Assembly (NCBI GenBank): GCA_963575745.1
Contig: CAUYUJ010000203.1
Location: 372,001 to 436,000 of the forward strand
Length of the DNA: 64,000 bases
Direction of reading: 5' to 3'
Origin: Prorocentrum cordatum
Lineage: Eukaryota
Below the pieces are notes generated by a model. The model searched no databases, was not told the DNA's origin, and was given only the letters and a program-made list of their open reading frames with translations. The position numbers and the translations under genes are program-made. Numbering within the stretch: the stretch's first letter is position 1; the number at the start of each line of letters is the position of its first letter. Positions 1 through 64,000 of the stretch are shown here, piece after piece.

Positions 1-32
1 TAGTAGTAGTAGTAGTAGTAGTAGTCGTAGTG

Positions 33-79
<47 letters not shown>

Positions 80-96
80 CGTCGAAGTAGTAGTAA

Positions 97-141
<45 letters not shown>

Positions 142-181
142 AAGTAGAAGTAGTAGTAGTAGTAGCAGTAGTAGTAGTAGC

Positions 182-213
<32 letters not shown>

Positions 214-506
214 TACTAGTAGTTGTCGTAGTAGTAATAGTAGTAGTAGTAGTAGTAGTAGCAGTAGCTGTAGAAGCAGAAGTTGCACTACTAGTAGTAG
301 TTGTAGTTGTAGTAGTAGAAATCATAGTAGTAGTACTAGGAATAGGAGTAAGAGTAATAGTAAGAGAAGTATTAATACTAGTAGTAGTAGTAGTCGTAGT
401 AATAGTAGTAGTAGTAGTCGTAGTAGTAGTAATAGTAGTAGTAGTAGTCGTAGTGGTAGTACTAGTAGTTGTCGTAGTACTAGTAGTTGTCGTAGTGGTA
501 GTAGTA

Positions 507-539
<33 letters not shown>

Positions 540-2346
540 ATAGTAGTAGTAGTAGTAGTAGTAGCTATAGAAGCAGAAGTTGCACTACTAGTAGTAGTTG
601 TAGTTGTAGTAGTAGAAATCATAGCTGTAGTACTAGGAATAGGAGTAAGAGTAATAGTAAGAGAATTATTAGTAATAGTAGTAGTAGCAGTAGGAAATGT
701 AGCCGTAGTAGTCGTAGTAGTAGGGGTAGTAGTAGTAGTAGTAGTAGTAGTAGCAGCAGCAGCAGTAGTAGTAGTAGTAGTAGTAATAGTAGTAACAATA
801 GTGGTAGTGGTGCTAGTAGTGGTAGTGGTAGTAGTGGTAGTGCTAGTAGTGGTGCTAGTAGTGGTAGTGGTACTAGTAGAAGAAGAAGAAGAAGCTGTAA
901 TAGTAGTAGTAGTCGTAGTAAAAATTCTACGATATGTACTAACACGAAAGGTAGAAGCCGCAATACTAAAAATAATAATAGAAATAGTAGTCGGAATCGT
1001 ATTGGCAATAGTAGTAGTAGCCGTGGAAGAAAGAGACGTCGTAGTAACAGAAATAGTAATAGTAGTAGTAGTAGTAGTAGCAGCAGCAGCAGTAGTAGTA
1101 GTAGTAGTAGTGGTAGTAGTAAAAACAGTAGTAATAAACGTGGTGGTAGTATGCGTAGTCATAGGCGTAATGATCTTTTAGTAGATCAGTTAGTAGTAAC
1201 ATTAGTACAAATATCACTATTGCTGCTACTACTACGACTAGTACTGGTGTAGGAAAAGGAACAATACCAAAGCAACGACATTCGTAATCGTAAGGCCGCA
1301 GCCATAGTCGTAAACTCCGTAGTAGGTCGTAGCCGCAGAAGTCGTAGTAGTAGTACTAGCAGTAGTAACAAAAATAACAGTCATTTTAATATGATTAGTC
1401 GTGATAGTAGAAGTAGTAGTAGTAGGAGTAGTAGTAGGAGTAGACGTAGTAGTAATAATACAAATGCTGGTAGTCATAGCAATGGTGGTAGTGGCAACAA
1501 TAGAACTAAACATCGTAGTAGTGATCGTCATACCGGTAGTAGCAGTAGTAATGATAGGAATGGCAGTTGTAACAGTCAGAAGTGTAATGGTCGAGGTCGT
1601 AATTGGACGGGTAGTAGTGGTAACGGTAGTGCAGTAGCAGGTGGTAGTAATATTCTTGATAAAAGTAGTGGCCATAATAGACGTAGTCGTAGTAGCTGTC
1701 GTAATACCAGTAATAGCAGTAGTCGTGGTAATGGTAGTGGTAGTCGTAGCAGCGGTCGTCGTAGTAATAATACTGGGACAAATAAATTGCCATCGTAGTA
1801 GTAATAGTCGCCACGATAGTCGTAGTCGTCGTTGTTGTAGTCGTCGCAATCATAGAAACAGTAAAAGCTGTAGTCGTCGCAGTAGTCGTAGTCGTAGTAG
1901 TAGTTGCCACCGTATTGGTAAAACTATTAATTAGCAGCACTGGTACTAGCAAAGGTAGTCGTACTTGTAGTAGTCGTAGTAGTAGTACGGGTTGTAGTCG
2001 CCGTCGAAGTAGGAGTAGTAGTAGTGGTGGTTGTAGCCGTGGTGCCAGTAGTAGCAATACTAATCATGGCATTAGCAATATGAGTTGTGGTCGTAGTAGC
2101 AGTAGTAGTAGTCGTAGTAAGAATAGTTGTAGTAGTTGTAGGCGTCGTAGTAGTAGTAGCAGTAGTAGAAGAAAGAAACATCGTAGTGGCAGTAGCAGTG
2201 GTACCATTTAGAGTAGTAAGTAGTAGTAGTGGAAGTAGTCGGAGTCGTAGTCGTAGTAGTAGTCGTAGTAGTAGTAGTAGTAGTAGTAGTAGTCGTAGTA
2301 GTAGTAGTAGTCGTAGTGGTAGTAGTAGTAGTAGGGGTAATAGTCG

Positions 2347-2392
<46 letters not shown>

Positions 2393-2637
2393 CGAAGTAG
2401 AAATGGAATTGGTAATACCAGTAGCAGTCGTAGTAGTAATAATACTAGTAAAGGTGGTCGCAGTGGTAGTAGTAGTAGTAGTAAAATTAGTAGTAGTAGT
2501 AGTAATAGTAGTAGTAGTACAAGTAGAACTAGTTGTAGTAAGAGAAGTAGAAGTACCAAGGGTTGTAGTAGTGATAACAACTAGTGGTGGTAGTAGCAAT
2601 GGTTATCGTTGTAATAGTACTGCAAATGCACGCCGTG

Positions 2638-2674
<37 letters not shown>

Positions 2675-2775
2675 CAGCAGTAGTAGTAGTAGTAGTAGTA
2701 GTAGTAGGAGTAGTAGTAGTAGTAGTAGTAACAGTAGTAGTCGTAATGACAGTAATAGTAATAGCAGTGGTAGTC
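1..2775. repeat. Degenerate (TAG/GTA)n trinucleotide microsatellite array, runs off the window start
   Basis: Continuous tagtagtag with scattered substitutions. Contains an internal ~297-bp higher-order duplication (variant block at ~268-380 recurs at ~564-680). Confidence 0.97.
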
Positions 2776-3039
2776 GATCAGAAGATCGATACGTTACGCC
2801 GCCAAGTCTGTGTCAATATATATATATATACAAGACTGCAGTGGCGCTTCGCGCCATGCACCTTGGTCCTTGAAGTCTGGTATGCAGGCGGACTGGCAGG
2901 AAGGTCAAGCCGACAATTTAGCGATCACTCCTTTTCTGGCATCGCCGCTAGAATAATGTTATTCGTTATCCTTCCTCCATGCTTCTTTTTCCTCATGCTC
3001 GCCATGCCCTGCGCATTCTCCCCATCCTCCTCAGCTCTT

Positions 3040-3720
3040 TTTGCGGAGGCTCCTCCTTGGAGAGCCTCTGGGGGCCTCACAAAAGTTGTTTCAGGCTTTC
3101 TTAAGGCCTTCTGGAGGCCTCCTGGGCGTGTTCTGGGAGCCTCTGGGGGCTTCCTCGGGCCACCCTGCCTCCAACCGCGGTCTCCCTGAACGACCGGGTC
3201 ACGATTTGGAATGCTTCGGAGGGCGTCTTGGGGCCATCTTGGGCTGCCATGGGGCTCTCTGAGGGCCATCTTGGACCCCTGTTGTGCCGTTTTGGGGCTC
3301 TCTTGGACTGCCTGAAAGCCCTCCGGATGGTTATGGGGCGATTTGGGAGCCTCCCAGGCGGCTTCGGACGCCCAGAAGACCGCCGTCTTGGAGCGTCGGG
3401 AAGCCGAAAAGAGGAGAACCCCAAAATAAACCAAAAACCATCAAAATCAATGATGTTTGCCTCTTGGGCCTTCTTGGGAGTGCTCTCGGAGGCCTCTTGG
3501 GACGTTTCGGGAAGATCTTTGGGGGTATGACGGCTTCTTGGGGGTCGTCGTCGACCGTATTTGGGCTCTCTGGGGTCGCTTCGGGAGCGCGCCACGTCCT
3601 GCGAGGCCCGGGGGGCCGCTTCGAGGCCCGTCCGGATCCGAGGGTCCCTAAGCCCCAGATCCCGGGAGTCCGGTTTTGGGGGGGGGGGGGGGACGGGTTT
3701 TCCCCCCGCCCGGGCTTGTA
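3040..3720. repeat. Interspersed repeat built from degenerate ~11-bp (t)tggggcctc units
   Basis: Repeated gggcctc/ttgggg motifs. The same unit type recurs at 25.6-27.8 kb, 33.85-34.19 kb and 50.1-50.3 kb (reverse form ccccaagagg). Confidence 0.7.
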
Positions 3721-4239
3721 AAAATGTAGAAAGAGGAATACCCGTGGACCTATTCAAACATTATGAACCAGTTGTGCGTGGCAGGCCGACAACGCGAATT
3801 CGAAATGTCAGCGTTGTGGCAAATTTGCGCAGGCCCAGGGTAGGCTGTAGCCTGTGCGGCGTGCACTCTTGACGCTATCTGCATGGCGGAATTCATGCCG
3901 TCACACGCGAGGCAAACCAGTGCAAATCTTGCCGCGCCCGCATGCGGTGTGAACCATGCGAGATGCGATGCGTGGACAAGTCTTATCAACCATGCAGGGA
4001 GCAGGAACATCGATGCAACGTCGCATGTTCAGAATCACTTGTTCGACGTTCGGGATGCTGTGCAACGTACGTGCGCCAGGGAACCCGCAAAGCCCCAATT
4101 ACGCTTTCGAATCTCACGAAATGTTTCAAGATGGCGTTAGTCTTGATTTCGTCTCCACTCCCAGGCATCATCGCGGGCTGCACCTTCCCATGCTGGCGTG
4201 ACCAAGTGTCCCAGATACGAGCGGCCGAATGCCTGACTA

Positions 4240-4416
4240 GGTGGCGGGATCCGAATCCTACCCCCACGAACCATGGATTCTCCGGAATCGATGAGGGTCG
4301 GGGGGTAGGGTTCGGATGTCGCCACGCGTTCAACGAATTCCGAATCAAAAAACCCCCACCGCCCATCGATTCGCCCGAATCGCTGATCGGCGAGGGTGGG
4401 GTTCGGACTTCGCGGC
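4240..4416. mobile_element. Double-hairpin MITE-like element
   Basis: Imperfect terminal inverted repeats (GGTGGCGGGATCCGAATCCTACCC vs reverse complement of end GGCCGCGAAGTCCGAACCCCACCC), internal hairpins, flanked by GACTA direct repeats (4235-4239 / 4418-4422). Confidence 0.5.
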
Positions 4417-6332
4417 CGACTAACACAACCCAGCGAAGAATCAGCATGCCCCAATATTCGAGCCCATAAAAGCCCAAAGACAGACCGCTTGACAACCACA
4501 CGACGGTGGCACAATTGCCCCTCCCTGAAAGCAGTAATCAAGGAGCAAGCAACGGTCCGCGAGGGCCCCCTTCAGCGGAACAGACACGTCGGGGAAACAC
4601 AATGTAACAAAATCAACACGTCCAGGAATCCTGGAGCGTCCACGGGTGCGTTCGACGATCCAGTAGAATACGGAAGAACCCTGAAGCATCCCAAGCAGTT
4701 GCCCCCCCAGAAGGGAAATGGCAGGTATGGATGGGGTATATCTGATGCGCCGCTCTTGTGAAACACCCTCACCATCGGGGCTCGAAGTTCTCTGGCCAAG
4801 TACCAGAAGGGAAACATGGGCCAGGCTGGGTGGGTTCACTGCGCGAGCCAAGTCAAGCTGGCGATAACGCTACTTCCTGGACCTCTTCCAGGGCGCGTTC
4901 GGACGAGGATTTCGAGGCGAATCCAGCCGTGGCGACGAGGGATTTCCAGGAGGCCCCAAACAACAAAAACGAAAGAAGGGTAGCGGGAGCCCAGACACCC
5001 TCGTCCCGCCCATCCTCCCCGTCCCCACAAGGCCGTTCGCAGCGCGGTGCATTCGTAGAGCTCCTCCGCAGGGTCCAAGCTCTCTGGTTCGCTGGTAGCT
5101 TGAGGTCCCGCATGATCCGTAGGAGATCCTCGCCCGGACCAGGAGGACGAAGGGGGAGACGACCAGGAGGAGAAGGGGAGGGAGGAGCGAGGAAGGGCGT
5201 TTCATTGCACTTCCATGACAGCTGTTCTGGGTGGGACACTCGTGCGAACCACGGCGGCCGCTCGCGCCGCCCTCGACCTCGCTAGTCCAGGGATATCGGG
5301 CGAACGACCGCCGCCCGCCGCCCCCTCGGTGTGCCAGCTGTTGAGTGCTGGGCCAACGCGCCGCCGCAGGGCGGGGGCGCGACGCGGGGAAGGGAAGGAC
5401 GGACAGGGGCAGGATGACTGGAGGAGGGAGGACGGGAAGGCAGGGAGGAAGGGCAGGATGGAGGAGAACAGGGAGGAGAGGAGGGGGAGGGAGGGGGAAG
5501 GGGACGAGGAGGAGATAAAGGACGATAAGGAGGGAAGAAAAGATGGGAGGAAAGGGAAGGAGGGGGCAGGAGGAAAGGGGAGGAACTATGACAACGGATG
5601 TACACTAGCAATATGCGTTTGTTCCGAACACGGCAATATGCCAAACACGGCTGACACGTCTGACACAGACGATATGCGGCCGCCTTGGGCCGCAAATGAC
5701 ACGAGGGAAGAAAAGAGAACATGTGAATATGTTGCTCAAGCGAGTCTGCCTGTGCCCCGTCGGTTGCAGCATGCAGGCCGTGCCGCACCCGACGAGGTTC
5801 CATACACAATTGCAATGAGGGGGCGCGTTCACCTGTTTAGGCACGTCCCGTGGAGGCCGGCCTTCGCTACCCCCCCCCCAAACACATTGGCCTCCCCGCG
5901 GCGCCAACCGCAACGACCTTTTTACGGCGCCCGTGGGAGGGGTGGAATTACCCCCGACATCGTCCAAGGGACTAGCCAGATCCTGCTAACAAACACCGCA
6001 ACCAGCGAACGGAAGGTAAGCCTGACACCGGCCTTCTACTGACCAGGTCCCTCATAATTCCAGGAGGATCGAAGGAGCGGGGGGGCAAACGATTGGAAGA
6101 GCTCAGTACATGACTAACGTGCTGCATGCCAACAGCTGCTGCCCCACGAACACAATTCGCAAAATGTAGCCCCTCATCGCTTGACTCACTAAATCACCGT
6201 TACGAACACAGCCCGCGAACATAGTTAGCCTATGCGGTTGTCGTCGCCTCTCGCTATGTCGTATTTTCGAACGCAGTTCGCGACGTGCAACCGCCGATGT
6301 ATCTTCGTGCAGCCAGAATACATGTAGTGAAA

Positions 6333-7270
6333 TCAGTGATCATCCCGTTGGCGACACGTTCTCCACATTCGTCCTGAGGTCGTTGTGGCGGGAATTCTGA
6401 GCACGGTCTTCTCGCGCCTATCGTTGCTCAATCTGACCGCGCCGTGGTCGTGTTTGAGCTTCCCGTGCGTCGCGTCCAACATCCGCTCCCGGCCGATACT
6501 CCTCGCCGTCATGGGGTCGGCCCTGGTAACGCGGACAGCGCACCATAGCATGTCGGTGATCTGCTCGGTACGGAGCTGATCGGAGAGCCACCGCAGGTGG
6601 CCTGCCATGCTGCGCTCTGAAGGTGGACGCACAAGATCCATAGCGACGGCCGCGAAGACGGACATGCCGTCTGGGTTGCTGGCATGGCGTAGCATCCTTC
6701 CTCTCCGTGCCCGATCTCACTCCGCAGGGCGTGTTTGGTTTTTGATGCACGCAGAATCTGCGCGTATTTTAATTTGTCGTTGGTATCGCCGCCCTTGCCA
6801 TGGAGAGATTCACTCTGTTGTTGCGCTTGGTGAAAAATGAATTTCTCGTGCTGAGAAGAACGTCGGTACGATAATGACAGAAGGATATGAACGTGCCCGG
6901 CTTCATGTCAGCAGTCATGTGCTTTTCTCATTTGTTTCCCCCGAGGGGCTTTGAAGCAATTGTGCTTGCAGCGAGGTTTTCGGGAATTCATGATCTCCTC
7001 GGCCGAGACCGGGCCCCTGCTCATCTCGTGGGGCGCGAGGGAAAAGGCCTGCAACCCGTCAGCTGCGCCGCGCGGCGCGAGCAGCTCGAAGCCGAACGAA
7101 GACCTACCCGCTAGCTTGTGTTATCGGCTCACAGTATCGAGCGAGTGGCAGAATTCCTTGCGGGCGCTGCGAAACTTGCCGAGGCGCATGTAGACTGCGC
7201 CCCTCGCGCCGTGCCCCGTCTCCCCCTCCCTCCCGAAGGGCCCGTCGCTCCGCGCGCAGATCTAGCCAGC
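6333..7270 (-). pseudogene. Copia RNase H domain remnant, interrupted by a 273-bp insertion
   Basis: SDGPFGREGETGHGARGAVYMRLG...CHSLDTVSR*HKLAGRSSFGFELLA...DGMSVFAAV...LWCAVRVTRADPMT. Homologous to the copy at 57.9-58.5 kb (WCDTRDMRADPMTKG), which matches the copia RNase H C-terminal ADxxTK motif. Confidence 0.85.
6719..6991. mobile_element. 273-bp AT-richer insertion with 6-bp TSD (GATCTC)
   Basis: GATCTC at 6713-6718 and 6992-6997. Removing the insert rejoins EEI|GHGEEGCYA, which aligns to RIRRLRENGGYA in the uninterrupted paralog at ~58.25 kb. Confidence 0.75.
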
Positions 7271-7379
7271 GAGTTCCTGGCAGGCGAGGCGACGCGGGCT
7301 TTGATCTTCTGCGCGGCGAGGACCCCGCAAATGCGCTGCATGGCGCGTCGCAGAAGCAGCCTGTCCTTGGCCCGCCGCA

Positions 7380-8350
7380 GCGCCACAATGCGCGCTGCGA
7401 CGTGGCGCTGGGCGAGAAGGGCGGGCGCGGCTGCCCCCGGCAGGGAACTTTAAATCTCCTGGTTGACCTCCCGCGGGCTCGTCTGCCTTCGCCTTTACCT
7501 GGTCGACGTGCCTGATCGGCATCGGGGCGTCGACGCGCCCGTCCTGGTCGCGGAGTTGGTGGGCGCCGCAGTTGGTGAAGTCGTCGTGACGCCCCAGTCA
7601 CCTTGCCGAGGACGGCATCGATGTGGCCGATGAGCCTGCCGACGTGCCCCTGTGGTCCAGCGGTCTTCGCGTCGCCGACGTGCTTGGACAATGTGAGCAA
7701 AATCTTGGAGTCGCCTGCAACGCAATTGCCGGACGCCTCATGCTTGACCCCGAGCTCCGGGCCCAACTGGGCGCGTTCGGCGTTGAATTCTGCGCGACCC
7801 GGGCGAGGTTCGCGGAGCAGGGCCGGGGCGCGGCCTTGCAGCCCGTGCGCGGCTCGACGCATCGCGGGCGCTCGGTCCTCGTCGAGGGGCTCGTAGCCAG
7901 GCGCCTGCCTGACAATAGCTGCACTGCCGGGCGGTGGGGTGGAATTCGCCTCGCGTGGCGCTTCGCCTCGTTCCTGCATCTCGGCAGACGACATGCTCTG
8001 CAGAAGTGCCTTCTCGACGTCCACGGCGACGTAGACCCAGTCCAGGTGGCGCGCCAGCTCCGAGACCTGCATGCGCTGTGAGGCGCGTTCGGCTGTCCCC
8101 GCGAACGTCTCCAGGGCGCCGGCGCCCATGTGGCGGAATCCTCTGAGCGCCGCGCGGCGCCGATGGTCCGCGCGGCTTCGCCGTCGGAGCTCTTCCGGTG
8201 CTTCCACTTGAAGACGCGCCTGGAGTCCACGACGAGCGGTCGCCGTTCGACCCAGATAAGCTCCTGGAGAATGGCTGCAGACACCTCCTCGGCCAGCCTG
8301 AACGCCACTTCCTTGGTCGGGAGATCGGCGTCGCGCTTGATGCCCACGAC
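7380..8350 (-). pseudogene. Copia reverse transcriptase remnant
   Basis: AAILQEL...DSRRVFKWK...ALRGF...VAVDVEKALLQ...GCKAAPR...SKHVGDAK correspond to copia RT motifs (WVFKWK, RLVARGF, DVxTAFL, GLKQAPR, Y/HVDD). Catalytic DD is mutated to GD; frameshifted. Confidence 0.88.
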
Positions 8351-9399
8351 CATAGCAGGTGCGCGCGCGTTAGGCACGGCTGTCCGGGAATCGCCAGCAA
8401 CGCAATTGCAGGACGTTTCCTCATTGAAGCTTAGGATTGCTTCGCGCGCCCCTGGGTCGAGGTACAACGCCACGTGTCTCCCTGGTTCGCCCTCCTCCTC
8501 CAGCGTGGCGAAGTCGTCCAGGGCGGCGTCGCGCAGGTAGTGGTGGCACTGCGCGTAGACGCCCTGGCGCTGGCGTTGCGTCTCCAGGTGCTGGGGCCAC
8601 CCGCGTGGCCGGCGGCCAATGCTGGCCACGGCGTGATCGACAGCAGCGTGGTTCATCTGCTGGCTGTCGTCGCTCTCCAGCGCCTCCAACTCCTGCGCCA
8701 GGGCTGCTGCCCCGTCAACTGCACGCCACGCTGCCAACATCACCTGCTGGATGCGGCCGGAGAAGTCGCTGCCAGTCCCTCCAGGCCCAATCAAGAGTGC
8801 TGATGGAGATCACGTCAGTGAAGCTGACAGCATCCCCAGGAGCGTCGACGACACAGTCATCGAACACCCCATCTGGATATTGTCCATGTCTGCTGGTGTA
8901 AGTGTCTCGTCACTCACCCAAGATAAACTGCGCCATGCAAGCGCCCTCCCACTGCCTGCAGGTAAGCGCGTGGGTGTCCAACTTGACGCCGTCCAAGTGA
9001 ATCTTCTGAGTGTCACCTCGCTTCGAAGGTACCACAAGATGACTAGGCTGCGGGTGCAGGCCCGCCAGTCTCCAGCAGACTTCTGGCCGCGCAGTAGACG
9101 TGCGGCACGAACGTCTGGCTGCTGAAAGCATCTGCGGGACACATGGCGTCGAGCTTCGAGGATGTCGGGGCACTGCCGCGGCTGCGCGGTCAGCTGCACG
9201 CCGCTGGCCCCCCAGTGGCCGAAGGTCCTGGCGACGGAGCATGGTGCCATGTGCTCGATGAAGTCCTCCGCTCGGTCCTTTGCCCCGCTCAAGCCAAAGC
9301 CAATGCCCACGTCGTCGACGACGGCACCGATGAAGGGCTGGACGCCCTGCAATCCGCAGATCACGTCGGCTCGGCGGCACTAGACTGTTACCTCGCTTC

Positions 9400-10365
9400 G
9401 AGCCAAATCGGCAGACGCGACAATCACAAAACCCGCCCAGCCTGATGCGTTTTTTGTGCTCGGAGGCCTGTGGATCTCCACCTGGCTGCCAACGTTGAAC
9501 CGGCCCTCTCCAGACTCGGTGGCGCCTGTCTGGAGGGCGCGGAAGACGCGGGAGATTGATGTAGCCTAAATAATACGCTGCAGTGCAATCTCTCTGACTC
9601 GCCACTGCAATCGGCTGGGCTGCACTTCCCCGCCAGCAGAGGGCTCGGCGCCTGCGACAGACGCCAGACACCTCGCCCGATTCGTCTGCTTCCAGCGGTG
9701 GCAGCATAGCTGGCTGTCTCCCGAAGACGCCGCTTTATGGCGTGACGCCGCCAACGTGGGTGAGGCTGTTGCCTCCAAGTGTTGCGTGAGCAGTCATACT
9801 CTCGAAATTCGCCGCGCGACCTTCGCGCTCTAGCTTCTCCTCGTCGATGTGAAGTGCATGTCGTAGTATAGCCCCACGTCGCTGGATGAAGCGAAACTGC
9901 TTTCGCGGGGCACGTTTCTCCCCCTGGACTCCTCGTCTCATCTCCTCCACCAAGTGGGTAGAGGTCACGCCGCCCTCTCCGTCCACGATCAACGTCTCCA
10001 TCGTGCCGAATAGTTTGAACCATGATCGGCCGATGGCTGTAAGCAGCGCCGAGCCGCGTTCGGAGTCGATATCCTGGCCGTCGTGTCAACGTGAGGCACA
10101 GCAGATCAGATGCATAAACATGCGATCCTTGCAGCACAGGATGTCGCACTCGACGTGCTGGTTGAATCGCGTCGAAAACCCGAGCATCGGGATCGTATGG
10201 CGCGCTGGTGCTTGCCACTTGCGGCGTCCCCGACAGTTCGTCATAATTGTGTGCACGAGGGCGAGGACGTCCTGGGGAATGTTGGCTGCGCGTAGTGCTC
10301 ATGTCACTTTCTCCCAGTATAATGGCGCGCCACCACCGGAGGTGTAATTTGCGCGGCTCTCGCAT
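9400..10365 (-). pseudogene. Integrase remnant (HHCC zinc finger and DDE core)
   Basis: RKLHLRWW...NCRGRRKWQAP (decayed HHCC), FNQHVECDIL, ETLIVDGEGG, FIQRRGAILRH, GNSLTHVGGVTP. Confidence 0.85.
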
Positions 10366-11089
10366 GCGCGTCTAATGCGAGCCCCCGCGCAATGCGCGCA
10401 ATGACGTTGTGGCGTCGACGCGAATCCAGACGGAAAGAATCGGATTGCCCACCGATGCGTCGGTGGCTCGTAGTGCTATCCGTCTTGGCACGCCCCCTGC
10501 AATTGGGCTGGCTCGTGGCCCCGGTCCGGCGACGTAGTCGCCCGTGCGGCAACTCTGCGAGCCAGCGGCACAGTGGCCGGAACCGCTGCTCTGAGCCCCG
10601 GCTCTGCTGGCTCCTGGCGTACAGGAGGATGGCGGTTGTAGAGCGGCCTCATCGGCTGCTCCCAAGTCGGAACCTCCAGGTAGTTGCGCCTATTGGTCGC
10701 TGGAGTGGCGCGGTTTTCCAGGTCGCGCTGGTGCTCGCGGGCATTGGCGGGCGCGGGGGCCCGGCCTGATGTGAGGGTCAGCGAACCTGCGCTGGCTGAA
10801 CTCGCGCGCGCGTACGCAGGGTGATCCTGCGCCGCTTCCTCGCGGCAGCCTGGGCACTCCTGGAGGACACGGGCACTGTGAGAGTGTCGGCGCGCGTTGG
10901 GACCCCTGGAGTGCGCGGGTGAGTCCGCCCGTATGATGCGCGCGCCTGGCGCGCATAGCGCGTGCGTTCGGCGGCCATCTCACTCCGGATATGAGCCTCT
11001 GTGGCTCCAGACGCCACTGCTTGAAAAAGCTACCTCGGCGACGTCGCATTCACGAGCGTAGTTCGTCTTATGCGAGCGCCTGCGGCGGC

Positions 11090-11740
11090 GACGTAAATGC
11101 ACGAAAGCTTGCGCCAGTCGTTCGGCCAATTTCCAAGGCCAAATTTGCGCGTCCAAGCTGTCGTAGTCCTCGGCGCGGGCGCGTCGATGTTTGTTCGGGC
11201 ACCTGAGGTTGCCGGACTGCACGTTTATCCCCAGAACATTGGTAACAAAACCTAGGGCTTTCCTCAACATACCATCGCGCCGATCACGCAGTCCGCACAC
11301 GCACTGGTCGGAGACGACCTTGTCCACGCCAGGTGTTACGCGCGCGTCGGGCAATGGCAGTTCGCGGTGCAACCGCGACGGGTCGGGCTGTTCGTTGACG
11401 AATTAGTTGCCGAACTCCAACTGTAGTCGTGCTATGTGGCCACGAAGCTGTGCATGTGGGGCCGCGCCCTGGTTAGGGCGCAGCCGCGCGTCGTAACTCA
11501 GCTTGCAGTTGTACGTCGCCCAACGACCGAATTGCTGGCACGCGGGGGCCATGACGGCCACTAGAAGTCGCAGCTGTCTGTCGCATGTGCATTTTCACTG
11601 CACGTTGTTGGCCTTCGTCGTTGAGGTCACAGCCGGTGACCAATGCGAAATTCGCACCAACTCTGCGGCGGCGTCGGACGACGAGTTGGCTTGTCCGGGC
11701 CTCCCCACCACAAATCTCGATACTGTCGGCGCCGTGGTCT
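11090..11740 (-). pseudogene. C5 cytosine DNA methyltransferase-like domain inside the copia pol
   Basis: Motifs in canonical order: EICGG (motif I-like, ~11704-11718), GCDL, VMAPAC (motif IV P-C-like, ~11538-11555), FVNEQP (motif VI ENV/ENP-like, ~11385-11402), DQCVCGL...RKALGFVTN (motif VIII-like), AQIWPWKLA (motif X-like). Frameshifted, with stops. Confidence 0.72.
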
Positions 11741-12134
11741 GGTGTGGTGAGGTAGGTGAGGAGGTGGTGAATCGTGTCGAACTCCGTGTGCTGATGTCGT
11801 TTGAGCACTCGTCAGACGGCGATCTGACGCCGGTGCTGACAATCCTGAGAACCGCCACTTGGGCAGACCTGCAGTGAGGTTGCCGTGGAGTCCGCCCTCG
11901 TCGAACTCGTCGGCGTGGCCAGGCTCGCCAGTGGGAGGCATGCCAGGAAGGTAGGGTGAGATGCCCGTGAGGTCTGAGCCCCACTCGCCGTAGTGGCCCT
12001 CTACAACCTGCTTGCGGCTACAGGCGCATGCACGTCCTGTATCTTCTCCTTCTTCTTCTGACGTTAGCGCTCTGCCATAGAGTGGACGCCGACAACGCAG
12101 TTCTCGGATATATGTGGTTGCTCTTGCAGTGGGC

Positions 12135-12290
12135 TGAGATCTACTGGGGTAGACCGAGCGGTCCGGGAACAGAGATCTGCCGGGGCAGATCGAGCGGTCC
12201 GGGAACAGATCTGCTGGAGTAGATCGGTCGGTGGTCGTCCTCGTCGGCGCGCGCGAAATCGGGCGGGGTAGATCGAGCGGTCGTCGGGAT
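12135..12290. repeat. ~36-bp tandem repeat within the copia PR-DNMT linker
   Basis: gatct(a/g)c(t/c)gggg(t/c)aga(c/t)cgagcggtccgggaaca, two clear copies plus partial copies; translates on the minus strand as LFPDRSICPGRS / LFPDRSVYPSRS. Confidence 0.8.
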
Positions 12291-13749
12291 CGCGCTTGTG
12301 ATCCTGGGTGTGCTGCTGGGTGGTGAATGTGCTGCGGGAGCGCTTGAAAACGCAACTTGTGGTCAAGAGTCTTGGTTATGAGCGTGCCGTTTGAGGTCGT
12401 GAGCGCGCTGCTTGGGATCGCGCTTGCCAGGTGCCATAGAACAGGAAGTCGTGTTCGAGTCTGGTGCCGGAGCTGCTGCTGTGCCTCGTCGAAGACGTGC
12501 CATCCTCGGCGCGCCGTTGCTCCTTGAAATCAAACTGCAGTAGGGCGCAAGACGTAGGACCTCGCGACGCATGAGGGCGAAGTACAGCCACCAATTCGCG
12601 GTGGCCCTGTCTTCGACGTGCTCCTCCGGCTCGACGCCGCACTTGCACTGCGGTTTGTGTCCAGGGCCTCCTGTGAGCATCGCGAAACAAAGATCCTGCG
12701 GCGCTCTGCCCCGAATGCTAAAGACTTATGGCATGCGCGATATTTGTTGGACTAGAACACGTGCGCGGCGGTCATCTACTTCGCAACGGGAAGACTTCAA
12801 CGTGAGAAATGACCGCCAGAAACCACAATCCTGGTGCCTGCGTCCTTGACGCTGGCACACCAACTGGGCAGCGAGTCGAGGACGTGGTGAGCCTCGTCAT
12901 TGTTCGTGTCGAACGTGGTCCATAACCTGCTGTCCTTGGTGATGGGAAACGTGGGATCCGATAGCGATCGGTCTGCAGTGCCAAAGTCAGCGTGGCGGAT
13001 GACGACATAGCCATGATCCTGAGGTGCCTGTGATGTGCCCCGTCCCCGTTCTATGACCACGGCGGGGCGCCCTGGGCCTTCTGCCCTGCTCCTCTGAGCC
13101 AGGTCGGCAAGGCCAGCCTTGCGGGCCGGCCCAACGAGTTCCTAGCGGGTCGGCTCCTCAGGACAGTTGGCAACTCAGTTGCCCGTCTGACCTGTGGAGG
13201 CAGGGATGGCTACATCGTCGGGGATGGTGTCGTGGCTGAGGTAAAGTCATGCAAGCGTGTCCGAAACCAACTTGATGCCCTCGGCGATGTACGAAGGCTG
13301 GGGACACCCGCGATCTCGTCGTCGTCGTCGTATCTGTCCTGCATGAGCCGGGCGATGCGATGGCCCTGCTCGACCACGTGGGCCCGCGGGGTGGCGTCAC
13401 GAACAATGGCCCTCGTCTCCTCGAGTCGTTGCCCGCCGCGCCGCCAATGATGTCGACGCCATTGGGCGCGGGGCCTGAGTGCGAAAAAATGCGCGCGCAT
13501 GTGTCCAGCGGCGCTAGAGCTGTCATGCCGGCGGGCGCCAGTTCGGACAGCAAGCCGGCATACTGGCGTCGGAACTGGTGTGCAACTCGTAGCTGGCGGA
13601 GCCGGGAGTGCTTCGCATGGGGGCTCTCGGATTCGGACTGAGCAGTTAAACCTTTACCTCAATGAATTGTCGTCCGTCGGCGTCGCGGTGATCCTGGCTG
13701 TCGCTGCCTATCGCCAGCAGCGCGAGCTGCTCATAGGCGGCAGGCCCCA

Positions 13750-14230
13750 GGAGGACGGCTGGAGCTTGCTGGCGTCGCCGACTGGGGCGCAAGGATGACC
13801 GCTCGGAGCGGGCCCCAGGTCGAATCGCGTCGCAGCTGGCCAAGATCTCGTAGCCGCCCGGTTCGGGGAAGGCGAGGAGCGCGCGGTTGGCGCCAGTCTC
13901 CACCACCTCTCTGTTGGACTGCATGGATGGCAGACCCTGGGCAGGGAAGGCTTTGCCTGCGCCCCTCACGGCCGCGTCGTGCATACTGTGATGGGTGGTC
14001 GCACTATCGCATGGGGTTGTGGCGATGGGACAGTGGATTTTCCATTTTACCATTTACGACCCGTTGCCCACTCCTGCCGCGCGCAGTGGAGCGGAACCTC
14101 TCCGCCGAGGGTTGGAGCTTCGCCTGCGCGGCTCGCCAGGCCAAGCTCCGTGCGAATCGCATGCCCCAGAAGTTGATCCAGGCGACGGTGTCGGCGGCGA
14201 CGCGTAATCGGCAGCCTGAAAGTGAAGCGC
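13750..14230 (-). pseudogene. Retropepsin-like aspartic protease remnant
   Basis: RVAADTVAWINFWG (decayed D-T-G-A active site), flap-like LRAAGVGNGS, downstream LLAFPEPGGYEIL. Confidence 0.7.
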
Positions 14231-15639
14231 TTGCCACGAAGCGCGGCGAGTCGCCCTGGGAGCTCGAGCCTGTAACTGGCGATGTCGGCCACCACGGGAG
14301 CGCAGGCCATGCGACGTAGGCCTGCACGGAAGCACGGGCAAGTCCAGGCGAGCGCCACATGGCAATGGCATGTCTGCCGCGGACGAGAAATCGGAAGCAC
14401 TGCCTGGAGATCCCGGAAGATCTTGCCGCGGGGTCCAAAGTGCTGGAGCTGGCTGAGGACAAAGTGTTGCGTCCTGCTGTGATGGTGTCTCCTGCGGCGT
14501 GTCTCCTGCGCCTGCGTCGCGAGCCAGCAACGCAATTGTCAGACCCGCGCGTTCGCGATCTGCACCAGCGATGCGAAAGTCGGCGATGGCGTCGGCTGGT
14601 CCGCGGCATGCCGGGCAATAAACCAGGATGGTGTCGGCGTTCTGCGCAATCTGTAGGTGGCACGCACAGCGCAGAATCCGTCGGCGCAGCAGTCGTGCAA
14701 CCCTCCCGTCGTGGACGAAGGCTTTGAAACAGACTGGGCACTCCCCATCGTCGCCGTGTGGGGGCTGCAGCTGGTGCTGCAGCCGGCACTAGAGGGGGAT
14801 TCGTCCGCGTCGCGCCCCAACTCCGCGCGGCTCGGCCATGCTGGCGCGCCTGCTGTCGCGGCAGCCCTAGGGCCAACTGCGCCGTGCTGAGGAGCTCGTG
14901 ATCGCGCGCTGCGCTCCGACTGATTGCCGCCGGGCGTCTATGTATCGCGGACGGCAAACCGCATGGCCGTTTCCCCCGACGGTTGGCCCGCGCCCACTGG
15001 CCTGGCTGCGTTGAACAGGGCCAATCCAGAGGGGGTGTCCGGCACTGGCGGCGGCGCAGGCGCCGGCGCCGACTGCGGCGCCCATGTGAAGATCGATCCG
15101 CGTTGCGTGCTGATGCCGAGCAAGGCCGTTGATATCATGTAAGCCCAACTCGGCAGCTGCGCGTCGGCAGCTGGCGGCATGGGAGCCGCGGCCCCGGCGC
15201 GGAGGCCGCCTGGCCCGTCGCGCCCCTGGTCCTGTCCCAGGGGGGAAGCGCCGACAACTCGAGTCCGCTGGTGGTGCTGGAGGAGCTGTCGGCGCTGCAG
15301 GCGCGGCCAGCGCCGGCCCCCCCTGCCCTGCTGGTTGGGCCTGCAACGCACTTACGGAACGAGATGCTGCCGCGAACCGTTGGGCGACGAACATGGCGCA
15401 GTAGCTGCTGCTGCTGCTGGCCGCGGCGCTGCCGATGCTTGCGCGGGCGGTCCGCTGCTCCAAGGGCCAGCCCCCTGCGCGGGGCCACTCGCGCCCGAGA
15501 CTGCCAGCGTGATCTGCCTTTGGCTGGCGGGGCCCCTGGCCGCCTCAACCGCGCGCGCGATAGCCAGAGGCTGCTGCTCCGCCCGGCTCGGTGGCCGATG
15601 GCTGTCCCGGAGTTCACGGCGCGCGGCGTCGAACAAGAA

Positions 15640-17100
15640 AGCGCGCCCTTGGTTGCGGCGCCGGGGGCAGTCGCGCACGGGGCGCTCCCCCTCTGAGTCA
15701 CGCTCGTGGAATTGAAATCGCGCCCCGCCAGTAACCATATGAGGTTGCCTTGGCGGCCCAGTTCCCCTGCCGCGCCCTTCCCGGAGCCCGCGAATGTCTC
15801 TCGGAGACCATTTTCAAACCCCATTCAGACAAGGCGGCCAGGAAGGCCCGGTAGCCCTTGCCGCGGACCCTGCCCTCCCTCCCAATGACCCACCGCGGCG
15901 CGTGGGCTTGCGGTTGCTGACGCGTTGCCATCGTGCTTTAGCGCGCTCGCGCACCCAGAATAAGCGCGCGCTGCGCTGTTTCACGGGGGCGTCGCGTAGC
16001 TCGGTGTCGTCGGCAGCTATGTGGCTTTCGCCGAATGAGCTGGCGGCGTCGGCGTCGGCGAGTCAACGGCAGCTGCCCGGAATGCCTCCTGCGCCGGCGG
16101 TCCTGCTGCACGCGGGCTCGGCGCCGCCCCAGCGCGGATGGGCCCAGGCCGCCCCGGCTCGATCTGACTGTCGTGTCACAAGCACTCTGGGCCTGATCTT
16201 GTGCAGGCGCGCCCGCGAGGAAACTTTGCCGCTGGGCTAAGTGCACCGCTGAGGCGAGGTTGCCAGGCGTCAGGCGACCCCTCGACCATGTGCCCGCAGC
16301 GTCGCAAATGCCCCGTCACGCGCGCGAGCTGTGCTGCGTTGGTCGGGTAAGCCATTTGAAATGTTGCAAGGGCATGGCCAGCTGCGCGCTTGACAATCCC
16401 ACTGCTCGCGAGAGGAAGAAGCTGGGACCCTCGAAGCCAAGCATGCTTTGCCCAGCTTGCTGGTCGCGGTCGCGGGGCATGTCAAAGCGCGCGCGGAACT
16501 CACCCATGTGCTCCTGCAGCAGTCGGTCGAAGTTCATGAGCGCTGAGACTGCCGAGGCGCGCCCCCCCCGCCCAGTTGGCCCCGGCGTTCGACCAAGCTG
16601 CGCAGCGGGAAGGTCATCGGTGCCACTGGAATGCCGTTGATGGCGCCCCCCCCGCGCGAAGACAACTGGCGGCCGATCGTCCGCGCATTCTCGGCCAATG
16701 CCGGTGAGCCGCGATGAAGCGTGGGCCGCCTGGTGAAACTCTTTGAGGTCGGAGTTCGCCACTGACCAAATCATTACCTCCCGCGCCAAACGTTGGAAGA
16801 GAAACCGAGATTGCTGCTCGGGCCCCCTGGCGCGGAGGTGTCGCATGCCGCCGTTGCCGCCGCCGGCGTCCAAAGAGGTGAGCCAGGGCAGGCATGCCCA
16901 CTCCGATGGCCTTCCATCTGGGGTGGAGGCCCCTCCATAGATCAAGGAGGCGCTGGAGGCCGGGTGCGACCCGACGACGTTGCTCTGACCAAGACCTTCG
17001 GAGCCGTCGTGGGGCCCTGCCGAATTCGTCATCGCATTCGGCACTGTCGTCTGTCGCGTCGTTGCGGTTGTCGCCACACTTGGGACACCGCGCGACGCAG
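15640..17100 (-). pseudogene. gag-like region with a decayed zinc knuckle
   Basis: ORF 16316-17239 helical segment (GPEQQSRFLFQRLAREVMIWS...SALMNFDRL...FRARFD) in the gag position; QFHERDSEGERPVRDCP at ~15660-15715 resembles an eroded CX2CX4HX4C. Confidence 0.6.
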
Positions 17101-18374
17101 TTGCGAGAATATCCCTCGCGCGTCGTGTCGTCAATGTGCTGAACGCCGCCATTTCACGATCGTCCAGAAGAGTGCGCATCGGGACCACGTCCTGCCAGTC
17201 TGTAGGGCGTTGGCGGGTGTGCTGATATGTTACGCGCAAAGAGGGCGTTGACAGATAGACCCAGACCTGCTTGGCTGCCCCATAGAAACATAACTATATA
17301 ATTGTCCAGCGCTCCGCTGAGTCTCCACTCTTATCCGTGCTCTTATCCGCCTGCCTTCCCCAAGGCCCCCGCAACACAATTGCGACAGGTACGGGTTGAA
17401 GCTGTTGATGGGAACGACTCTGTATTTTCAGTCGTAGGCCCGACATGTGGCACCGACAGCGGCCCCAACACACTTGAAGTACGCCCTTGGAGGGAGGCAG
17501 GTTGCGGCAGCGGGCGGGCACCGCGCTACTTGGACTTTTCGAAACGTACTTGTCCAGGTAAGTGGACAAGAGGATCATGAACACGGTGAGCAAGCACAGC
17601 TGTATCATTCTTGCAGAACTCGGTGGAGAAGATGGGGAAGGAACCGAAAAACAAAGGGCTGGCGGACATACCGCGCGGGCAATGGCGGCGGGAGGTAGTG
17701 GAAGGGTGCCGGAACTCCGCTAGAAACTACGACAAAAGGATGCACAGTTGCAAGATGTATTTGTATCAAACGCGGCGAAATGTCTTACGCGGAGCTAACG
17801 CGCCAAACAAGGGAACGATACGCGGCCGCATTGGGCCGCAACTGGCAGCAGGAAAACGAAAACATTAAGCAGGGCAGGGAACAGGACTCTATAGGAGGCA
17901 GACCTATGGAGAGAGGACGCCAGGAGGAAAGACAGCAACAAAAAGGGGTAGGAGGACGAGGAGGCGGGGCAGGAGGAGGGACAATGGTGGATGGTGGCAA
18001 TTAGCGCCTCAAGGTCAAGAAGGCCTGAATTGTGGAAGTGCGTTGGTACTCCTCCCTGCGGCCGTCTACGATGGGGGGGAGCCGAGACGGAAACGACAAG
18101 CCGAGGCGGCATCGACGGGACGAGGGTGGGAGGGAGGGAGGAACTAGGGGGAGGAGGAGGGACGACGAGGAGGGGGGAGAAGGGACGGGAGAGCTAGGGC
18201 AACTATCTTCGCGCTTCGCGCTCTGCGAAGCGCGATTAGCTTCGCGCTTTCGCTTCGCCCCGCCCCCTCGGAAGCAGGGTGAGGCACTCGCGCCCCGCCC
18301 TGCAACCGCCCAGACCGCGAAGCGCGACCAACTTCGCACCCTCGTGGTGGCCCCAGGTCGGAGGACCGAGCAGC

Positions 18375-18750
18375 AGCGGCGATGCGATGCACTGGCGATG
18401 CACTGGCGACGTCGGCGATGCATCGGCGCCGCCGGCATGGAGAAGATCTGGCTCCGCATCGAGCCGCACCGCAAATGCTGGGAGGGCGACAAGCCACCCC
18501 CACCCCCAGTCCCGACCCCATCCCCGAACCCGCGATCCAGGGAGTCGGGACCGGGGGTGGGGGGGGCTCTTCGGGATCCAAATATGAAGAAAACGCCCCC
18601 ACCCCCAGTCCCGACCCCCCCTGGATCGCGGGTTCGGGGATGGGAGTCGGGACTGGGGGTGGGGGTGGGAATTCGCCTTCTGAAATGCATCGGCGAAGCG
18701 GTGCACTCCTCCGACCCCGTGTGCTCGGACCCCATCTGGGGGTCCTGGAC
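18375..18750. mobile_element. Partial copy of palindromic MITE family A, hosting a nested insertion
   Basis: Shares gcgatgcatcggc...catcgagccgca...cctccgacccc...ggaccccatctgg with the copies at 33142 and 63280. Confidence 0.8.
18479..18682. mobile_element. Double-hairpin MITE family B nested in family A, 6-bp TSD AAATGC
   Basis: AAATGC at 18473-18478 and 18683-18688; long inverted termini (ccacccccacccccagtcccgac ... gtcgggactgggggtgggggtgg). Confidence 0.82.
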
Positions 18751-19018
18751 TCGACGAACGTCACGTTGGCCGCTGGGACGGGGAGCGCAGGGAAGCGGGG
18801 GCGGGAGCAGGGGCGGGGGCGACCGAACTACCGGGGCGGGGGCGAGGGCGCAGGCGCCTCCGCGTCCAGCTCCAGCGCCGTCCACTGGGAGGCGGCGTAG
18901 ACCACCTCGGCGGGCCGGGGGGCCGGAGGGGCCTCCCTCGCGCGGGGGGGGGGAGGCTAGGGGGCCAGCTCCTGCGGGGAGGGGCCTCGTTCGCGCAGGG
19001 GGGGCGCCGACAAACTAT

Positions 19019-19144
19019 GGGCCTCCTGGCTGGGTGGGGTCCGAGAAGAGGGGGGTCGGAGGATCGCGCCGCATCGCCGATGCATCGGCGATGTGGCGCG
19101 ATCCTCCGACACCATCTGCTCGGACGTCACCTGGAAGGCCAAGA
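19019..19144. mobile_element. Internally deleted, pure-hairpin copy of MITE family A
   Basis: ggcctcc...gtcggaggatcgcgccgcatcgccgatgcatcggcgatgtggcgcgatcctccgac...ggaaggcc; no clear TSD. Confidence 0.8.
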
Positions 19145-20842
19145 GAGTAACACACTTTGCAAGAACAACGTCCGCCCAAACTAGAAAAAAACAAACTCCC
19201 CTCTCCGCCCCCTGGCCTTAACATCGGCAAGCGCTACGTACGAGATGTTGGGCTCAAGATGTTTCTGGCCCAACTTCTCCGGGAACGCTTGTGCAACAAT
19301 ACGACCAGGAGGCGGGCGAAGGGTGTTGCAACATCCCACCAGCCATTTGGGCCAAGGTGGTCTTTTCCCCTTCCAAAGCCTTTTTCCCATCGGGGAGGGG
19401 AACCCTCCTCTCCCCTCCCTGAGGTTGCTTGGGGGGGTTCGCGAGGTGACAAGGGAGTCCTTTTTCGCCCAAGATGGCTCCACGAGGGCCTCCGATGCTT
19501 CAAGATGTCCTCCAAGGTGGCTCAAGATAGCCGAAGATGGTTCAAAATAGCTTCCAACACACCTCCGACGAGGCCCGAAGAAGGCCACATTACGGCTCCA
19601 AGTACCCTCGGAGCCCCCACATTGTTGCCCTCTCGCCTTTCGGCTTCCGAGGCGCTTTTGATGCCTCAAGATGACTCCAAGAGGGCCCACGCGAGGCCCA
19701 AACGGGCCCAAGAGGCCCCCCCCCAGACGCTCCCAAGAGCGCCCAAGATCGGCCCAAGAGCGCCGCAAGAGGCAATGTGCGATGGCCCAAGGGGGAGAGG
19801 CAAAAGGAGGATCCCCCCTCCTTACAAGATGGCCCCAAGAGGTTTTACGTAGCACCCCGCCACTGGGCTTGGCGTCCCATGCGTGAACGAGGCATTGGCG
19901 GCACATCCATGTGGCGTTCCAGCTGCGGTTGGTCCAGGCGACGGCACGGCCCTCCCACGCCGGGAGGCCCCCCGCGCTTGCTTGCCGCGACTCTACGTCT
20001 GCCGTCCATACAAAACCGCCGAGCGCGGGCGTACCTGCTTGCCAGGAGGGCTGGTGGGGGAAACGCGAAGCGCGAATACTGGAGCCCTCGTGACGAGATG
20101 TTGTCACTTGGGGCCTCCTGCGGCATCCTGGAGGCCTCGCAGGGAGACGCCCCTGGAGGCTTCTCGGGTGGCCTCCGAGGAAGGGGGCGCCGGCGGGGCG
20201 GGGTCCAGACCTAAGGCGCCTGGAAGCGATGGGCGGCGGCCGACGCGTCTCCGGCCGCTCGAGGCCCGTCACTTCGGCCCTGGGCGGGGTCGAGAGCTCC
20301 GGGGGTCGAGAGCTCCGGGGGCCGCGTCGTGAAAAAAGCGCGGGGGCGACCGGGGCCGGCAGCGGCAAGACGAGGCGGACAGCGAGGTCAAAGGGAGGGG
20401 CGAGGCGAGGAATGGAGGGGAGAAGGGGCGAGGGAGAAGGATAAGAAGGAGTGAGAGAGAAAGGGGTGGAGGGGGAGAGCGGGAGAGGAAGGAGGGAGAA
20501 GGGTCGACAATGACGGAGGATGAGGGGGCATCTTAGGATCCTAGGTTGGCCCCTGCGCGCCCCGCAAGGGCGCGAGGATCAGGCAGAGAGAAACGCAGCA
20601 GCCACCCACACGACGGCGACGACGAACTGAGCCCTGAGTCCTCCTGCGTCTCCAGGCCTTCCCCTTTCTGCCACCCTTTTTGCCTTACATGCCCCACATG
20701 GCAGGCATGTCTCACTCCCTCCTCGTCCTCGTCCTCCTCCGTTCCTCCTTCTTCTGTCTAGGCTCATCCTCCAATGTCATTGCCTCCTCATTTGGAATCT
20801 TGCTCCAAGGTCCACCTTCGAGACTGCACTCATTATTCTTAC

Positions 20843-20843
20843 T

Positions 20844-20915
<72 letters not shown>

Positions 20916-20965
20916 GTGATGGCGATGGTGATGGTGATGGTGATGGTGATGGTGATGACGATGAT
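20843..20965. repeat. (GAT)n/(GGTGAT)n microsatellite
   Basis: Direct reading. Confidence 0.97.
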
Positions 20966-21189
20966 TAGTATTATTAGCATTAGAATCATTATGTTTATAA
21001 TGGCTTGTTCTTTTTCCTTAGCATGGACATTTTCTCCTTCTACACTTACGCAATATGAGTACTACTCTCCTGTCTCCCCTGATGGCGTCCGGGAAGTGGC
21101 CGGCCACCCTCCGCGTACTGGTATCTTACACACAGGATTTCCGGGAAACGGGTTTTCGCTTGGGTATTTGTTTCAAAGTTCTGCTCTCG

Positions 21190-21790
21190 ATGAGGCGCTG
21201 GCTTCATTTTCGGGCACCCGCTCAATCCGAATCGTGCTCCCGCTGAAGCGCTGGCCTCATTTCCGCGCTTCCACTCGTTCCGAATCGTGCTCCCGCTGCA
21301 GCGCTGACGTCATGATTTCCAGCGCCATGCCACGGCATGGTTTTCGGTCCATCCAAATAGGCTCCAAATTCTAGAAAATGCCCCCCCGAAAAAACCATCG
21401 GAAGTGATTACACACTCGCTGTCGATTCGTTGATTTGTTTGGTCGCAGACGCCCCCCCACACTTTGGGGCGTCGCCACGCTATGCTATGTCAGGCTCCGA
21501 ATCCTCCGAATCGTGTTCCCGCTGCAGCGCTGGCCTCATTTCCGCGCTTCTGCTCGTTCCGAATCGTGCTCCCGCTGCAGAGCTGGCGTCATTATTTCCA
21601 GTGCCATGCCACGGCATGGTTTCGGTCCATCCAAATAAGCCCCACATCTAAAACATTGCCTCCGGTAGGAACCATCGGAAGTGGGTATACATTCCGTGTC
21701 GATTTGTTGATTTCTTGGGCCGCAGAAGCCCCCCCACTTTGGGGCTTCGCCACGCCATGCTGTGTCATGCTACGCGTTGACATGTTACAC
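21190..21790. repeat. ~53-bp repeats nested in a ~280-bp tandem duplication
   Basis: ccgaatcgtg(c/t)tcccgctg..gcgctggcctcatttccgcgctt recurs at ~21227, 21280, 21506 and 21559; block gccatgccacggcatggttt...accatcggaagtg...cccccacttt occurs twice. Confidence 0.85.
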
Positions 21791-21919
21791 CATGCTATGC
21801 CATGTGATCCTACGCCATGCTATGACATCCAATTGTGAGAACCGAGAAGAGATCTACGCCATGGGCATGGATGGGAGGGAGGGGTAGAACGTCAGATATG
21901 ACGCGAGCGCACCTAGCTT

Positions 21920-21969
21920 GCCTCCTCCTCCTCCTTCTCCTACGCCTTCTCCTCCTCCTCCTCCTCCTC

Positions 21970-22002
<33 letters not shown>

Positions 22003-22345
22003 TCTTCTTCTCTGAATGAATCATTAGTTTCCTCCTCCTCCTCCTCTTCCGCCACCTCCTGTTTCGAATACTTATCCCACCTCGTCCCTGTGCTCCTTCG
22101 TCCTCCTTCTGATTCGATCATGCAGTCATCCTCCTGCTCCTCCTCCACGCGCTCCTCCACCCGATCCTCTTTCCTCCTGCTCCTCCTGCTCCTCCTCCTG
22201 CTCCTGCTCCTCCTCCTCCTCCTCCTCCTCCTCCTCCTCCTCCTCCTCCTCCTCCTCCTCCTCCCCCCTCCTCCCCTCCCTCTCCTCCCTTTCCCCCTCC
22301 TTGCCGTCCTCCTCCGATTACTCTCCCTTCTCTCCCTCTCTTGTC
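21920..22345. repeat. (CCT)n-rich polypyrimidine tract
   Basis: Direct reading. Confidence 0.9.
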
Positions 22346-22558
22346 GGAGGGGTACGTCATGGCCTCGGCGCCGCGCGAACACCTCGTGATACCGCGCCTG
22401 GTGCGCCTAACCTGTGGGGTGTCGGCAAAAGGGACCGCGCGGAGAGGCCAGGAGGAAAACGAGGAGAACGAGCGAGACAAGGAAGAGGAGGAGGAGGAAG
22501 AAACTAATCTCCTCCTCCCCTCCGTCCCTGCTCCCGCCCCCTCTCCGATTTACCCAGT

Positions 22559-22688
22559 CACATCGGGTCACGTGATCAGCAGTGACCGGGATCATCTGAT
22601 CCCGTAATCGGGCAAATCGGCTACGCGATCGCCGAACACGAGATGATCACCCAGTACTGGTGATCAGTGGCCGCGATCCCGTGATGTG
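22559..22688. repeat. Imperfect inverted repeat (hairpin)
   Basis: cacatcggg...tgatcagcagtgaccgggatcatct pairs with agatgatcacccagtactggtgatca...cccgtgatgtg. Confidence 0.65.
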
Positions 22689-22784
22689 CATACACTGGAC
22701 AGGGGAGGAGGCGCATGGAGAGAGCAGGGGAAGCGGGGTGGGGTGGGGGGGGCCGGTCAAAGGTTGGGGCACTGCCCAGCTTCT

Positions 22785-23539
22785 CTCACGCTTCGGGTGA
22801 AAAGGAGGTTGTGGGGGGGGGGAGAGGGGGGGGAACCAATATCTGACTCAATCGATCTCACTATCGATCTCACTCAACGGGACACCACGGGACACCACGG
22901 GACACCACGGGCCACCACGGGACACCACGGGACACCGCGAGACACCTGGCGATCTCACTATCGGTCTCACTATCGATCTCAATATCGATCTCATTCAACG
23001 GGACACCACAGGACAAGGCGGGACACCACATCGATCTCAATATCGATCTCACTATCGATCTCACTCAACGGGACACCACGGGACCACCAGACACCTGTCG
23101 ATCTCACTATCGATCTCACTTTTTGGGACAACACGGGACACCATGGGACAACTCGGGGCACCACATCGATCTCAATATCGATCTAAATATCGATCTCATT
23201 ATCGACCTCACTATCGATCTCACTATCGATCTCACTTAACGGTACACCACGGGACACCACGGGCCACCGCGGGCCACCGCGGGCCACCGCCAGACGGACG
23301 GACGGACCGAGGAGCAGCAGTTGTCTTGACTCCGCCCTAGCAACAGCGGGTTCATTCCTCTCGCGCGCCCACGCAGCTTCGCCTCGCCCGCACGCACGGC
23401 ACGAACGAACCGAAACGATTTCCCGGTTGGGGGCCTCCGTTCCACTGCGATCTCACCCTCAACCTCCGAGATTTGCAAACAACGCATAAACATACATATC
23501 TATACGACCACACTTCGGGTGAAATGGAGGTTTCGGGGG

Positions 23540-23570
<31 letters not shown>

Positions 23571-24500
23571 AACCAACATCTGACTCAATCGATCTCACTA
23601 CCGATCTCACTCAACGGGACACCTCGGAACACCACAGGACACCACATCGATCTCACTATCGATCTCAATGTCGATCTCACTATCGATCTCATTCAACGGG
23701 ACACCACGGGACACCACGGGACACCTGTCGATCTCACTATCGATCTCACTATCGATCTCAATGTTTGAGACACCACGGGACATCTCGGGCACCACATCGA
23801 TCTCAGTATCGATCTCAGTATCGATCTCACGATCGATCTCACTCAACGGGACACCGCGGGACAACGCGGGACACTTGTCGATCTCACTATCGATCTCACT
23901 ATCGATCTCACTTTTTTGGACACCATGGGACAACTCGGGGCACCACATCGATCTCAGTATCGATCTCACTATCGATCTCAATCAACGGGACACCATGGAA
24001 CACCACGGGACACCACGGGACACCTGGCGATCTCACTATCGGTCTCACTGTCGATCTCCACGAACACCACGGGACACCTCGGGGCACCACATCGATCTCA
24101 ATATCGATCTCACTATCGATCTCAGTATCGATCTCATTCAACGGGACACCACGGGACACCAGCGGGACACCGGTGGGACACCGCGGGCCACTGGCCGCCG
24201 GAGGAGAAACATTTGGTCCGGCCGCGGCCCAGCCGCAGGAGGATTTCGGGACACCAGCGGGACACCAATGGGAAACCGCGGGCCACCGGCCGCCGGAGGA
24301 GAAACATTTGGTCGGCCGCGGCCCAGCCGCAAGAGGACTTCCTCTTGCCCGCCCAGCCGCAGCTTTGCCCCGCCCGCACGCACGCACGGCACGCTCGACA
24401 CGAACCCGAAACCGAAATCGATTTCCCGGTGGGGGGTCTCCGTTTCACGTCGGACTCACCCCCAATCTCCGTTTTGTAGACAAGCATGAAACATAATGTA
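22785..24500 (+). repeat. Two tandem copies of a composite element with 12-bp (atcgatctcact) and 10-bp (gggacaccac) patchwork minisatellites
   Basis: Units start cttcgggtgaaa..ggagg (~22790, ~23513) and end ttcccggt.ggggg.ctccgtt...ctccg (~23420, ~24422); internal arrays differ in length. Confidence 0.9.
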
Positions 24501-24904
24501 CACATACGAATGAAATTCTAGACCCACGCGAGCGCTACACGGGCTTAGGTTCTAGCTATCTCCGAAGGCCTCATCCTCCTCCGCATCATTCTTATCCACA
24601 TTCACTCCCATGGCAAGCGTGCAATTCCGGAGGCCAGGAAGGCGAGTGGCGTCGTCGGCGTCGACGGCAGCGTCGGCGTCGGCGTCGTCGTCAGCGTCGT
24701 GCTCGCGGGAGGGGGGGAGAGCGAAGGCGGGGAATAAAAAGGAGGAGAAGAAGAAGAAGGAGGGAGGGAGGGAGGTAGAAAAGAAGGGAAGCAGGGAGGC
24801 AGGAAGAGCAACAAGGGAGGGATCTGGAAAGATGGTGAGGGATGGATCAACGGATGAATGAGGATTCCTAATCCAATATTTCCTCCGCCTCCTCATTGTT
24901 GTGT

Positions 24905-25017
24905 CTGCTCCTCCTCCTCCTCCTCCTCATCATCATTATCATGATCCTCATCATGACTCTCATCCTCATCCTCATCCTAATCCTCATCCTCATCATCACC
25001 ATCACCGTCACCATCAC

Positions 25018-25058
<41 letters not shown>

Positions 25059-25200
25059 GCATCATCACCATCATCACCATCACCATCACCATCACCATCA
25101 CCATCACCATCACCATCATCATCATCATCATCAGCATCATCATCATCATCATCATCATCATCATAAGTATCATCATCATCAGCATCATCATCATCAGCCT
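24905..25200. repeat. (CAT)n/(CAC)n microsatellite
   Basis: Direct reading. Confidence 0.97.
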
Positions 25201-25644
25201 CTGTCTCCGCACCTCCGCACTGTTCCTCACCCTCGTCGTGGAGGTGTCCTCCTCCTCGTCCTCCTCGTCATCATTCTCCGAATGGCGGCAACAATGTGTT
25301 TCCCAGAAGGTTTTCTGGGAACATGCAGTTTGGGCCGTGTTGGGGACCTCCTGGAAGCCTCTTGACCTTCTGTGGGCGACTTCGGAAGGACAGAGGGATG
25401 GAGCAACGGCTTAGCGGTTGCGTGTCCATCCTGCTCCTCGGCCTCCACATTCTGTCCGCCCTCCTCCTCCTCCTCCACCCCCTTGTCCTCCTCTATTTTG
25501 TCATCCTCGTTCTCATCATCATACCCTGCCTCCGTCCTTCGTCTCTCCTTTTCCTCATCGTCCCCCTCCACCGCCTCCTCCTCCTCCTACTCTTCGTCCT
25601 CCTCCTCCTCCTCCTCCTCCTCCTCCTTTTGATCTTCCTCCTCG

Positions 25645-27780
25645 GACTGGCGGTGACAATCACGTTCCTGGCAGTCTCTTCGGGAATATGATAGTTGCGG
25701 CCGAGCTGGGGCCCTCGTGGAGGCCTCTGTAGGGCCCTTCAGGGGTGTCGAGGCGTACTTGGGGGGCCGTCCTGGGGCTCCTCGGCCGCCTGTAAGGCCC
25801 TTTTTGGTTGTCCAGGCGTGTGTTGGGGGGCCGTTTTGGGGCCCGTTTGGCCAGCTTGACCGCCTCTTGGGCCGTCTTGGCGCCCTCTGGGGGCGTGTTG
25901 GCTGAGAGAAGTGTCTTGGGTTGTGTTGGAGAAAATGCTTGAGAACCATTTCCTCCGAATACTGGCGGCAACAATCACGTTCTCGGAACGCTGTCCAGGA
26001 AATGAGGGTTGCGGTCGTGTTGGGTCCCTCGTGGAGGTCTCTGCAAGGCCCTTTCGGGGTGCCGAGGCTCATTTGGGAGGCCGTCTTGGGGCTCCTCGGC
26101 CGCCTGTAGACCTTTTGGGGTGCCGAGGCTCGTTCGAACGGCATTGTCGGGGAGTCTTGGGTCATGTTGGGCGCCTCTTGGGACGATTTGGCGCCCTCTT
26201 GGTGTGTATTGTGGCTCTCTTGGAGGCCTCTTGAGCCGTCCCTGGGCGTCGGGAAGCAGAGCAGGCGACAACGGCATAATCCTCGAACAAACTACAGATA
26301 ATCTTCGACTTTTGCCTATTGGGGCTCTCTCGGGAAGCAGTTTGGAGTCCCATCGGGGCGCCTTGGAAACCCCGTAAGCCGTCCCGAAGCCATGGTGGGC
26401 GTGCTGGGGCCGTTGCAGGGCCCTGTGGGCCCCCTTGGAAGCCCGTTTGGCGTGTGCAGGCTCATTTGGGAGGCCGTCTTGGGGCCTCTTGGGCAGTCTC
26501 GGGCGCCTCTTGGGCAGTTTTGACGCACTCCTGGAACTGGCTGGGACATTTTTGGATACAATTCGTGCCGTCTCCGAGTTATCGGGAACCGGAGCAAGCG
26601 ACGACGGAAAAATCTTTGAAAAACCAACCGGGAATCAATGATTTCCTCTTGGGGCGTCTTGGAGACCTCGTGGGCCGTCTCGACGCAACGGCGGGCGTGC
26701 CGCGGCCGTTTTGAGGCCCTGTGGGCCTCCTTGAGGACCACTGTTGCGTGTCCGAGCTAAGCAGGGGGCCGCCTGGAGCCCTCATGAGCCGTCTTGGGCG
26801 CCCCTTGCGCCGTCTTGGCGCCCTCGCCTCCTGTGCCGTCTCTGGACGTCGGGCAGCGGAGCGCACGACCACACGAAAAAACGCCGACCCTGCCGGTGTG
26901 TGAGGGGCTTTTCCGTTCGAGTCGTCGTCGCCGTCATTCGTTCATCGTCGTCTCTGTCGTTCTCTTTCCCTGCATTTTCCTTTCCCTGTGCCCGTCGCCG
27001 CTCCTCTCTCCTTTCCTGGGCTCTCCTCCTCAAGCGCGTCAGCCAAAGCGAAATTGAGCAACGTGGTCATACACTCGACTGGAAGCCCCTTTCCTTTGAT
27101 CCTCCCCCCGCCAGAACGGGGGGAGGCCCCTGGGGGGGTCCCGAGTCCGGACGCGAGTCAGACACGTTTCCCCTCCAGGGACTCTCGGGCCGCAAAAGCT
27201 CCCAAAGACAATCCATGAAGGCCCCGGTCGCCGAACGATCTGTCCAAGACGCCTGGACGGCCTCCACACAGCCCAAGAATCCTGCAAGACGCTCAAAGAG
27301 GCCTCCAGGAGCAGTCCCAAGAGTGCCTCAAGAACAAAAATCGTAGATGTCGCCATAAGTTTTTGAATGTGTTCGGCGTTTCTGCCTCTCCCGCTTCCCA
27401 ACGCTCCAAGACGGCCCAAGCGGCCTCCCATATCCATATCGCCCCCAGACAGCCCCAGAGGGCTCCACGAGAGACCCAAAACGGCCCAAGAGTCCCAAGA
27501 CGGCCCAGGACGCCTCCAAAAAGGCCCCAGAAGCCCCCACAACCGCTCCAAGACGGTGCCGAGACGGCGGACCCAAACGGACATTTCGAGCCCTCCGCGC
27601 CGAGTGCTCCCAGGAGAAACCAAGAGGCCCCCAAAAGGCCCACAAGAAGCCCCGAAGAGACCCCAAGCTACTCCCGAGAGGCCCCCGGGAAGCCCCACCC
27701 AGCAGGCCCCCAAGAGGCCCCCTGAGAGACCCCTACACTGTCCCCCGGGGCCCCCGAGAGCGTTTCGACCAGACCCCAAG
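25645..27780. repeat. GC-rich interspersed repeat cluster (~315-bp tandem duplication; gggcctc units, then inverted ccccaag units)
   Basis: tggcgg...acaatcacgttc...cctcgtggagg.ctctg...ggggctcctcggccgcctgta at ~25648 and ~25963; strand polarity flips near 27.0-27.2 kb. Confidence 0.7.
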
Positions 27781-30700
27781 AAGCATCCCTGAGGACTCTG
27801 ACCCGCGTCACCGTCGTCGTCGTCGTCGGCAGCCCCACGGCGTATGCACAGTAAAGTGGTTGCCGCGATGCCCGTTGTCTTGGTGGCGACACACCAGCCC
27901 CATCCTGGTAGACGGCGAAAACCATGGCGACTCCTCCGCCGTCCAGCTCCTCATCCCTCCTCCTCCTCCTCCTTCTAAGTATCGTCCCTCCTCCCTCCTT
28001 GTCCCCTTCCCCTTCACCTCCTCCGCCCCCCTCTCCTCCACCCTCCCATTCCTTAATTTCTTGAAGCTCTTCATCGTCGCTGTCTTCGTCGTCGTCCCCC
28101 TTCAGGATCGGCGGCACCAGCCGTAAGGCGACATCAATGATTTATGCCCGTTTGGGCTCACACAGAAAGCAGTTTGGAGCCCCCGTGGGGCGTCTTGGAG
28201 GCCTCGTGGGCCGTCTCGAAGCAGTGGTGGGCGTGCTGGGGACGTTTCGGTGCCCCCTGGGCCCTCTGGAAGACCCCTTTAGCGGGTCGAGGCTCGTTTG
28301 GCCCCCCATGCGGCACTTTGGCACTGGTCCGCACCCCCCCAGGGGCCTCCTCATCTCTCTCTCGCTCTCTCTTTCTCTCTCGTTCTCTCTCACTCTCTCT
28401 GTATGTAGATATTCTATATGTACATATGTGTGCGTGCCTGACCTTCGGGGTTTCGAAGGGCGTATCCCCACCAAGGGGGGTGGGCTGGCAGGGCTGAGAT
28501 ACCACGGCCCAGTAGGGGCGGGAATAGATAAGACGATGCTGGCCCCTCCCAGAAGAGTAGGATTGCCCAGGGCGGCTCCTCGGCCCAAAGTGGTTGGGCC
28601 TTCTGGATCGTGCTTTGCTTGGGGAGCTCGGCACTGGCGAACTCTTCCGCGGAGTACAATGCAGTGCGGACAGGCCGGGTGGGGGAGAGGGTGGCCCTCC
28701 ATACAAGGCCATGCCGAGTCAGACCAACCACCAACTCCTTTCCACCCGCTCCATACAGGGGCCGGTCTAGCACTTGTGGTGGGATGGGGGAGCTCGGCAG
28801 GTGGCGGGGCGACTGTTCCCATCTGAGGAGCGGAAAAGGACGGGGGAGAAAAAGGGGGACGGGGGGCAAGGGGCAACAACAACCTGGAGATGTGCGCGAA
28901 AGGGAAGGGAAAGGAGAGAGGGGAGCAGAGGAGAACGGTGATGGGAATGGGGAGGCCAAGGGAGCAGAGGCAGAGGGGGAGCAAGTTGCGGCACGGACTG
29001 GATCAGACGGAGACGGGCAGGGCGCAGGGGTGCCCTAGGCACGGAGCACCCGAGATTCGAGCACCCCCCCCCAACACCAACATCAAAGCGAGAACCGCGA
29101 TCACCCTGCGCAGCCTCGAACCGTCGCGCCGTCGCCCGCTGCGGGCTCTCGCGACGGCCCCCGCGAGATCGCCCAAAAGCGTGGGCGCGCGGGGGGGACC
29201 CTTCCAGCGCGCCGCCCTGGCCGACGGAACCTGGGGAAACCAAAAAAGTACCGAGTGGCCGTTTGCTGTTCTCCTCCGGGTACGCGGGAGTGGGGGCTTC
29301 GGGCGGGGAGGGCAACGGCAACGGCGGCCTCGGCGTGCACCCGCCAGGGTGCGTCCGCGCCACCGCCGCATCACTTGCCCGCGTGCACCACAGCATGCAG
29401 GGCGGGCGTCCAGGCCCCCACCCCTGGTACGATCGTTAGCGTTACCCCAGGGGATTGTGGGGGGGGGGGGGGTGGCCGGTGACGAGCGCCACCCTGGGGA
29501 GAAAGAAAACACGCTCACCGATGCCGCCACTCCCCAGACCTCTCCCTGGATGCGCTCTGGCCAGACTTTCGGGGCGACCCCAGCGGTGGCGACGAGGGCC
29601 TCCCAAGAGGCCCACATAGAGGACAGACGAAGGGAGGGCAGCGGTGTGGGAACCCTTGCCCTCCTCCGAGGCCCGTCGGGGCCACCGCCCATCGGCAGAC
29701 CGAGGGGCCCGCCGCAAGAGCCGTGCGGCCAGGCCGCCGCAGCCCGAGAAAAAGCACGAGCGCGCGCCGACCGCGCGCCGACCGCGCTGCATGGCGCTTG
29801 GTCTCGCTGCCCGGAGCGCCACTCTCGGCGGCGCGCCCGGGGGGGGGGGGGAAGGCAGACGGGGGCAGGCCTCGGGGCTTGCCAGCAGTGCCCCTGGCCC
29901 GGGGAGCCCCCCCCAGCTTGCCGCTCCCTTTTGGAGCCCCTCGGGCCCTCTGGGCCTCGTGAGGGGTGCTCTGTGGAGGCCGTGGGGGCCTCCTGGGAAA
30001 TCCTGGGGGCACCTTGGGCCAGGGGCGCACTTCTGGCAACACCCGAAGGCCCCTCTCAGAAGGCGTCCGGCCTTCCGAGAAGCCCTCGGCGGCTTCGGAG
30101 GAGGCTCCGCAAGCCTCCCAGGAACCTCGAGGCCTTCTGAGCCCGAGAAGGCACGCCCCCTCGGCCGCTCCTCTCGGTCACACCGCCGATATCCACAGGC
30201 GGCAAGGATACGAAGTTCAACCGAAACTGAAGGTGCTGCCGCGCCGCCTCGGTGTCGAACAGTATGAGCACACCACGGGTTCGGCGAGCACGACTGGTAC
30301 CACACAGCGGGGCCCGACCGTAGGACCGAGCCCGTCGAAGATTCTGGCTCAAGCAATGCACGGCGGGTGCCGTCCAAGAGCTTTCATCAACATCCCCGGG
30401 CCGCGAACGATGCGCGAGACCGCTCAACCTCATTGAACGCCCGTGTCTCCTGGTGGTCGCTTCGGCAGCAAAGCGGCATAACATTGGCGTAGCACGTGTA
30501 GGAGATCGATCCGAGCCGCTGCCATATTCAATGCTCCACGTGAGGTACACGAGCGCGCGACGGACGGTCACGGTCATAGCAACTCCCGCAGTGCGGGATT
30601 ACTTTGTGCACTCGAGATCCTCGAGCTTTACTTGCACGCCGGCGGTGTCCCGTTCACGCGTCAGCAGCCTGGGCTTTTTTTTTTGCGGAGCGCGAGGGCG

Positions 30701-31361
30701 GCAGAGGAAGAGTTCAGTGTCGATGAGCTGGCCCCCCATCTGATGGGAAGGGGACTGCACCGTGCTACGAGTTCAAAGCAAGTGCTGTACAACGGTCTGG
30801 AGCAATGTGCACTCGAATCCACAGTCAAAGCCCTGAAAAAATAAAACTGGCCACGCCCGGTGGAGCCGATAGGCCAGCGCGCTTAGGCGCGAATGGCATA
30901 CCGAAGAGTCTCCGCATTGAGCGACGGCGCAAATAGAGCGAACGGCAGGTTCGGCTTCACAAATTCCATCACGCTTGCATGACTGAGCATGTGCCTCCTT
31001 GAATGTACACGCTGACGCAGCTGCCATGCTGTATGTCACTCTCCTAACGAAAGCAGCTGCAGCTTCAGCATGGGCAACTAGGCCCCAGGTGTTCGCGCCT
31101 CGGTGGACATCTTGAAGGAACACACCCATACCAGAATGGCGCCCGACGCAAAAACTTCGAAGAGAAATGCCACCGCAATGGTGATCGCTAGAGGCCGCCC
31201 AGGGCGGCGCAGATGAGGTAGAACGTTAGAGGGGGGCCGGCTCAGCTGGAGCGGGTGGTTTGGAGAAGGTGGGAGAGGGAGATGAGCGACAACCGCAGCA
31301 ATAGCTGTCGAGAGAGAAGGGCACGGACGACGGCCGACCTGCAGGAGGACTCTCACTGCAA

Positions 31362-31670
31362 CTATGAGTCCTTGACGCTCGCAGAGCATGACAGCTCGGG
31401 CTTGGCAACGCGGTGAGGGACAGGCATCGCCGCATGCCCCTGGCAGTCTGTGCTGCCAGGCCTGGTCGCAGTGTCGCCCGGTCGCCCAGATGCGTGCTGT
31501 CCACTGTGCTGGTCGTCAGGGCCGCGGGAAGCTGCCTGCTGCATGTGCTGCTGCACCTGCCTGGTGATCTTCACGCTGCGCTTGGCCTTCACTGCCTTCA
31601 TGGCCTTGGCGGCCTTCACGGCCTCGAAGGCCCGCTGCATCTCCTCGTCATCTGTGCCACTGGAGCTCAT
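31362..31670 (-). CDS. 102-aa ORF at the 5' end of the retrocopy, function unknown (probably truncated)
   Basis: First ATG after the SL stack: MSSSGTDDEEMQRAFEAVKAAKAMKAVKAKRSVK...; GC3-rich codons in the N-terminal part. No continuous frame downstream. Confidence 0.5.
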   Translation of the reverse strand: MSSSGTDDEEMQRAFEAVKAAKAMKAVKAKRSVKITRQVQQHMQQAASRGPDDQHSGQHASGRPGDTATRPGSTDCQGHAAMPVPHRVAKPELSCSASVKDS

Positions 31671-31737
31671 GATGTCGCGAGGCGCTGGTGGCCGGTGGCT
31701 TGAGGTAAGGTGCGCCAAAATGGCTTGAGCCAACTGC

Positions 31738-31759
31738 CTTGAGCCAAAATGGCTACGGA
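31738..31759 (-). other. Exact dinoflagellate spliced leader TCCGTAGCCATTTTGGCTCAAG, followed by relict leaders
   Basis: 22/22 match to DCCGTAGCCATTTTGGCTCAAG; then GCAGTTGGCTCAAG (31737-31724) and CCATTTTGGCGCAC (31723-31710). Confidence 0.97.
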
Positions 31760-33141
31760 CGCGTCAGCAGCCTGGGCTTGAACCCTGATGGGGGGGGTAA
31801 TACAGTCGGCCCGTGTCAGAAGGATGCGCGGTAAGGATGCAAGGGCCTTGGAGGCCCATGCTCGCGTTTGTCGAACGAGAACGGCCAGCGAAAGTCGCTA
31901 AGCATGGGCCGACGGGGCAAGGATGCACGGGTACACGTCGTTCATTTCTAATCGTGCTCATTTCTAATTGTGCTCGTTTCTGATTGTTCCTGGCCCCCTA
32001 AGGGCCAGGAAGAGGCCCAGGATAGAACAATTAGAAGTGAAAGGATCTTGGCCCCCAAAGAGTCAAGGAATGTTCGAAGACTTCGAGATGAGCAATGGGT
32101 AGCCCTGGGAGGATTGCCTATCCTTGCCATGCGGGTTGACTGCAGTGGGAGAGCCCCAGAGGGGACGGCACGAGCACCGACGTCCCGTGCGGAAACACCA
32201 GCTCGGGGGGTGAAACGGTGCGAGGAGCCGGGAGGCGCGACTGGGGGGGAACTCACCTGGTCAGGAAAAAAAAGCTCCCCAAACAGTCCACCACCACCAC
32301 CACGATGCCGAGCACCCGGAAGGAGGCGTGGGCAGAAGAGTGCGCAATTGGCAACTCCTCGGGGCACGCAAAGAAAACGCTACACGTCGAATGCGTGCGT
32401 ACGGAAATGCGACTGTAGGACTGCGACGCATAGAAGCGGTGCGCATCACGACTGTGAAGTAGAGAACGAAGCGCCAAACTGTGAAGCAGAAGAGTGGCGA
32501 GGAAGGGAGGGAGGGGAGCGAGGGAGGGGCGAGTAGAAAGGGGAATCAATAACAATCGTTGCAATCCTCTTGTTTAGGCGCGTCGAGGGGTCACGTGCAC
32601 TCCTCCCGTGAGTGGCACATCTCGACGGATCCCTCATGGCCGGCGAGTGATCAGTTGCTGAGCAGCTGGGGGGAACCCTCCCTGCGGCCTTCGAGATATT
32701 ACAAATACCCTAACGACGCCCAAATCCTGACATCCTCCGAAGAGGTACGGTGAGGGCGTTCGTTGAGGAATGTGCCCAGGAAACTTCAGACCCTGGATGA
32801 TTCCTTATCTGATGAGGGCGTCGTTGATATCAATGGCCAAGCACAAATTGGTGTTCTACCAACTCCGCGACCCTGGAGGATTCCTTCCGCAATTGGGCAC
32901 ACCGGCTGACAATGCCTGGCCATGGTCCCAAAGAAGCGGGGCTTCATGGCAGAAGACCCACGAGCAGGGAATCCCCAACGAGACAACCCCACCGTCGCCT
33001 CAACCACCATTGCTCCACCTCCCCCTCCCCTCCCCTCCCCTCCTTCACTCTTACCCCCCGCCTGTCTTTCTGCGTATCTCTCCGTATCTCTCTCACTCTC
33101 TCTCTCTCTCTCTCTCTCCCACTCCCCCCCCCCCTCTATCT

Positions 33142-33377
33142 AGGGGCCTCCTAGATGGGGTCCGAGTAAATGAGGTCGAAGGATCACGCCGCATCTCCGA
33201 TGCATCAGCGATGGATCGGCGATGCATCGGCGATGCACCAGCAACGTCGGTGAAGTTGCACAGGCGACGTCGGCGTGGAGAAACTCGGGCTCCACATCGA
33301 GCCGCATCGCCGATGCATGGGCGATGCGGCGCGATCCTCCGAACCCATCTACTCGGAACCCATCTAAGAGGCCTAGA
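33142..33377. mobile_element. Palindromic MITE family A, 236 bp, 6-bp TSD CTATCT
   Basis: CTATCT at 33136-33141 and 33378-33383; termini AGGGGCCTCC...GAGGCCTAGA; long inverted arms. Confidence 0.88.
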
Positions 33378-34194
33378 CTATCTCTCTGCTCCGCCGTGTC
33401 GTCCGTCTCCTCTGCCGCCGCCGCCTCCTCCTTCCGTCCTCTCACCCCCTGTTCCTCCAAGGCCGCCGCCGCCGCCTCCTGGCGGCAAGACTGGCCAGTC
33501 GCCGCACGCGCAACAAGAGAGTGCGCGGCTCGCGGGCTGCAGGCCTTATCGCGCGCGGGGACGCAGATGGTCTCGTGATCGGTGACCTGCCCCCGGTAAG
33601 GTAAATCATTGACAATGCATCACAAGACGCAGTGATGGACGAAGCATACTCGATGGAACAATCATTGAAAACCAACAATGTCAAACAGCACGATCTGCTA
33701 AATAATAATTTGGGTTCTGAGTCTGGCAGGGGGACGAGGAAAGTATGAAGGGGGATCGAAGACGGATGGATGCAGAGGGGGATAAGACAGCAGGAATGGT
33801 CCCGGACCCCGCAGGGCGCTTGGCCAGGTCTTGCCAGCACACCCCAGGCGATCAGACAGGTGATCAGAGAGACCGAAGAGAGACCCAAGACAGCACAAAA
33901 GCGCTCCAAAAAGCACCCAGATGGCCTCCCGAGGCCCCCAAGACGGCCCAAGAGGCCCTGAACAGGACTCCCAGAATGCAGAAATCGCTTCATTCCCTCT
34001 GGGAAACGTGCATTTTCAGCAAATTCGCTGTTCGGGTCTTAGCAGCGCCCAAAACAGCCACAAAGGCCTCCAGTGTCGCACCGGGACGGCCCGGGGGACC
34101 CCCGAGACAGCCTCTGGACGGCCTGGGCCATGGGAGGCCACCAGGAGGGCCCACGTAGCCCCCTTCAAATCCCTAGGGGGCTCAAGCTCGCCGG

Positions 34195-37100
34195 CTTGAG
34201 GGCCTTGGGGTCGTACGATCTTACGGCCTTAGAGTCTTGGGAGATCAGGGTATTATGGTATTGTGGCGTCAGGGTGTTATGGCATTAGGGTGTTAGGGTC
34301 TCAAGGTATCCAGGCATCATGGCATGATTGAACTAATGTATGACGGTCTTGCGGCCTTAGGGTCTTAGGGCATTCGGGTCTTAAGATATTAAGGGGTGTC
34401 GTTGGGTCTTAGGGTCCTCGGGTCTTACGGTTTTAGGGTCTTCGCGTATTAGGGCCTTGGGGTCTTAGGGTATCAGGGTGTTCGGGACTTATGGCATGAG
34501 GGTCTTAGAGTATGAAGGTCTCAGGGCATCAAGGTCCTAGGGTGTTAGGGTCTTAGAGTCTCAGGGCCTTACAGTGTTTGCGTCTTAGGGTATTGGGGCA
34601 TTCAGGTATTAGGGTATTATGGTATGAAGGTCTTAGGGTATTACTGTTTTAGGGCATGCGGGTGCCAGTCATCGGGGCGGCTTCAGGGTCTTAAGGCATT
34701 GCGGTGTGAATGCGCTAGGGTGTTAGGAGTGTTCGGGCATTCGGGAATTAGGGTGTTCGTGTCTCAGCGCTCTAGTGAACTATCAAGTTAAAGCATTCAG
34801 GTTTTAGGGTCTTACGCTTTGGGGGTCAGAGGACATTGGGATCTTAGGGCATTGGGGCATTACGGTGTAAGGGCGTTAGGGTCTGAGGGCCTTCGGGTCT
34901 TAGGGTATCATGCTCTTAGCGTCTTAGGGCATTGGGGTCTTAGTCAATCAGGGTCCTAGGTTTTAGGTTATTCGGGTCTGAAGGCCGTAGGGTCTCATTG
35001 TCTTAGGGTGTTAGGATCTCTGGGTAATAAGTCTTCTTGCTTTAGGCTATCTGGTCCTAGGGTGTTAGGGCTTTAAGGTGTTCGAACCTTAGGGGCTCAG
35101 GGTTTACGACATTCCGGCCTTGGGGTCTTAGGGTCTTTTGGCACGAGGAATCAAGATCTGAAGACCTTGGGTTTTTAGGGTATTTGGAGCCTTAGAGTGT
35201 CATGGCATTAGAAGTTAGGGCATTAGGGCATCAGGGCAGTAGGGGACTAGGGTATCAAGGCATTCGTGGAATTGGGTCTTCGGCCCTTGGGGTATTGAGA
35301 TATTAGATGTTCGGGTCTTAGTGTATTAGGGCGTTAGGGTCGTAGGGCGTTGGGAGTCTAAAGTCGTCGGGTCTTTGGGTCTTTGGGATTTAGGGTGTTC
35401 GGGTATTCGAATATTAAGGCATTAGGGTATTAGGGCGCTAGGGCTTTATGGGTCCTAGGGTATTGAGGAATCAGGTGTTCGGGCCTGCTGGTCTTAGGGC
35501 ACTCAGGTCTTCGGGTATAGGGGGGCGGGGGGGGCAAAGGTCTTCGGGTATTAAGGACTTAGGGTCTTAGTGTATTGAGGCATTACGATTTTAGGGTATC
35601 AGGGCAATCGGGTATTAGTGCATTGGGGTCTTATGGTCTTAGGGTCCCAGCGTCTTAGCGTCTCAGGGTCTGGTCTAAAGGCAATAGAGCCCTAGGGCCT
35701 TAGGGCCTTGGAGCCTTCGGGTCTTGGGGCCGTCGGGCCTTAGGGCATTGAAGCCTGAGGGCTTTAGGGCCGGAGGGTCTTTGGATATTCGGGTCCGAGG
35801 GTCTCACGGCGTTAAGGTATTAAGCGTTACGGTCTTAGGGTGTCTAACCCCTTACAGTGTTAGGATCTTAGGGTCTTCAGCTCTGAAGGCATTCGGGCCT
35901 TAGGATCTCAGGGCGTAATGGAATTAGAGTGTGATGGGTTTAAAAGGTGTTCTGGTATCAGGGCATCGAGGAAGTATGTTTTAGGGTCTTAGCGTCTTAA
36001 GACCTAGGGTATTAGGGCAGTGTGGTATTGGGGCCTTGGGGTAATGAGCCATGAGGTGTAAGGGTCTTAGGGAAGCAGGGGGGTCTTCAAGGATTAAGGT
36101 ATGAGGGGAATAGGGTCTTCGGGGTATGGGAGTATCCGGGTATTCTACTGTTTTGGTATGGGGGCATCAGCGAATTAAGATATTAGGGCGTTTGGGCGTC
36201 GGGGTGGTAGGGTCTTGGGTTTTCAGGGTCTTAGGGTCTCAGGGACTTGGGGTATCAGGACCTTGGGGTCTTATGGCAGGCGGGGGGGTACGGTCTGAGT
36301 CCAGTAGGGCTTTAGGGTGTGATGCCACCCTTGGTGGCCGGGTGGCCAGGACATGTGAAAATACGTGGGTCTAACTCGGGACCGCCATGTCAGATACCAC
36401 ACGGCGGGGCCTGGGCACGTGGAAAACAAGATTCCAGCTAGGGGCAACCATGTTAGGTACACCTCTGGGTTGCCTGGACACGTGAGAACACGTGACCCCA
36501 GCTCGGGGACACCATGTTCGATACCACCCGGGGTAGCCTGGACACGCGAAAACACATTGCGGTCTTACGGCGTTTTGGTAGTAGGTTTTACGGATTTGGG
36601 TCCCTAGAGCATCCAGGTCTTAGTCTTTGAGTATTATGTTATTAGGGTACGGACCCATGTCATTGATGTATTTCCGTATTCAAGTATTCGTTCAGTCGAG
36701 TATTATTGTATTAGGGTATCAGGGCATTCAGGTATTCGGATATTCGAGTATCGGGGTATTTGAAACATCGGGTAGTACTGCACCTTCGGATGTTAGGGCA
36801 TTAGGGTCTTGGGTCTCGGGGACTTACGGTCTGCGGGTCTTGGGGTAATGGTGTATGAGGGTCTTAGTGTATCAGGGTACTTTTGTCTGACGGCCTTCGA
36901 ATCTTAGGGCATTCATGTAAGATAGAATTCGGGTATTAGGACGTTCGTGTTGTTCGGCACCCGGGTATCAGTGTACGAATGGTATGAGAGTATGAAGGTC
37001 ATAGGTTATTAGGGTACGAGGGTCTTAGGGTCTTAGTGCGCAGGGTCTTAGGGTCGTAGGTTTAGGGTCTTAGGGCACTAGTGTCTTATAGCATTAGGGC

Positions 37101-40100
37101 CTTCGGGAACAGGGTCGTAGCGTAGGGCCTTAGGGCCTCAAGCCTTAGAGTCTCAAGGTCTGCAGGCATTAAGTCCGGCACTCGGGTACTCACAGCATTA
37201 AGGTTTTAAGGTGTTCGGGTAGTAGGGTCTTAAGGCCTGCGGGTGATAGGGCTTTCGGGCATTAGGGCCTTCGGGCATTAGGGTGTTAAGGTATTAGGGC
37301 AATGGGGTGTTAGGGTATTCGCGTATTCGGGCACCTGAGTGTTAGAAAGGATTGCATTTCGATACTTAGGGTCGTCCAGTCTTAGGGTCTTAAGGCATCC
37401 GGGTCGTAGGCTACTGGAACGGGGCAGTAGGGTATCAGGGGCTTGGGGCCTTCGGGTCTTGACCTCCTAGGGTCTTAGGGTCTTAGGGCCTTAGGGTCTT
37501 AGGCTTGAGGGCGTTATGGTCTTAGGAAATTAGGGTATGAGGGCCTCCAGGCCTTACGAACTTGAAGCGTTAGGGCCTTTGGAGGCTAATGTCTTTGGTT
37601 TTTTTTTTTTTTTTTTTTTTTAAACAAAAAAATCGGGTCTGCAAGTGCTAGAGCCTTCGGATGTTCGGAATTTGCGGTCTCAGGGCCGTCGGGAATTAGG
37701 GTCTTAGGGCAATCGGGTATTATGGTATCAAGGTAGTAATGCATTCGTGTAACAGTGTATGCGGGGACTCGGTCAGCCGGGCCTGAAGATGCTAAGGTAG
37801 TCGGGCCTTAGAGCATTGAGGTAGCATGTGTTAGGGTCTTAGGGCCTTCGGGTAGGGTTTCAGGATGATGGGACTCAAGGGTCTCAGGGTCTGAGCGTCT
37901 TTCGGGTATTCGGCTATCAGGGTGTCCGGGTATAGTAGTACCAGGGTATCATATGTGTCATGGTATTGTGGCAATCGGGCCCCAGGGTCTTAGAGTCATG
38001 GGGCTTCAGGGCATTCAGGTTTTAGGTGTTAAGGGTCTTCTGGTCCTCGGACATTCGGGTCTGAGACTATTTGGGGGTTAGGGTCTTAGGGTATTCGGGC
38101 ATTCATGGATTACGAGATCAAGGTATCAGGGTATTCGCCTAATCGGGTCTTCGTGTCTTAGGGTCTCGGGGAATCAGGGTCCTCGGGCTCTAGGGTGTTA
38201 GAGCCTTAGAGCCGCAGGATCTTAGAGCCTCATGACATGAGGGTCTTCAAACCTGAATGCATTAGGGCCGTAGGGTGTTCGGATATGTACGTATCACGGT
38301 ATTCGGTGTGTTAGGGTCTTGGGTATTAGGGCCTTGGGGTGTTAAGATCTTAAGGTCTTACGCCTTCAGGGTATTAGGGCCTTCGGGCCTTTGAGTCTTA
38401 GGGTATTAGGCCTGAGGGCCTTAGGGTACTATGGCCTTAGGGGTTTAGGATATTCTGGTCTTGGGGTATTAGGGCCTTCGGGTGCTAGACTCGTAAGCCC
38501 CTAGGGTCCTCGGGCCCCAGGTCTCAGGGTACTAGGGCATTCGGGTATTAGGGCGTTCAGGTGTTAATGTATACTGCATTAGGGTCTGAGGGCATTGAGG
38601 TATTATGCATGAGAGTATGAGGGTCGTAGGGTCGTATTGTCTTAGGGTGTTATGGTATTACGGCCTTGGCGTATCGGTGTATCAGGCGTTAGCCTCTTAG
38701 GTAGTAGGGTCTTAAGGTGTGGAAGCCTTCGGGTATTAGGAGATGAGGGTCCTGGGGCATCGGGCCATTGTGGTACTACTGTATGAAGGTATCAGCGTAC
38801 TACGGTATTCGGGTGTTAGGGCGAGGAAGTGCTAGGGCCTTTGGGTCTCAGGGTCTTACGGTGTGAGGGACTTTTGGGTCTTAGGGACTTAGGGTGTTAG
38901 GGTCATACGGTATTAGGGTATCAGGGCCGTCTGGTCTCAGGGCCTCAGGGTGTTATGCCCTGAGGGCTTTAGGGCATGATTGCATCAGGGTATTACTGTA
39001 TTATGGTCTCAGGGTGTTAGGGCCTCAAGGTCTTAGGGTATTGGCGTTCTAGGGTAGGAGGGCGTTCGGGTGCTAGGGTATTGGAATATTATGGTGTTAG
39101 GGTGTTCGGTCGTTAGGGCATCAGGGTATTCGGGTATTCGGGCATCAGCGTCTCAGGGTATCAGGGCGTTGAAGTCTTCGGGTCTTGAAGTTTTCTGGCT
39201 TTAAGGTCTGAGGTTGCCGGGGCTTTTAAGTCATAGGGTGAGATGGTAGTGTGGTACTACTGTGTTTGCGCGTTCGCGTCTTAGGGTAATAGAGCATTCT
39301 GGTGTTCTAGTGTTAGGTTATTTGGGAAACAGGGTATGAAGGTATCAGTATATCAAGGCATTCGGGAATTATGGCCTTTTGGTTTTGCGGTATCCGTGCG
39401 TCAGGGTTTTAGGGTATTCGGGTATCAAGGCATCAGGGTATTAGGGCGTTCGGGTGTAACTGCCTTTGGGTATTAAGGTGTTCGCGTGTTAGGGTATGAG
39501 ACAATTGGTGTCTTGGGGTCTCAGGGTATTGGGGCATTCGTGTGTAAGGGCGTTCGCAGGTTAGTGTAGTAGGGTATTGGGGTCTTCGGGTGTTCAGGTG
39601 TTCGGGCATGAAGGTATTGAGATAGCAGGGGATCAAGGTATTAGGGTATTAGGGTATCAATGATGAAATTGGGGTTCTGGTGTTAGGCCATCCGGGTATT
39701 AGGGTCTTAGGGTGTGAGGGTGGTAGGGCTCTAAGATGTTGGGGTCTTGGGGTCGAAAGGTCTGTGGGAATTAGGGTCTTACGGTATTGGGACTTTAAGG
39801 TATTAAGGTATTAGGGTCTTTGGGATTTAGGGTACTTGTGTATTGTGGTATCAGGGTGATCTGGTATGATGGTATACAGGAATTCATGTGTTAGCATAAT
39901 CAGGCATCCGAACATTAAGGCATTGGGGTGTTAGGGTATGGAGACCTTCGGGTGTATGTGTGCTAGATGTTCAACGCATTAGGGTCTTAGGGTCTTAGGG
40001 TTCTGGGGTATTAGGGCCTTCGGGTCTTAAGGTCGTTAGTTGTCCGGATCTTATGGTATTGAGGTATTACGGTGTTCCGGCATCAGGGTCTGCGGACTTG

Positions 40101-40770
40101 AAGGTATTAGGGTTTTGTGGCATTCGGGCGTTCAATAAATATATGGTTTGTGGCATTGGTGGTAGCATGGCAATAAAGCATTATGGTGTTAGGGCAGCAC
40201 GGTATGATGAGGGTCTTAGGGTCTTAGGGTGTTATGGTATTAGGGCCTTCGGGTGTCTGGGTGGCAGGGTCTTAGGGCGTTCGGGTCTTAGGGACTTAGG
40301 GTGTTAGGTTCTCAAGGTCCTATGGTTTTCATATGCTAGGGTCCTATGGGTTTGGCGCCTTAGGGTCTCTGGGCTTTATGATCTTAGGGTGTTCGGGCCC
40401 TGGGGTCTTCGGGTCTTGAGGTGTTCCGGTGTTAGGGCCGTAGGGTATCAGGGTCTTAGGGCGTCAATGTCTCAGGGTAGTATGGTACTAGGGTCTTGGG
40501 GTCCTAGGAGTCTGACGGTCTTAGGGCATTACGGCGTTATGGTCTTGGGGTTAGTAGGTTCTTAGGGTCTTGGGGTGTTAGTGTCCTAGGGCATTCTAGC
40601 ATTATGGAACTAAGGCATTAGAGGCTTAGGGTCTTAGAGTCTTATGGCCTTAGGGTATGCGGGTCATGGGGCATTAGGACCTTAGGGTCTTAAGGCCTTA
40701 GGGCGTTATGGTCTTAGGGTATTAGGGTCGTGGGATCTTAGGATGTGTAGGTATTCTGGTTTTCGGGTGT
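34195..40770 (+). repeat. 6.5-kb degenerate octamer satellite (TTAGGGTC/TTAGGGTA/TTAGGGCA/TTCGGGTA)
   Basis: ~8-bp periodicity with a TTAGGG core, G/T-rich plus strand, almost no ORFs; T25 run at ~37598-37622. Confidence 0.93.
36322..36560. repeat. ~64-bp tandem repeat (about 3.5 copies) embedded in the octamer array
   Basis: cc(a/t)gg(a/g)ca(t/c)g(t/c)g..aa motif at ~36345, 36410, 36473 and 36537. Confidence 0.8.
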
Positions 40771-40809
40771 ATGTTTTTCCGCGTGGAAACGGGCAAACGG
40801 CCCGAAAGA

Positions 40810-40866
40810 CCATCATCACCGAATTCTCATCATCACCATCATCACCACCACCACCAGCATCATCAC

Positions 40867-40952
<86 letters not shown>

Positions 40953-41653
40953 GCACCGTTATCACATCACCATCATCATAATCATCATCTTCATCATCAT
41001 CCTCATCCTCATCATAATCATCACGACCATTCATAATTATCATGTCGTTGACCCCTTGCGAGAACGACATCCGCTGCCCCCTCGAACGAGAGCCGCCGAG
41101 CATGCTGGACTGGCACGGTGGCAATTTGTTTCTCAGGCAGATCGATATTTACACATCCGCTACGCGGATGGAGGACGGATGTTTCCAAGACGGGGCTTTG
41201 GACTGAATGGCAGGCCGATGGGGCGTTACCTTTCAAGGGGGGAGTTCCCGCAGTGCAAAAGGAACGTTTGTATGGGGATTCTGCGGAGGGGTCTTGGGAC
41301 AGGAGGGTGTATTGCAGAATCATTGACGCATCCTGGGTTTACTCGGATCCTCCTCGTCCTTCCCCGCCTCCTCTCTCTTCTCTGTCATCCTCTATGCCCC
41401 TCCATCCTCATACTAGCTCCCATTCCCTAGGTCTCAACCCGTGTTCCCTTCTCATGGTTCCTGGCTTCTGCGGATGCTCAGGCAATCCAGGCAATCGCGT
41501 CTGTTCCTGTTACCTGTTAGTGCTGCTGTTGCTGCTACGGGCACTGTTGTAGTTCCTCCTCCTCCCCCTCCGCCTCCTCATCATCATCGTCATCGTCATC
41601 GTCGTCGTCTTCGTCGTCGTCGTCATCACCATCATCATCGCCGCCACCCCGAA

Positions 41654-41729
<76 letters not shown>

Positions 41730-42140
41730 GTCATCGTCATCATCATCATAATCGCCATCATCACCATCATCATCACCATCATCATCTGCACCACCCACCT
41801 TCATCAACATTTACATCACCCCAACCATCACCATCACCATCAGCATTGCCATTAGCGTCATCATTGCCATCATCCTTATCACCATCAGCATCATTATCAT
41901 CACCATCAGCATCCTCATCCTCATCCTCATCCTCATCCTCATCCTCATCCTACTCATCATCCTCATCCTCATCCTCATCCTCATCCTCCTCCTCCTCCTC
42001 CTCCTCCTCCTCCTCCTCCTCCTCATCATCATCATCATCATCATCATCATTCTCATCATCATGCTCGTCGTCATCATTATCATCAGCAACACCATCAACA
42101 AACTCAGATTCGTCATCACCATCAATACCGTCATGTTCAT
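40810..42140. repeat. (CAT)n/(CGT)n/(CCT)n microsatellite blocks
   Basis: Direct reading; interrupted by unique sequence at ~41040-41550. Confidence 0.9.
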
Positions 42141-42999
42141 GCGCTGGCAGCACAACATGCGCCGGAAGCAAGACGGCGCGCTCGGGCGCCTGCCCGCCCC
42201 CCCCCCCTCGGGGAGCTCTACCCGGGACCCCCCAGGCGATACCCCCCGGCAATTCCTCCCCCCCCCAGGGCCCCCCCTCTGGGGCCTCCCCGCTCCCCTT
42301 GCCCTCGCGCCCTCCCCAGGCCCCTTCCCCCCCCCCCCCTCCTCCCCGAGGGGGAAAACAAAAAGACTCGAGGGGGAAAAACAAATGCCTCCGAGGAGGG
42401 GGGGAAAACAGCTTCGAGGCCCCCGGGCCCTCCCCCGCTCCCCCCCCCCGAGGATGAACAAAAACTCGAGAAGGGAACAAAAATCTCCGAGGGCCCGGAC
42501 GGCCGCAGCGGCCCGCGGGCCGCGACCTGACCAAGACTCAGAGAGCCCGCGGCGGCCGCACCAAGACGGCGCAAGAGAGCCCCATGACAGCCCATGGGGT
42601 CACAAAGGACCACCAAGACTGCTCCACCCGAGCCCAAGACAGCCACAATACGGCTCAAAATGAGCATCATGAGAGACCGTCAAAAACTGAAAACGAAAGG
42701 AGCCACATGCGACGGCCTTCCGGGCTTGTGCTGCGGTCAGAACTTGTTTGTTTAGCGTGTCGCGGCGGCGACCCCTACGACACGCAATGCCCTGCAAGCG
42801 GATGGAGTGTCACGCCGCTTCGCTGGGCTGGAGGGCTGGAAAATGCTCGGGACACGGTGAAGAGCACTATTCGGATGACCCGCCCCAGAACTTCGTCACG
42901 AATGTGTGGCCTCCTGGCGAGCTCCCTATGGGGCCAGGAAACGTGTGAGGGGTGTGCCGAAACAGAGACATGCGGAGGGCACAGACGATGTGGCAGGAA

Positions 43000-43115
43000 G
43001 GAGGAGGAGAGAAGGGGAGGAGGAGAGAAGGGGAGGAGAGGAGGAGGAGAGGAGAGGAGAGGAGAGGAGAGGAGAGGAGAGGAGAGGAGAGGAGAGGAGA
43101 GGAGAGGAGAGGAGG
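43000..43115. repeat. (GGAGA)n pentanucleotide repeat
   Basis: Direct reading. Confidence 0.95.
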
Positions 43116-43899
43116 ACGCGGGGCGCTGCCTCCTCAAAACGAGGACCCAACACCACAGGATGGTTGGGACAAAAGCACAGAGCGAGAGCGAGAGAGGGAG
43201 AGAGAGGGATGGGGAGAGAGGGGCAGAAGGCCACAGGGGAAGCGCAGGGCAGCGGCCTGGAAGCCGCGCTTGGGGTGGTACCCGCGGTTGCTGCTCTGCG
43301 AGTGGGGACTGCGGCCCGCGCCGAGGCTGCAGGCACACCGGCCGCCCCACGCACTCCACCGCCGACTGGCTTACTCTCCGCCTGCTCCCGCACAACCGTT
43401 GTTGACTCTTGACTCTTGCGCAGAAAGGCAACTCCTGGGAGGTATTCGTCAGAACGATTACGGGCGATAAGCCAAAGGAAGGGGCCACTGAGCTCGAACA
43501 GGCCGGACTAACCCTGGAATCAAGCCAGAGTGAGCCCGGGATACAGCCGGATACAATGAGATGAAGCTGGACGAGGCCAAACTAGGACAGTTTTCGACCA
43601 GGGGAATAAAAGCGCCGATGCTGTATTTTGCCTTCCAGGAGTTGCATCCCAACCTGAGGTGCCATCCGCGCCATCGTCGTCGCCCTCCTCCGTCCAGCGG
43701 CGCCCTCGCCTCCCGAGGAGGATGAGACACAAAGGGCAGAGGGTCAAGGGCGCAATCGCGCGACCCCAGTTCCCGTTTGACCTTGCACGTTCGTGGCGGG
43801 GTGCCAGCGGTCGCGGTATCATTCATCACTAGCCGCTTCCAACATTCACAAACTCGCGAAGCTGAGACTTGCGCTACAATCAACCTCTTGATCACCGAT

Positions 43900-43967
43900 C
43901 ATGGTCATCATCGTCACCACCATCAACAACAATAATCGCAATCGACACCATCATCAACATTACAATT

Positions 43968-44012
<45 letters not shown>

Positions 44013-44017
44013 ATCAG

Positions 44018-44048
<31 letters not shown>

Positions 44049-44126
44049 GACACCATCCTCATCGTCATCTTTATCAGCACCACCACCATCATCATCACCA
44101 CCATCGCCCCCGCCATCATCCCCACC

Positions 44127-44160
<34 letters not shown>

Positions 44161-44226
44161 TCACCATCATCAACATCATACTCATAATCAGCGCCGTCAT
44201 CATCAACATTAGTAGCACAGCATCAG

Positions 44227-44268
<42 letters not shown>

Positions 44269-44390
44269 TATCATCATCATCATCATCATCCGCAGCATCA
44301 TCATCATCATCATCATCATCATCATTATTATCATCATCATCATCATCATCCGCAGCATCATCATCATCATCAGCAGCATCATCACCTTCA
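43900..44390. repeat. (CAT)n microsatellite abutting the LINE 5' end
   Basis: Direct reading. Confidence 0.95.
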
Positions 44391-44406
44391 TAATCTCGAG
44401 CCACTT

Positions 44407-45643
44407 TTGCTCGAGCATTTTGCGCGAGCAGCTGACCTGCGCCTCTACGGGGTGCTTGGGGGACCACGCCCAAAGAGTTCTTTCCATCGGATTCTTGCTG
44501 TCGCTGACGAGCACTGGGAGCTTCGAATATCTGCCACCAGTCGTGCGTATTATCAGTGCAAGGCTTGCCACAAGTTCGAGTGGAACGATCGCTTGCTCAA
44601 GAACGGTTCCTGTTGTTCCCACTGCAATGACAAGGTCAAGCACTATGTGCCAAAGTCGCAGAAGGGCGGCAAAGGAGTTCAGTCCGAGCAGGTGGGTGGG
44701 AAGGACGTCCAGGAGATCGGGCTCGATCGGCTGCTGCAGCAAGTGGTGGCGAAGACGGAGTCTACCGCGCTCAAAGAAGCGGTCTCTGCGGAGCTGGTCA
44801 AGCTCCAGGCGCCAAGGCGCGAGACCATCGCCCCGGGCACGGAGGCCGAGGCGGTCGGAAGCGCCACGGGAGTGTGGCGCGACGCTGATCACACACATTC
44901 ACAAGCAGTCGCAGCAGTGGTGAGATTACAGGACGGTCGGACCATTGCGATGGAGAAGGAGGTTCAGGCCGCGCAGGTTCTGGCGCAGGCCGAAAATGGG
45001 GAGAGGGCGGTCACCGAGGCGTTGGCGCGCGCGGAGGGCATCACCTTCGACACGGCCGATGCCAGTCAGGGAGCCGCCAACCAGCCGAAGTTCCAGGTCA
45101 CTTGGAATGAGATGCTGTTCCACGGGCTCGACGAGCTGGAGCGCGAGGAGACGGAGCGCCAGGGGCTGCGCCTCGTCCGCGCCCAGCTGCAGGAACTCGC
45201 TGAGCGCCCAGGAGTCCGACATCCAGGTGATGCTGGAGAAAGCTGCCGCGGTGCGCGAGGAGGTCGACGACCGCCTCGCGAAGAGAAGGAAGACGACGGA
45301 GGGCCAGACGACCCCAGGTGGAGGGCGCGACCAGGGCGCCGCAGGTGGGGGCTCCACGCCCGGGGCCACTCAGGCGGCCGAGGCGGGGGCCGCTGCCGCC
45401 GCCGCGCCCGCCGCCAAGGCCGAGGCCGAGCTGCGCGTGCAGGAGCAGATCGAACGGGAGGCGGCCAATCTGTCGTCGGCCAAGTTCGCGGCCCAGCGCG
45501 CGGCGCCGGAAGAGCAGAAGGCGACCCTCAGCAGGTCCATGGGCAAGGGCAAGGGCAGAGGCAACCGCGAGGGAATGGGCAGCGGAGATCCAAATGCACA
45601 TGCAGCTGGCGGGCCTGCCGCGAGCGACACCGACGAGCTGTGA
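44407..45643 (+). pseudogene. LINE ORF1-like (CxxC-x13-CxxC zinc ribbon plus coiled-coil), frameshift near 45200
   Basis: CKAC...CSHC, then A/E/Q-rich helices; continues in the 44945-45643 frame (DIQVMLEKAAAVREEVDDRLAKRRK). True start codon uncertain. Confidence 0.65.
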
Positions 45644-45860
45644 CTAGGCCCTGCAGAGGCCGAGGAAGGCCACCAGTCGGGACATCCAGTTATTTTTCCT
45701 GAATTTGACGGTGATATCCACCAAGTGTTGGGGCAACTTGCGGAGGCCCAATCCGTAAGGGCTTCGCCCCATGCCGCCGGCCCCCTGTCTCGGATAATCG
45801 GAGACGCAAAAACTAAATCATGAGGTCTGGGCGCCGCCGTGAAGCAGTGTCGGGACCTCT

Positions 45861-46460
45861 TGACCCTACGGATCTGCGTCACGGGTGCCACCGAATTTCG
45901 AAAATGTAGCAAATCCCTTGTGTTTTTGGGCCCTGACCCTACGGATCTGCGTGAAGGGTGCCGCCGGATTTTAGAAATGTAGCAAATCCGGTTTGTTTTT
46001 GGACCCTGACCCTGCCGATCTGCTTGAGGGACGCCGCCGACTTTCCAAAATGTAACACATCCCCTGTGTTTTTGCACCCTGACCCCGCCGATCTGCGTGA
46101 GGGGCGCCACCGGATTTCACACATGTTGCACATCCCCTGTGTTTTTGCACCCTGACCCCGCCGATCTGCGTGAGAGGTGCCACCAGATTTGTTAAATGTG
46201 GCAAATCATGTGTTTTTGCGCCCGTACCCCGCCGATCTGCGCGAGGGGCGCCACCGGATTTCAAACATGTGGCAAATCCCATGTGCTTTTGCACCCTGAC
46301 CCCGCCGATCTGCATGAGGGACGCCGCCGAATTTCAAAAATGTGGCAAACGCCATGTGTTTTTGGACCCTGACCCCGCCTATCTGCGTGACGGGTGCTAC
46401 CGGATCTCAAACATGCCTGTGTTTTTGGACCCAGACCCCGCCGATTTGCGTGAGGGGTGT
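45861..46460. repeat. 73-bp minisatellite (~8.5 copies) at the left end of a ~2-kb insertion (45861-~47915) in LINE ORF2
   Basis: tgaccc...gatctgc unit at 45861, 45934, 46007, 46080, 46153, 46224, 46297, 46370 and 46433. Confidence 0.92.
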
Positions 46461-47914
46461 CAAGTTTTACCCACCCCAGAAATTCAGAGCACACGCTCAG
46501 GGCGTCGTGAAAATGCCCGTTTTGGGCCTCCCCCCCTCGCGCGGTCCATCAACAAGGAACAGTAAGCAGCAAGAAGCAGAACTGTAACAAAGAACAATGA
46601 GCAGCAAAAAGCAGACAGTAACAGTGGAAACTGGAAGCTACAACTGGCACAGGAAATTGCGAAGCTTCGGCCTACAGCCGGGTGGCCCCACAAGGGTAGG
46701 AACCAGAAACAGCACACACCCAGGATTTTCACACGAAGGGGTTTTTTGGCACCACCAACGGTGCAACGCATGTGCACACGTGCGAGTGGATCCCCAGCGA
46801 TCCGACCCAGGGTTGATGCACGGCCGCGCTCTAGGATGCAGTTGGCATGCATGGTGTGGCAAGGCTGTCGGCGGCGACAAGATCCCAGGATCCGCTACCA
46901 ACTAACATTCCATGGTGGTTTGGCACAGCCATCCATGGTGGTTTGGCACAGCCAAACCACCGTGCAACGTCAGTTTGTTCATCCTTTGACAGCAGCACTC
47001 GTCGCGGCAGCAGAAAGCAGTGGCGCGCGCGGGCATGCAGGGCCGGCGATGTGGCTGGCCAGCTGCCAGCGCGATTTCGGCAGAAGAGCCGAAATCCACG
47101 CAGGATCGCTTTGGGCGCGGTATCCGGCGCAGCTGCATCGCGCTGCCAGGCGCCGCGGCCTTGCGATTGTAGCGCCAGGCCCCGCGCGCCCCTCGAGGCG
47201 GGAAAGCAAGCTCCACACAAAGGAATCGCGCGTGCTCTTGTGGGGGCGGCGAAAACGATCGCACGCAAAAGAAATTCCTTTGTGCGCCCCCCGCGTTGAC
47301 AGTGTAACCAGACCGCACGCAAAGGAATTGCACGAGACGTCATGGCACACAAAGTAATTACACCAACGCCCTTCGGGTTGCCCTCTTCGCGCGCGGTGAC
47401 AGCTCCGAGCTGGCAAGGAAGGGGGGGCGGGGCAAGGCACAGCAGGGGCAAAGGAAAAAGAAGAGGAGGGCGAGAAAGAAGCGAAGGAAGCAACGAAAGG
47501 AAGCCAGGATGCGCGCAAGTGAAGCTAACACTGCGCGCCGAGACAGTTGTTCATTCGTTCGGTTGGCCGCGCGGCAGATGAATAGAAAAAGAATTGTTTG
47601 CTGCCTATCGAAAGGACTTCTTGGGAATGAGACCCGCGCTCTCTTCCCGACCCCCTTTCCCGCGCCCCGTTGCGAGCGCGCGACGAGTTGTTCTGGCCCG
47701 CGGGCAGAGGACTGCCAATTGCTGGTGGGCGGACTTTCCACCCGTCACGCGTTCCGAACACACGCGGCCGGCCAAGCGAACTTGCCACGCACACCGCCAG
47801 CCCCAAAGACCGACGCCGTACCGATCCCCGCACCCGTGCCAGGCACCCTCTCAACGACGCCCCCTTCCGGCGTAAAACCAATAAAACCCTTTGCGTTTAT
47901 GTGTTCTTCCCTGT

Positions 47915-48560
47915 TCTGAAAGGGGGCCGGCGGATTTCGATTTCCCTGGGGTGTGCGAGACTCATGTTGTCGAGTCGCAATTCAAATCGTGGGATAAGAA
48001 AGCCAGAGGGGCTGGCTATAGCTTACTTGCCAACCATGCGAGAGCGAAGAAGAAGCGCGCAAGTGCTACCATGATCCATCGGTCTTGTGAAGGAGGCGAG
48101 TGGCTTTTGGCTCGGCGGCATTTGCAAATGCAAAATGTTCTTAACAAGTCCACGGCGATGAAGCCGAGGGCCCCTGGCCACTCTGCACTCGATGGCTTCC
48201 AAGCGGTCATCGCCCACGCGCAGGGGTACAGCGCGATCATTGACGTTCTTATGGCCCCCCAAGCGCGCAGTTCAGGGGAGGCAGCGTCAGTCGTTGCCAG
48301 GAGTCGGGCGCCATGATCAACTCGTGTCAGTGGCCGTGGAACGTCACTGGTGATTGGGATGTAAAATCGGAGATCACGCGTCGGTCTCGATTCTTCGGTC
48401 GTCTGCTCGGCGAGCCGTGCTTGCTGGAGGCGGGGAAGTTTGCGGTCGCTTGCGAGTCTGGCGAGACGGGCTCTATCATCGACTACGTCATCTACGTCAT
48501 CTGATCCCAATCGGCCAAGGGATACATAGTCCGTCAACGGTGCCGTGAAAGCCCCGCGCG
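47915..48560 (+). pseudogene. APE-type endonuclease remnant of LINE ORF2
   Basis: GVCETH (QET-type motif), PWNVTGDWD (GDFN-type), IIDYVI (IDY-type). Confidence 0.82.
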
Positions 48561-50109
48561 GGGCTGCTGGCGTCGCTGCGGGCCTCGGGCGAGCAGTTGC
48601 TCGCGCGCCCCCGCGGAGGTGCCGAGGCCGCTGCCCCGGGCAAGGCGGCCGCGAGCTGCCCCGCAAACGGGCTCGAAGCGCAGTCGTGCTCGCAAAGAAA
48701 AAGCAGAAGGACAGGCCCAGATGAAGGAAGCTCAGAGACGATGTTTCGAGCGCTATTTCGGTGGCGCGTTGAAGGGCGTCGGAGGGAGCGGGGTGCGCGA
48801 CGGGCGCAGTGCCGGGAGCCCCCCTGACCTCGACGAGAACCCCGGTCAGGACCCCCGGTGTTTCTTGGAGGCTCAGCATGGACGGGCCCCGCTCGAAGAG
48901 GAGGAGGGCCCCTGGGCCCGCGAGACTGAGTTTGCGAACAATGGCGGTCGCCCTTCTGCGCCCCTGGGACCCAGCGCGCCCGCGCCGCCAGAGCTCCATT
49001 CCCATGTCTCGGGGAGGGCTGCGCGCACTGCCACGGTTGATAATTCGGGCCATTCGGGGAGGGTCGGCCCTGCGACGGGCCAGGAGCGGAGCTCTCGCGT
49101 CTTCCCGGCGGGGGCGTTCGCCCCTGACCAGGGGTTCGACCTTCCGATGCCCAGTGATCCCGGCACGCAGCCCCGCGCCCCCCGCTTCGGCAACCCAATT
49201 CGGACCTCGGAGCGATGCGAGTGACCGTCGCCTGTGAGGTTTCGTGTGTCTGGGGAAGTTTGGTCTCGGAGCAGAGCCGAGATTGGGTGCGCGCCAGGCG
49301 CCCGATGTCCTGCTCGCCCCTCGGTCATCTCCGCCGTAGCCTTTCTACGGATCAGGGCCCTGTTCGCGCAGTCAGTTCCCCGTGCGCTTCCCGGGTGCGA
49401 TTGGCGCAACTCTCACTGCGCGAGCACCGCGGTTGTCAAGGCATATCCAAGGTCAGCCGCAGCGCCATTCGGCGCGGCTTCGCGCGGCGGCCCCGCGCGA
49501 TCATATTGCAAGCTGGCGGGCTCGACTCCACGCGCCACTTCGCAATTCGGGGCGCCATTCGCAGCGTCAGAACGGCAGCAGGCAGGGGGACCCTATATTT
49601 TCACATCAATTGGCGGGCTAGCCTCAGAGTACCCAGCGCAGGCGCACGCGGGGCTGCGAATGCGAGCGCAGCTACGGGGTGGCCCATCGCGGCGGCGATG
49701 GCGCAATCCCACCAGCCCCTTGGGCGTGAGTGGTTTAGAGAGCCCGCTCTGTCCTCAACCCCCCTTCTTCCTCTTCGGGGAACGGTTTACCCCTCCCCCT
49801 ACCCCCTCCCCCTGGGCCTGGAGAGGGGGTTCCGCGGGTCGTTGGAAGGGTCTTTTCCGACTCCTGGGAGGGCTAAAACACGACGACCCTCACGAGGATT
49901 CTGGCCCCGACGGGGGGGGGAGTTAGGCCCCTCTGCTCTTCTTCGAAGCCAACAGCATTGCTTTTACTACGGTTTTGGCCCCATGTTGGCCTCCTGCGGG
50001 GGCCGCGCTCATCTACCTTCATAGCAAAATCATTGATTTTACAAAAAGGTTTTGGCCTCAATTTGTCCTTTTTCAAGGGGCAGCTCTCATTTGCGCTTAT
50101 GAGGAGGTC

Positions 50110-50710
50110 GCAAGAGGCCCCAAGATGGCCCAAAGAGCCCCGAGGAGGCCCCCAAGAGGCCCCCCCAGAGGCCTCCGAGCGGTCCCAAGAGGCCCCCAAG
50201 AGGCCCCCAAGGCCCCCAAGAGGCCTCAAGAGGGCCCAAGAGGCCCCCAAGAGGCTCCCCAGAGGCCCCCACGAGGCCCCCAAGAGGCCCCAAGAGGCTC
50301 CAAGAGGCCCCCAAGAGGCCCCACGAGGAGCCCGAACGACTCACACCAGGACAAGGGGCCCGAACGACTCACACCACGAAGAGCCCGAACGACTCACACC
50401 ATAAGGAGGGGCCCGAACGGCTCACACCAGGACGAGGCGCCCGAACGACTCGCACCACGAGGAGCCCGAACGACTCACACCACGACGCGGGCCTCGAACG
50501 ACTCACTCCACGAGGAGCCCGAACGAGTCACACCAGGAGGAGGGGCCCGAACGACTCACACCAGGATGAGGGGCCCGAACAACTCACACCACGAGAAGCC
50601 CGAACGACTCACACCAGGACGAAGAGCCCGAACGACTCACACCACGAAGAGCCCGAACGACTCACACCAGGAAGAAGGGCCCGAACGACCCACACCAGGA
50701 AGAGAAACCC
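50110..50710. repeat. 11-bp ccccaagagg array followed by an alternating 25/28-bp gcccgaacgactcacacc array, inserted in the LINE
   Basis: About 14 copies of gcccgaacgactcacacc with alternating short spacers at 50330-50700. Confidence 0.92.
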
Positions 50711-51329
50711 CAAACGTCTCAAATCACGAGGAGCGCTTTCTCCCCCTCCTCCTATGCCTCGTCCTTCCCCCGCTCCCCCCACAAGGATGATGTGCAAGGA
50801 GGCGGGAGGAAGGAGGAACAGGGGAGATATGCGGGGCCAAGCGGACACACGCCTGAAAAACACGACTGTCGGCATGCTTCGCAAGAGTTGCTGCTGTGAG
50901 ATGGGCTGGCGGGGATACGCGAAGCGTAAAGAATTTTCTCCAGGAGAATCCCCGTCGCGGGGGAAGATGCGATTGAGACGTTCGCTGATAATGCAGGCCG
51001 AATTGCCGGCTGGCGCAGCGGCGTGCATTGGCAGCTTCTCTCCGCGAGCTCAGTGATTGGATGGCGGCGGCCCCAGCCTTGGCGAAGCTCCAAATAGGCA
51101 CCGAGGGCGACCCGCTGGCGCCGCTGGAGGCCGAACTGGATGGCACCGCGCTCGCGCACTCCAGTGAGGGATGTGATTGACGCAGGGCGGCCACGCAGCG
51201 CAAGTTGCGGTGTCCCATCCGCGACGATGCCCATGGGGTTCGCGGGTAATTTCGGCGGGCCAAAGAGCGCGCTCAGCTTGACATTCTTCCATCTATCACA
51301 AGTGAGATGGTACGAGCGGCTGCCCATCG

Positions 51330-52340
51330 CACGCGGCCGCGTCCTGGAATGGGGGCTGATCAGACGTCGCCTCGTGGTTTCAAGAGGCGACGCTGTCGCC
51401 TATTGCACGACGACGCTGTCGCCTGGACATGGACGCAGTGGCTCCGTTGTATACGGCGCGCGAGGGGAAGGTGGCGTGGCCCCATCAGGCGCTGGCGATC
51501 CTAGGCAGGCTGCTCCCGAGGAAAGGGGGCGGCGACCGCGTCATTGGCGTGCTGGCGGTGTTCGCCAGGATCTGGTCGCTCATCCGCGAACCCACCGTGG
51601 GCGACTGGAGCGAGGCGACAGCGGCCCGCCTGGGGCGCGGCGGCGCATGGCAACGCGGCCTTGAGAGAAGCGTTCGTAGGGGCGCGCCAGGAGAAGGCCG
51701 GGTAGGTGCTGAGCACTCAATCGGGCCATGGGCCATTGGACATCGAGGCCTTCTATGACAACATCCGTTGACAAGTGCTCTTGTCGAATGGATTGAAGTT
51801 GGGCTTTCCAGCCGCAGCGACGCGCGTGGAGACGCTCCAGTGCATGTCTGTGCGCACGTTGGGCCAGCGAGGCGCGTGGGCGTGACCTACCATTCCAACT
51901 CGATCGAGCGTGCAGGGCCTTCGTTCTGGCACGCGCTTCGCACGATTTGTCGCGCGCGTCGCCCTGCAGCGCATTTGCGCGGCCTGCCCGAAGGCGGGCC
52001 GCAGAATATGGGTCAATGAAGTGTCGGAACGGGCGGTTGGATCCAACGCGAATCGGCGCGGGCCGGGAACTGCGGTGGGGCCGACAGCCCAGGGCAGGTG
52101 TCTCACCGCGCTCATCGGCTTGAAGACGCCTGCGGATCCCGCGCTGCGCTTGCTTGAGGACTTCGCGAGGCTGTGGTTCCGCATGTGTCAGCAGCAGCCG
52201 TTGCTGAGAGCGGGGGTGCATGCGGCGCGGGATACGGTGGTCGCTCACCTGTGGAAGGCTGAGCCGAAACATCGCTCGCGCCACATTCGCGGACCGCTGT
52301 CGGCGAAGGCGGCGCTCCTGCTGGACAACGGCTGAGACCC
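51330..52340 (+). pseudogene. LINE reverse transcriptase remnant
   Basis: GMGADQ, LLPRKGGGDRVIGVLAVFARIW (KxxxxRPI-type), LDIEAFYDNI (DxxKAFD-type), VQGLRSG (QG), IWVNEV (decayed Y/WxDD); sequence appears to be deleted after the catalytic motif. Confidence 0.85.
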
Positions 52341-52689
52341 GCAGTCCGCCATCTGCTGGGCCAAGCCGCCCGCGGAGACGGGCGAGGTCATCGAGTGGCA
52401 GTTTCCTGACGCAGCGTGGACGGGCCTCGTGGACGTCGACGCGCCGACAGGGCTAGTGAGCGATTTGAAGAATTCTATTTCGGCGAGGTGATGGAGGAAG
52501 GCCAGCGATCGCTACTGCGGCATGGGGGCTGAGCACGGCGTCGGCATGGCATCGTGGCGCAAGCCCTGCCAGCAGTTCTCCAACATACCGCAGGGCAGCC
52601 GTATGGCGGAGGTGCTCAGCATGGTCGTCATGGGCGGCTGCTGGCCGAGAGATCGGCGAGTTGACGCAGCGGGGGCCAACGCGTTGGGC

Positions 52690-53960
52690 TTGTCGCGCCT
52701 CTGCCCGAGGTGTGGGCAGGAGGCCGAGACCATGTCCCATCGGGGCTGGAGCTGCCCGAAGAACGTGGAAACGCCAGCGCACGAAAACTCGCAGGATTTG
52801 CTCCCGCAGGCCTACAGCAGGCACGACACTGAGCAGTGCTACTGGTTGCGGGGGCTGCTGCCGGCCATGTGGACCGAAGTGACACCACCGCAAGAGCGTG
52901 AGGAGTGGCACGTGTCGGGCGCAGCTGCAGACAGTCTCGGGAGTCTCCCGTTCGGGCACGGCACTGAGCAGAGGTCACTGCGGCTTTTGGCTGATGCCAG
53001 TGGCGGCGCCGACTCGGCCGACAGCAGGTTTACACGCGTGGGCCGGCGGTCATCAGCGTGAGCACCTACGATCCCCTGGCCCTGACGGTGTCGGGGTCCT
53101 CCCAGGGGCACGGCAGAGTGCCCCCACGGGGAGCTGTTCGCGCTGCTCGTCGCCGTCAGGATGTGCAGCGGGCGCGTGTACTTCGTCAGGGACAAAAGTG
53201 GAGTTGCAGACGGCTGGTGCTCGCGGGGGCACGCCTCTCCCAGCGGGGAGGGTGCCGATCTGTGGCACAAGATCGAAATGGCTCTGGCTGGACGCAGTCA
53301 GGCTGAGTTTGCTGTGCTGTTTGTGAATTCGCATTTGCCACCGAAGCAGATGATTCAAGGAGTCGCGCCGTTGCAACTGATGTTTGGCAGCGCGGCAGCT
53401 GACGAAGTGGCAGCAGGTGCGGCGCGTCGAATCAGGCTTGCAGAGACCGAGAAATCTCGTGCACACAGGCTCGTGAAAAAAGTGTATCCGATAAGGTTGA
53501 GGCTGATCAGAACTACACTTGGTGTTCTGGAGACCGAGAGCGAACTTATGCAGAAAGAAAGACAGCTGAGAAAAAGAGAGGAGGTGTGTGAGCCACCGCC
53601 TCCCCCTGCCTCATCAGTGTGCAGGAAGTTTGCGACCAGTCACGTTCTCGATGATTATGGCAAGCGTTGCAAGATTTGTTGTAGCTCTTCCTCCCAGGCT
53701 GCCAAAGCCCAGTGGATGTCCACTCAGTGTTTTAGACGCGCTCAAGTCGATGGAAATTAGACTATCTGCGTTGCCGTCGAGCGTGAGATTACATGTAGGG
53801 GGGGGGGGCTGGGTACACAGTAGCCGCATCATGTTTCTGCACCAATTCATGGGACTCTGGTTTTGCTCACAGTGCGGGCATCTTGTCAGTTGTGTCCTCA
53901 GGAGCCTGGGTCAGGCATGTCTCGAGCGAATGAATGCGAATCGAGCTGAATATTAAATCG
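52690..53960 (+). pseudogene. CCHC finger, RNase H and C-terminal Cys/His motifs of LINE ORF2
   Basis: CPRCGQEAETMSHRGWSC; LLADASGG; GELFALLVAV; FVRDKSGV; ADLW; VNSH; GSAAADEVA (GNxxAD-type); WFCSQCG. Confidence 0.82.
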
Positions 53961-54069
53961 GATCGAGTCCGATCGATGGCCGGAGGCTGTTAGCAAGGCC
54001 GATACGCTCGCTCGTAAGCGCTCGTAGTTCCTTTCGACTCGCATCGCGACTGTTCTTACTCACTCAATC

Positions 54070-54070
54070 G

Positions 54071-54125
<55 letters not shown>

Positions 54126-54374
54126 GATCATGATCATCATCATCATCATCATCGTCGTCCATCGTCGTCCATCATCATCATCATCGTCATCGTCGTCGTC
54201 GTCATCATCATCATCATCGGCATCATCGTCATCATCATGGTCGTCATCAGCATCATCAGTATCGTCATCAGCATCGTCATCACCATCGTCATCGTCATCA
54301 TCGTCATCATTGGCACCACCACCACCACCACCATCATCATCATCATCGTCATCGTCGTCGTCATCATCATCATT

Positions 54375-54431
<57 letters not shown>

Positions 54432-54509
54432 GGCATCATCGTCATCATCATGGTCGTCATCAGCATCATCAGTATCGTCATCAGCATCGTCATCATCGTC
54501 ATCATTGGC

Positions 54510-54543
<34 letters not shown>

Positions 54544-54595
54544 AACGTATCATCCTCATCAGAAGCAATATCGTCACGATACGATCATCCTGATG
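54070..54595. repeat. (CAT)n microsatellite at the LINE 3' end; purest next to the element
   Basis: Perfect (tca)n at 54071-54125, then degenerate, with an internal duplication. Confidence 0.96.
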
Positions 54596-55414
54596 ACATC
54601 TGCCTGCTGCTACTCTTCATGCTCATCCTCCTCCCCGTCTGTGGGTGCTGGTGCTGGTGCTTCCACTGCTGTTGCTGGTGCTCCTGCTGCTGCTCTTTCT
54701 CCTCTATCTTATCCTCGGCCCTCCTCATATCTTCTCCAATTCCAATCTTCTCCTCGTCACCCTCCTCCTCCCCCTACTTCCACCCCCTCTCCCTGTCCTT
54801 CTCTTTCGCCTTCCTGTCTCCCTTCTCCCCTCACATCTCCGTCTCTTGCTGCTTCACTCCCCCCAAAACAGACCCACTCCCCAGTGCTCGCTTGCCAATC
54901 CTGACTCGCCCGCATCCGCCCCCTCCACGCCCCACGCGAGCGGCGCTGCCGGAACGGCTCGACGGACGTGTAATAGTAGGGTCTCTTCTCCGTGCAGCTG
55001 CTGTCGGAAGGGGGGGGGGGAAGCGGCCGGGGCCGCAGCCCGCGCCGACCCTCGAACGGGACGAGGGGGGCAATGACGACCACGAGGCGCCGATGGAGAG
55101 AGACGTGTTTTGTGTGGTGGGGCAGCCCAGTTTCGAGGCAGCCCCCTCTGGCCCCGCCGCTGTCCTTTCTCGGCGGTCCGAGATCTGACAGCAGCAAGGC
55201 AACCCAGGGTGGGCAGCACAGGCAGACAGATGCTGCCGTCTCGAGGCACTGGCGAATGCACGGCCACGGGGCTTGAAACAGGCACTTGTTGTGCTGCGGG
55301 TGCGTCGCAGCCTCTGAAGCAAAAGAGGAGGCCTCGATCGCGAAGCAGCGTGTCTGTAAGGGTCCATGCTTGTGAGGTCCGGGGCGAAATTCGGTGGATC
55401 CAGAGTCGGTGGCG

Positions 55415-55565
55415 CGTGGTCTCCCGGGTGGTCTCCAACATGGTCTCCTGTCTGGTCCCCCACGGTCACCCGTACGGTTTCCTGCACGGTCTTCCATGGT
55501 CACCCGTGTGGTCTCATGGTCTCCAGATGGTCCCCAAGATGGTCTCCCGTATGGTCTCCCGGATG
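55415..55565. repeat. 12-bp tggtctccc-type minisatellite
   Basis: tggtc(t/a/c)cc repeated at ~12-bp spacing. Confidence 0.75.
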
Positions 55566-57544
55566 CTCTCGACGCTGTCGTCCTTGAATTCGAATCGTCG
55601 TCGGTTGCGGCATTCGTCGTCGTCGTCGTCATTTGCCGTTGTCGTGGTCATCTATCGTCGCAATCGCCGTCGTTGTCGTCGTCAATCGTCTTTGTTGGCC
55701 ATCGTCGTCGTCGTCGGCAGTCGGCCTGGTCGTCGTCGCATTCGTCGCGGGCGCCAGCGTCGTCGACGTTTACTGGCGCCAAACAAGGAGGGCGAAAGTC
55801 CGGACGGCCTGTAGTTTCCGTACTTTTCCCCGTACTCACAGAAGGAGCTGGTCCACCAATTTCTACACCCCCCTTGTCAATGGGGAATTTCTTTTGGTGA
55901 CAAGAGAAGCAAAGTAAGTTGCACAGAAGGCTTATCGTGTGCTCACCCTTGCTTCGACTAACTCCCCAGAACTTCGAGTTCCATTGAAGTGTATCACCGA
56001 GGTGGGAGCCTGGCCACGTGGTTCTTCTTGCCTGAAGCAGTGCTGGTGGTCGCCGAGGAGTGGGCTCCTCCTCGTATTCGAAACTCCTCGCCTCACGTCA
56101 CGTACAGCGGCCGTGGGGAGACGAGACGACCCTTGAGTTCGACCTCTCCCGGTGGTGGGAGACTCTGCCGGCAGTGGCATTACTTCGTGTTCATCATGCA
56201 GGCCTTGTGCACCCATGGACTTTGGCCGGTCAAATCTGTACAACCATGGGAAGGGAGGGTTAAATAGGTGGTCCTTATCGTGATTCCTCGTGGCCCTAGC
56301 GGCCGTGTGGCGGGGCTTCTCTGGATCGGCGCCTTCAGTCAAGTTGGACACGTTCGAATGAGATTGCGGCCGGCAGGCCGGACCCCACCAGGTCATTTCA
56401 TTTCCTACCACCAGCACGGCCCCTGCGGGGGCGGGCGCGGGGCGTCGGGGCCTCTGGGCCTACGGCCCGCTATCGTTACCTTGCGGCCGCCGAGTTGTGC
56501 TTCGGCCTCATCTGGTACAGCGTATTGCTTCTCATTGTCTTGAAGCACATGTTGTCTTCAACGCGGGGGACCCGGACCTCGTGGCCGTGATGGGTCGCAA
56601 GCAACTTCTGCCCCCCCCCTACCCTCGGGGTTTCGGGGGGGGCGGGGTCGGTTCGCAAGGATGGCCCTGGTAGTTTTTCCCCGAGGGGAAGGGAAGACCC
56701 CCCCAGTTTTGGAAGACCCCCTCGGCTTGCTGTTCAGCCAAGTGTCCGTGAAACGCGCTCCCTCGGGAGGAAACATCAGAATATGGCAGATTTGCCTGCT
56801 CCAACTATTCTGAGGTATCCGAATTGGCCGTGCCCTGTTCACTCAGCCAGCTATGATGGATTTTCTCGCCCAGTGTGCCGTCCCACCCACGGGGGGCCAC
56901 CACGACGCAACCGCAGAGCGCAACCTCGGAACAACCACGCGAAAACTGCAGGACAACGGAGGGGCAGCCGCGGAACAACCCCTACACGACGAGTCTCCTG
57001 GGCGCGCGACCAGTGCGAAAAGCAACGAGCGACTGTGGGACAAACGCAGGACAGGCACAGGACAACCATGGGACAACGATTCGGGTAAAAGTGGGGGGCA
57101 AGTGCGCCGTATTTGAGAAAATCTCGCGCAGCTCTGCCTCGCCCTCACATTATACCCTGCGATCAAAGCGCCCCTAGAAATGAGGGCGCACAGAAATAGA
57201 TGGTACGTTTCATTACCGACCACAGCATGTATAAGACGAGTATAGCACGGGAGGGGGGGGGCGGCCGACCTCCGTGCCCCCGAACAAAACGGCAGCGGCG
57301 GGGAGAAACAGTTCCAATTCAAGGAAGGAAGAGGAAGCAAGGTATGGCAAGGTCCCGTCCGAATCTGGTGTTCGAACGACCGTTGTGCTTCGCCGGTTCA
57401 GGTGGAAACCACACCAAACCAGCGAAGCAAAATCATGCTAACCTGAAGAGACCTTCAACCAACCATACGTCTCCGGAAACCGCTACAGTGCAACGTGCGA
57501 TAGAAACAAACCTTATACTGGCCATGTTCTTTATGTAAAGTTGC

Positions 57545-58480
57545 ACGGCCGAGACCTTCAACTGACTGGGCCCCAGCATGGACTTGCACTGAAGAGAAGA
57601 TGCTGCGCCGAGGGCCCTCTACTGACTGGGCCCTGCATCAACAGTTGCGAGGCGGCAGGAAATTCTGCTGCAGCAAACAATGACTGAGTTGTGCGCTCAG
57701 CTGCCAGAGTATTTACCGCCCCGCCAACACAGTTGGTAGTGAGACCCCACTCAATTGTGGCTTCGTTACCCTTGTTATCTCATTGGCGGCGGCGCATCCG
57801 TGTACATCGTGCACGATATGCGGGCCACTGCATCTTTCTCTTTACGTGATGGACTGATTGTGTCGCATTCGCGAAATGCGCGTCGCAAACTGCATCCGCG
57901 AACGTACTCCAGGACATGCGACGCCGAGTGGGTTACCCAGTAGCCTCGCCGTTTACCCTGCTAAAGTCGCTGTGGCGGGAGCTTGGCACCGTCTTCTTGT
58001 GCCGCTCTTCGCTCAACCTCACTGCGGGGCGTGTGTAGGCGAGCTTCCCATCCATGATGTCGAGGATGAGCTCACGGCCGAGACTTCCCTTCGTCATGGG
58101 GTCGGCCCTCATGTCGCGAGTATCGCACCACACGATACTGGATACCTGTTTGGTGCGCAGCTAGTCCGCTAGCCACAAGCGGTCGCATGCCATGGCTAGG
58201 GCGGAGACGACGGACGCCGTCCACGGCCAGCCCGGCCAGTACAGCGTAGCCTCCATTCTCCCTTAGCCTCCTGATCCGCGAGCCATCTTGTGCAGCGTCA
58301 GAAGGTACGCCCGTACGCCGTCTGCTGCTCCACATGCTGTGAGTAGCTCATAGCCGAATGAGGATCGAGACGGAAGTTTGTGCGAGCGGCGGCTCACAGC
58401 GTCACGCAAGTGGCAGCTCCATTTACCAGAACTGCGGCAATTGCCCAGGCGCGTGCATACGGCGTTCGGGACCCCATTCC
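57545..58480 (-). mobile_element. Second copia fragment (RNase H plus 3' non-coding region), same family as 6.0-7.3 kb
   Basis: RLGNCRSSGKWSCHLRDAVSRRSHKLPSRSSFGYELLTACGAADG and WCDTRDMRADPMTKGSLGRELILDIMDGKL align to copy 1; weak DNA similarity extends to ctactgac(c/t)(a/g)gg motifs (~6037 / ~57618). Confidence 0.85.
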
Positions 58481-61400
58481 GACAACACACACACACACCC
58501 ATAGCCCCCCTGGAACACCACCCCAAGAAACCTGGAGGTCGCATAGGTTATTAAAGGTGCTAGTTGTCAGCTCATGCCAAGTGGGGGAGAGGTGCATCGT
58601 ATTTGGGAAAACCCGCTGCACCCAACATACAGGAAAACCCAAACATGCTGCTCAGGTGAAGAGCAAGCGCGCGAGATTTGATTTGTCAGGTTGCAGCTGC
58701 TGACACCCTGAACCCCCACCAATATCCGAAGAAACCACCAACGAAGATAGACAACCATGATGCCGTTCAATATGGTATGGCCAACTCACTACCGCGCGGA
58801 GACGGACTCGGGGCCAAGCGATCATGATATCCAGTCCAATCATGTTGGTTCTGGTGCCGGGGCTGCAGGGCGAGAGGGGAAGGCGGGAGGAGAAAGAGGA
58901 GGGGAGGGAGGAGGGTTGATACGGAGAAGGGGAGGGGAGAAGGCATTGGTGGGGAGGACGGACGGGGGGAACGTCAGACACCTAAGCAGGCGGTGCGAGA
59001 ATAAAAACGGCAAGGGTTACGAATGCATCTCCGGCCGCTCAAGATGAAGGACGAGGGAAGGCAGCCCGCTGGCCTGGGCCAGAACACCGGGGTCGCAGTG
59101 GGCCGCTCGGGCACCTCCTTGGAATCGGGCCTCCCGAAGGTTGCCTGCGTCAAATGAAGACGTGGGGCATTCAGAGAGAGAGCGAGGGATAAGAAAAATA
59201 ATAACAACAACTAAGACATGAACACACACGCATTGATGAAAGCAAGGGAGAGAGAGAGAGGGAAACAATCAAACACAAGAGAGCGAGATAACGAGAGGAT
59301 CATGCACCAAGAACAATGGCAACTACCATACGCCAAGAACAGACATCAAGAAAAACCGTCAACGACATACACACAGAGCATACCACAGTGTCAGTCGTCA
59401 AGGGCACGCGTTAAGAACATACAACAGGATATACCGACACCCCTTGGCAGGGATCGCTGAGCAAAGCATCTGTGCCTGCTCAATCCTCCCTTCCCTCTTC
59501 CCCCTCCTGCCTCCTCCTCCTCCTCCTCCTCCTCCTGGCAGAAGTGCGTAGACACCAGAGTAGGTATTTTGACGCTGCACCCCCCTACGCGGATGTCCTT
59601 GTCCTCCTTCTCCTCCTCCTCCTCCTCCTCCTCCTCCTCCTCCTCATCCTCCACCCCCGCCTTCCCACCACCTTCGCCCCCCACGCGACGACGACGGACG
59701 ACGGACGACGATGACCGACGGCGACGACAACGACGGAAGGGAACGACGACGACGCCAGGCGACGGCGACAACCGTGGCGCGCCTCCAGCGAAGAGCCCAC
59801 GCGTGGCCCGGGCGGCTCGCCGGGCGCGGACGCCTCCGGCGGCAGCCGCATGGTCGCCATGGCCATGCCCTGCTGCGCGCTACGTCTCCTTCATCTCCCG
59901 GGGGCGTCCAAAGAGGGGAGCATACCAGAGAGGGGGTCGCGAACCATGGCCCGAGGCACGTCCGCGGCCCAAGGAGGGCCAAAGGACAGGTCGAGATGAG
60001 AGGAGGAGGCCATGAAATCCAAAGAACGGCCAGAGCCACATGATAACTACCACCCCCTGGACATCACTCTCCTCTTGGCCGACCCCGACTCCCAAGACGA
60101 AACCAAGACCGGAACGAATCGGGGATCTCTGAGATCCGCCCGTTCTAGAAGACGTGTCGGGCGCGCTGCGGCAGTTCCAGGGCGCTTCGGAAAGCGTGCC
60201 GGAACGCTCTGGGGCGATGTATCCTGGTCCCAGCCCCGCCTGGACTCTCCTTCCCCAGGCCTCCTGAGCGAAGGGTTTACCGGCATCTGCTGACCCTCGA
60301 CTCCCGATGGATCGTCCTTTTTTCTTTCGGCCGGGTATCTCTAGATATGAGATCTCTGAACTGACTCCGACATTTCATAGGCTACCGACTGGCCTACATA
60401 ATCGGAACCACATCGAGTTGCATCGATGCATCGTGCTCTGACCCCACAAATCGATTGGAGAACATTCGTCAGGTTCGTCGGTGCTCCTCCTCCTTCCGTC
60501 ACCCCTAGCATTCTCCCCCTTCCTCTCCCTTCCTTCCTCATCATCCTTCCTCCTCCTTCGTCCTCCTCCTCCTCCTCTCATCCTCCATCCTCCAAATTAC
60601 TGGTGTAACGTAGTCGAGATTCCCTCTCTCTCTCTCTCTTCCCCTTTCCTCTTCCCCTCCCAACCCCCCTCCCCCTTTCCTTTTTTTTTCCCCTATCTCT
60701 CTCTCAACCCCACAGCCAGTGGCCACTTTCCAAAATCTTGTGAGCTCCATTGGCGCTTACGTAAAAAATATGAGAATCCGAGTGCTTCGTATCTTAGGAA
60801 GGCTCTTCCTATCAAAGGCAAAGGCTTGAAGATGTCGGACGCGAACGAAGACAGGGTTCCCACGCCCCTGAATTCTTCGAACATTTAGCTCCATTGGCAC
60901 CCCGGACAAGGGGATAAGTGAAGCAGGAGTGAATGATAAGAAATCGAGGCCTGGAGGTGGGTCAACCACTTCGACGACCGCAGGCAGCGTTCGTGACGCG
61001 GGTACGAAAGGACAGCGTGTGACTGTCAACGGACAATTGCCTGCTTTGGGTCGAAATGAGCTCCCCCTCCTCCTCCCCCTCCCGACTGCTCCTCCCTCCT
61101 CCTCCCACCCCCCATCCCCCCATTTCCTCCCCTCCTTCTCTTCCTGCTCATGCTCCTGCCCACCAGCGGCGTTGCCGCGTGCCTGGTGTCCAGTCGCGGT
61201 GCCCCGGCGTGTCATCCCGATTTGCCCTGACGTGGTATGCCAACGTGGTTTCCCGACGCGGCAGCCTGACTGCCCTCCGACTGAAGCATTCCGACTGTGG
61301 ATGATTCCCCCGTGGTGCCCAGTGGCGTGCATACTGCCTGAACACGGTGTCCCAGTTTTGCCCCTCTTGATGGTCAATGTCGTTCATTTGGCCCATGTGT

Positions 61401-61624
61401 CTCTGAGTTTGTCGCGGTGGTGTCCCGAGTCCCAATGATCTCCTAACGGGCTTGCGATAGTGCCCCGATGGATTGTGTGGTTTCCTTCTGATTTGGATGA
61501 TTGTTTCAATGGGGATGGTATCGGCATCAATGACCAGCCATTGGATCATCTTTCGATCTGGACCCTCTCCGATCCATCATGGTCGATTCGTCCTTGGACC
61601 ATGGATGACCATTCAGCATCGGCA

Positions 61625-62480
61625 ATTCGGAGGTTGGGGAGTGAGATCGCAGTCAAACGGATAGCCCCCCACCAGGAACTCGGTTTCGGTTTCGTGTCGT
61701 GCGTGCGGGAGAGGCGAAGCTGCGTGGGCGGGCGAGAGAAATGCTCCCGCCCTGGCTGGGGAGGGACCGGGCTCAATGTCTCTCCTTCCCCTGGTTGGCC
61801 AGCGGTGGCCCCGGGGTGTACCGCTAATGTCCGTCCCGCGGTTTGCCGTGGTGTCTCGTGGCGCGGTGTCCCGCGGTGTCCGTCGGTGGCCCGTGGAGGT
61901 CGAGAGTGAGATCGATAGTGAGATCGATCAGGTGAGATCGAAAATGAGAACGGCAGTGAGACAGATAGTGAGATCCATAGTGAGATCGAATTCGAGGTGC
62001 GAGATCGACGGTGAGGTCGATGGATGGTGAGATCAATAGATACAGTGAGATCGATCGTGGAATAAGTAGTAGCTTTTCCGTGGTGTCGCGTGGTGTCTCG
62101 TGCTACCCTGTGGCCTTGTGTATGCTGTTCCGTGGTGTCTCGCGGTGCCTCGTGTCGATAGATCGATAGCGGGACTGTAGATAGATAAGTCGATAGTGAG
62201 GTCAATCGGTAGATGTCTCATGGTGCTCGTGGTCGGTAGTAAGATCAAGAGTGAGATCGCTACGTAGATAGTGAGATCGATTGTGCGGTGGATAATGAAA
62301 CCCATGGGTAGTGTGACTGGTAGATGGGTAGAGGGTCGCGATGGTGTCGTCTATTTGCCTCAGCAGTGTCTTGAGGTGCTCCGTCCGATGGTATCCCGAT
62401 GGTGTCCCGATGCTGACCCGATACTGCTGCACAGGTGGTGCCCCAGTGGCCTCACCAGCGTCGGTATTACGCATCGTCGC
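61625..62480 (-). repeat. Inverted, more diverged copy of the 12-bp/10-bp patchwork element
   Basis: agtgagatcgat and gtggtgtc(t/c)c arrays; terminal block is the reverse complement of ~23370-23470 and ~24345-24470. Confidence 0.85.
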
Positions 62481-63195
62481 CGACTCGTGAGCACATCACC
62501 CTCATCGTCACCATCACAATCGTCTCAGTTGTCAGCAGTCCCCCCCCCTACCCACGACCTCCTGATTACCCGAAGGGTGGTCGTATGGGTACGAAAAGTA
62601 GATCCCGAAAAGTATACCGAACTGAAGCGAATGTGCTAGCTAATCCCCTATGGCGTTTCGAGATGAACTTCAACGCATTTCTGCGCACGTTTCGGATGTG
62701 CCGCTCAATTGGTGCACTTCTTCGCTGGCTGAGAGGAACTCAACAAATTTAGTCTGCTCTCACGCTGCGTAGTCATAATTCCACACAGGGTCGCGCTTTG
62801 CCAAAACATAGGACGCTGCGAAATTGGGCCTCAATCCGTTGCAAGCCATGGGCTGTGCCCGAAAGGGCACCCAAAGAAAGACGTCATCCGTGGCGCGGCT
62901 GGGCCGCCCGATCGATGATGCATTTTCTAGAAGGAGCAAGAAATAACATGCATCTCAACTTTCGGAGTCCGTCGGGAGGGCCAACACCGATCCGAGACAT
63001 CCGCGCAGAGCTCCGGAAGTGTATGCTTGTGCCGTTTCTTGTTCGTTGATCTTCGCAGCGCGATGCTCCGACCCTGACGGCGGCAACGGCGGCGTCAGTC
63101 AATCAATCAATTCGCGGAGCCCAACGGCGGCGGCCCACCTCACAGGGCGATCACCTCACATGCACGGCTGGCCAGGTCGACCGAGCGGCGGCAGC

Positions 63196-63276
63196 CTAGC
63201 CGCCCCTGAGGAAGCCCCCAAAGATCTCGCTGAACGAGGGCCCCTCCTGGACGCTGAAGAGCGCCACGGGGCCGAC
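63196..63276 (-). CDS. Putative last exon of a host gene (VGPVALFSVQEGPSFSEIFGGFLRGG*)
   Basis: AG|G acceptor at 63277/63276, GC3-rich codons, TAG stop at 63198-63196, in frame with the upstream exon. Confidence 0.68.
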   Translation of the reverse strand, partial: VGPVALFSVQEGPSFSEIFGGFLRGG

Positions 63277-63279
63277 CTT

Positions 63280-63522
63280 AGAGGCATCCTGGATGGGGTC
63301 CGAGTAGATGGGGTCGGGGGATCGCGCCGCATCGCCGATGCATCGCCGATGTATCGCCGATGCATCGGCGATGCATCGGCGATGCATCGGCGACGTCGCG
63401 ATGCATCGGCGACGCCAGCGTGGAGAGCATCGGACTCCAGATCGAGCCGCATCGCCGATGCATCGGCGATGCGGCGCGATCCTCCGACCCCATCTACTCC
63501 GACCCCATCTGGGAGGCCTAGA
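63280..63522. mobile_element. MITE family A copy (243 bp, TSD GACCTT) forming intron 63277-63525 (-)
   Basis: GACCTT at 63274-63279 and 63523-63528; minus strand reads AAG|GTC-element-AAG|GTC. Confidence 0.88.
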
Positions 63523-63525
63523 GAC

Positions 63526-63664
63526 CTTCATGTCCCCCTTCTGGTTGCCGGTCACCACCATCAGCCCCTCCGCACCCTCGGGCACCTTCGTGCGCGGGAG
63601 GTCGAACTGCAGATCTTCGCCCGTCTTGCGCAGCAGCTTCACGGCCGACTGCGCCGACGACAGC
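63526..63664 (-). CDS. Putative internal exon, 139 bp (LSSAQSAVKLLRKTGEDLQFDLPRTKVPEGAEGLMVVTGNQKGDMK); product unknown
   Basis: AG|G acceptor and AG|GT donor, strong GC3 bias, protein-like composition unlike the surrounding repeats. Confidence 0.72.
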
Positions 63665-63684
63665 CTCAGGGCAAGGGGCATTAT

Positions 63685-63905
63685 AGGAGGACACCCGGAT
63701 CGGGTCCGAGCAGGTGTGGTCGGAAGATCGCGCGGCATCGCCGATGCACCGCCGAAGCATCGCCGAAGCATCGGCGACGTCGGCGATGCACGGGAGACGT
63801 CGGCGTGGGGAAAGCCGGGCCCCACATCGAGCCGCATCGCCGATGCATCGGCGACGCGTCGGGGTCCTCCGACAACATCTGCAATCGAGCCTGAATGGAG
63901 AGGAC
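63685..63905. mobile_element. Older, diverged family A copy inside the upstream intron
   Basis: gggtccgag...gatcgcgcggcatcgccgatgc...cacatcgagccgcatcgccgatgcatcggcg...cctccgac; no TSD visible. Confidence 0.8.
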
Positions 63906-64000
63906 ACGCGAGAGCAAGCAAAGCCCTTTTGAGGGCCAACTGGCCGCAGGAATGTAAAAGGCATAGGCCGCTAAACGCAGAACAAGAGGGCGGCCCTTGA

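What the first reader, a model, noticed from the sequence alone, without database searches (positions are those of the whole stretch)
30656..31779. Complete retroposed mRNA with every hallmark: full spliced leader, poly(A) tail and ~20-bp TSD
Seen: an exact 22-nt DinoSL at one end, A10 at the other, and identical flanking repeats ACGCGTCAGCAGCCTGGGCTT; the outermost bases overlap the SL and poly(A), so the TSD is 19-21 bp. Known: SL relics mark mRNA recycling in dinoflagellates, and a long TSD plus poly(A) is the signature of LINE target-primed reverse transcription. Inference: a recent event (TSDs and SL unmutated) showing LINE machinery copying a trans-spliced mRNA to its very 5' end.
Basis: partly seen in the sequence, partly recalled or inferred. 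Interest (0 to 1): 0.8.

Follow-up and report, generated by a model that had tools for sequence, protein, structure and literature searches.

The report
Fresh thrice-recycled dinoflagellate mRNA retrocopy
A complete copy of a mature dinoflagellate messenger RNA, with its spliced leader, two worn older leaders and a short A-tail, sits between two identical 21-base repeats and was likely pasted in recently by a LINE-type jumping gene; this is a clean example of known 'mRNA recycling' that points to the likely enzyme.

Summary
Confirmed. On the minus strand an exact spliced leader (31738-31759), a 1,053-nt mRNA body and A10 lie between two identical 21-nt repeats. The true duplication is 18-21 bp, not 19-21. 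Transcript contigs from 4 of 4 runs laid cover the body colinearly. In two runs homology ends exactly at the A-tract and the RNA runs on with non-A sequence, so the tail is likely added, not templated. The closest expressed variant may differ at only about 1 site in 930, unphased.

The 102-aa ORF is an orphan.

Poly(A), a long duplication and no LTR flanks fit LINE-type insertion, not the Ty1/copia route favoured in a 2018 review; the enzyme is inferred. No genome, empty allele or DNA copy number could be checked. Environmental leader loci gave 0 of 48 with tail plus duplication. This scan has noted the same structure several times elsewhere in this genome. A new member of a known kind.

The parts
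31759..31779 (.). Target-site duplication, copy at the leader end (21 nt maximal; base 31759 is shared with the leader's first base)
   Evidence: exact repeat of 30656-30676
31738..31759 (-). Full 22-nt dinoflagellate spliced leader (D=T)
   Evidence: 21/21 match, only hit in the window, 0 of 100 shuffles; consensus as printed in PMC5585692
31724..31737 (-). Older leader relic 1 (12 of 15 bases, last 10 exact; one base shorter than implied by transcript-derived protein P0004)
   Evidence: alignment to the 15-nt relic; no exact leader 10-mer elsewhere in the window; P0004 reading frame
31699..31723 (-). Older leader relic 2 (12 of 15 ungapped at 31709-31723 with the first 10 exact; or one relic with a 10-nt insertion; or two relics)
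   Evidence: 4 of about 128,000 other positions reach 12/15 and none is higher
31671..31698 (-). Rest of the 5' UTR
   Evidence: sequence; covered by transcript contigs
31362..31670 (-). Open 102-aa orphan ORF (P0001); first 45 codons look coding (GC3 0.91, GC2 0.38), the rest do not; K30 where 4 of 4 homologues have R
30685..31361 (-). 3' UTR, 677 nt
   Evidence: covered by transcript contigs, some with 0 differences; homology to the RNA family ends at 30685
30675..30684 (-). Poly(A) remnant, A10, of which 2 A belong to the duplicated target
   Evidence: sibling transcripts in runs X7 and X10 continue here with non-A sequence (table 7)
30656..30676 (.). Target-site duplication, copy at the tail end

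Best explanation
This is a full-length DNA copy of a spliced-leader-capped, polyadenylated mRNA flanked by an exact 18-21 bp duplication, likely inserted recently in trans by target-primed reverse transcription with a LINE-type enzyme, from a parent that was likely itself an already twice-recycled retrogene. Inferred steps: (1) an endonuclease nicked the plus strand at GCTT/GAAC; (2) the exposed TT end paired with the poly(A) tail and primed reverse transcription; (3) copying ran to the leader's first base; (4) a second nick up to 21 nt away and fill-in made the duplication, with a 1-nt (T) overlap at the 5' junction. Shown: the structure, the colinear transcript family, the end of RNA homology at the A-tract, and the two older relics. 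This copy is probably not the main expressed locus, since transcript contigs carry another base at 31582.
For: Leader, A10 and an exact flanking repeat at the two ends. Contigs of 4 of 4 runs laid, from 4 studies, cover every bin from 30697 to 31761, with no depth at 30200-30483 and only one 25-nt non-intron-like skip in one contig. In X7 and X10 a roughly 96% sibling transcript aligns up to 30685 and continues with 56 and 48 non-A bases. In X5, contigs with 0 differences tile 30798-31159 and one with 2 differences covers 31248-31730. No retroelement or LTR-type repeat flanks the insert in the self-comparison. Literature hallmarks: PMC5470649; LTR elements make much shorter duplications (PMC2912911). 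A decayed LINE-like element with an RNase H-like ORF lies 13 kb away, which shows at most that such elements exist here.
Against: The enzyme is not shown and no intact LINE was seen. No genome is held, so the parent locus, its introns, DNA copy number and the empty site are untested. Two of the four runs are of unknown kind, one is RNA only by guess, and contigs are unphased and drop rare variants. Environmental leader-headed loci gave 0 of 48 with A6+ followed by an upstream duplication (short contigs, mixed organisms), so generality outside this genome is not supported. A cap-derived G is not supported: G at -2 in 8 of 44 sites against 0.195 background. A review argues for Ty1/copia (PMC6050394).
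Confidence: 0.84

Rival explanations
1. The insert is one copy of a non-autonomous, leader-headed retroelement family (SINE-like) that LINEs mobilise repeatedly; the ORF is incidental.
For: Orphan ORF with no Pfam match and a non-coding-like second half; long 677-nt 3' UTR; at least two, probably three, near-identical expressed variants and short segments shared with other transcripts; stacked relics show repeated retroposition.
Against: The 90% protein cluster has 3 members, of which one is from NCBI. A profile search of 1.84 billion representatives found 3 proteins. No second copy in the window. No look-alike among this scan's indexed stretches (weak). The N-terminal block is conserved at 55-64% overall identity across paralogues. 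Copies with a broken ORF would escape the protein tests.
Confidence: 0.08
2. The cDNA was made by an LTR retrotransposon (Ty1/copia) or captured at a double-strand break, without a LINE endonuclease.
For: PMC6050394 calls the mechanism unknown and favours Ty1/copia; LINEs in Symbiodiniaceae are described as old and LTR elements as young (PMC8045281); the tail is short.
Against: No LTR flanks; an 18-21 bp duplication is far longer than LTR elements make (PMC2912911); the A-tract joins a target that starts with AA, as tail priming predicts.
Confidence: 0.05
3. Assembly artefact (a cDNA contaminant stitched into the contig) or a DNA-level duplication.
For: No DNA run or long read was available to span the junctions; the two private differences could be consensus errors.
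Against: A contaminant would not create an exact duplication of flanking DNA at both ends; the window has no N; a DNA duplication does not explain the non-templated tail or the full leader.
Confidence: 0.03

Closest known systems
DinoSL-tagged retrogenes ('mRNA recycling') of dinoflagellates: Song 2017 PMC5585692 (passages), Song 2018 PMC6050394 (parts 1-2 of 3), Jaeckisch 2011 PMC3229502 (passages), PMC12014239 (passages); Slamovits and Keeling 2008 seen only as cited
   Same: Genomic leader in front of an ORF; tandem relics cut after the leader's AG that decay towards the 3' side; three leader units are known (91 and 82 genes with three relics in two Symbiodiniaceae genomes).
   Different: This copy still has both insertion junctions, the tail and the duplication. 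Those papers identify retrogenes by the leader alone, and my searches found no paper joining dinoflagellate retrogenes with target-site duplications. Hou et al. on PCNA retroposition was not held.
LINE-1-made processed pseudogenes (PMC5470649, PMC2912911, passages)
   Same: Colinear mRNA copy, poly(A) remnant, long duplication, a pyrimidine/purine nick site, short 5' microhomology.
   Different: The nick site is GCTT/GAAC rather than TTTT/AA, the tail is only 8-10 A, the 5' end is fixed by a trans-spliced leader, and the enzyme family is unidentified.
LTR-mediated retrocopies (PMC5470649, passages)
   Same: RNA-derived gene copy.
   Different: No LTR flanks, complete 5' and 3' ends, long duplication.

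Membership tests
DinoSL-tagged retrocopy | DinoSL or relic in genomic DNA upstream of an ORF | tested here: met
DinoSL-tagged retrocopy | Not an SL RNA gene (no GT intron and Sm region after the leader) | tested here: met
   leader is followed by GCAG, relics and an ORF, unlike 30 of 132 environmental sites classed as SL-RNA-like; Rfam 0 hits
DinoSL-tagged retrocopy | A transcript family that matches the insert but not its flanks | tested here: met
   4 of 4 runs laid (of 24 listed, 20 holders); only one is on record as RNA
DinoSL-tagged retrocopy | Parent locus in the genome with one leader fewer, with or without introns | not testable with these tools
   no genome held
LINE-made processed retrocopy | Non-templated poly(A) remnant at the 3' end | tested here: met
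   A10; sibling transcripts continue with non-A sequence from the same base in 2 of 4 runs
LINE-made processed retrocopy | Long target-site duplication flush with both ends | tested here: met
   18-21 bp, exact
LINE-made processed retrocopy | Empty site with a single target copy | tested here: inconclusive
   no joint across the insert, but no DNA run was available; the target is not repeated in the window
LINE-made processed retrocopy | An active LINE in the genome with matching nick site and duplication length | not testable with these tools
   only a decayed candidate in the window
LINE-made processed retrocopy | Untemplated cap-derived G at the 5' end (optional feature) | tested here: inconclusive
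   the G before the leader is part of the duplicated target; no excess of G at -2 in environmental sites, 8 of 44
LTR-mediated retrocopy | LTR sequence on both flanks and a short duplication | tested here: not met
   no long flanking repeat; duplication 18-21 bp
Non-autonomous retroelement (SINE-like) | High genomic copy number | tested here: inconclusive
   low counts in protein collections and the window; DNA copy number not measured
Functional retrogene | This copy is itself transcribed and translated | tested here: inconclusive
   C, not the window's T, at 31582 in 92-100% of contig depth in 4 of 4 runs; contigs drop rare variants

The most novel reading that the evidence does not exclude
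Dinoflagellate mRNA recycling is ongoing and is driven by LINE target-primed reverse transcription, not by Ty1/copia. The enzyme copies capped mRNAs to the leader's first base and may nick both strands at the same T/GAAC motif, which flanks this duplication symmetrically. Stacked leader relics would then count LINE-driven generations of a gene.
Probability: 0.6. Interest if true: 0.6.

Novelty: new member of a known kind. Interest (0 to 1): 0.4.

Why it matters
More than a fifth of genes in two Symbiodiniaceae genomes carry leader relics (PMC5585692), yet the enzyme behind this recycling is described as unknown, with Ty1/copia favoured, and whether it is continuous or episodic is open (PMC6050394, PMC12014239). 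Copies that keep both junctions make the question testable by computation: collect all full-leader inserts, then measure duplication length, tail and nick site against the genome's LINEs and LTR elements. One locus does not settle it, and the cargo is an orphan gene.

Tried and rejected
Whole-genome search: no genome held. Metagenome scan for relatives of the ORF: 277 pattern hits, 0 confirmed. Longer or fused forms of the ORF: none (weak). ESM Atlas: no usable hit for P0001. Pfam: 0 families for P0001; the other 6 ORFs in and beside the insert gave only hits far below cut-off. Rfam: 0 hits in the window.

Target as a repeat or gene: the 20-nt target-plus-flank pattern occurs once; the reconstructed empty site has no ORF over 135 aa across the junction and no repeat hit at the junction. 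A tRNA B-box-like reading of the target was considered; ARAGORN at relaxed thresholds called nothing at the junction, and its calls elsewhere at that threshold are noise. A hairpin at the filled tail junction was not found (z 0.87); the empty site itself was not folded. The flank is not a microsatellite (periodicity 0.44; 15 of 87 environmental cargo sites reach 0.7).

Cap-derived G: not supported. Tail plus duplication in environmental loci: 0 of 48 (39 of 87 cargo sites were left out for having under 500 nt downstream; the class includes AT-rich contigs that are probably not retrocopies). The KAMKA stretch recalled DVNP or histone H1-like proteins (from memory), but no search supported it. 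Reverse transcriptase or endonuclease domains in the nearby decayed element: no Pfam hit, no longer homologue, no solved-structure hit. No structure prediction was run.
Full report
Observation. Read on the minus strand, the locus runs: 21-nt repeat (31779-31759), spliced leader (31759-31738), 1,053 nt of mRNA-like sequence (31737-30685), A10 (30684-30675), the same 21-nt repeat (30676-30656). The repeat is exact, cannot be extended and occurs only twice. The 21 invariant leader bases match once in 64 kb, with 0 of 100 shuffles giving a hit. The repeat shares one T with the leader and two A with the tail, so the duplication is 18-21 bp. Exact two-copy 21-mers are common in this repeat-rich window (33); what counts is that these two sit flush with the leader and the tail.

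Directly behind the full leader lie two worn copies of the 15-nt relic left when a genomic leader is trans-spliced again: 31724-31737 (12 of 15, last 10 exact) and 31709-31723 (12 of 15, first 10 exact; a longer reading to 31699 is possible). No exact leader 10-mer occurs elsewhere in the window, and only 4 of about 128,000 other positions reach 12 of 15. Under the recycling model (PMC3229502, passages) the parent had already been retroposed at least twice, so this copy would be at least the third round. That is an inference, and it means the parent may have no introns.

Cargo. An open 102-aa ORF lies at 31362-31670, with no Pfam family. Two clusters were found by word search, three proteins by profile search of 1.84 billion representatives, none among longer proteins. 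The 90% cluster has three members, one from NCBI and two from JGI contigs of 1.1-1.2 kb. The first 45 codons have coding-like base use (GC3 0.91, GC2 0.38) and are conserved among paralogues; the rest are not. Whether the protein is made is unknown. The 3' UTR is 677 nt.

RNA evidence. Of 24 runs listed, 20 hold part of the stretch. I laid 4, from 4 studies; all are contigs, one is on record as poly(A) RNA, one is RNA by guess, two are of unknown kind. All four cover every bin from 30697 to 31761 and none covers 30200-30483. The right flank has separate, more divergent repeat hits (about 89% at 31933-32058). The only joint is a 25-nt skip with non-intron ends in one contig. In X7 and X10 a sibling transcript (12 and 10 differences in about 250-260 nt) aligns up to base 30685, next to the A-tract, and continues with 56 and 48 non-A bases. 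So the family has a longer 3' end and the A10 is likely a tail added at an upstream site. At 31019-31139 each run holds one variant identical to the window and one with 7 differences. In X5, contigs with 0 differences tile 30798-31159. At 31582, 92-100% of depth in all four runs carries C, giving R30, which 4 of 4 homologous proteins also have; the window has K30. P0004's frame implies one more base in relic 1. The closest expressed variant could thus differ at about 1 site in 930 plus one indel. This is unphased and a lower bound. It fits a very young copy that is not the main expressed locus, though a consensus error or a dropped rare variant cannot be excluded. No mutation rate was applied, so 'recent' is relative.

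Mechanism. PMC5470649 (passages) gives a poly(A) remnant and a duplication as the marks of LINE-made copies, and LTR flanks as the mark of LTR-made copies. PMC2912911 (passages) states that LTR elements make much shorter duplications. Here the tail joins a target that starts with AA, the duplication is long and no flanking long repeat exists. I infer a first nick at GCTT/GAAC on the plus strand, priming on the tail, copying to the leader's first base, and a second nick up to 21 nt away. Both ends of the maximal duplication are followed by GAAC on their own strand. This was noticed after the fact at one site and is a lead only. The G before the leader belongs to the target, so a cap-derived G cannot be called.

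Generality test. Of 48 cargo sites with at least 500 nt downstream, 0 had A6+ followed by the upstream word, while the window's site was recovered as a positive control. G at -2 was seen in 8 of 44 sites against 0.195 background, and 11 of 87 had a relic. The contigs are short and of mixed origin, so this neither supports nor refutes the mechanism beyond this genome.

Surroundings. The target is not repeated in the window and the empty site holds no long ORF. At 44395-54066, between two (CAT)n tracts, lies a decayed element that starts with the window's best other leader-like stretch (15 of 21; tandem model score 32, next 28). It ends with an ORF whose nearest Atlas clusters score 0.96 and carry RNase H in 42% and 25% of members. 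Pfam found no reverse transcriptase or endonuclease in it; I see such motifs only by eye and from memory. It is too decayed to be the donor enzyme.

Comparison with what is known. Leader-tagged retrogenes, also with three leaders, are well described (PMC5585692, passages). PMC6050394 (parts 1-2 of 3) calls the mechanism unknown and favours Ty1/copia; PMC12014239 (passages) leaves open the element type and whether activity is ongoing. PMC11453091 and PMC8045281 were seen as passages. Searches for dinoflagellate retrogenes with target-site duplications found none (0 papers; 0 occurrences of the phrase in the 9 listed; one paper on intronic elements, listing only). Subscription papers, among them Slamovits and Keeling 2008 and Hou et al., were not read, and no supplements were opened, so absence from print is not established. 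Earlier notes of this scan report the same structure at several other places in this genome, with 13-20 bp duplications, and leader-headed LINEs. They are unchecked leads; one names the species as Prorocentrum cordatum, which I did not test.

Verdict. A real, very clean, probably very young processed retrocopy and a new member of a known kind. Its value is that the intact junctions favour LINE-type insertion over the published Ty1/copia guess and show how to test this genome-wide. Interest 0.4.

Noticed in passing
window 44395-54066 (+): Decayed LINE-like element of about 9.7 kb between two (CAT)n tracts, interrupted by satellites. It begins with a degenerate leader plus relic (15 of 21) and ends with a CCHC motif and an RNase H-like ORF (Atlas 0.96); no Pfam reverse transcriptase or endonuclease hit.
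   Followed up: partly
window 30652-30655 and 31780-31783: The 4 bases outside each end of the target form an inverted repeat (GTTC / GAAC), so both putative nicks would fall at T/GAAC.
   Followed up: partly
window 30734-30766: A 33-nt segment of the 3' UTR is shared with a different transcript in three runs (loose ends); possibly a short dispersed UTR element.
   Followed up: no
window 31552-31649: The conserved N-terminal coding block is shared with other transcripts that diverge on both sides, which suggests a mobile module or a chimeric origin of the ORF.
   Followed up: no
window 31820-32058: The right flank holds a dispersed repeat found at about 86-89% identity in transcript contigs (31933-32058 in all four runs).
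   Followed up: no
window 34170-40750: About 6.5 kb of degenerate 8-nt TTAGGGTC-like repeats, resembling an interstitial telomere-derived satellite.
   Followed up: no
window 33141-33377 and 63279-63522: A roughly 230-nt element with long inverted arms (69 nt, 86%) present twice at 83% identity; MITE-like.
   Followed up: no
L002, L003, L018, L043, L045-L047, L061: Long, mostly AT-rich environmental contigs (up to 118 kb) carry exact leaders, mostly right after a T-rich tract and sometimes three within 2 kb. These look like genome-encoded leaders in front of genes, not retrocopies.
   Followed up: no
L005, L054, L059, L066, L070, L112, L114, L116: Several environmental leader-headed inserts start directly after a microsatellite; 15 of 87 cargo sites have periodic upstream sequence (no background computed).
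   Followed up: partly

What the first reader, a model, noticed from the sequence alone, without database searches (positions are those of the whole stretch)
63196..63664. A palindromic MITE that is exactly an intron, with both splice sites supplied by its 6-bp TSD
Seen: a 243-bp hairpin element flanked by AAGGTC (minus strand) on both sides, between two coding-like segments. Splicing at AAG|GT...AG|GTC removes 249 nt and restores one TSD copy and a seamless frame (...GNQKGDMK|VGPVALF...GG*). The same family with the same termini sits at 33142-33377 with a different 6-bp TSD (CTATCT) and no gene context, so the element itself carries no splice sites. The 249-nt intron is 3n and stop-free (ORF 63196-63939 reads through), so retention would preserve the frame. 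Known: introner transposons generate introns in dinoflagellates, and duplication of an AG|GT proto-splice site is a proposed route. Inference: this is an intron gain by a family that becomes an intron only when its target contains AGGT-like sequence, and the long hairpin may bring the splice sites together. Whether this family is already described is unknown.
Basis: partly seen in the sequence, partly recalled or inferred. Interest (0 to 1): 0.85.

Follow-up and report, generated by a model that had tools for sequence, protein, structure and literature searches.

The report
Transposon-made intron spliced at its duplication
A small hairpin-forming transposon landed inside a real protein-coding gene and is removed from the RNA exactly as an intron, using splice signals that lie in the 6-base target duplication it made, a route to new introns already described in other dinoflagellates.

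Summary
A 243-bp palindromic element (63280-63522) is flanked by perfect 6-bp repeats (AAGGTC on the minus strand). A sister copy (33142-33377, 83% identical) has the same ends and a different 6-bp repeat, CTATCT.

The flanks are real exons. In 4 of 4 public runs laid (four studies, one a declared polyA RNA library), a 1.6-2.3 kb contig joins 63273 to 63523. It skips exactly 249 nt, and only one of the seven possible cut registers gives GT..AG. A 473-aa database protein (P0055) is 100% identical to both exons and runs unbroken across the junction.

So the intron equals the element plus one repeat copy, and both splice dinucleotides lie in the repeat. The gene continues upstream beyond the window. 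A third, older copy (63688-63880) sits in the preceding intron.

The mechanism is not new. Roy et al. (preprint 10.1101/2020.10.14.339549) describe Polarella introner classes that recruit both splice sites from AGGH or NAGGH duplications. Gozashti et al. 2022 report similar cases. New here are only the family, the 6-bp duplication and probably the host.

Genome-wide behaviour could not be tested because no genome is held. The 3n, stop-free property is unremarkable.

The parts
63280..63522 (-). Palindromic non-autonomous TIR element (copy A, 243 nt). It forms the body of the intron.
   Evidence: 70-nt arms, 91% complementary; fold -196.1 kcal/mol, z -14.5.
63523..63528 (-). Upstream copy of the 6-bp target-site duplication (AAGGTC on the minus strand). 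AAG is the last codon of the exon. GT at 63525-63524 is the 5' splice site.
   Evidence: Joint ('both' = 6; GT..AG register at cut +3).
63274..63279 (-). Downstream copy of the duplication. AG at 63278-63277 is the 3' splice site. GTC (63276-63274) is the first codon of the last exon.
63277..63525 (-). The intron: 249 nt, phase 0, GT..AG. It equals the element plus one duplication copy.
   Evidence: skipped in one long contig in each of 4 of 4 runs, with 0 mismatches in the flanks. P0055 is contiguous across the junction.
63526..63664 (-). Penultimate exon (139 nt) of a gene for a 473-aa protein of no known family. RNA contigs cover it to 63667, and the last 3 nt are shared with the upstream exon.
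   Evidence: pieces 63523-63667; loose end behind 63667. (48/48 identical to P0055 401-448).
62933..63276 (-). Last exon. Coding runs to the stop codon at 63198-63196, followed by about 260 nt of 3' UTR. Contigs end at 62933-63043.
   Evidence: pieces 62933/62944/62953/63043 to 63273. (27/27 identical to P0055 447-473)..
63665..64000 (-). 3' part of the preceding intron. The acceptor AG is at 63666-63665. The upstream exon lies beyond the window end.
   Evidence: no contig cover at 63866-64000. The loose end behind 63667 is identical in X1 and X15 and reads, when translated by hand, as P0055 residues 391-400.
63688..63880 (.). Copy C of the same family, 75-84% identical to copy A, with no recognisable duplication. 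It lies inside the preceding intron, about 22 nt from that intron's acceptor.
   Evidence: (D2, D3, I2).
33142..33377 (.). Copy B (236 nt), flanked by CTATCT at 33136-33141 and 33378-33383. No gene evidence was found around it.
   Evidence: 3 of 3 flanking ORFs scanned (33143-33619, 33445-34038, 33721-34155) have no Pfam family.
19017..19144 (.). Copy D, a short internal-deletion derivative (about 128 nt) with no clear duplication.
18356..18746 (.). Copy E, degraded. It is interrupted at about 18482-18680 by a second, unrelated palindromic element.

Best explanation
A non-autonomous, hairpin-forming DNA transposon (MITE) that makes 6-bp target-site duplications inserted into the coding sequence of a nuclear gene. 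The host is probably a high-GC dinoflagellate. The target hexamer was AAGGTC, between a Lys and a Val codon. Duplication of this hexamer put ..AAG|GT at the upstream end of the element and ..AG|GTC at the downstream end. The spliceosome now removes the element plus one duplication copy (249 nt, phase 0). This restores the pre-insertion mRNA exactly.

The element carries neither splice dinucleotide itself. Its long stem places the two splice sites within a few nucleotides of each other in the pre-mRNA, which may help their pairing (inferred).

Shown: the element, the duplication, the family, the exact skip in RNA-derived contigs, and the uninterrupted protein. Inferred: that insertion created the intron, that removal is by the ordinary spliceosome, that the hairpin helps, and that other exonic copies behave the same way.
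For: Element and insertion.
- Perfect 6-bp repeats sit at homologous element boundaries in two copies, with different repeat sequences: GACCTT and CTATCT. The chance of each is about 1/4096.
- Five copies occur in 64 kb. The terminal-repeat pattern gives 5 matches against 0 in 100 shuffles.

Splicing.
- in 4 of 4 runs (4 studies; X15 is a declared polyA RNA-Seq metatranscriptome), one contig of 2251, 2085, 1688 or 1641 nt joins 63273 to 63523. It skips 249 nt with 0 mismatches over both flanks.
- The same contigs in X1 and X15 also leave the genome at 63667 with an identical loose end, so they also lack the preceding intron. That is cDNA-like behaviour.
- Of the 7 possible cut registers within the repeat, only one gives GT..AG (read).

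Protein.
- P0055 (473 aa) matches the exons at 48/48 and 27/27 residues and is contiguous across the junction.
- P0002 (88% identical to P0055) and P0004 are also contiguous there.

Other.
- Both acceptors in the window are followed by G+T or G+C. This fits the dinoflagellate 'GH after the 3' splice site' motif reported in 10.1101/2020.10.14.339549.
- Fold: -196.1 kcal/mol, z -14.5. The stem closes 6 nt from the 5' end of the intron and 5 nt from its 3' end.
- Precedent: Polarella classes 12-14 recruit both splice sites from AGGH or NAGGH duplications. Florenciella introners co-opt both from the insertion site.
Against: - All laid runs are assembled contigs. Three of the four are not on record as RNA. 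No run holds the whole genomic stretch (best share 0.64). RNA and DNA of one strain were therefore not compared, and an allele that never received the insertion would give the same joined contig.
- Contigs cannot show how efficient splicing is, or whether the intron is sometimes retained.
- Only 1 of the 5 copies in the window coincides with an intron, so family-level intron creation is not shown.
- Copies C, D and E show no clear duplication, so the 6-bp length rests on 2 copies.
- No orthologue or paralogue genomic locus was available to show an intron-less ancestral state.
Confidence: 0.85

Rival explanations
1. The insertion is polymorphic or specific to the assembly. The RNA contigs and P0055 come from strains or alleles with an empty site, so the joined form is simply the uninterrupted gene and nothing is spliced at this position.
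For: No run holds the complete genomic stretch (maximum share 0.64). The joined form is by construction identical to an empty site ('both' = 6). No retention or exon-element junction contig of this locus is among the pieces listed (777 more were not shown).
Against: Copy A is 17% diverged from copy B, and its own arms differ at 9%. The exons and 3' UTR, in contrast, are identical over about 480 nt in 4 of 4 runs of 4 studies and 2 coded organism labels. This suggests the insertion is much older than the strain divergence, although part of the copy divergence could predate insertion. An unspliced copy would add 83 residues inside a conserved C-terminal domain. The one exonic copy carries AGGT in its hexamer, which is expected in only about 1% of random hexamers.
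Confidence: 0.06
2. The element is removed by a hairpin-guided, non-conventional excision, of the kind proposed for Amoebophrya introners and euglenid non-conventional introns. The GT..AG register within the repeat would then be a coincidence.
For: The stem is extremely stable and brings the exon ends together. The 6-nt repeat leaves the cut register undetermined. Farhat et al. 2021 (PMC7789003; passages read) propose that inverted repeats join the exon boundaries of introners with 3-5 nt direct repeats and non-canonical ends.
Against: A canonical GT..AG register exists, followed by the G typical of dinoflagellate acceptors. The non-genic copy B lacks any such register. Roy et al. find that TSD-derived introns of Polarella class 14 strongly prefer GT. 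Ordinary spliceosomal removal is therefore the simpler reading.
Confidence: 0.06
3. An older intron at this position was later invaded and largely replaced by the element.
For: Copy C shows that the family also lands inside pre-existing introns.
Against: The intron contains 0 nt other than the element and one duplication copy, and the duplication itself carries both splice sites. An invaded intron would keep its own ends outside the duplication.
Confidence: 0.03

Closest known systems
Polarella glacialis introner classes 14, 13 and 12 (Roy et al., preprint 10.1101/2020.10.14.339549; parts 1-2 of the text read. The journal version, Curr Biol 2023, was seen only as a reference.)
   Same: These are DNA-transposon-like elements with a target-site duplication that create introns in a dinoflagellate. 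[quoted passage not shown] GT is preferred. The mRNA is restored exactly. The intron here is phase 0, in line with the phase-0 bias reported.
   Different: The duplication is 6 nt here (NAGGHN form), against 4 nt (AGGH) or 5 nt (NAGGH). The preprint lists lengths of 3, 4, 5 and 8. The element sequence is different and so, probably, is the host lineage (about 60% GC). Here one intron is documented, not hundreds.
Introners of Florenciella sp. and other cases in Gozashti et al. 2022 (PMC9860276; passages read)
   Same: The element carries neither splice site, and both are co-opted from the insertion site or duplication.
   Different: The hosts are stramenopiles and the elements are unrelated.
Aureococcus and Micromonas introner elements (Huff, Zilberman & Roy 2016, recalled; summarised in PMC11282704, passages read)
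   Same: These are MITE-like elements with terminal inverted repeats and duplications whose insertion yields a spliceable intron.
   Different: Those elements carry one splice site and take only the other from the duplication.
Amoebophrya introner elements (Farhat et al. 2021, PMC7789003; passages read) and the pattern-defined 'introner elements' of Prorocentrum cordatum (10.1101/2022.07.25.501386; passages read)
   Same: Inverted repeats at the intron ends form a hairpin that joins the exon boundaries, with short direct repeats over the exon/intron borders. The P. cordatum genome has 59.7% G+C, similar to this window.
   Different: Amoebophrya introners mostly have non-canonical ends and 3-5 nt direct repeats. 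The P. cordatum paper searched for a pattern (inverted repeat 8-20 nt, direct repeat 3-5 nt) and, in the passages read, describes no families. Its supplementary tables were not seen.

Membership tests
Introner / introner-like element (a transposable element that creates spliceosomal introns) | The sequence is a transposable element: multi-copy, with terminal inverted repeats and a target-site duplication. | tested here: met
   Five copies in the window. 70-nt arms, 91% complementary. Perfect 6-bp repeats of different sequence in 2 of 5 copies, at the same element boundaries. 14 of 21 database proteins inspected carry peptides coded by the element's terminal repeats with differing flanks.
Introner / introner-like element | The intron boundaries coincide with the element and its duplication. 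| tested here: met
   The skip of 249 nt equals 243 nt of element plus 6 nt of duplication.
Introner / introner-like element | The insertion is removed from mature RNA, leaving the coding sequence intact. | tested here: met
   The joined contig occurs in 4 of 4 runs, one a declared polyA RNA library. P0055 is contiguous and 100% identical to both exons. Caveat: these are contigs, and RNA and DNA of one strain were not compared.
Introner / introner-like element | Many introns in different genes derive from the same family. | not testable with these tools
   No genome is held. The element was not found in metagenome, viral or prokaryote contig collections. In the window, 1 of 5 copies equals an intron and 1 of 5 lies inside another intron.
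Polarella class-14-type mechanism (both splice sites from the duplication) | Neither GT nor AG lies in the element; both lie in the duplicated target, AGG[T/C/A]. | tested here: met
   GT is at 63525-63524 and AG at 63278-63277, both inside the AAGGTC copies. Copy B has the same termini and a CTATCT duplication, with no GT/AG register.
Polarella class 12/13/14 families themselves (sequence membership) | Duplication of 4 or 5 nt, and sequence similarity to those families. | tested here: not met
   The duplication is 6 nt in 2 of 2 informative copies.
A named DNA-transposon superfamily | An autonomous partner with a transposase, plus the termini and duplication length typical of the superfamily. 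| not testable with these tools
   No transposase-like ORF was found: 0 of 102 long window ORFs hit Pfam. By recall only, 6-bp duplications are reported for few superfamilies (for example IS3EU, Dada). No assignment is made.

The most novel reading that the evidence does not exclude
This may be an undescribed introner family of a high-GC dinoflagellate, with a 6-bp duplication and no target specificity. It would be mobilised by a transposase type not yet linked to intron gain. On this reading it acts genome-wide as a 'facultative' introner. Only copies whose hexamer happens to read NAGG[T/C/A]N on the sense strand become clean introns. The GC-rich body, which is stop-free in most frames (4 of 6 in copy A, 4 of 6 in B, 5 of 6 in D), would let many other transcribed copies persist unspliced in mRNAs. 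The very high depth of element words in transcriptome contigs and the many element-coded peptides in protein databases hint at such persistence.
Probability: 0.2. Interest if true: 0.55.

Novelty: new member of a known kind. Interest (0 to 1): 0.38.

Why it matters
This is a clean, RNA-supported example of intron birth by transposon insertion in which the element contributes no splice signal at all. The duplicated proto-splice site (AAG|GTC) does all the work. A sister copy with an unrelated duplication serves as an internal control.

It adds one more lineage, and one more duplication length, to the evidence that dinoflagellate intron richness comes from such elements and that proto-splice-site targets shape intron phase. 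It does not open a new question. Its value lies in annotation (these introns and their read-through ORFs confuse gene prediction) and as a seed for a genome-wide census of the family.

Tried and rejected
- Whole-genome census of the element and its duplications: not possible, because no genome is held for the window.
- Pattern scans for other copies. A 33-nt core found 0 hits in metagenome contigs. A 23-nt core found 1 hit in metagenome contigs (L001), 0 in viral contigs and 1 in genome contigs (L002, a Methylophilaceae MAG). L001 reads as ordinary bacterial coding DNA without the element. Neither locus has the terminal-repeat pattern (0 of 2). Both are taken as chance matches.
- The exon-1 peptide alone against proteins of 28-91 aa: no homologue. 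The later search with the read-through protein found the gene.
- Pfam: 0 of 102 long window ORFs, and neither P0002 nor P0055, match any family. Bacterial proteins that share the C-terminal repeat domain (P0003, P0005, P0008, P0009, P0012, P0015) gave only unrelated or sub-threshold families over that region. The gene's function stays unknown.
- Earlier findings of this scan by place, sequence and words: nothing.
- 3n length and absence of stops as a sign of selection for tolerated retention: rejected. Copy B is 236 nt. Most frames of all copies are open because of composition. The probability of no stop in 83 codons is 0.136.
- The ATG at 63681 as the start codon: rejected. RNA contigs enter the exon at 63664-63667 from an upstream exon outside the window.
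- Copy C as a second element-equals-intron case: rejected. No duplication is visible, the acceptor lies about 22 nt beyond it, and the upstream exon is not within 63866-64000.
- Tandem-repeat scan of the GC-skewed stretch 33900-41000: no array at score >= 200.
- Parts of the stretch without contig cover (62800-62922 and 63866-64000) are not used as evidence of anything beyond 'not seen'.

Full report
**What is in the sequence**

On the minus strand, a coding-like segment ends ...GAC ATG AAG and is followed by GTC. A 243-nt element (63522 down to 63280) comes next. After it, AAG GTC GGC... opens a second coding-like segment that runs to a stop codon at 63198-63196. The hexamer AAGGTC is present once on each side of the element, at 63528-63523 and 63279-63274.

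The element is a long imperfect palindrome. Its 70-nt terminal arms are 91% complementary (I1). Its interior is built of 11-nt units that are themselves palindromic (D1). As RNA, the 249-nt intron folds into one long stem at -196.1 kcal/mol. Shuffles average -109.8 kcal/mol (z -14.5; 0 of 200 fold as well). The stem closes 6 nt from the 5' end and 5 nt from the 3' end.

**It is a transposable-element family**

BLAST of the element against the window finds five copies.
- A: the copy in question.
- B: 33142-33377, 236 nt, 83.1% identical.
- C: about 63688-63880, 75-84% identical.
- D: about 19017-19144, a short internal-deletion form.
- E: about 18356-18746, interrupted by an unrelated palindromic element at 18482-18680.

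A 26-nt terminal-repeat pattern has 5 matches at <=3 mismatches, against 0 in 100 shuffles. In the alignment, copies A and B begin and end at the same element positions. A is flanked by GACCTT/GACCTT and B by CTATCT/CTATCT on the + strand. Two independent perfect hexamer repeats at homologous boundaries establish a 6-bp target-site duplication. Copies C, D and E show none that I could recognise.

The family is also abundant outside the window. Element words reach summed depths of thousands in the transcriptome-like contig sets (table 2). Of the 53 proteins found with the read-through translation, 37 match the element-coded part. Of the 21 of these that I read, 14 carry peptides coded by the terminal repeats next to unrelated flanks. 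The other 7 resemble only the internal 11-nt repeat.

**The flanks are real exons and the element is removed**

A run search found 20 runs that hold part of 63100-63700, and 15 of them hold half or more of its words, in 9 studies. The highest share is 0.64, roughly the exonic fraction plus shared element words.

I laid four runs from four studies. X1 and X2 are coded organism A, and X8 is organism B; none of the three is on record as RNA. X15 is a declared polyA RNA-Seq metatranscriptome. In 4 of 4 runs, one long contig (2251, 2085, 1688 and 1641 nt) covers 62933-63043 to 63273 and then 63523 to 63667 with 0 mismatches. Each contig skips 249 nt, with 6 nt that fit either side (tables 5 and 8). 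Of the seven possible cut registers, only one gives GT..AG. It is AAG|GT...AG|GTC, which joins 63526 to 63276.

The contigs also leave the genome at 63667, and X1 and X15 show the identical loose end there. Translated by hand, that loose end reads as residues 391-400 of P0055. The contigs therefore lack the preceding intron as well, and behave as cDNA.

The gene's upstream exons lie beyond the window end. There is no cover at 63866-64000, which I do not use as evidence beyond 'not seen'. The ATG at 63681 is intronic, and the acceptor is the AG at 63666-63665.

**The protein**

The read-through translation retrieved P0002 (355 aa; 92-93% identical to the two exons). A second search then retrieved P0055 (473 aa). 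P0055 is identical to the window's exons at 48 of 48 and 27 of 27 residues and runs unbroken across the junction. A more distant homologue, P0004 (141 aa), is also contiguous there.

The C-terminal part resembles a repeat unit of large bacterial proteins (P0003, P0005, P0008, P0009 and others). Neither P0055 nor P0002 matches any Pfam family. None of 102 long ORFs elsewhere in the window matched Pfam either.

**Mechanism**

The intron consists of the element plus one duplication copy and nothing else. GT and AG both lie in the duplication, and copy B shows that the element's own ends carry no such signals. The simplest history is insertion into an AAGGTC hexamer at a codon boundary (phase 0). 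Duplication of this proto-splice site then supplied both splice sites.

Both acceptors seen in the window are followed by GT or GC. This fits the exonic 'GH' that Roy et al. report downstream of dinoflagellate 3' splice sites. That the hairpin helps by bringing the sites together is plausible and has been proposed for Amoebophrya introners, but it is untested here.

The 3n, stop-free property is not evidence of anything. Copy B is 236 nt. Most frames of all copies are open. An open frame over 83 codons of this composition has probability about 0.14.

**Rivals**

An empty-site allele in the RNA source strains would give the same joined contig. I rate this low. The element is well diverged (17% from B, 9% between its own arms), whereas about 480 nt of exon and UTR are identical in all four runs. 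Only same-strain DNA and RNA reads can exclude it.

Hairpin-guided non-spliceosomal excision cannot be excluded from contigs. It is unnecessary, however, given a canonical register.

An older intron that was later invaded is contradicted by the absence of any non-element intron sequence.

**Comparison with what is known**

The preprint of Roy et al. (10.1101/2020.10.14.339549; parts 1-2 read) describes 15 introner classes in Polarella glacialis. Class 14 recruits both splice sites from a 4-nt AGGH duplication, class 13 can do so, and class 12 uses a 5-nt NAGGH. The duplication lengths listed are 3, 4, 5 and 8.

Gozashti et al. 2022 (PMC9860276; passages read) report families in which both splice sites come wholly or partly from the duplication, and Florenciella introners that carry neither site.

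The Prorocentrum cordatum genome preprint (passages read) reports 59.7% G+C and introns 'enriched in introner elements'. These were defined by a generic pattern: inverted repeats of 8-20 nt and direct repeats of 3-5 nt.

The window's G+C (mostly 0.57-0.68) and the marine RNA runs fit such a host, but I did not establish the organism.

Two full-text searches found no description of this particular family or of a 6-bp both-sites class: introner + dinoflagellate + target site duplication (59 papers hold at least 2 of the 3 terms, 20 listed), and Prorocentrum + introner (7 papers). Sequence libraries of repeats and the supplementary tables of these papers were not available to me.

**Verdict**

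It is a new member of a known kind, differing in its 6-bp duplication, its sequence family and probably its host. Whether the family creates introns on a genomic scale remains untested.

Noticed in passing
window 63688-63880: A third, older copy of the same element (75-84% identical to copy A) lies in the preceding intron, about 22 nt upstream of that intron's acceptor. It has no recognisable duplication. The penultimate exon is thus bracketed by two copies.
   Followed up: partly
window 18356-18746, nested part 18482-18680: A degraded copy of the family is interrupted by a different G/C-rich palindromic element. Arms of 24-38 nt are 84-100% complementary. This looks like a second MITE-like family nested in the first.
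   Followed up: partly
window 63055-63074: A 20-nt fragment in the 3' UTR is 90% identical to part of the element's terminal repeat (D5). It may be a remnant of another insertion or excision.
   Followed up: no
window 34000-40000: A stretch of about 6 kb has lower G+C (0.50-0.52) and strong GC skew (+0.33 to +0.42). It holds no stop-to-stop ORF of 130 aa or more, and no tandem array at score >= 200. Its nature is unknown.
   Followed up: partly
window 1-3000 and many other places (for example 22000-22600, 24860-25410, 41400-42660, 43870-44920, 54020-55180): There are long microsatellite or low-complexity tracts. Apart from the gene at the right edge, 0 of 102 long ORFs match Pfam, so the window looks gene-poor and repeat-rich.
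   Followed up: no
database proteins P0025, P0018, P0027: Predicted proteins from other loci run from apparently genuine coding sequence straight into element-coded peptide; P0025, for example, starts like a real enzyme-type protein. The stop-free element is therefore read through by gene or ORF predictors, or is retained in some transcripts.
   Followed up: no
window 63318, 63417, 63459 (table 3): Base differences in element-matching contigs, including A>G at 63417, most likely come from other copies of the family and not from editing of this locus. Contigs cannot resolve this.
   Followed up: no
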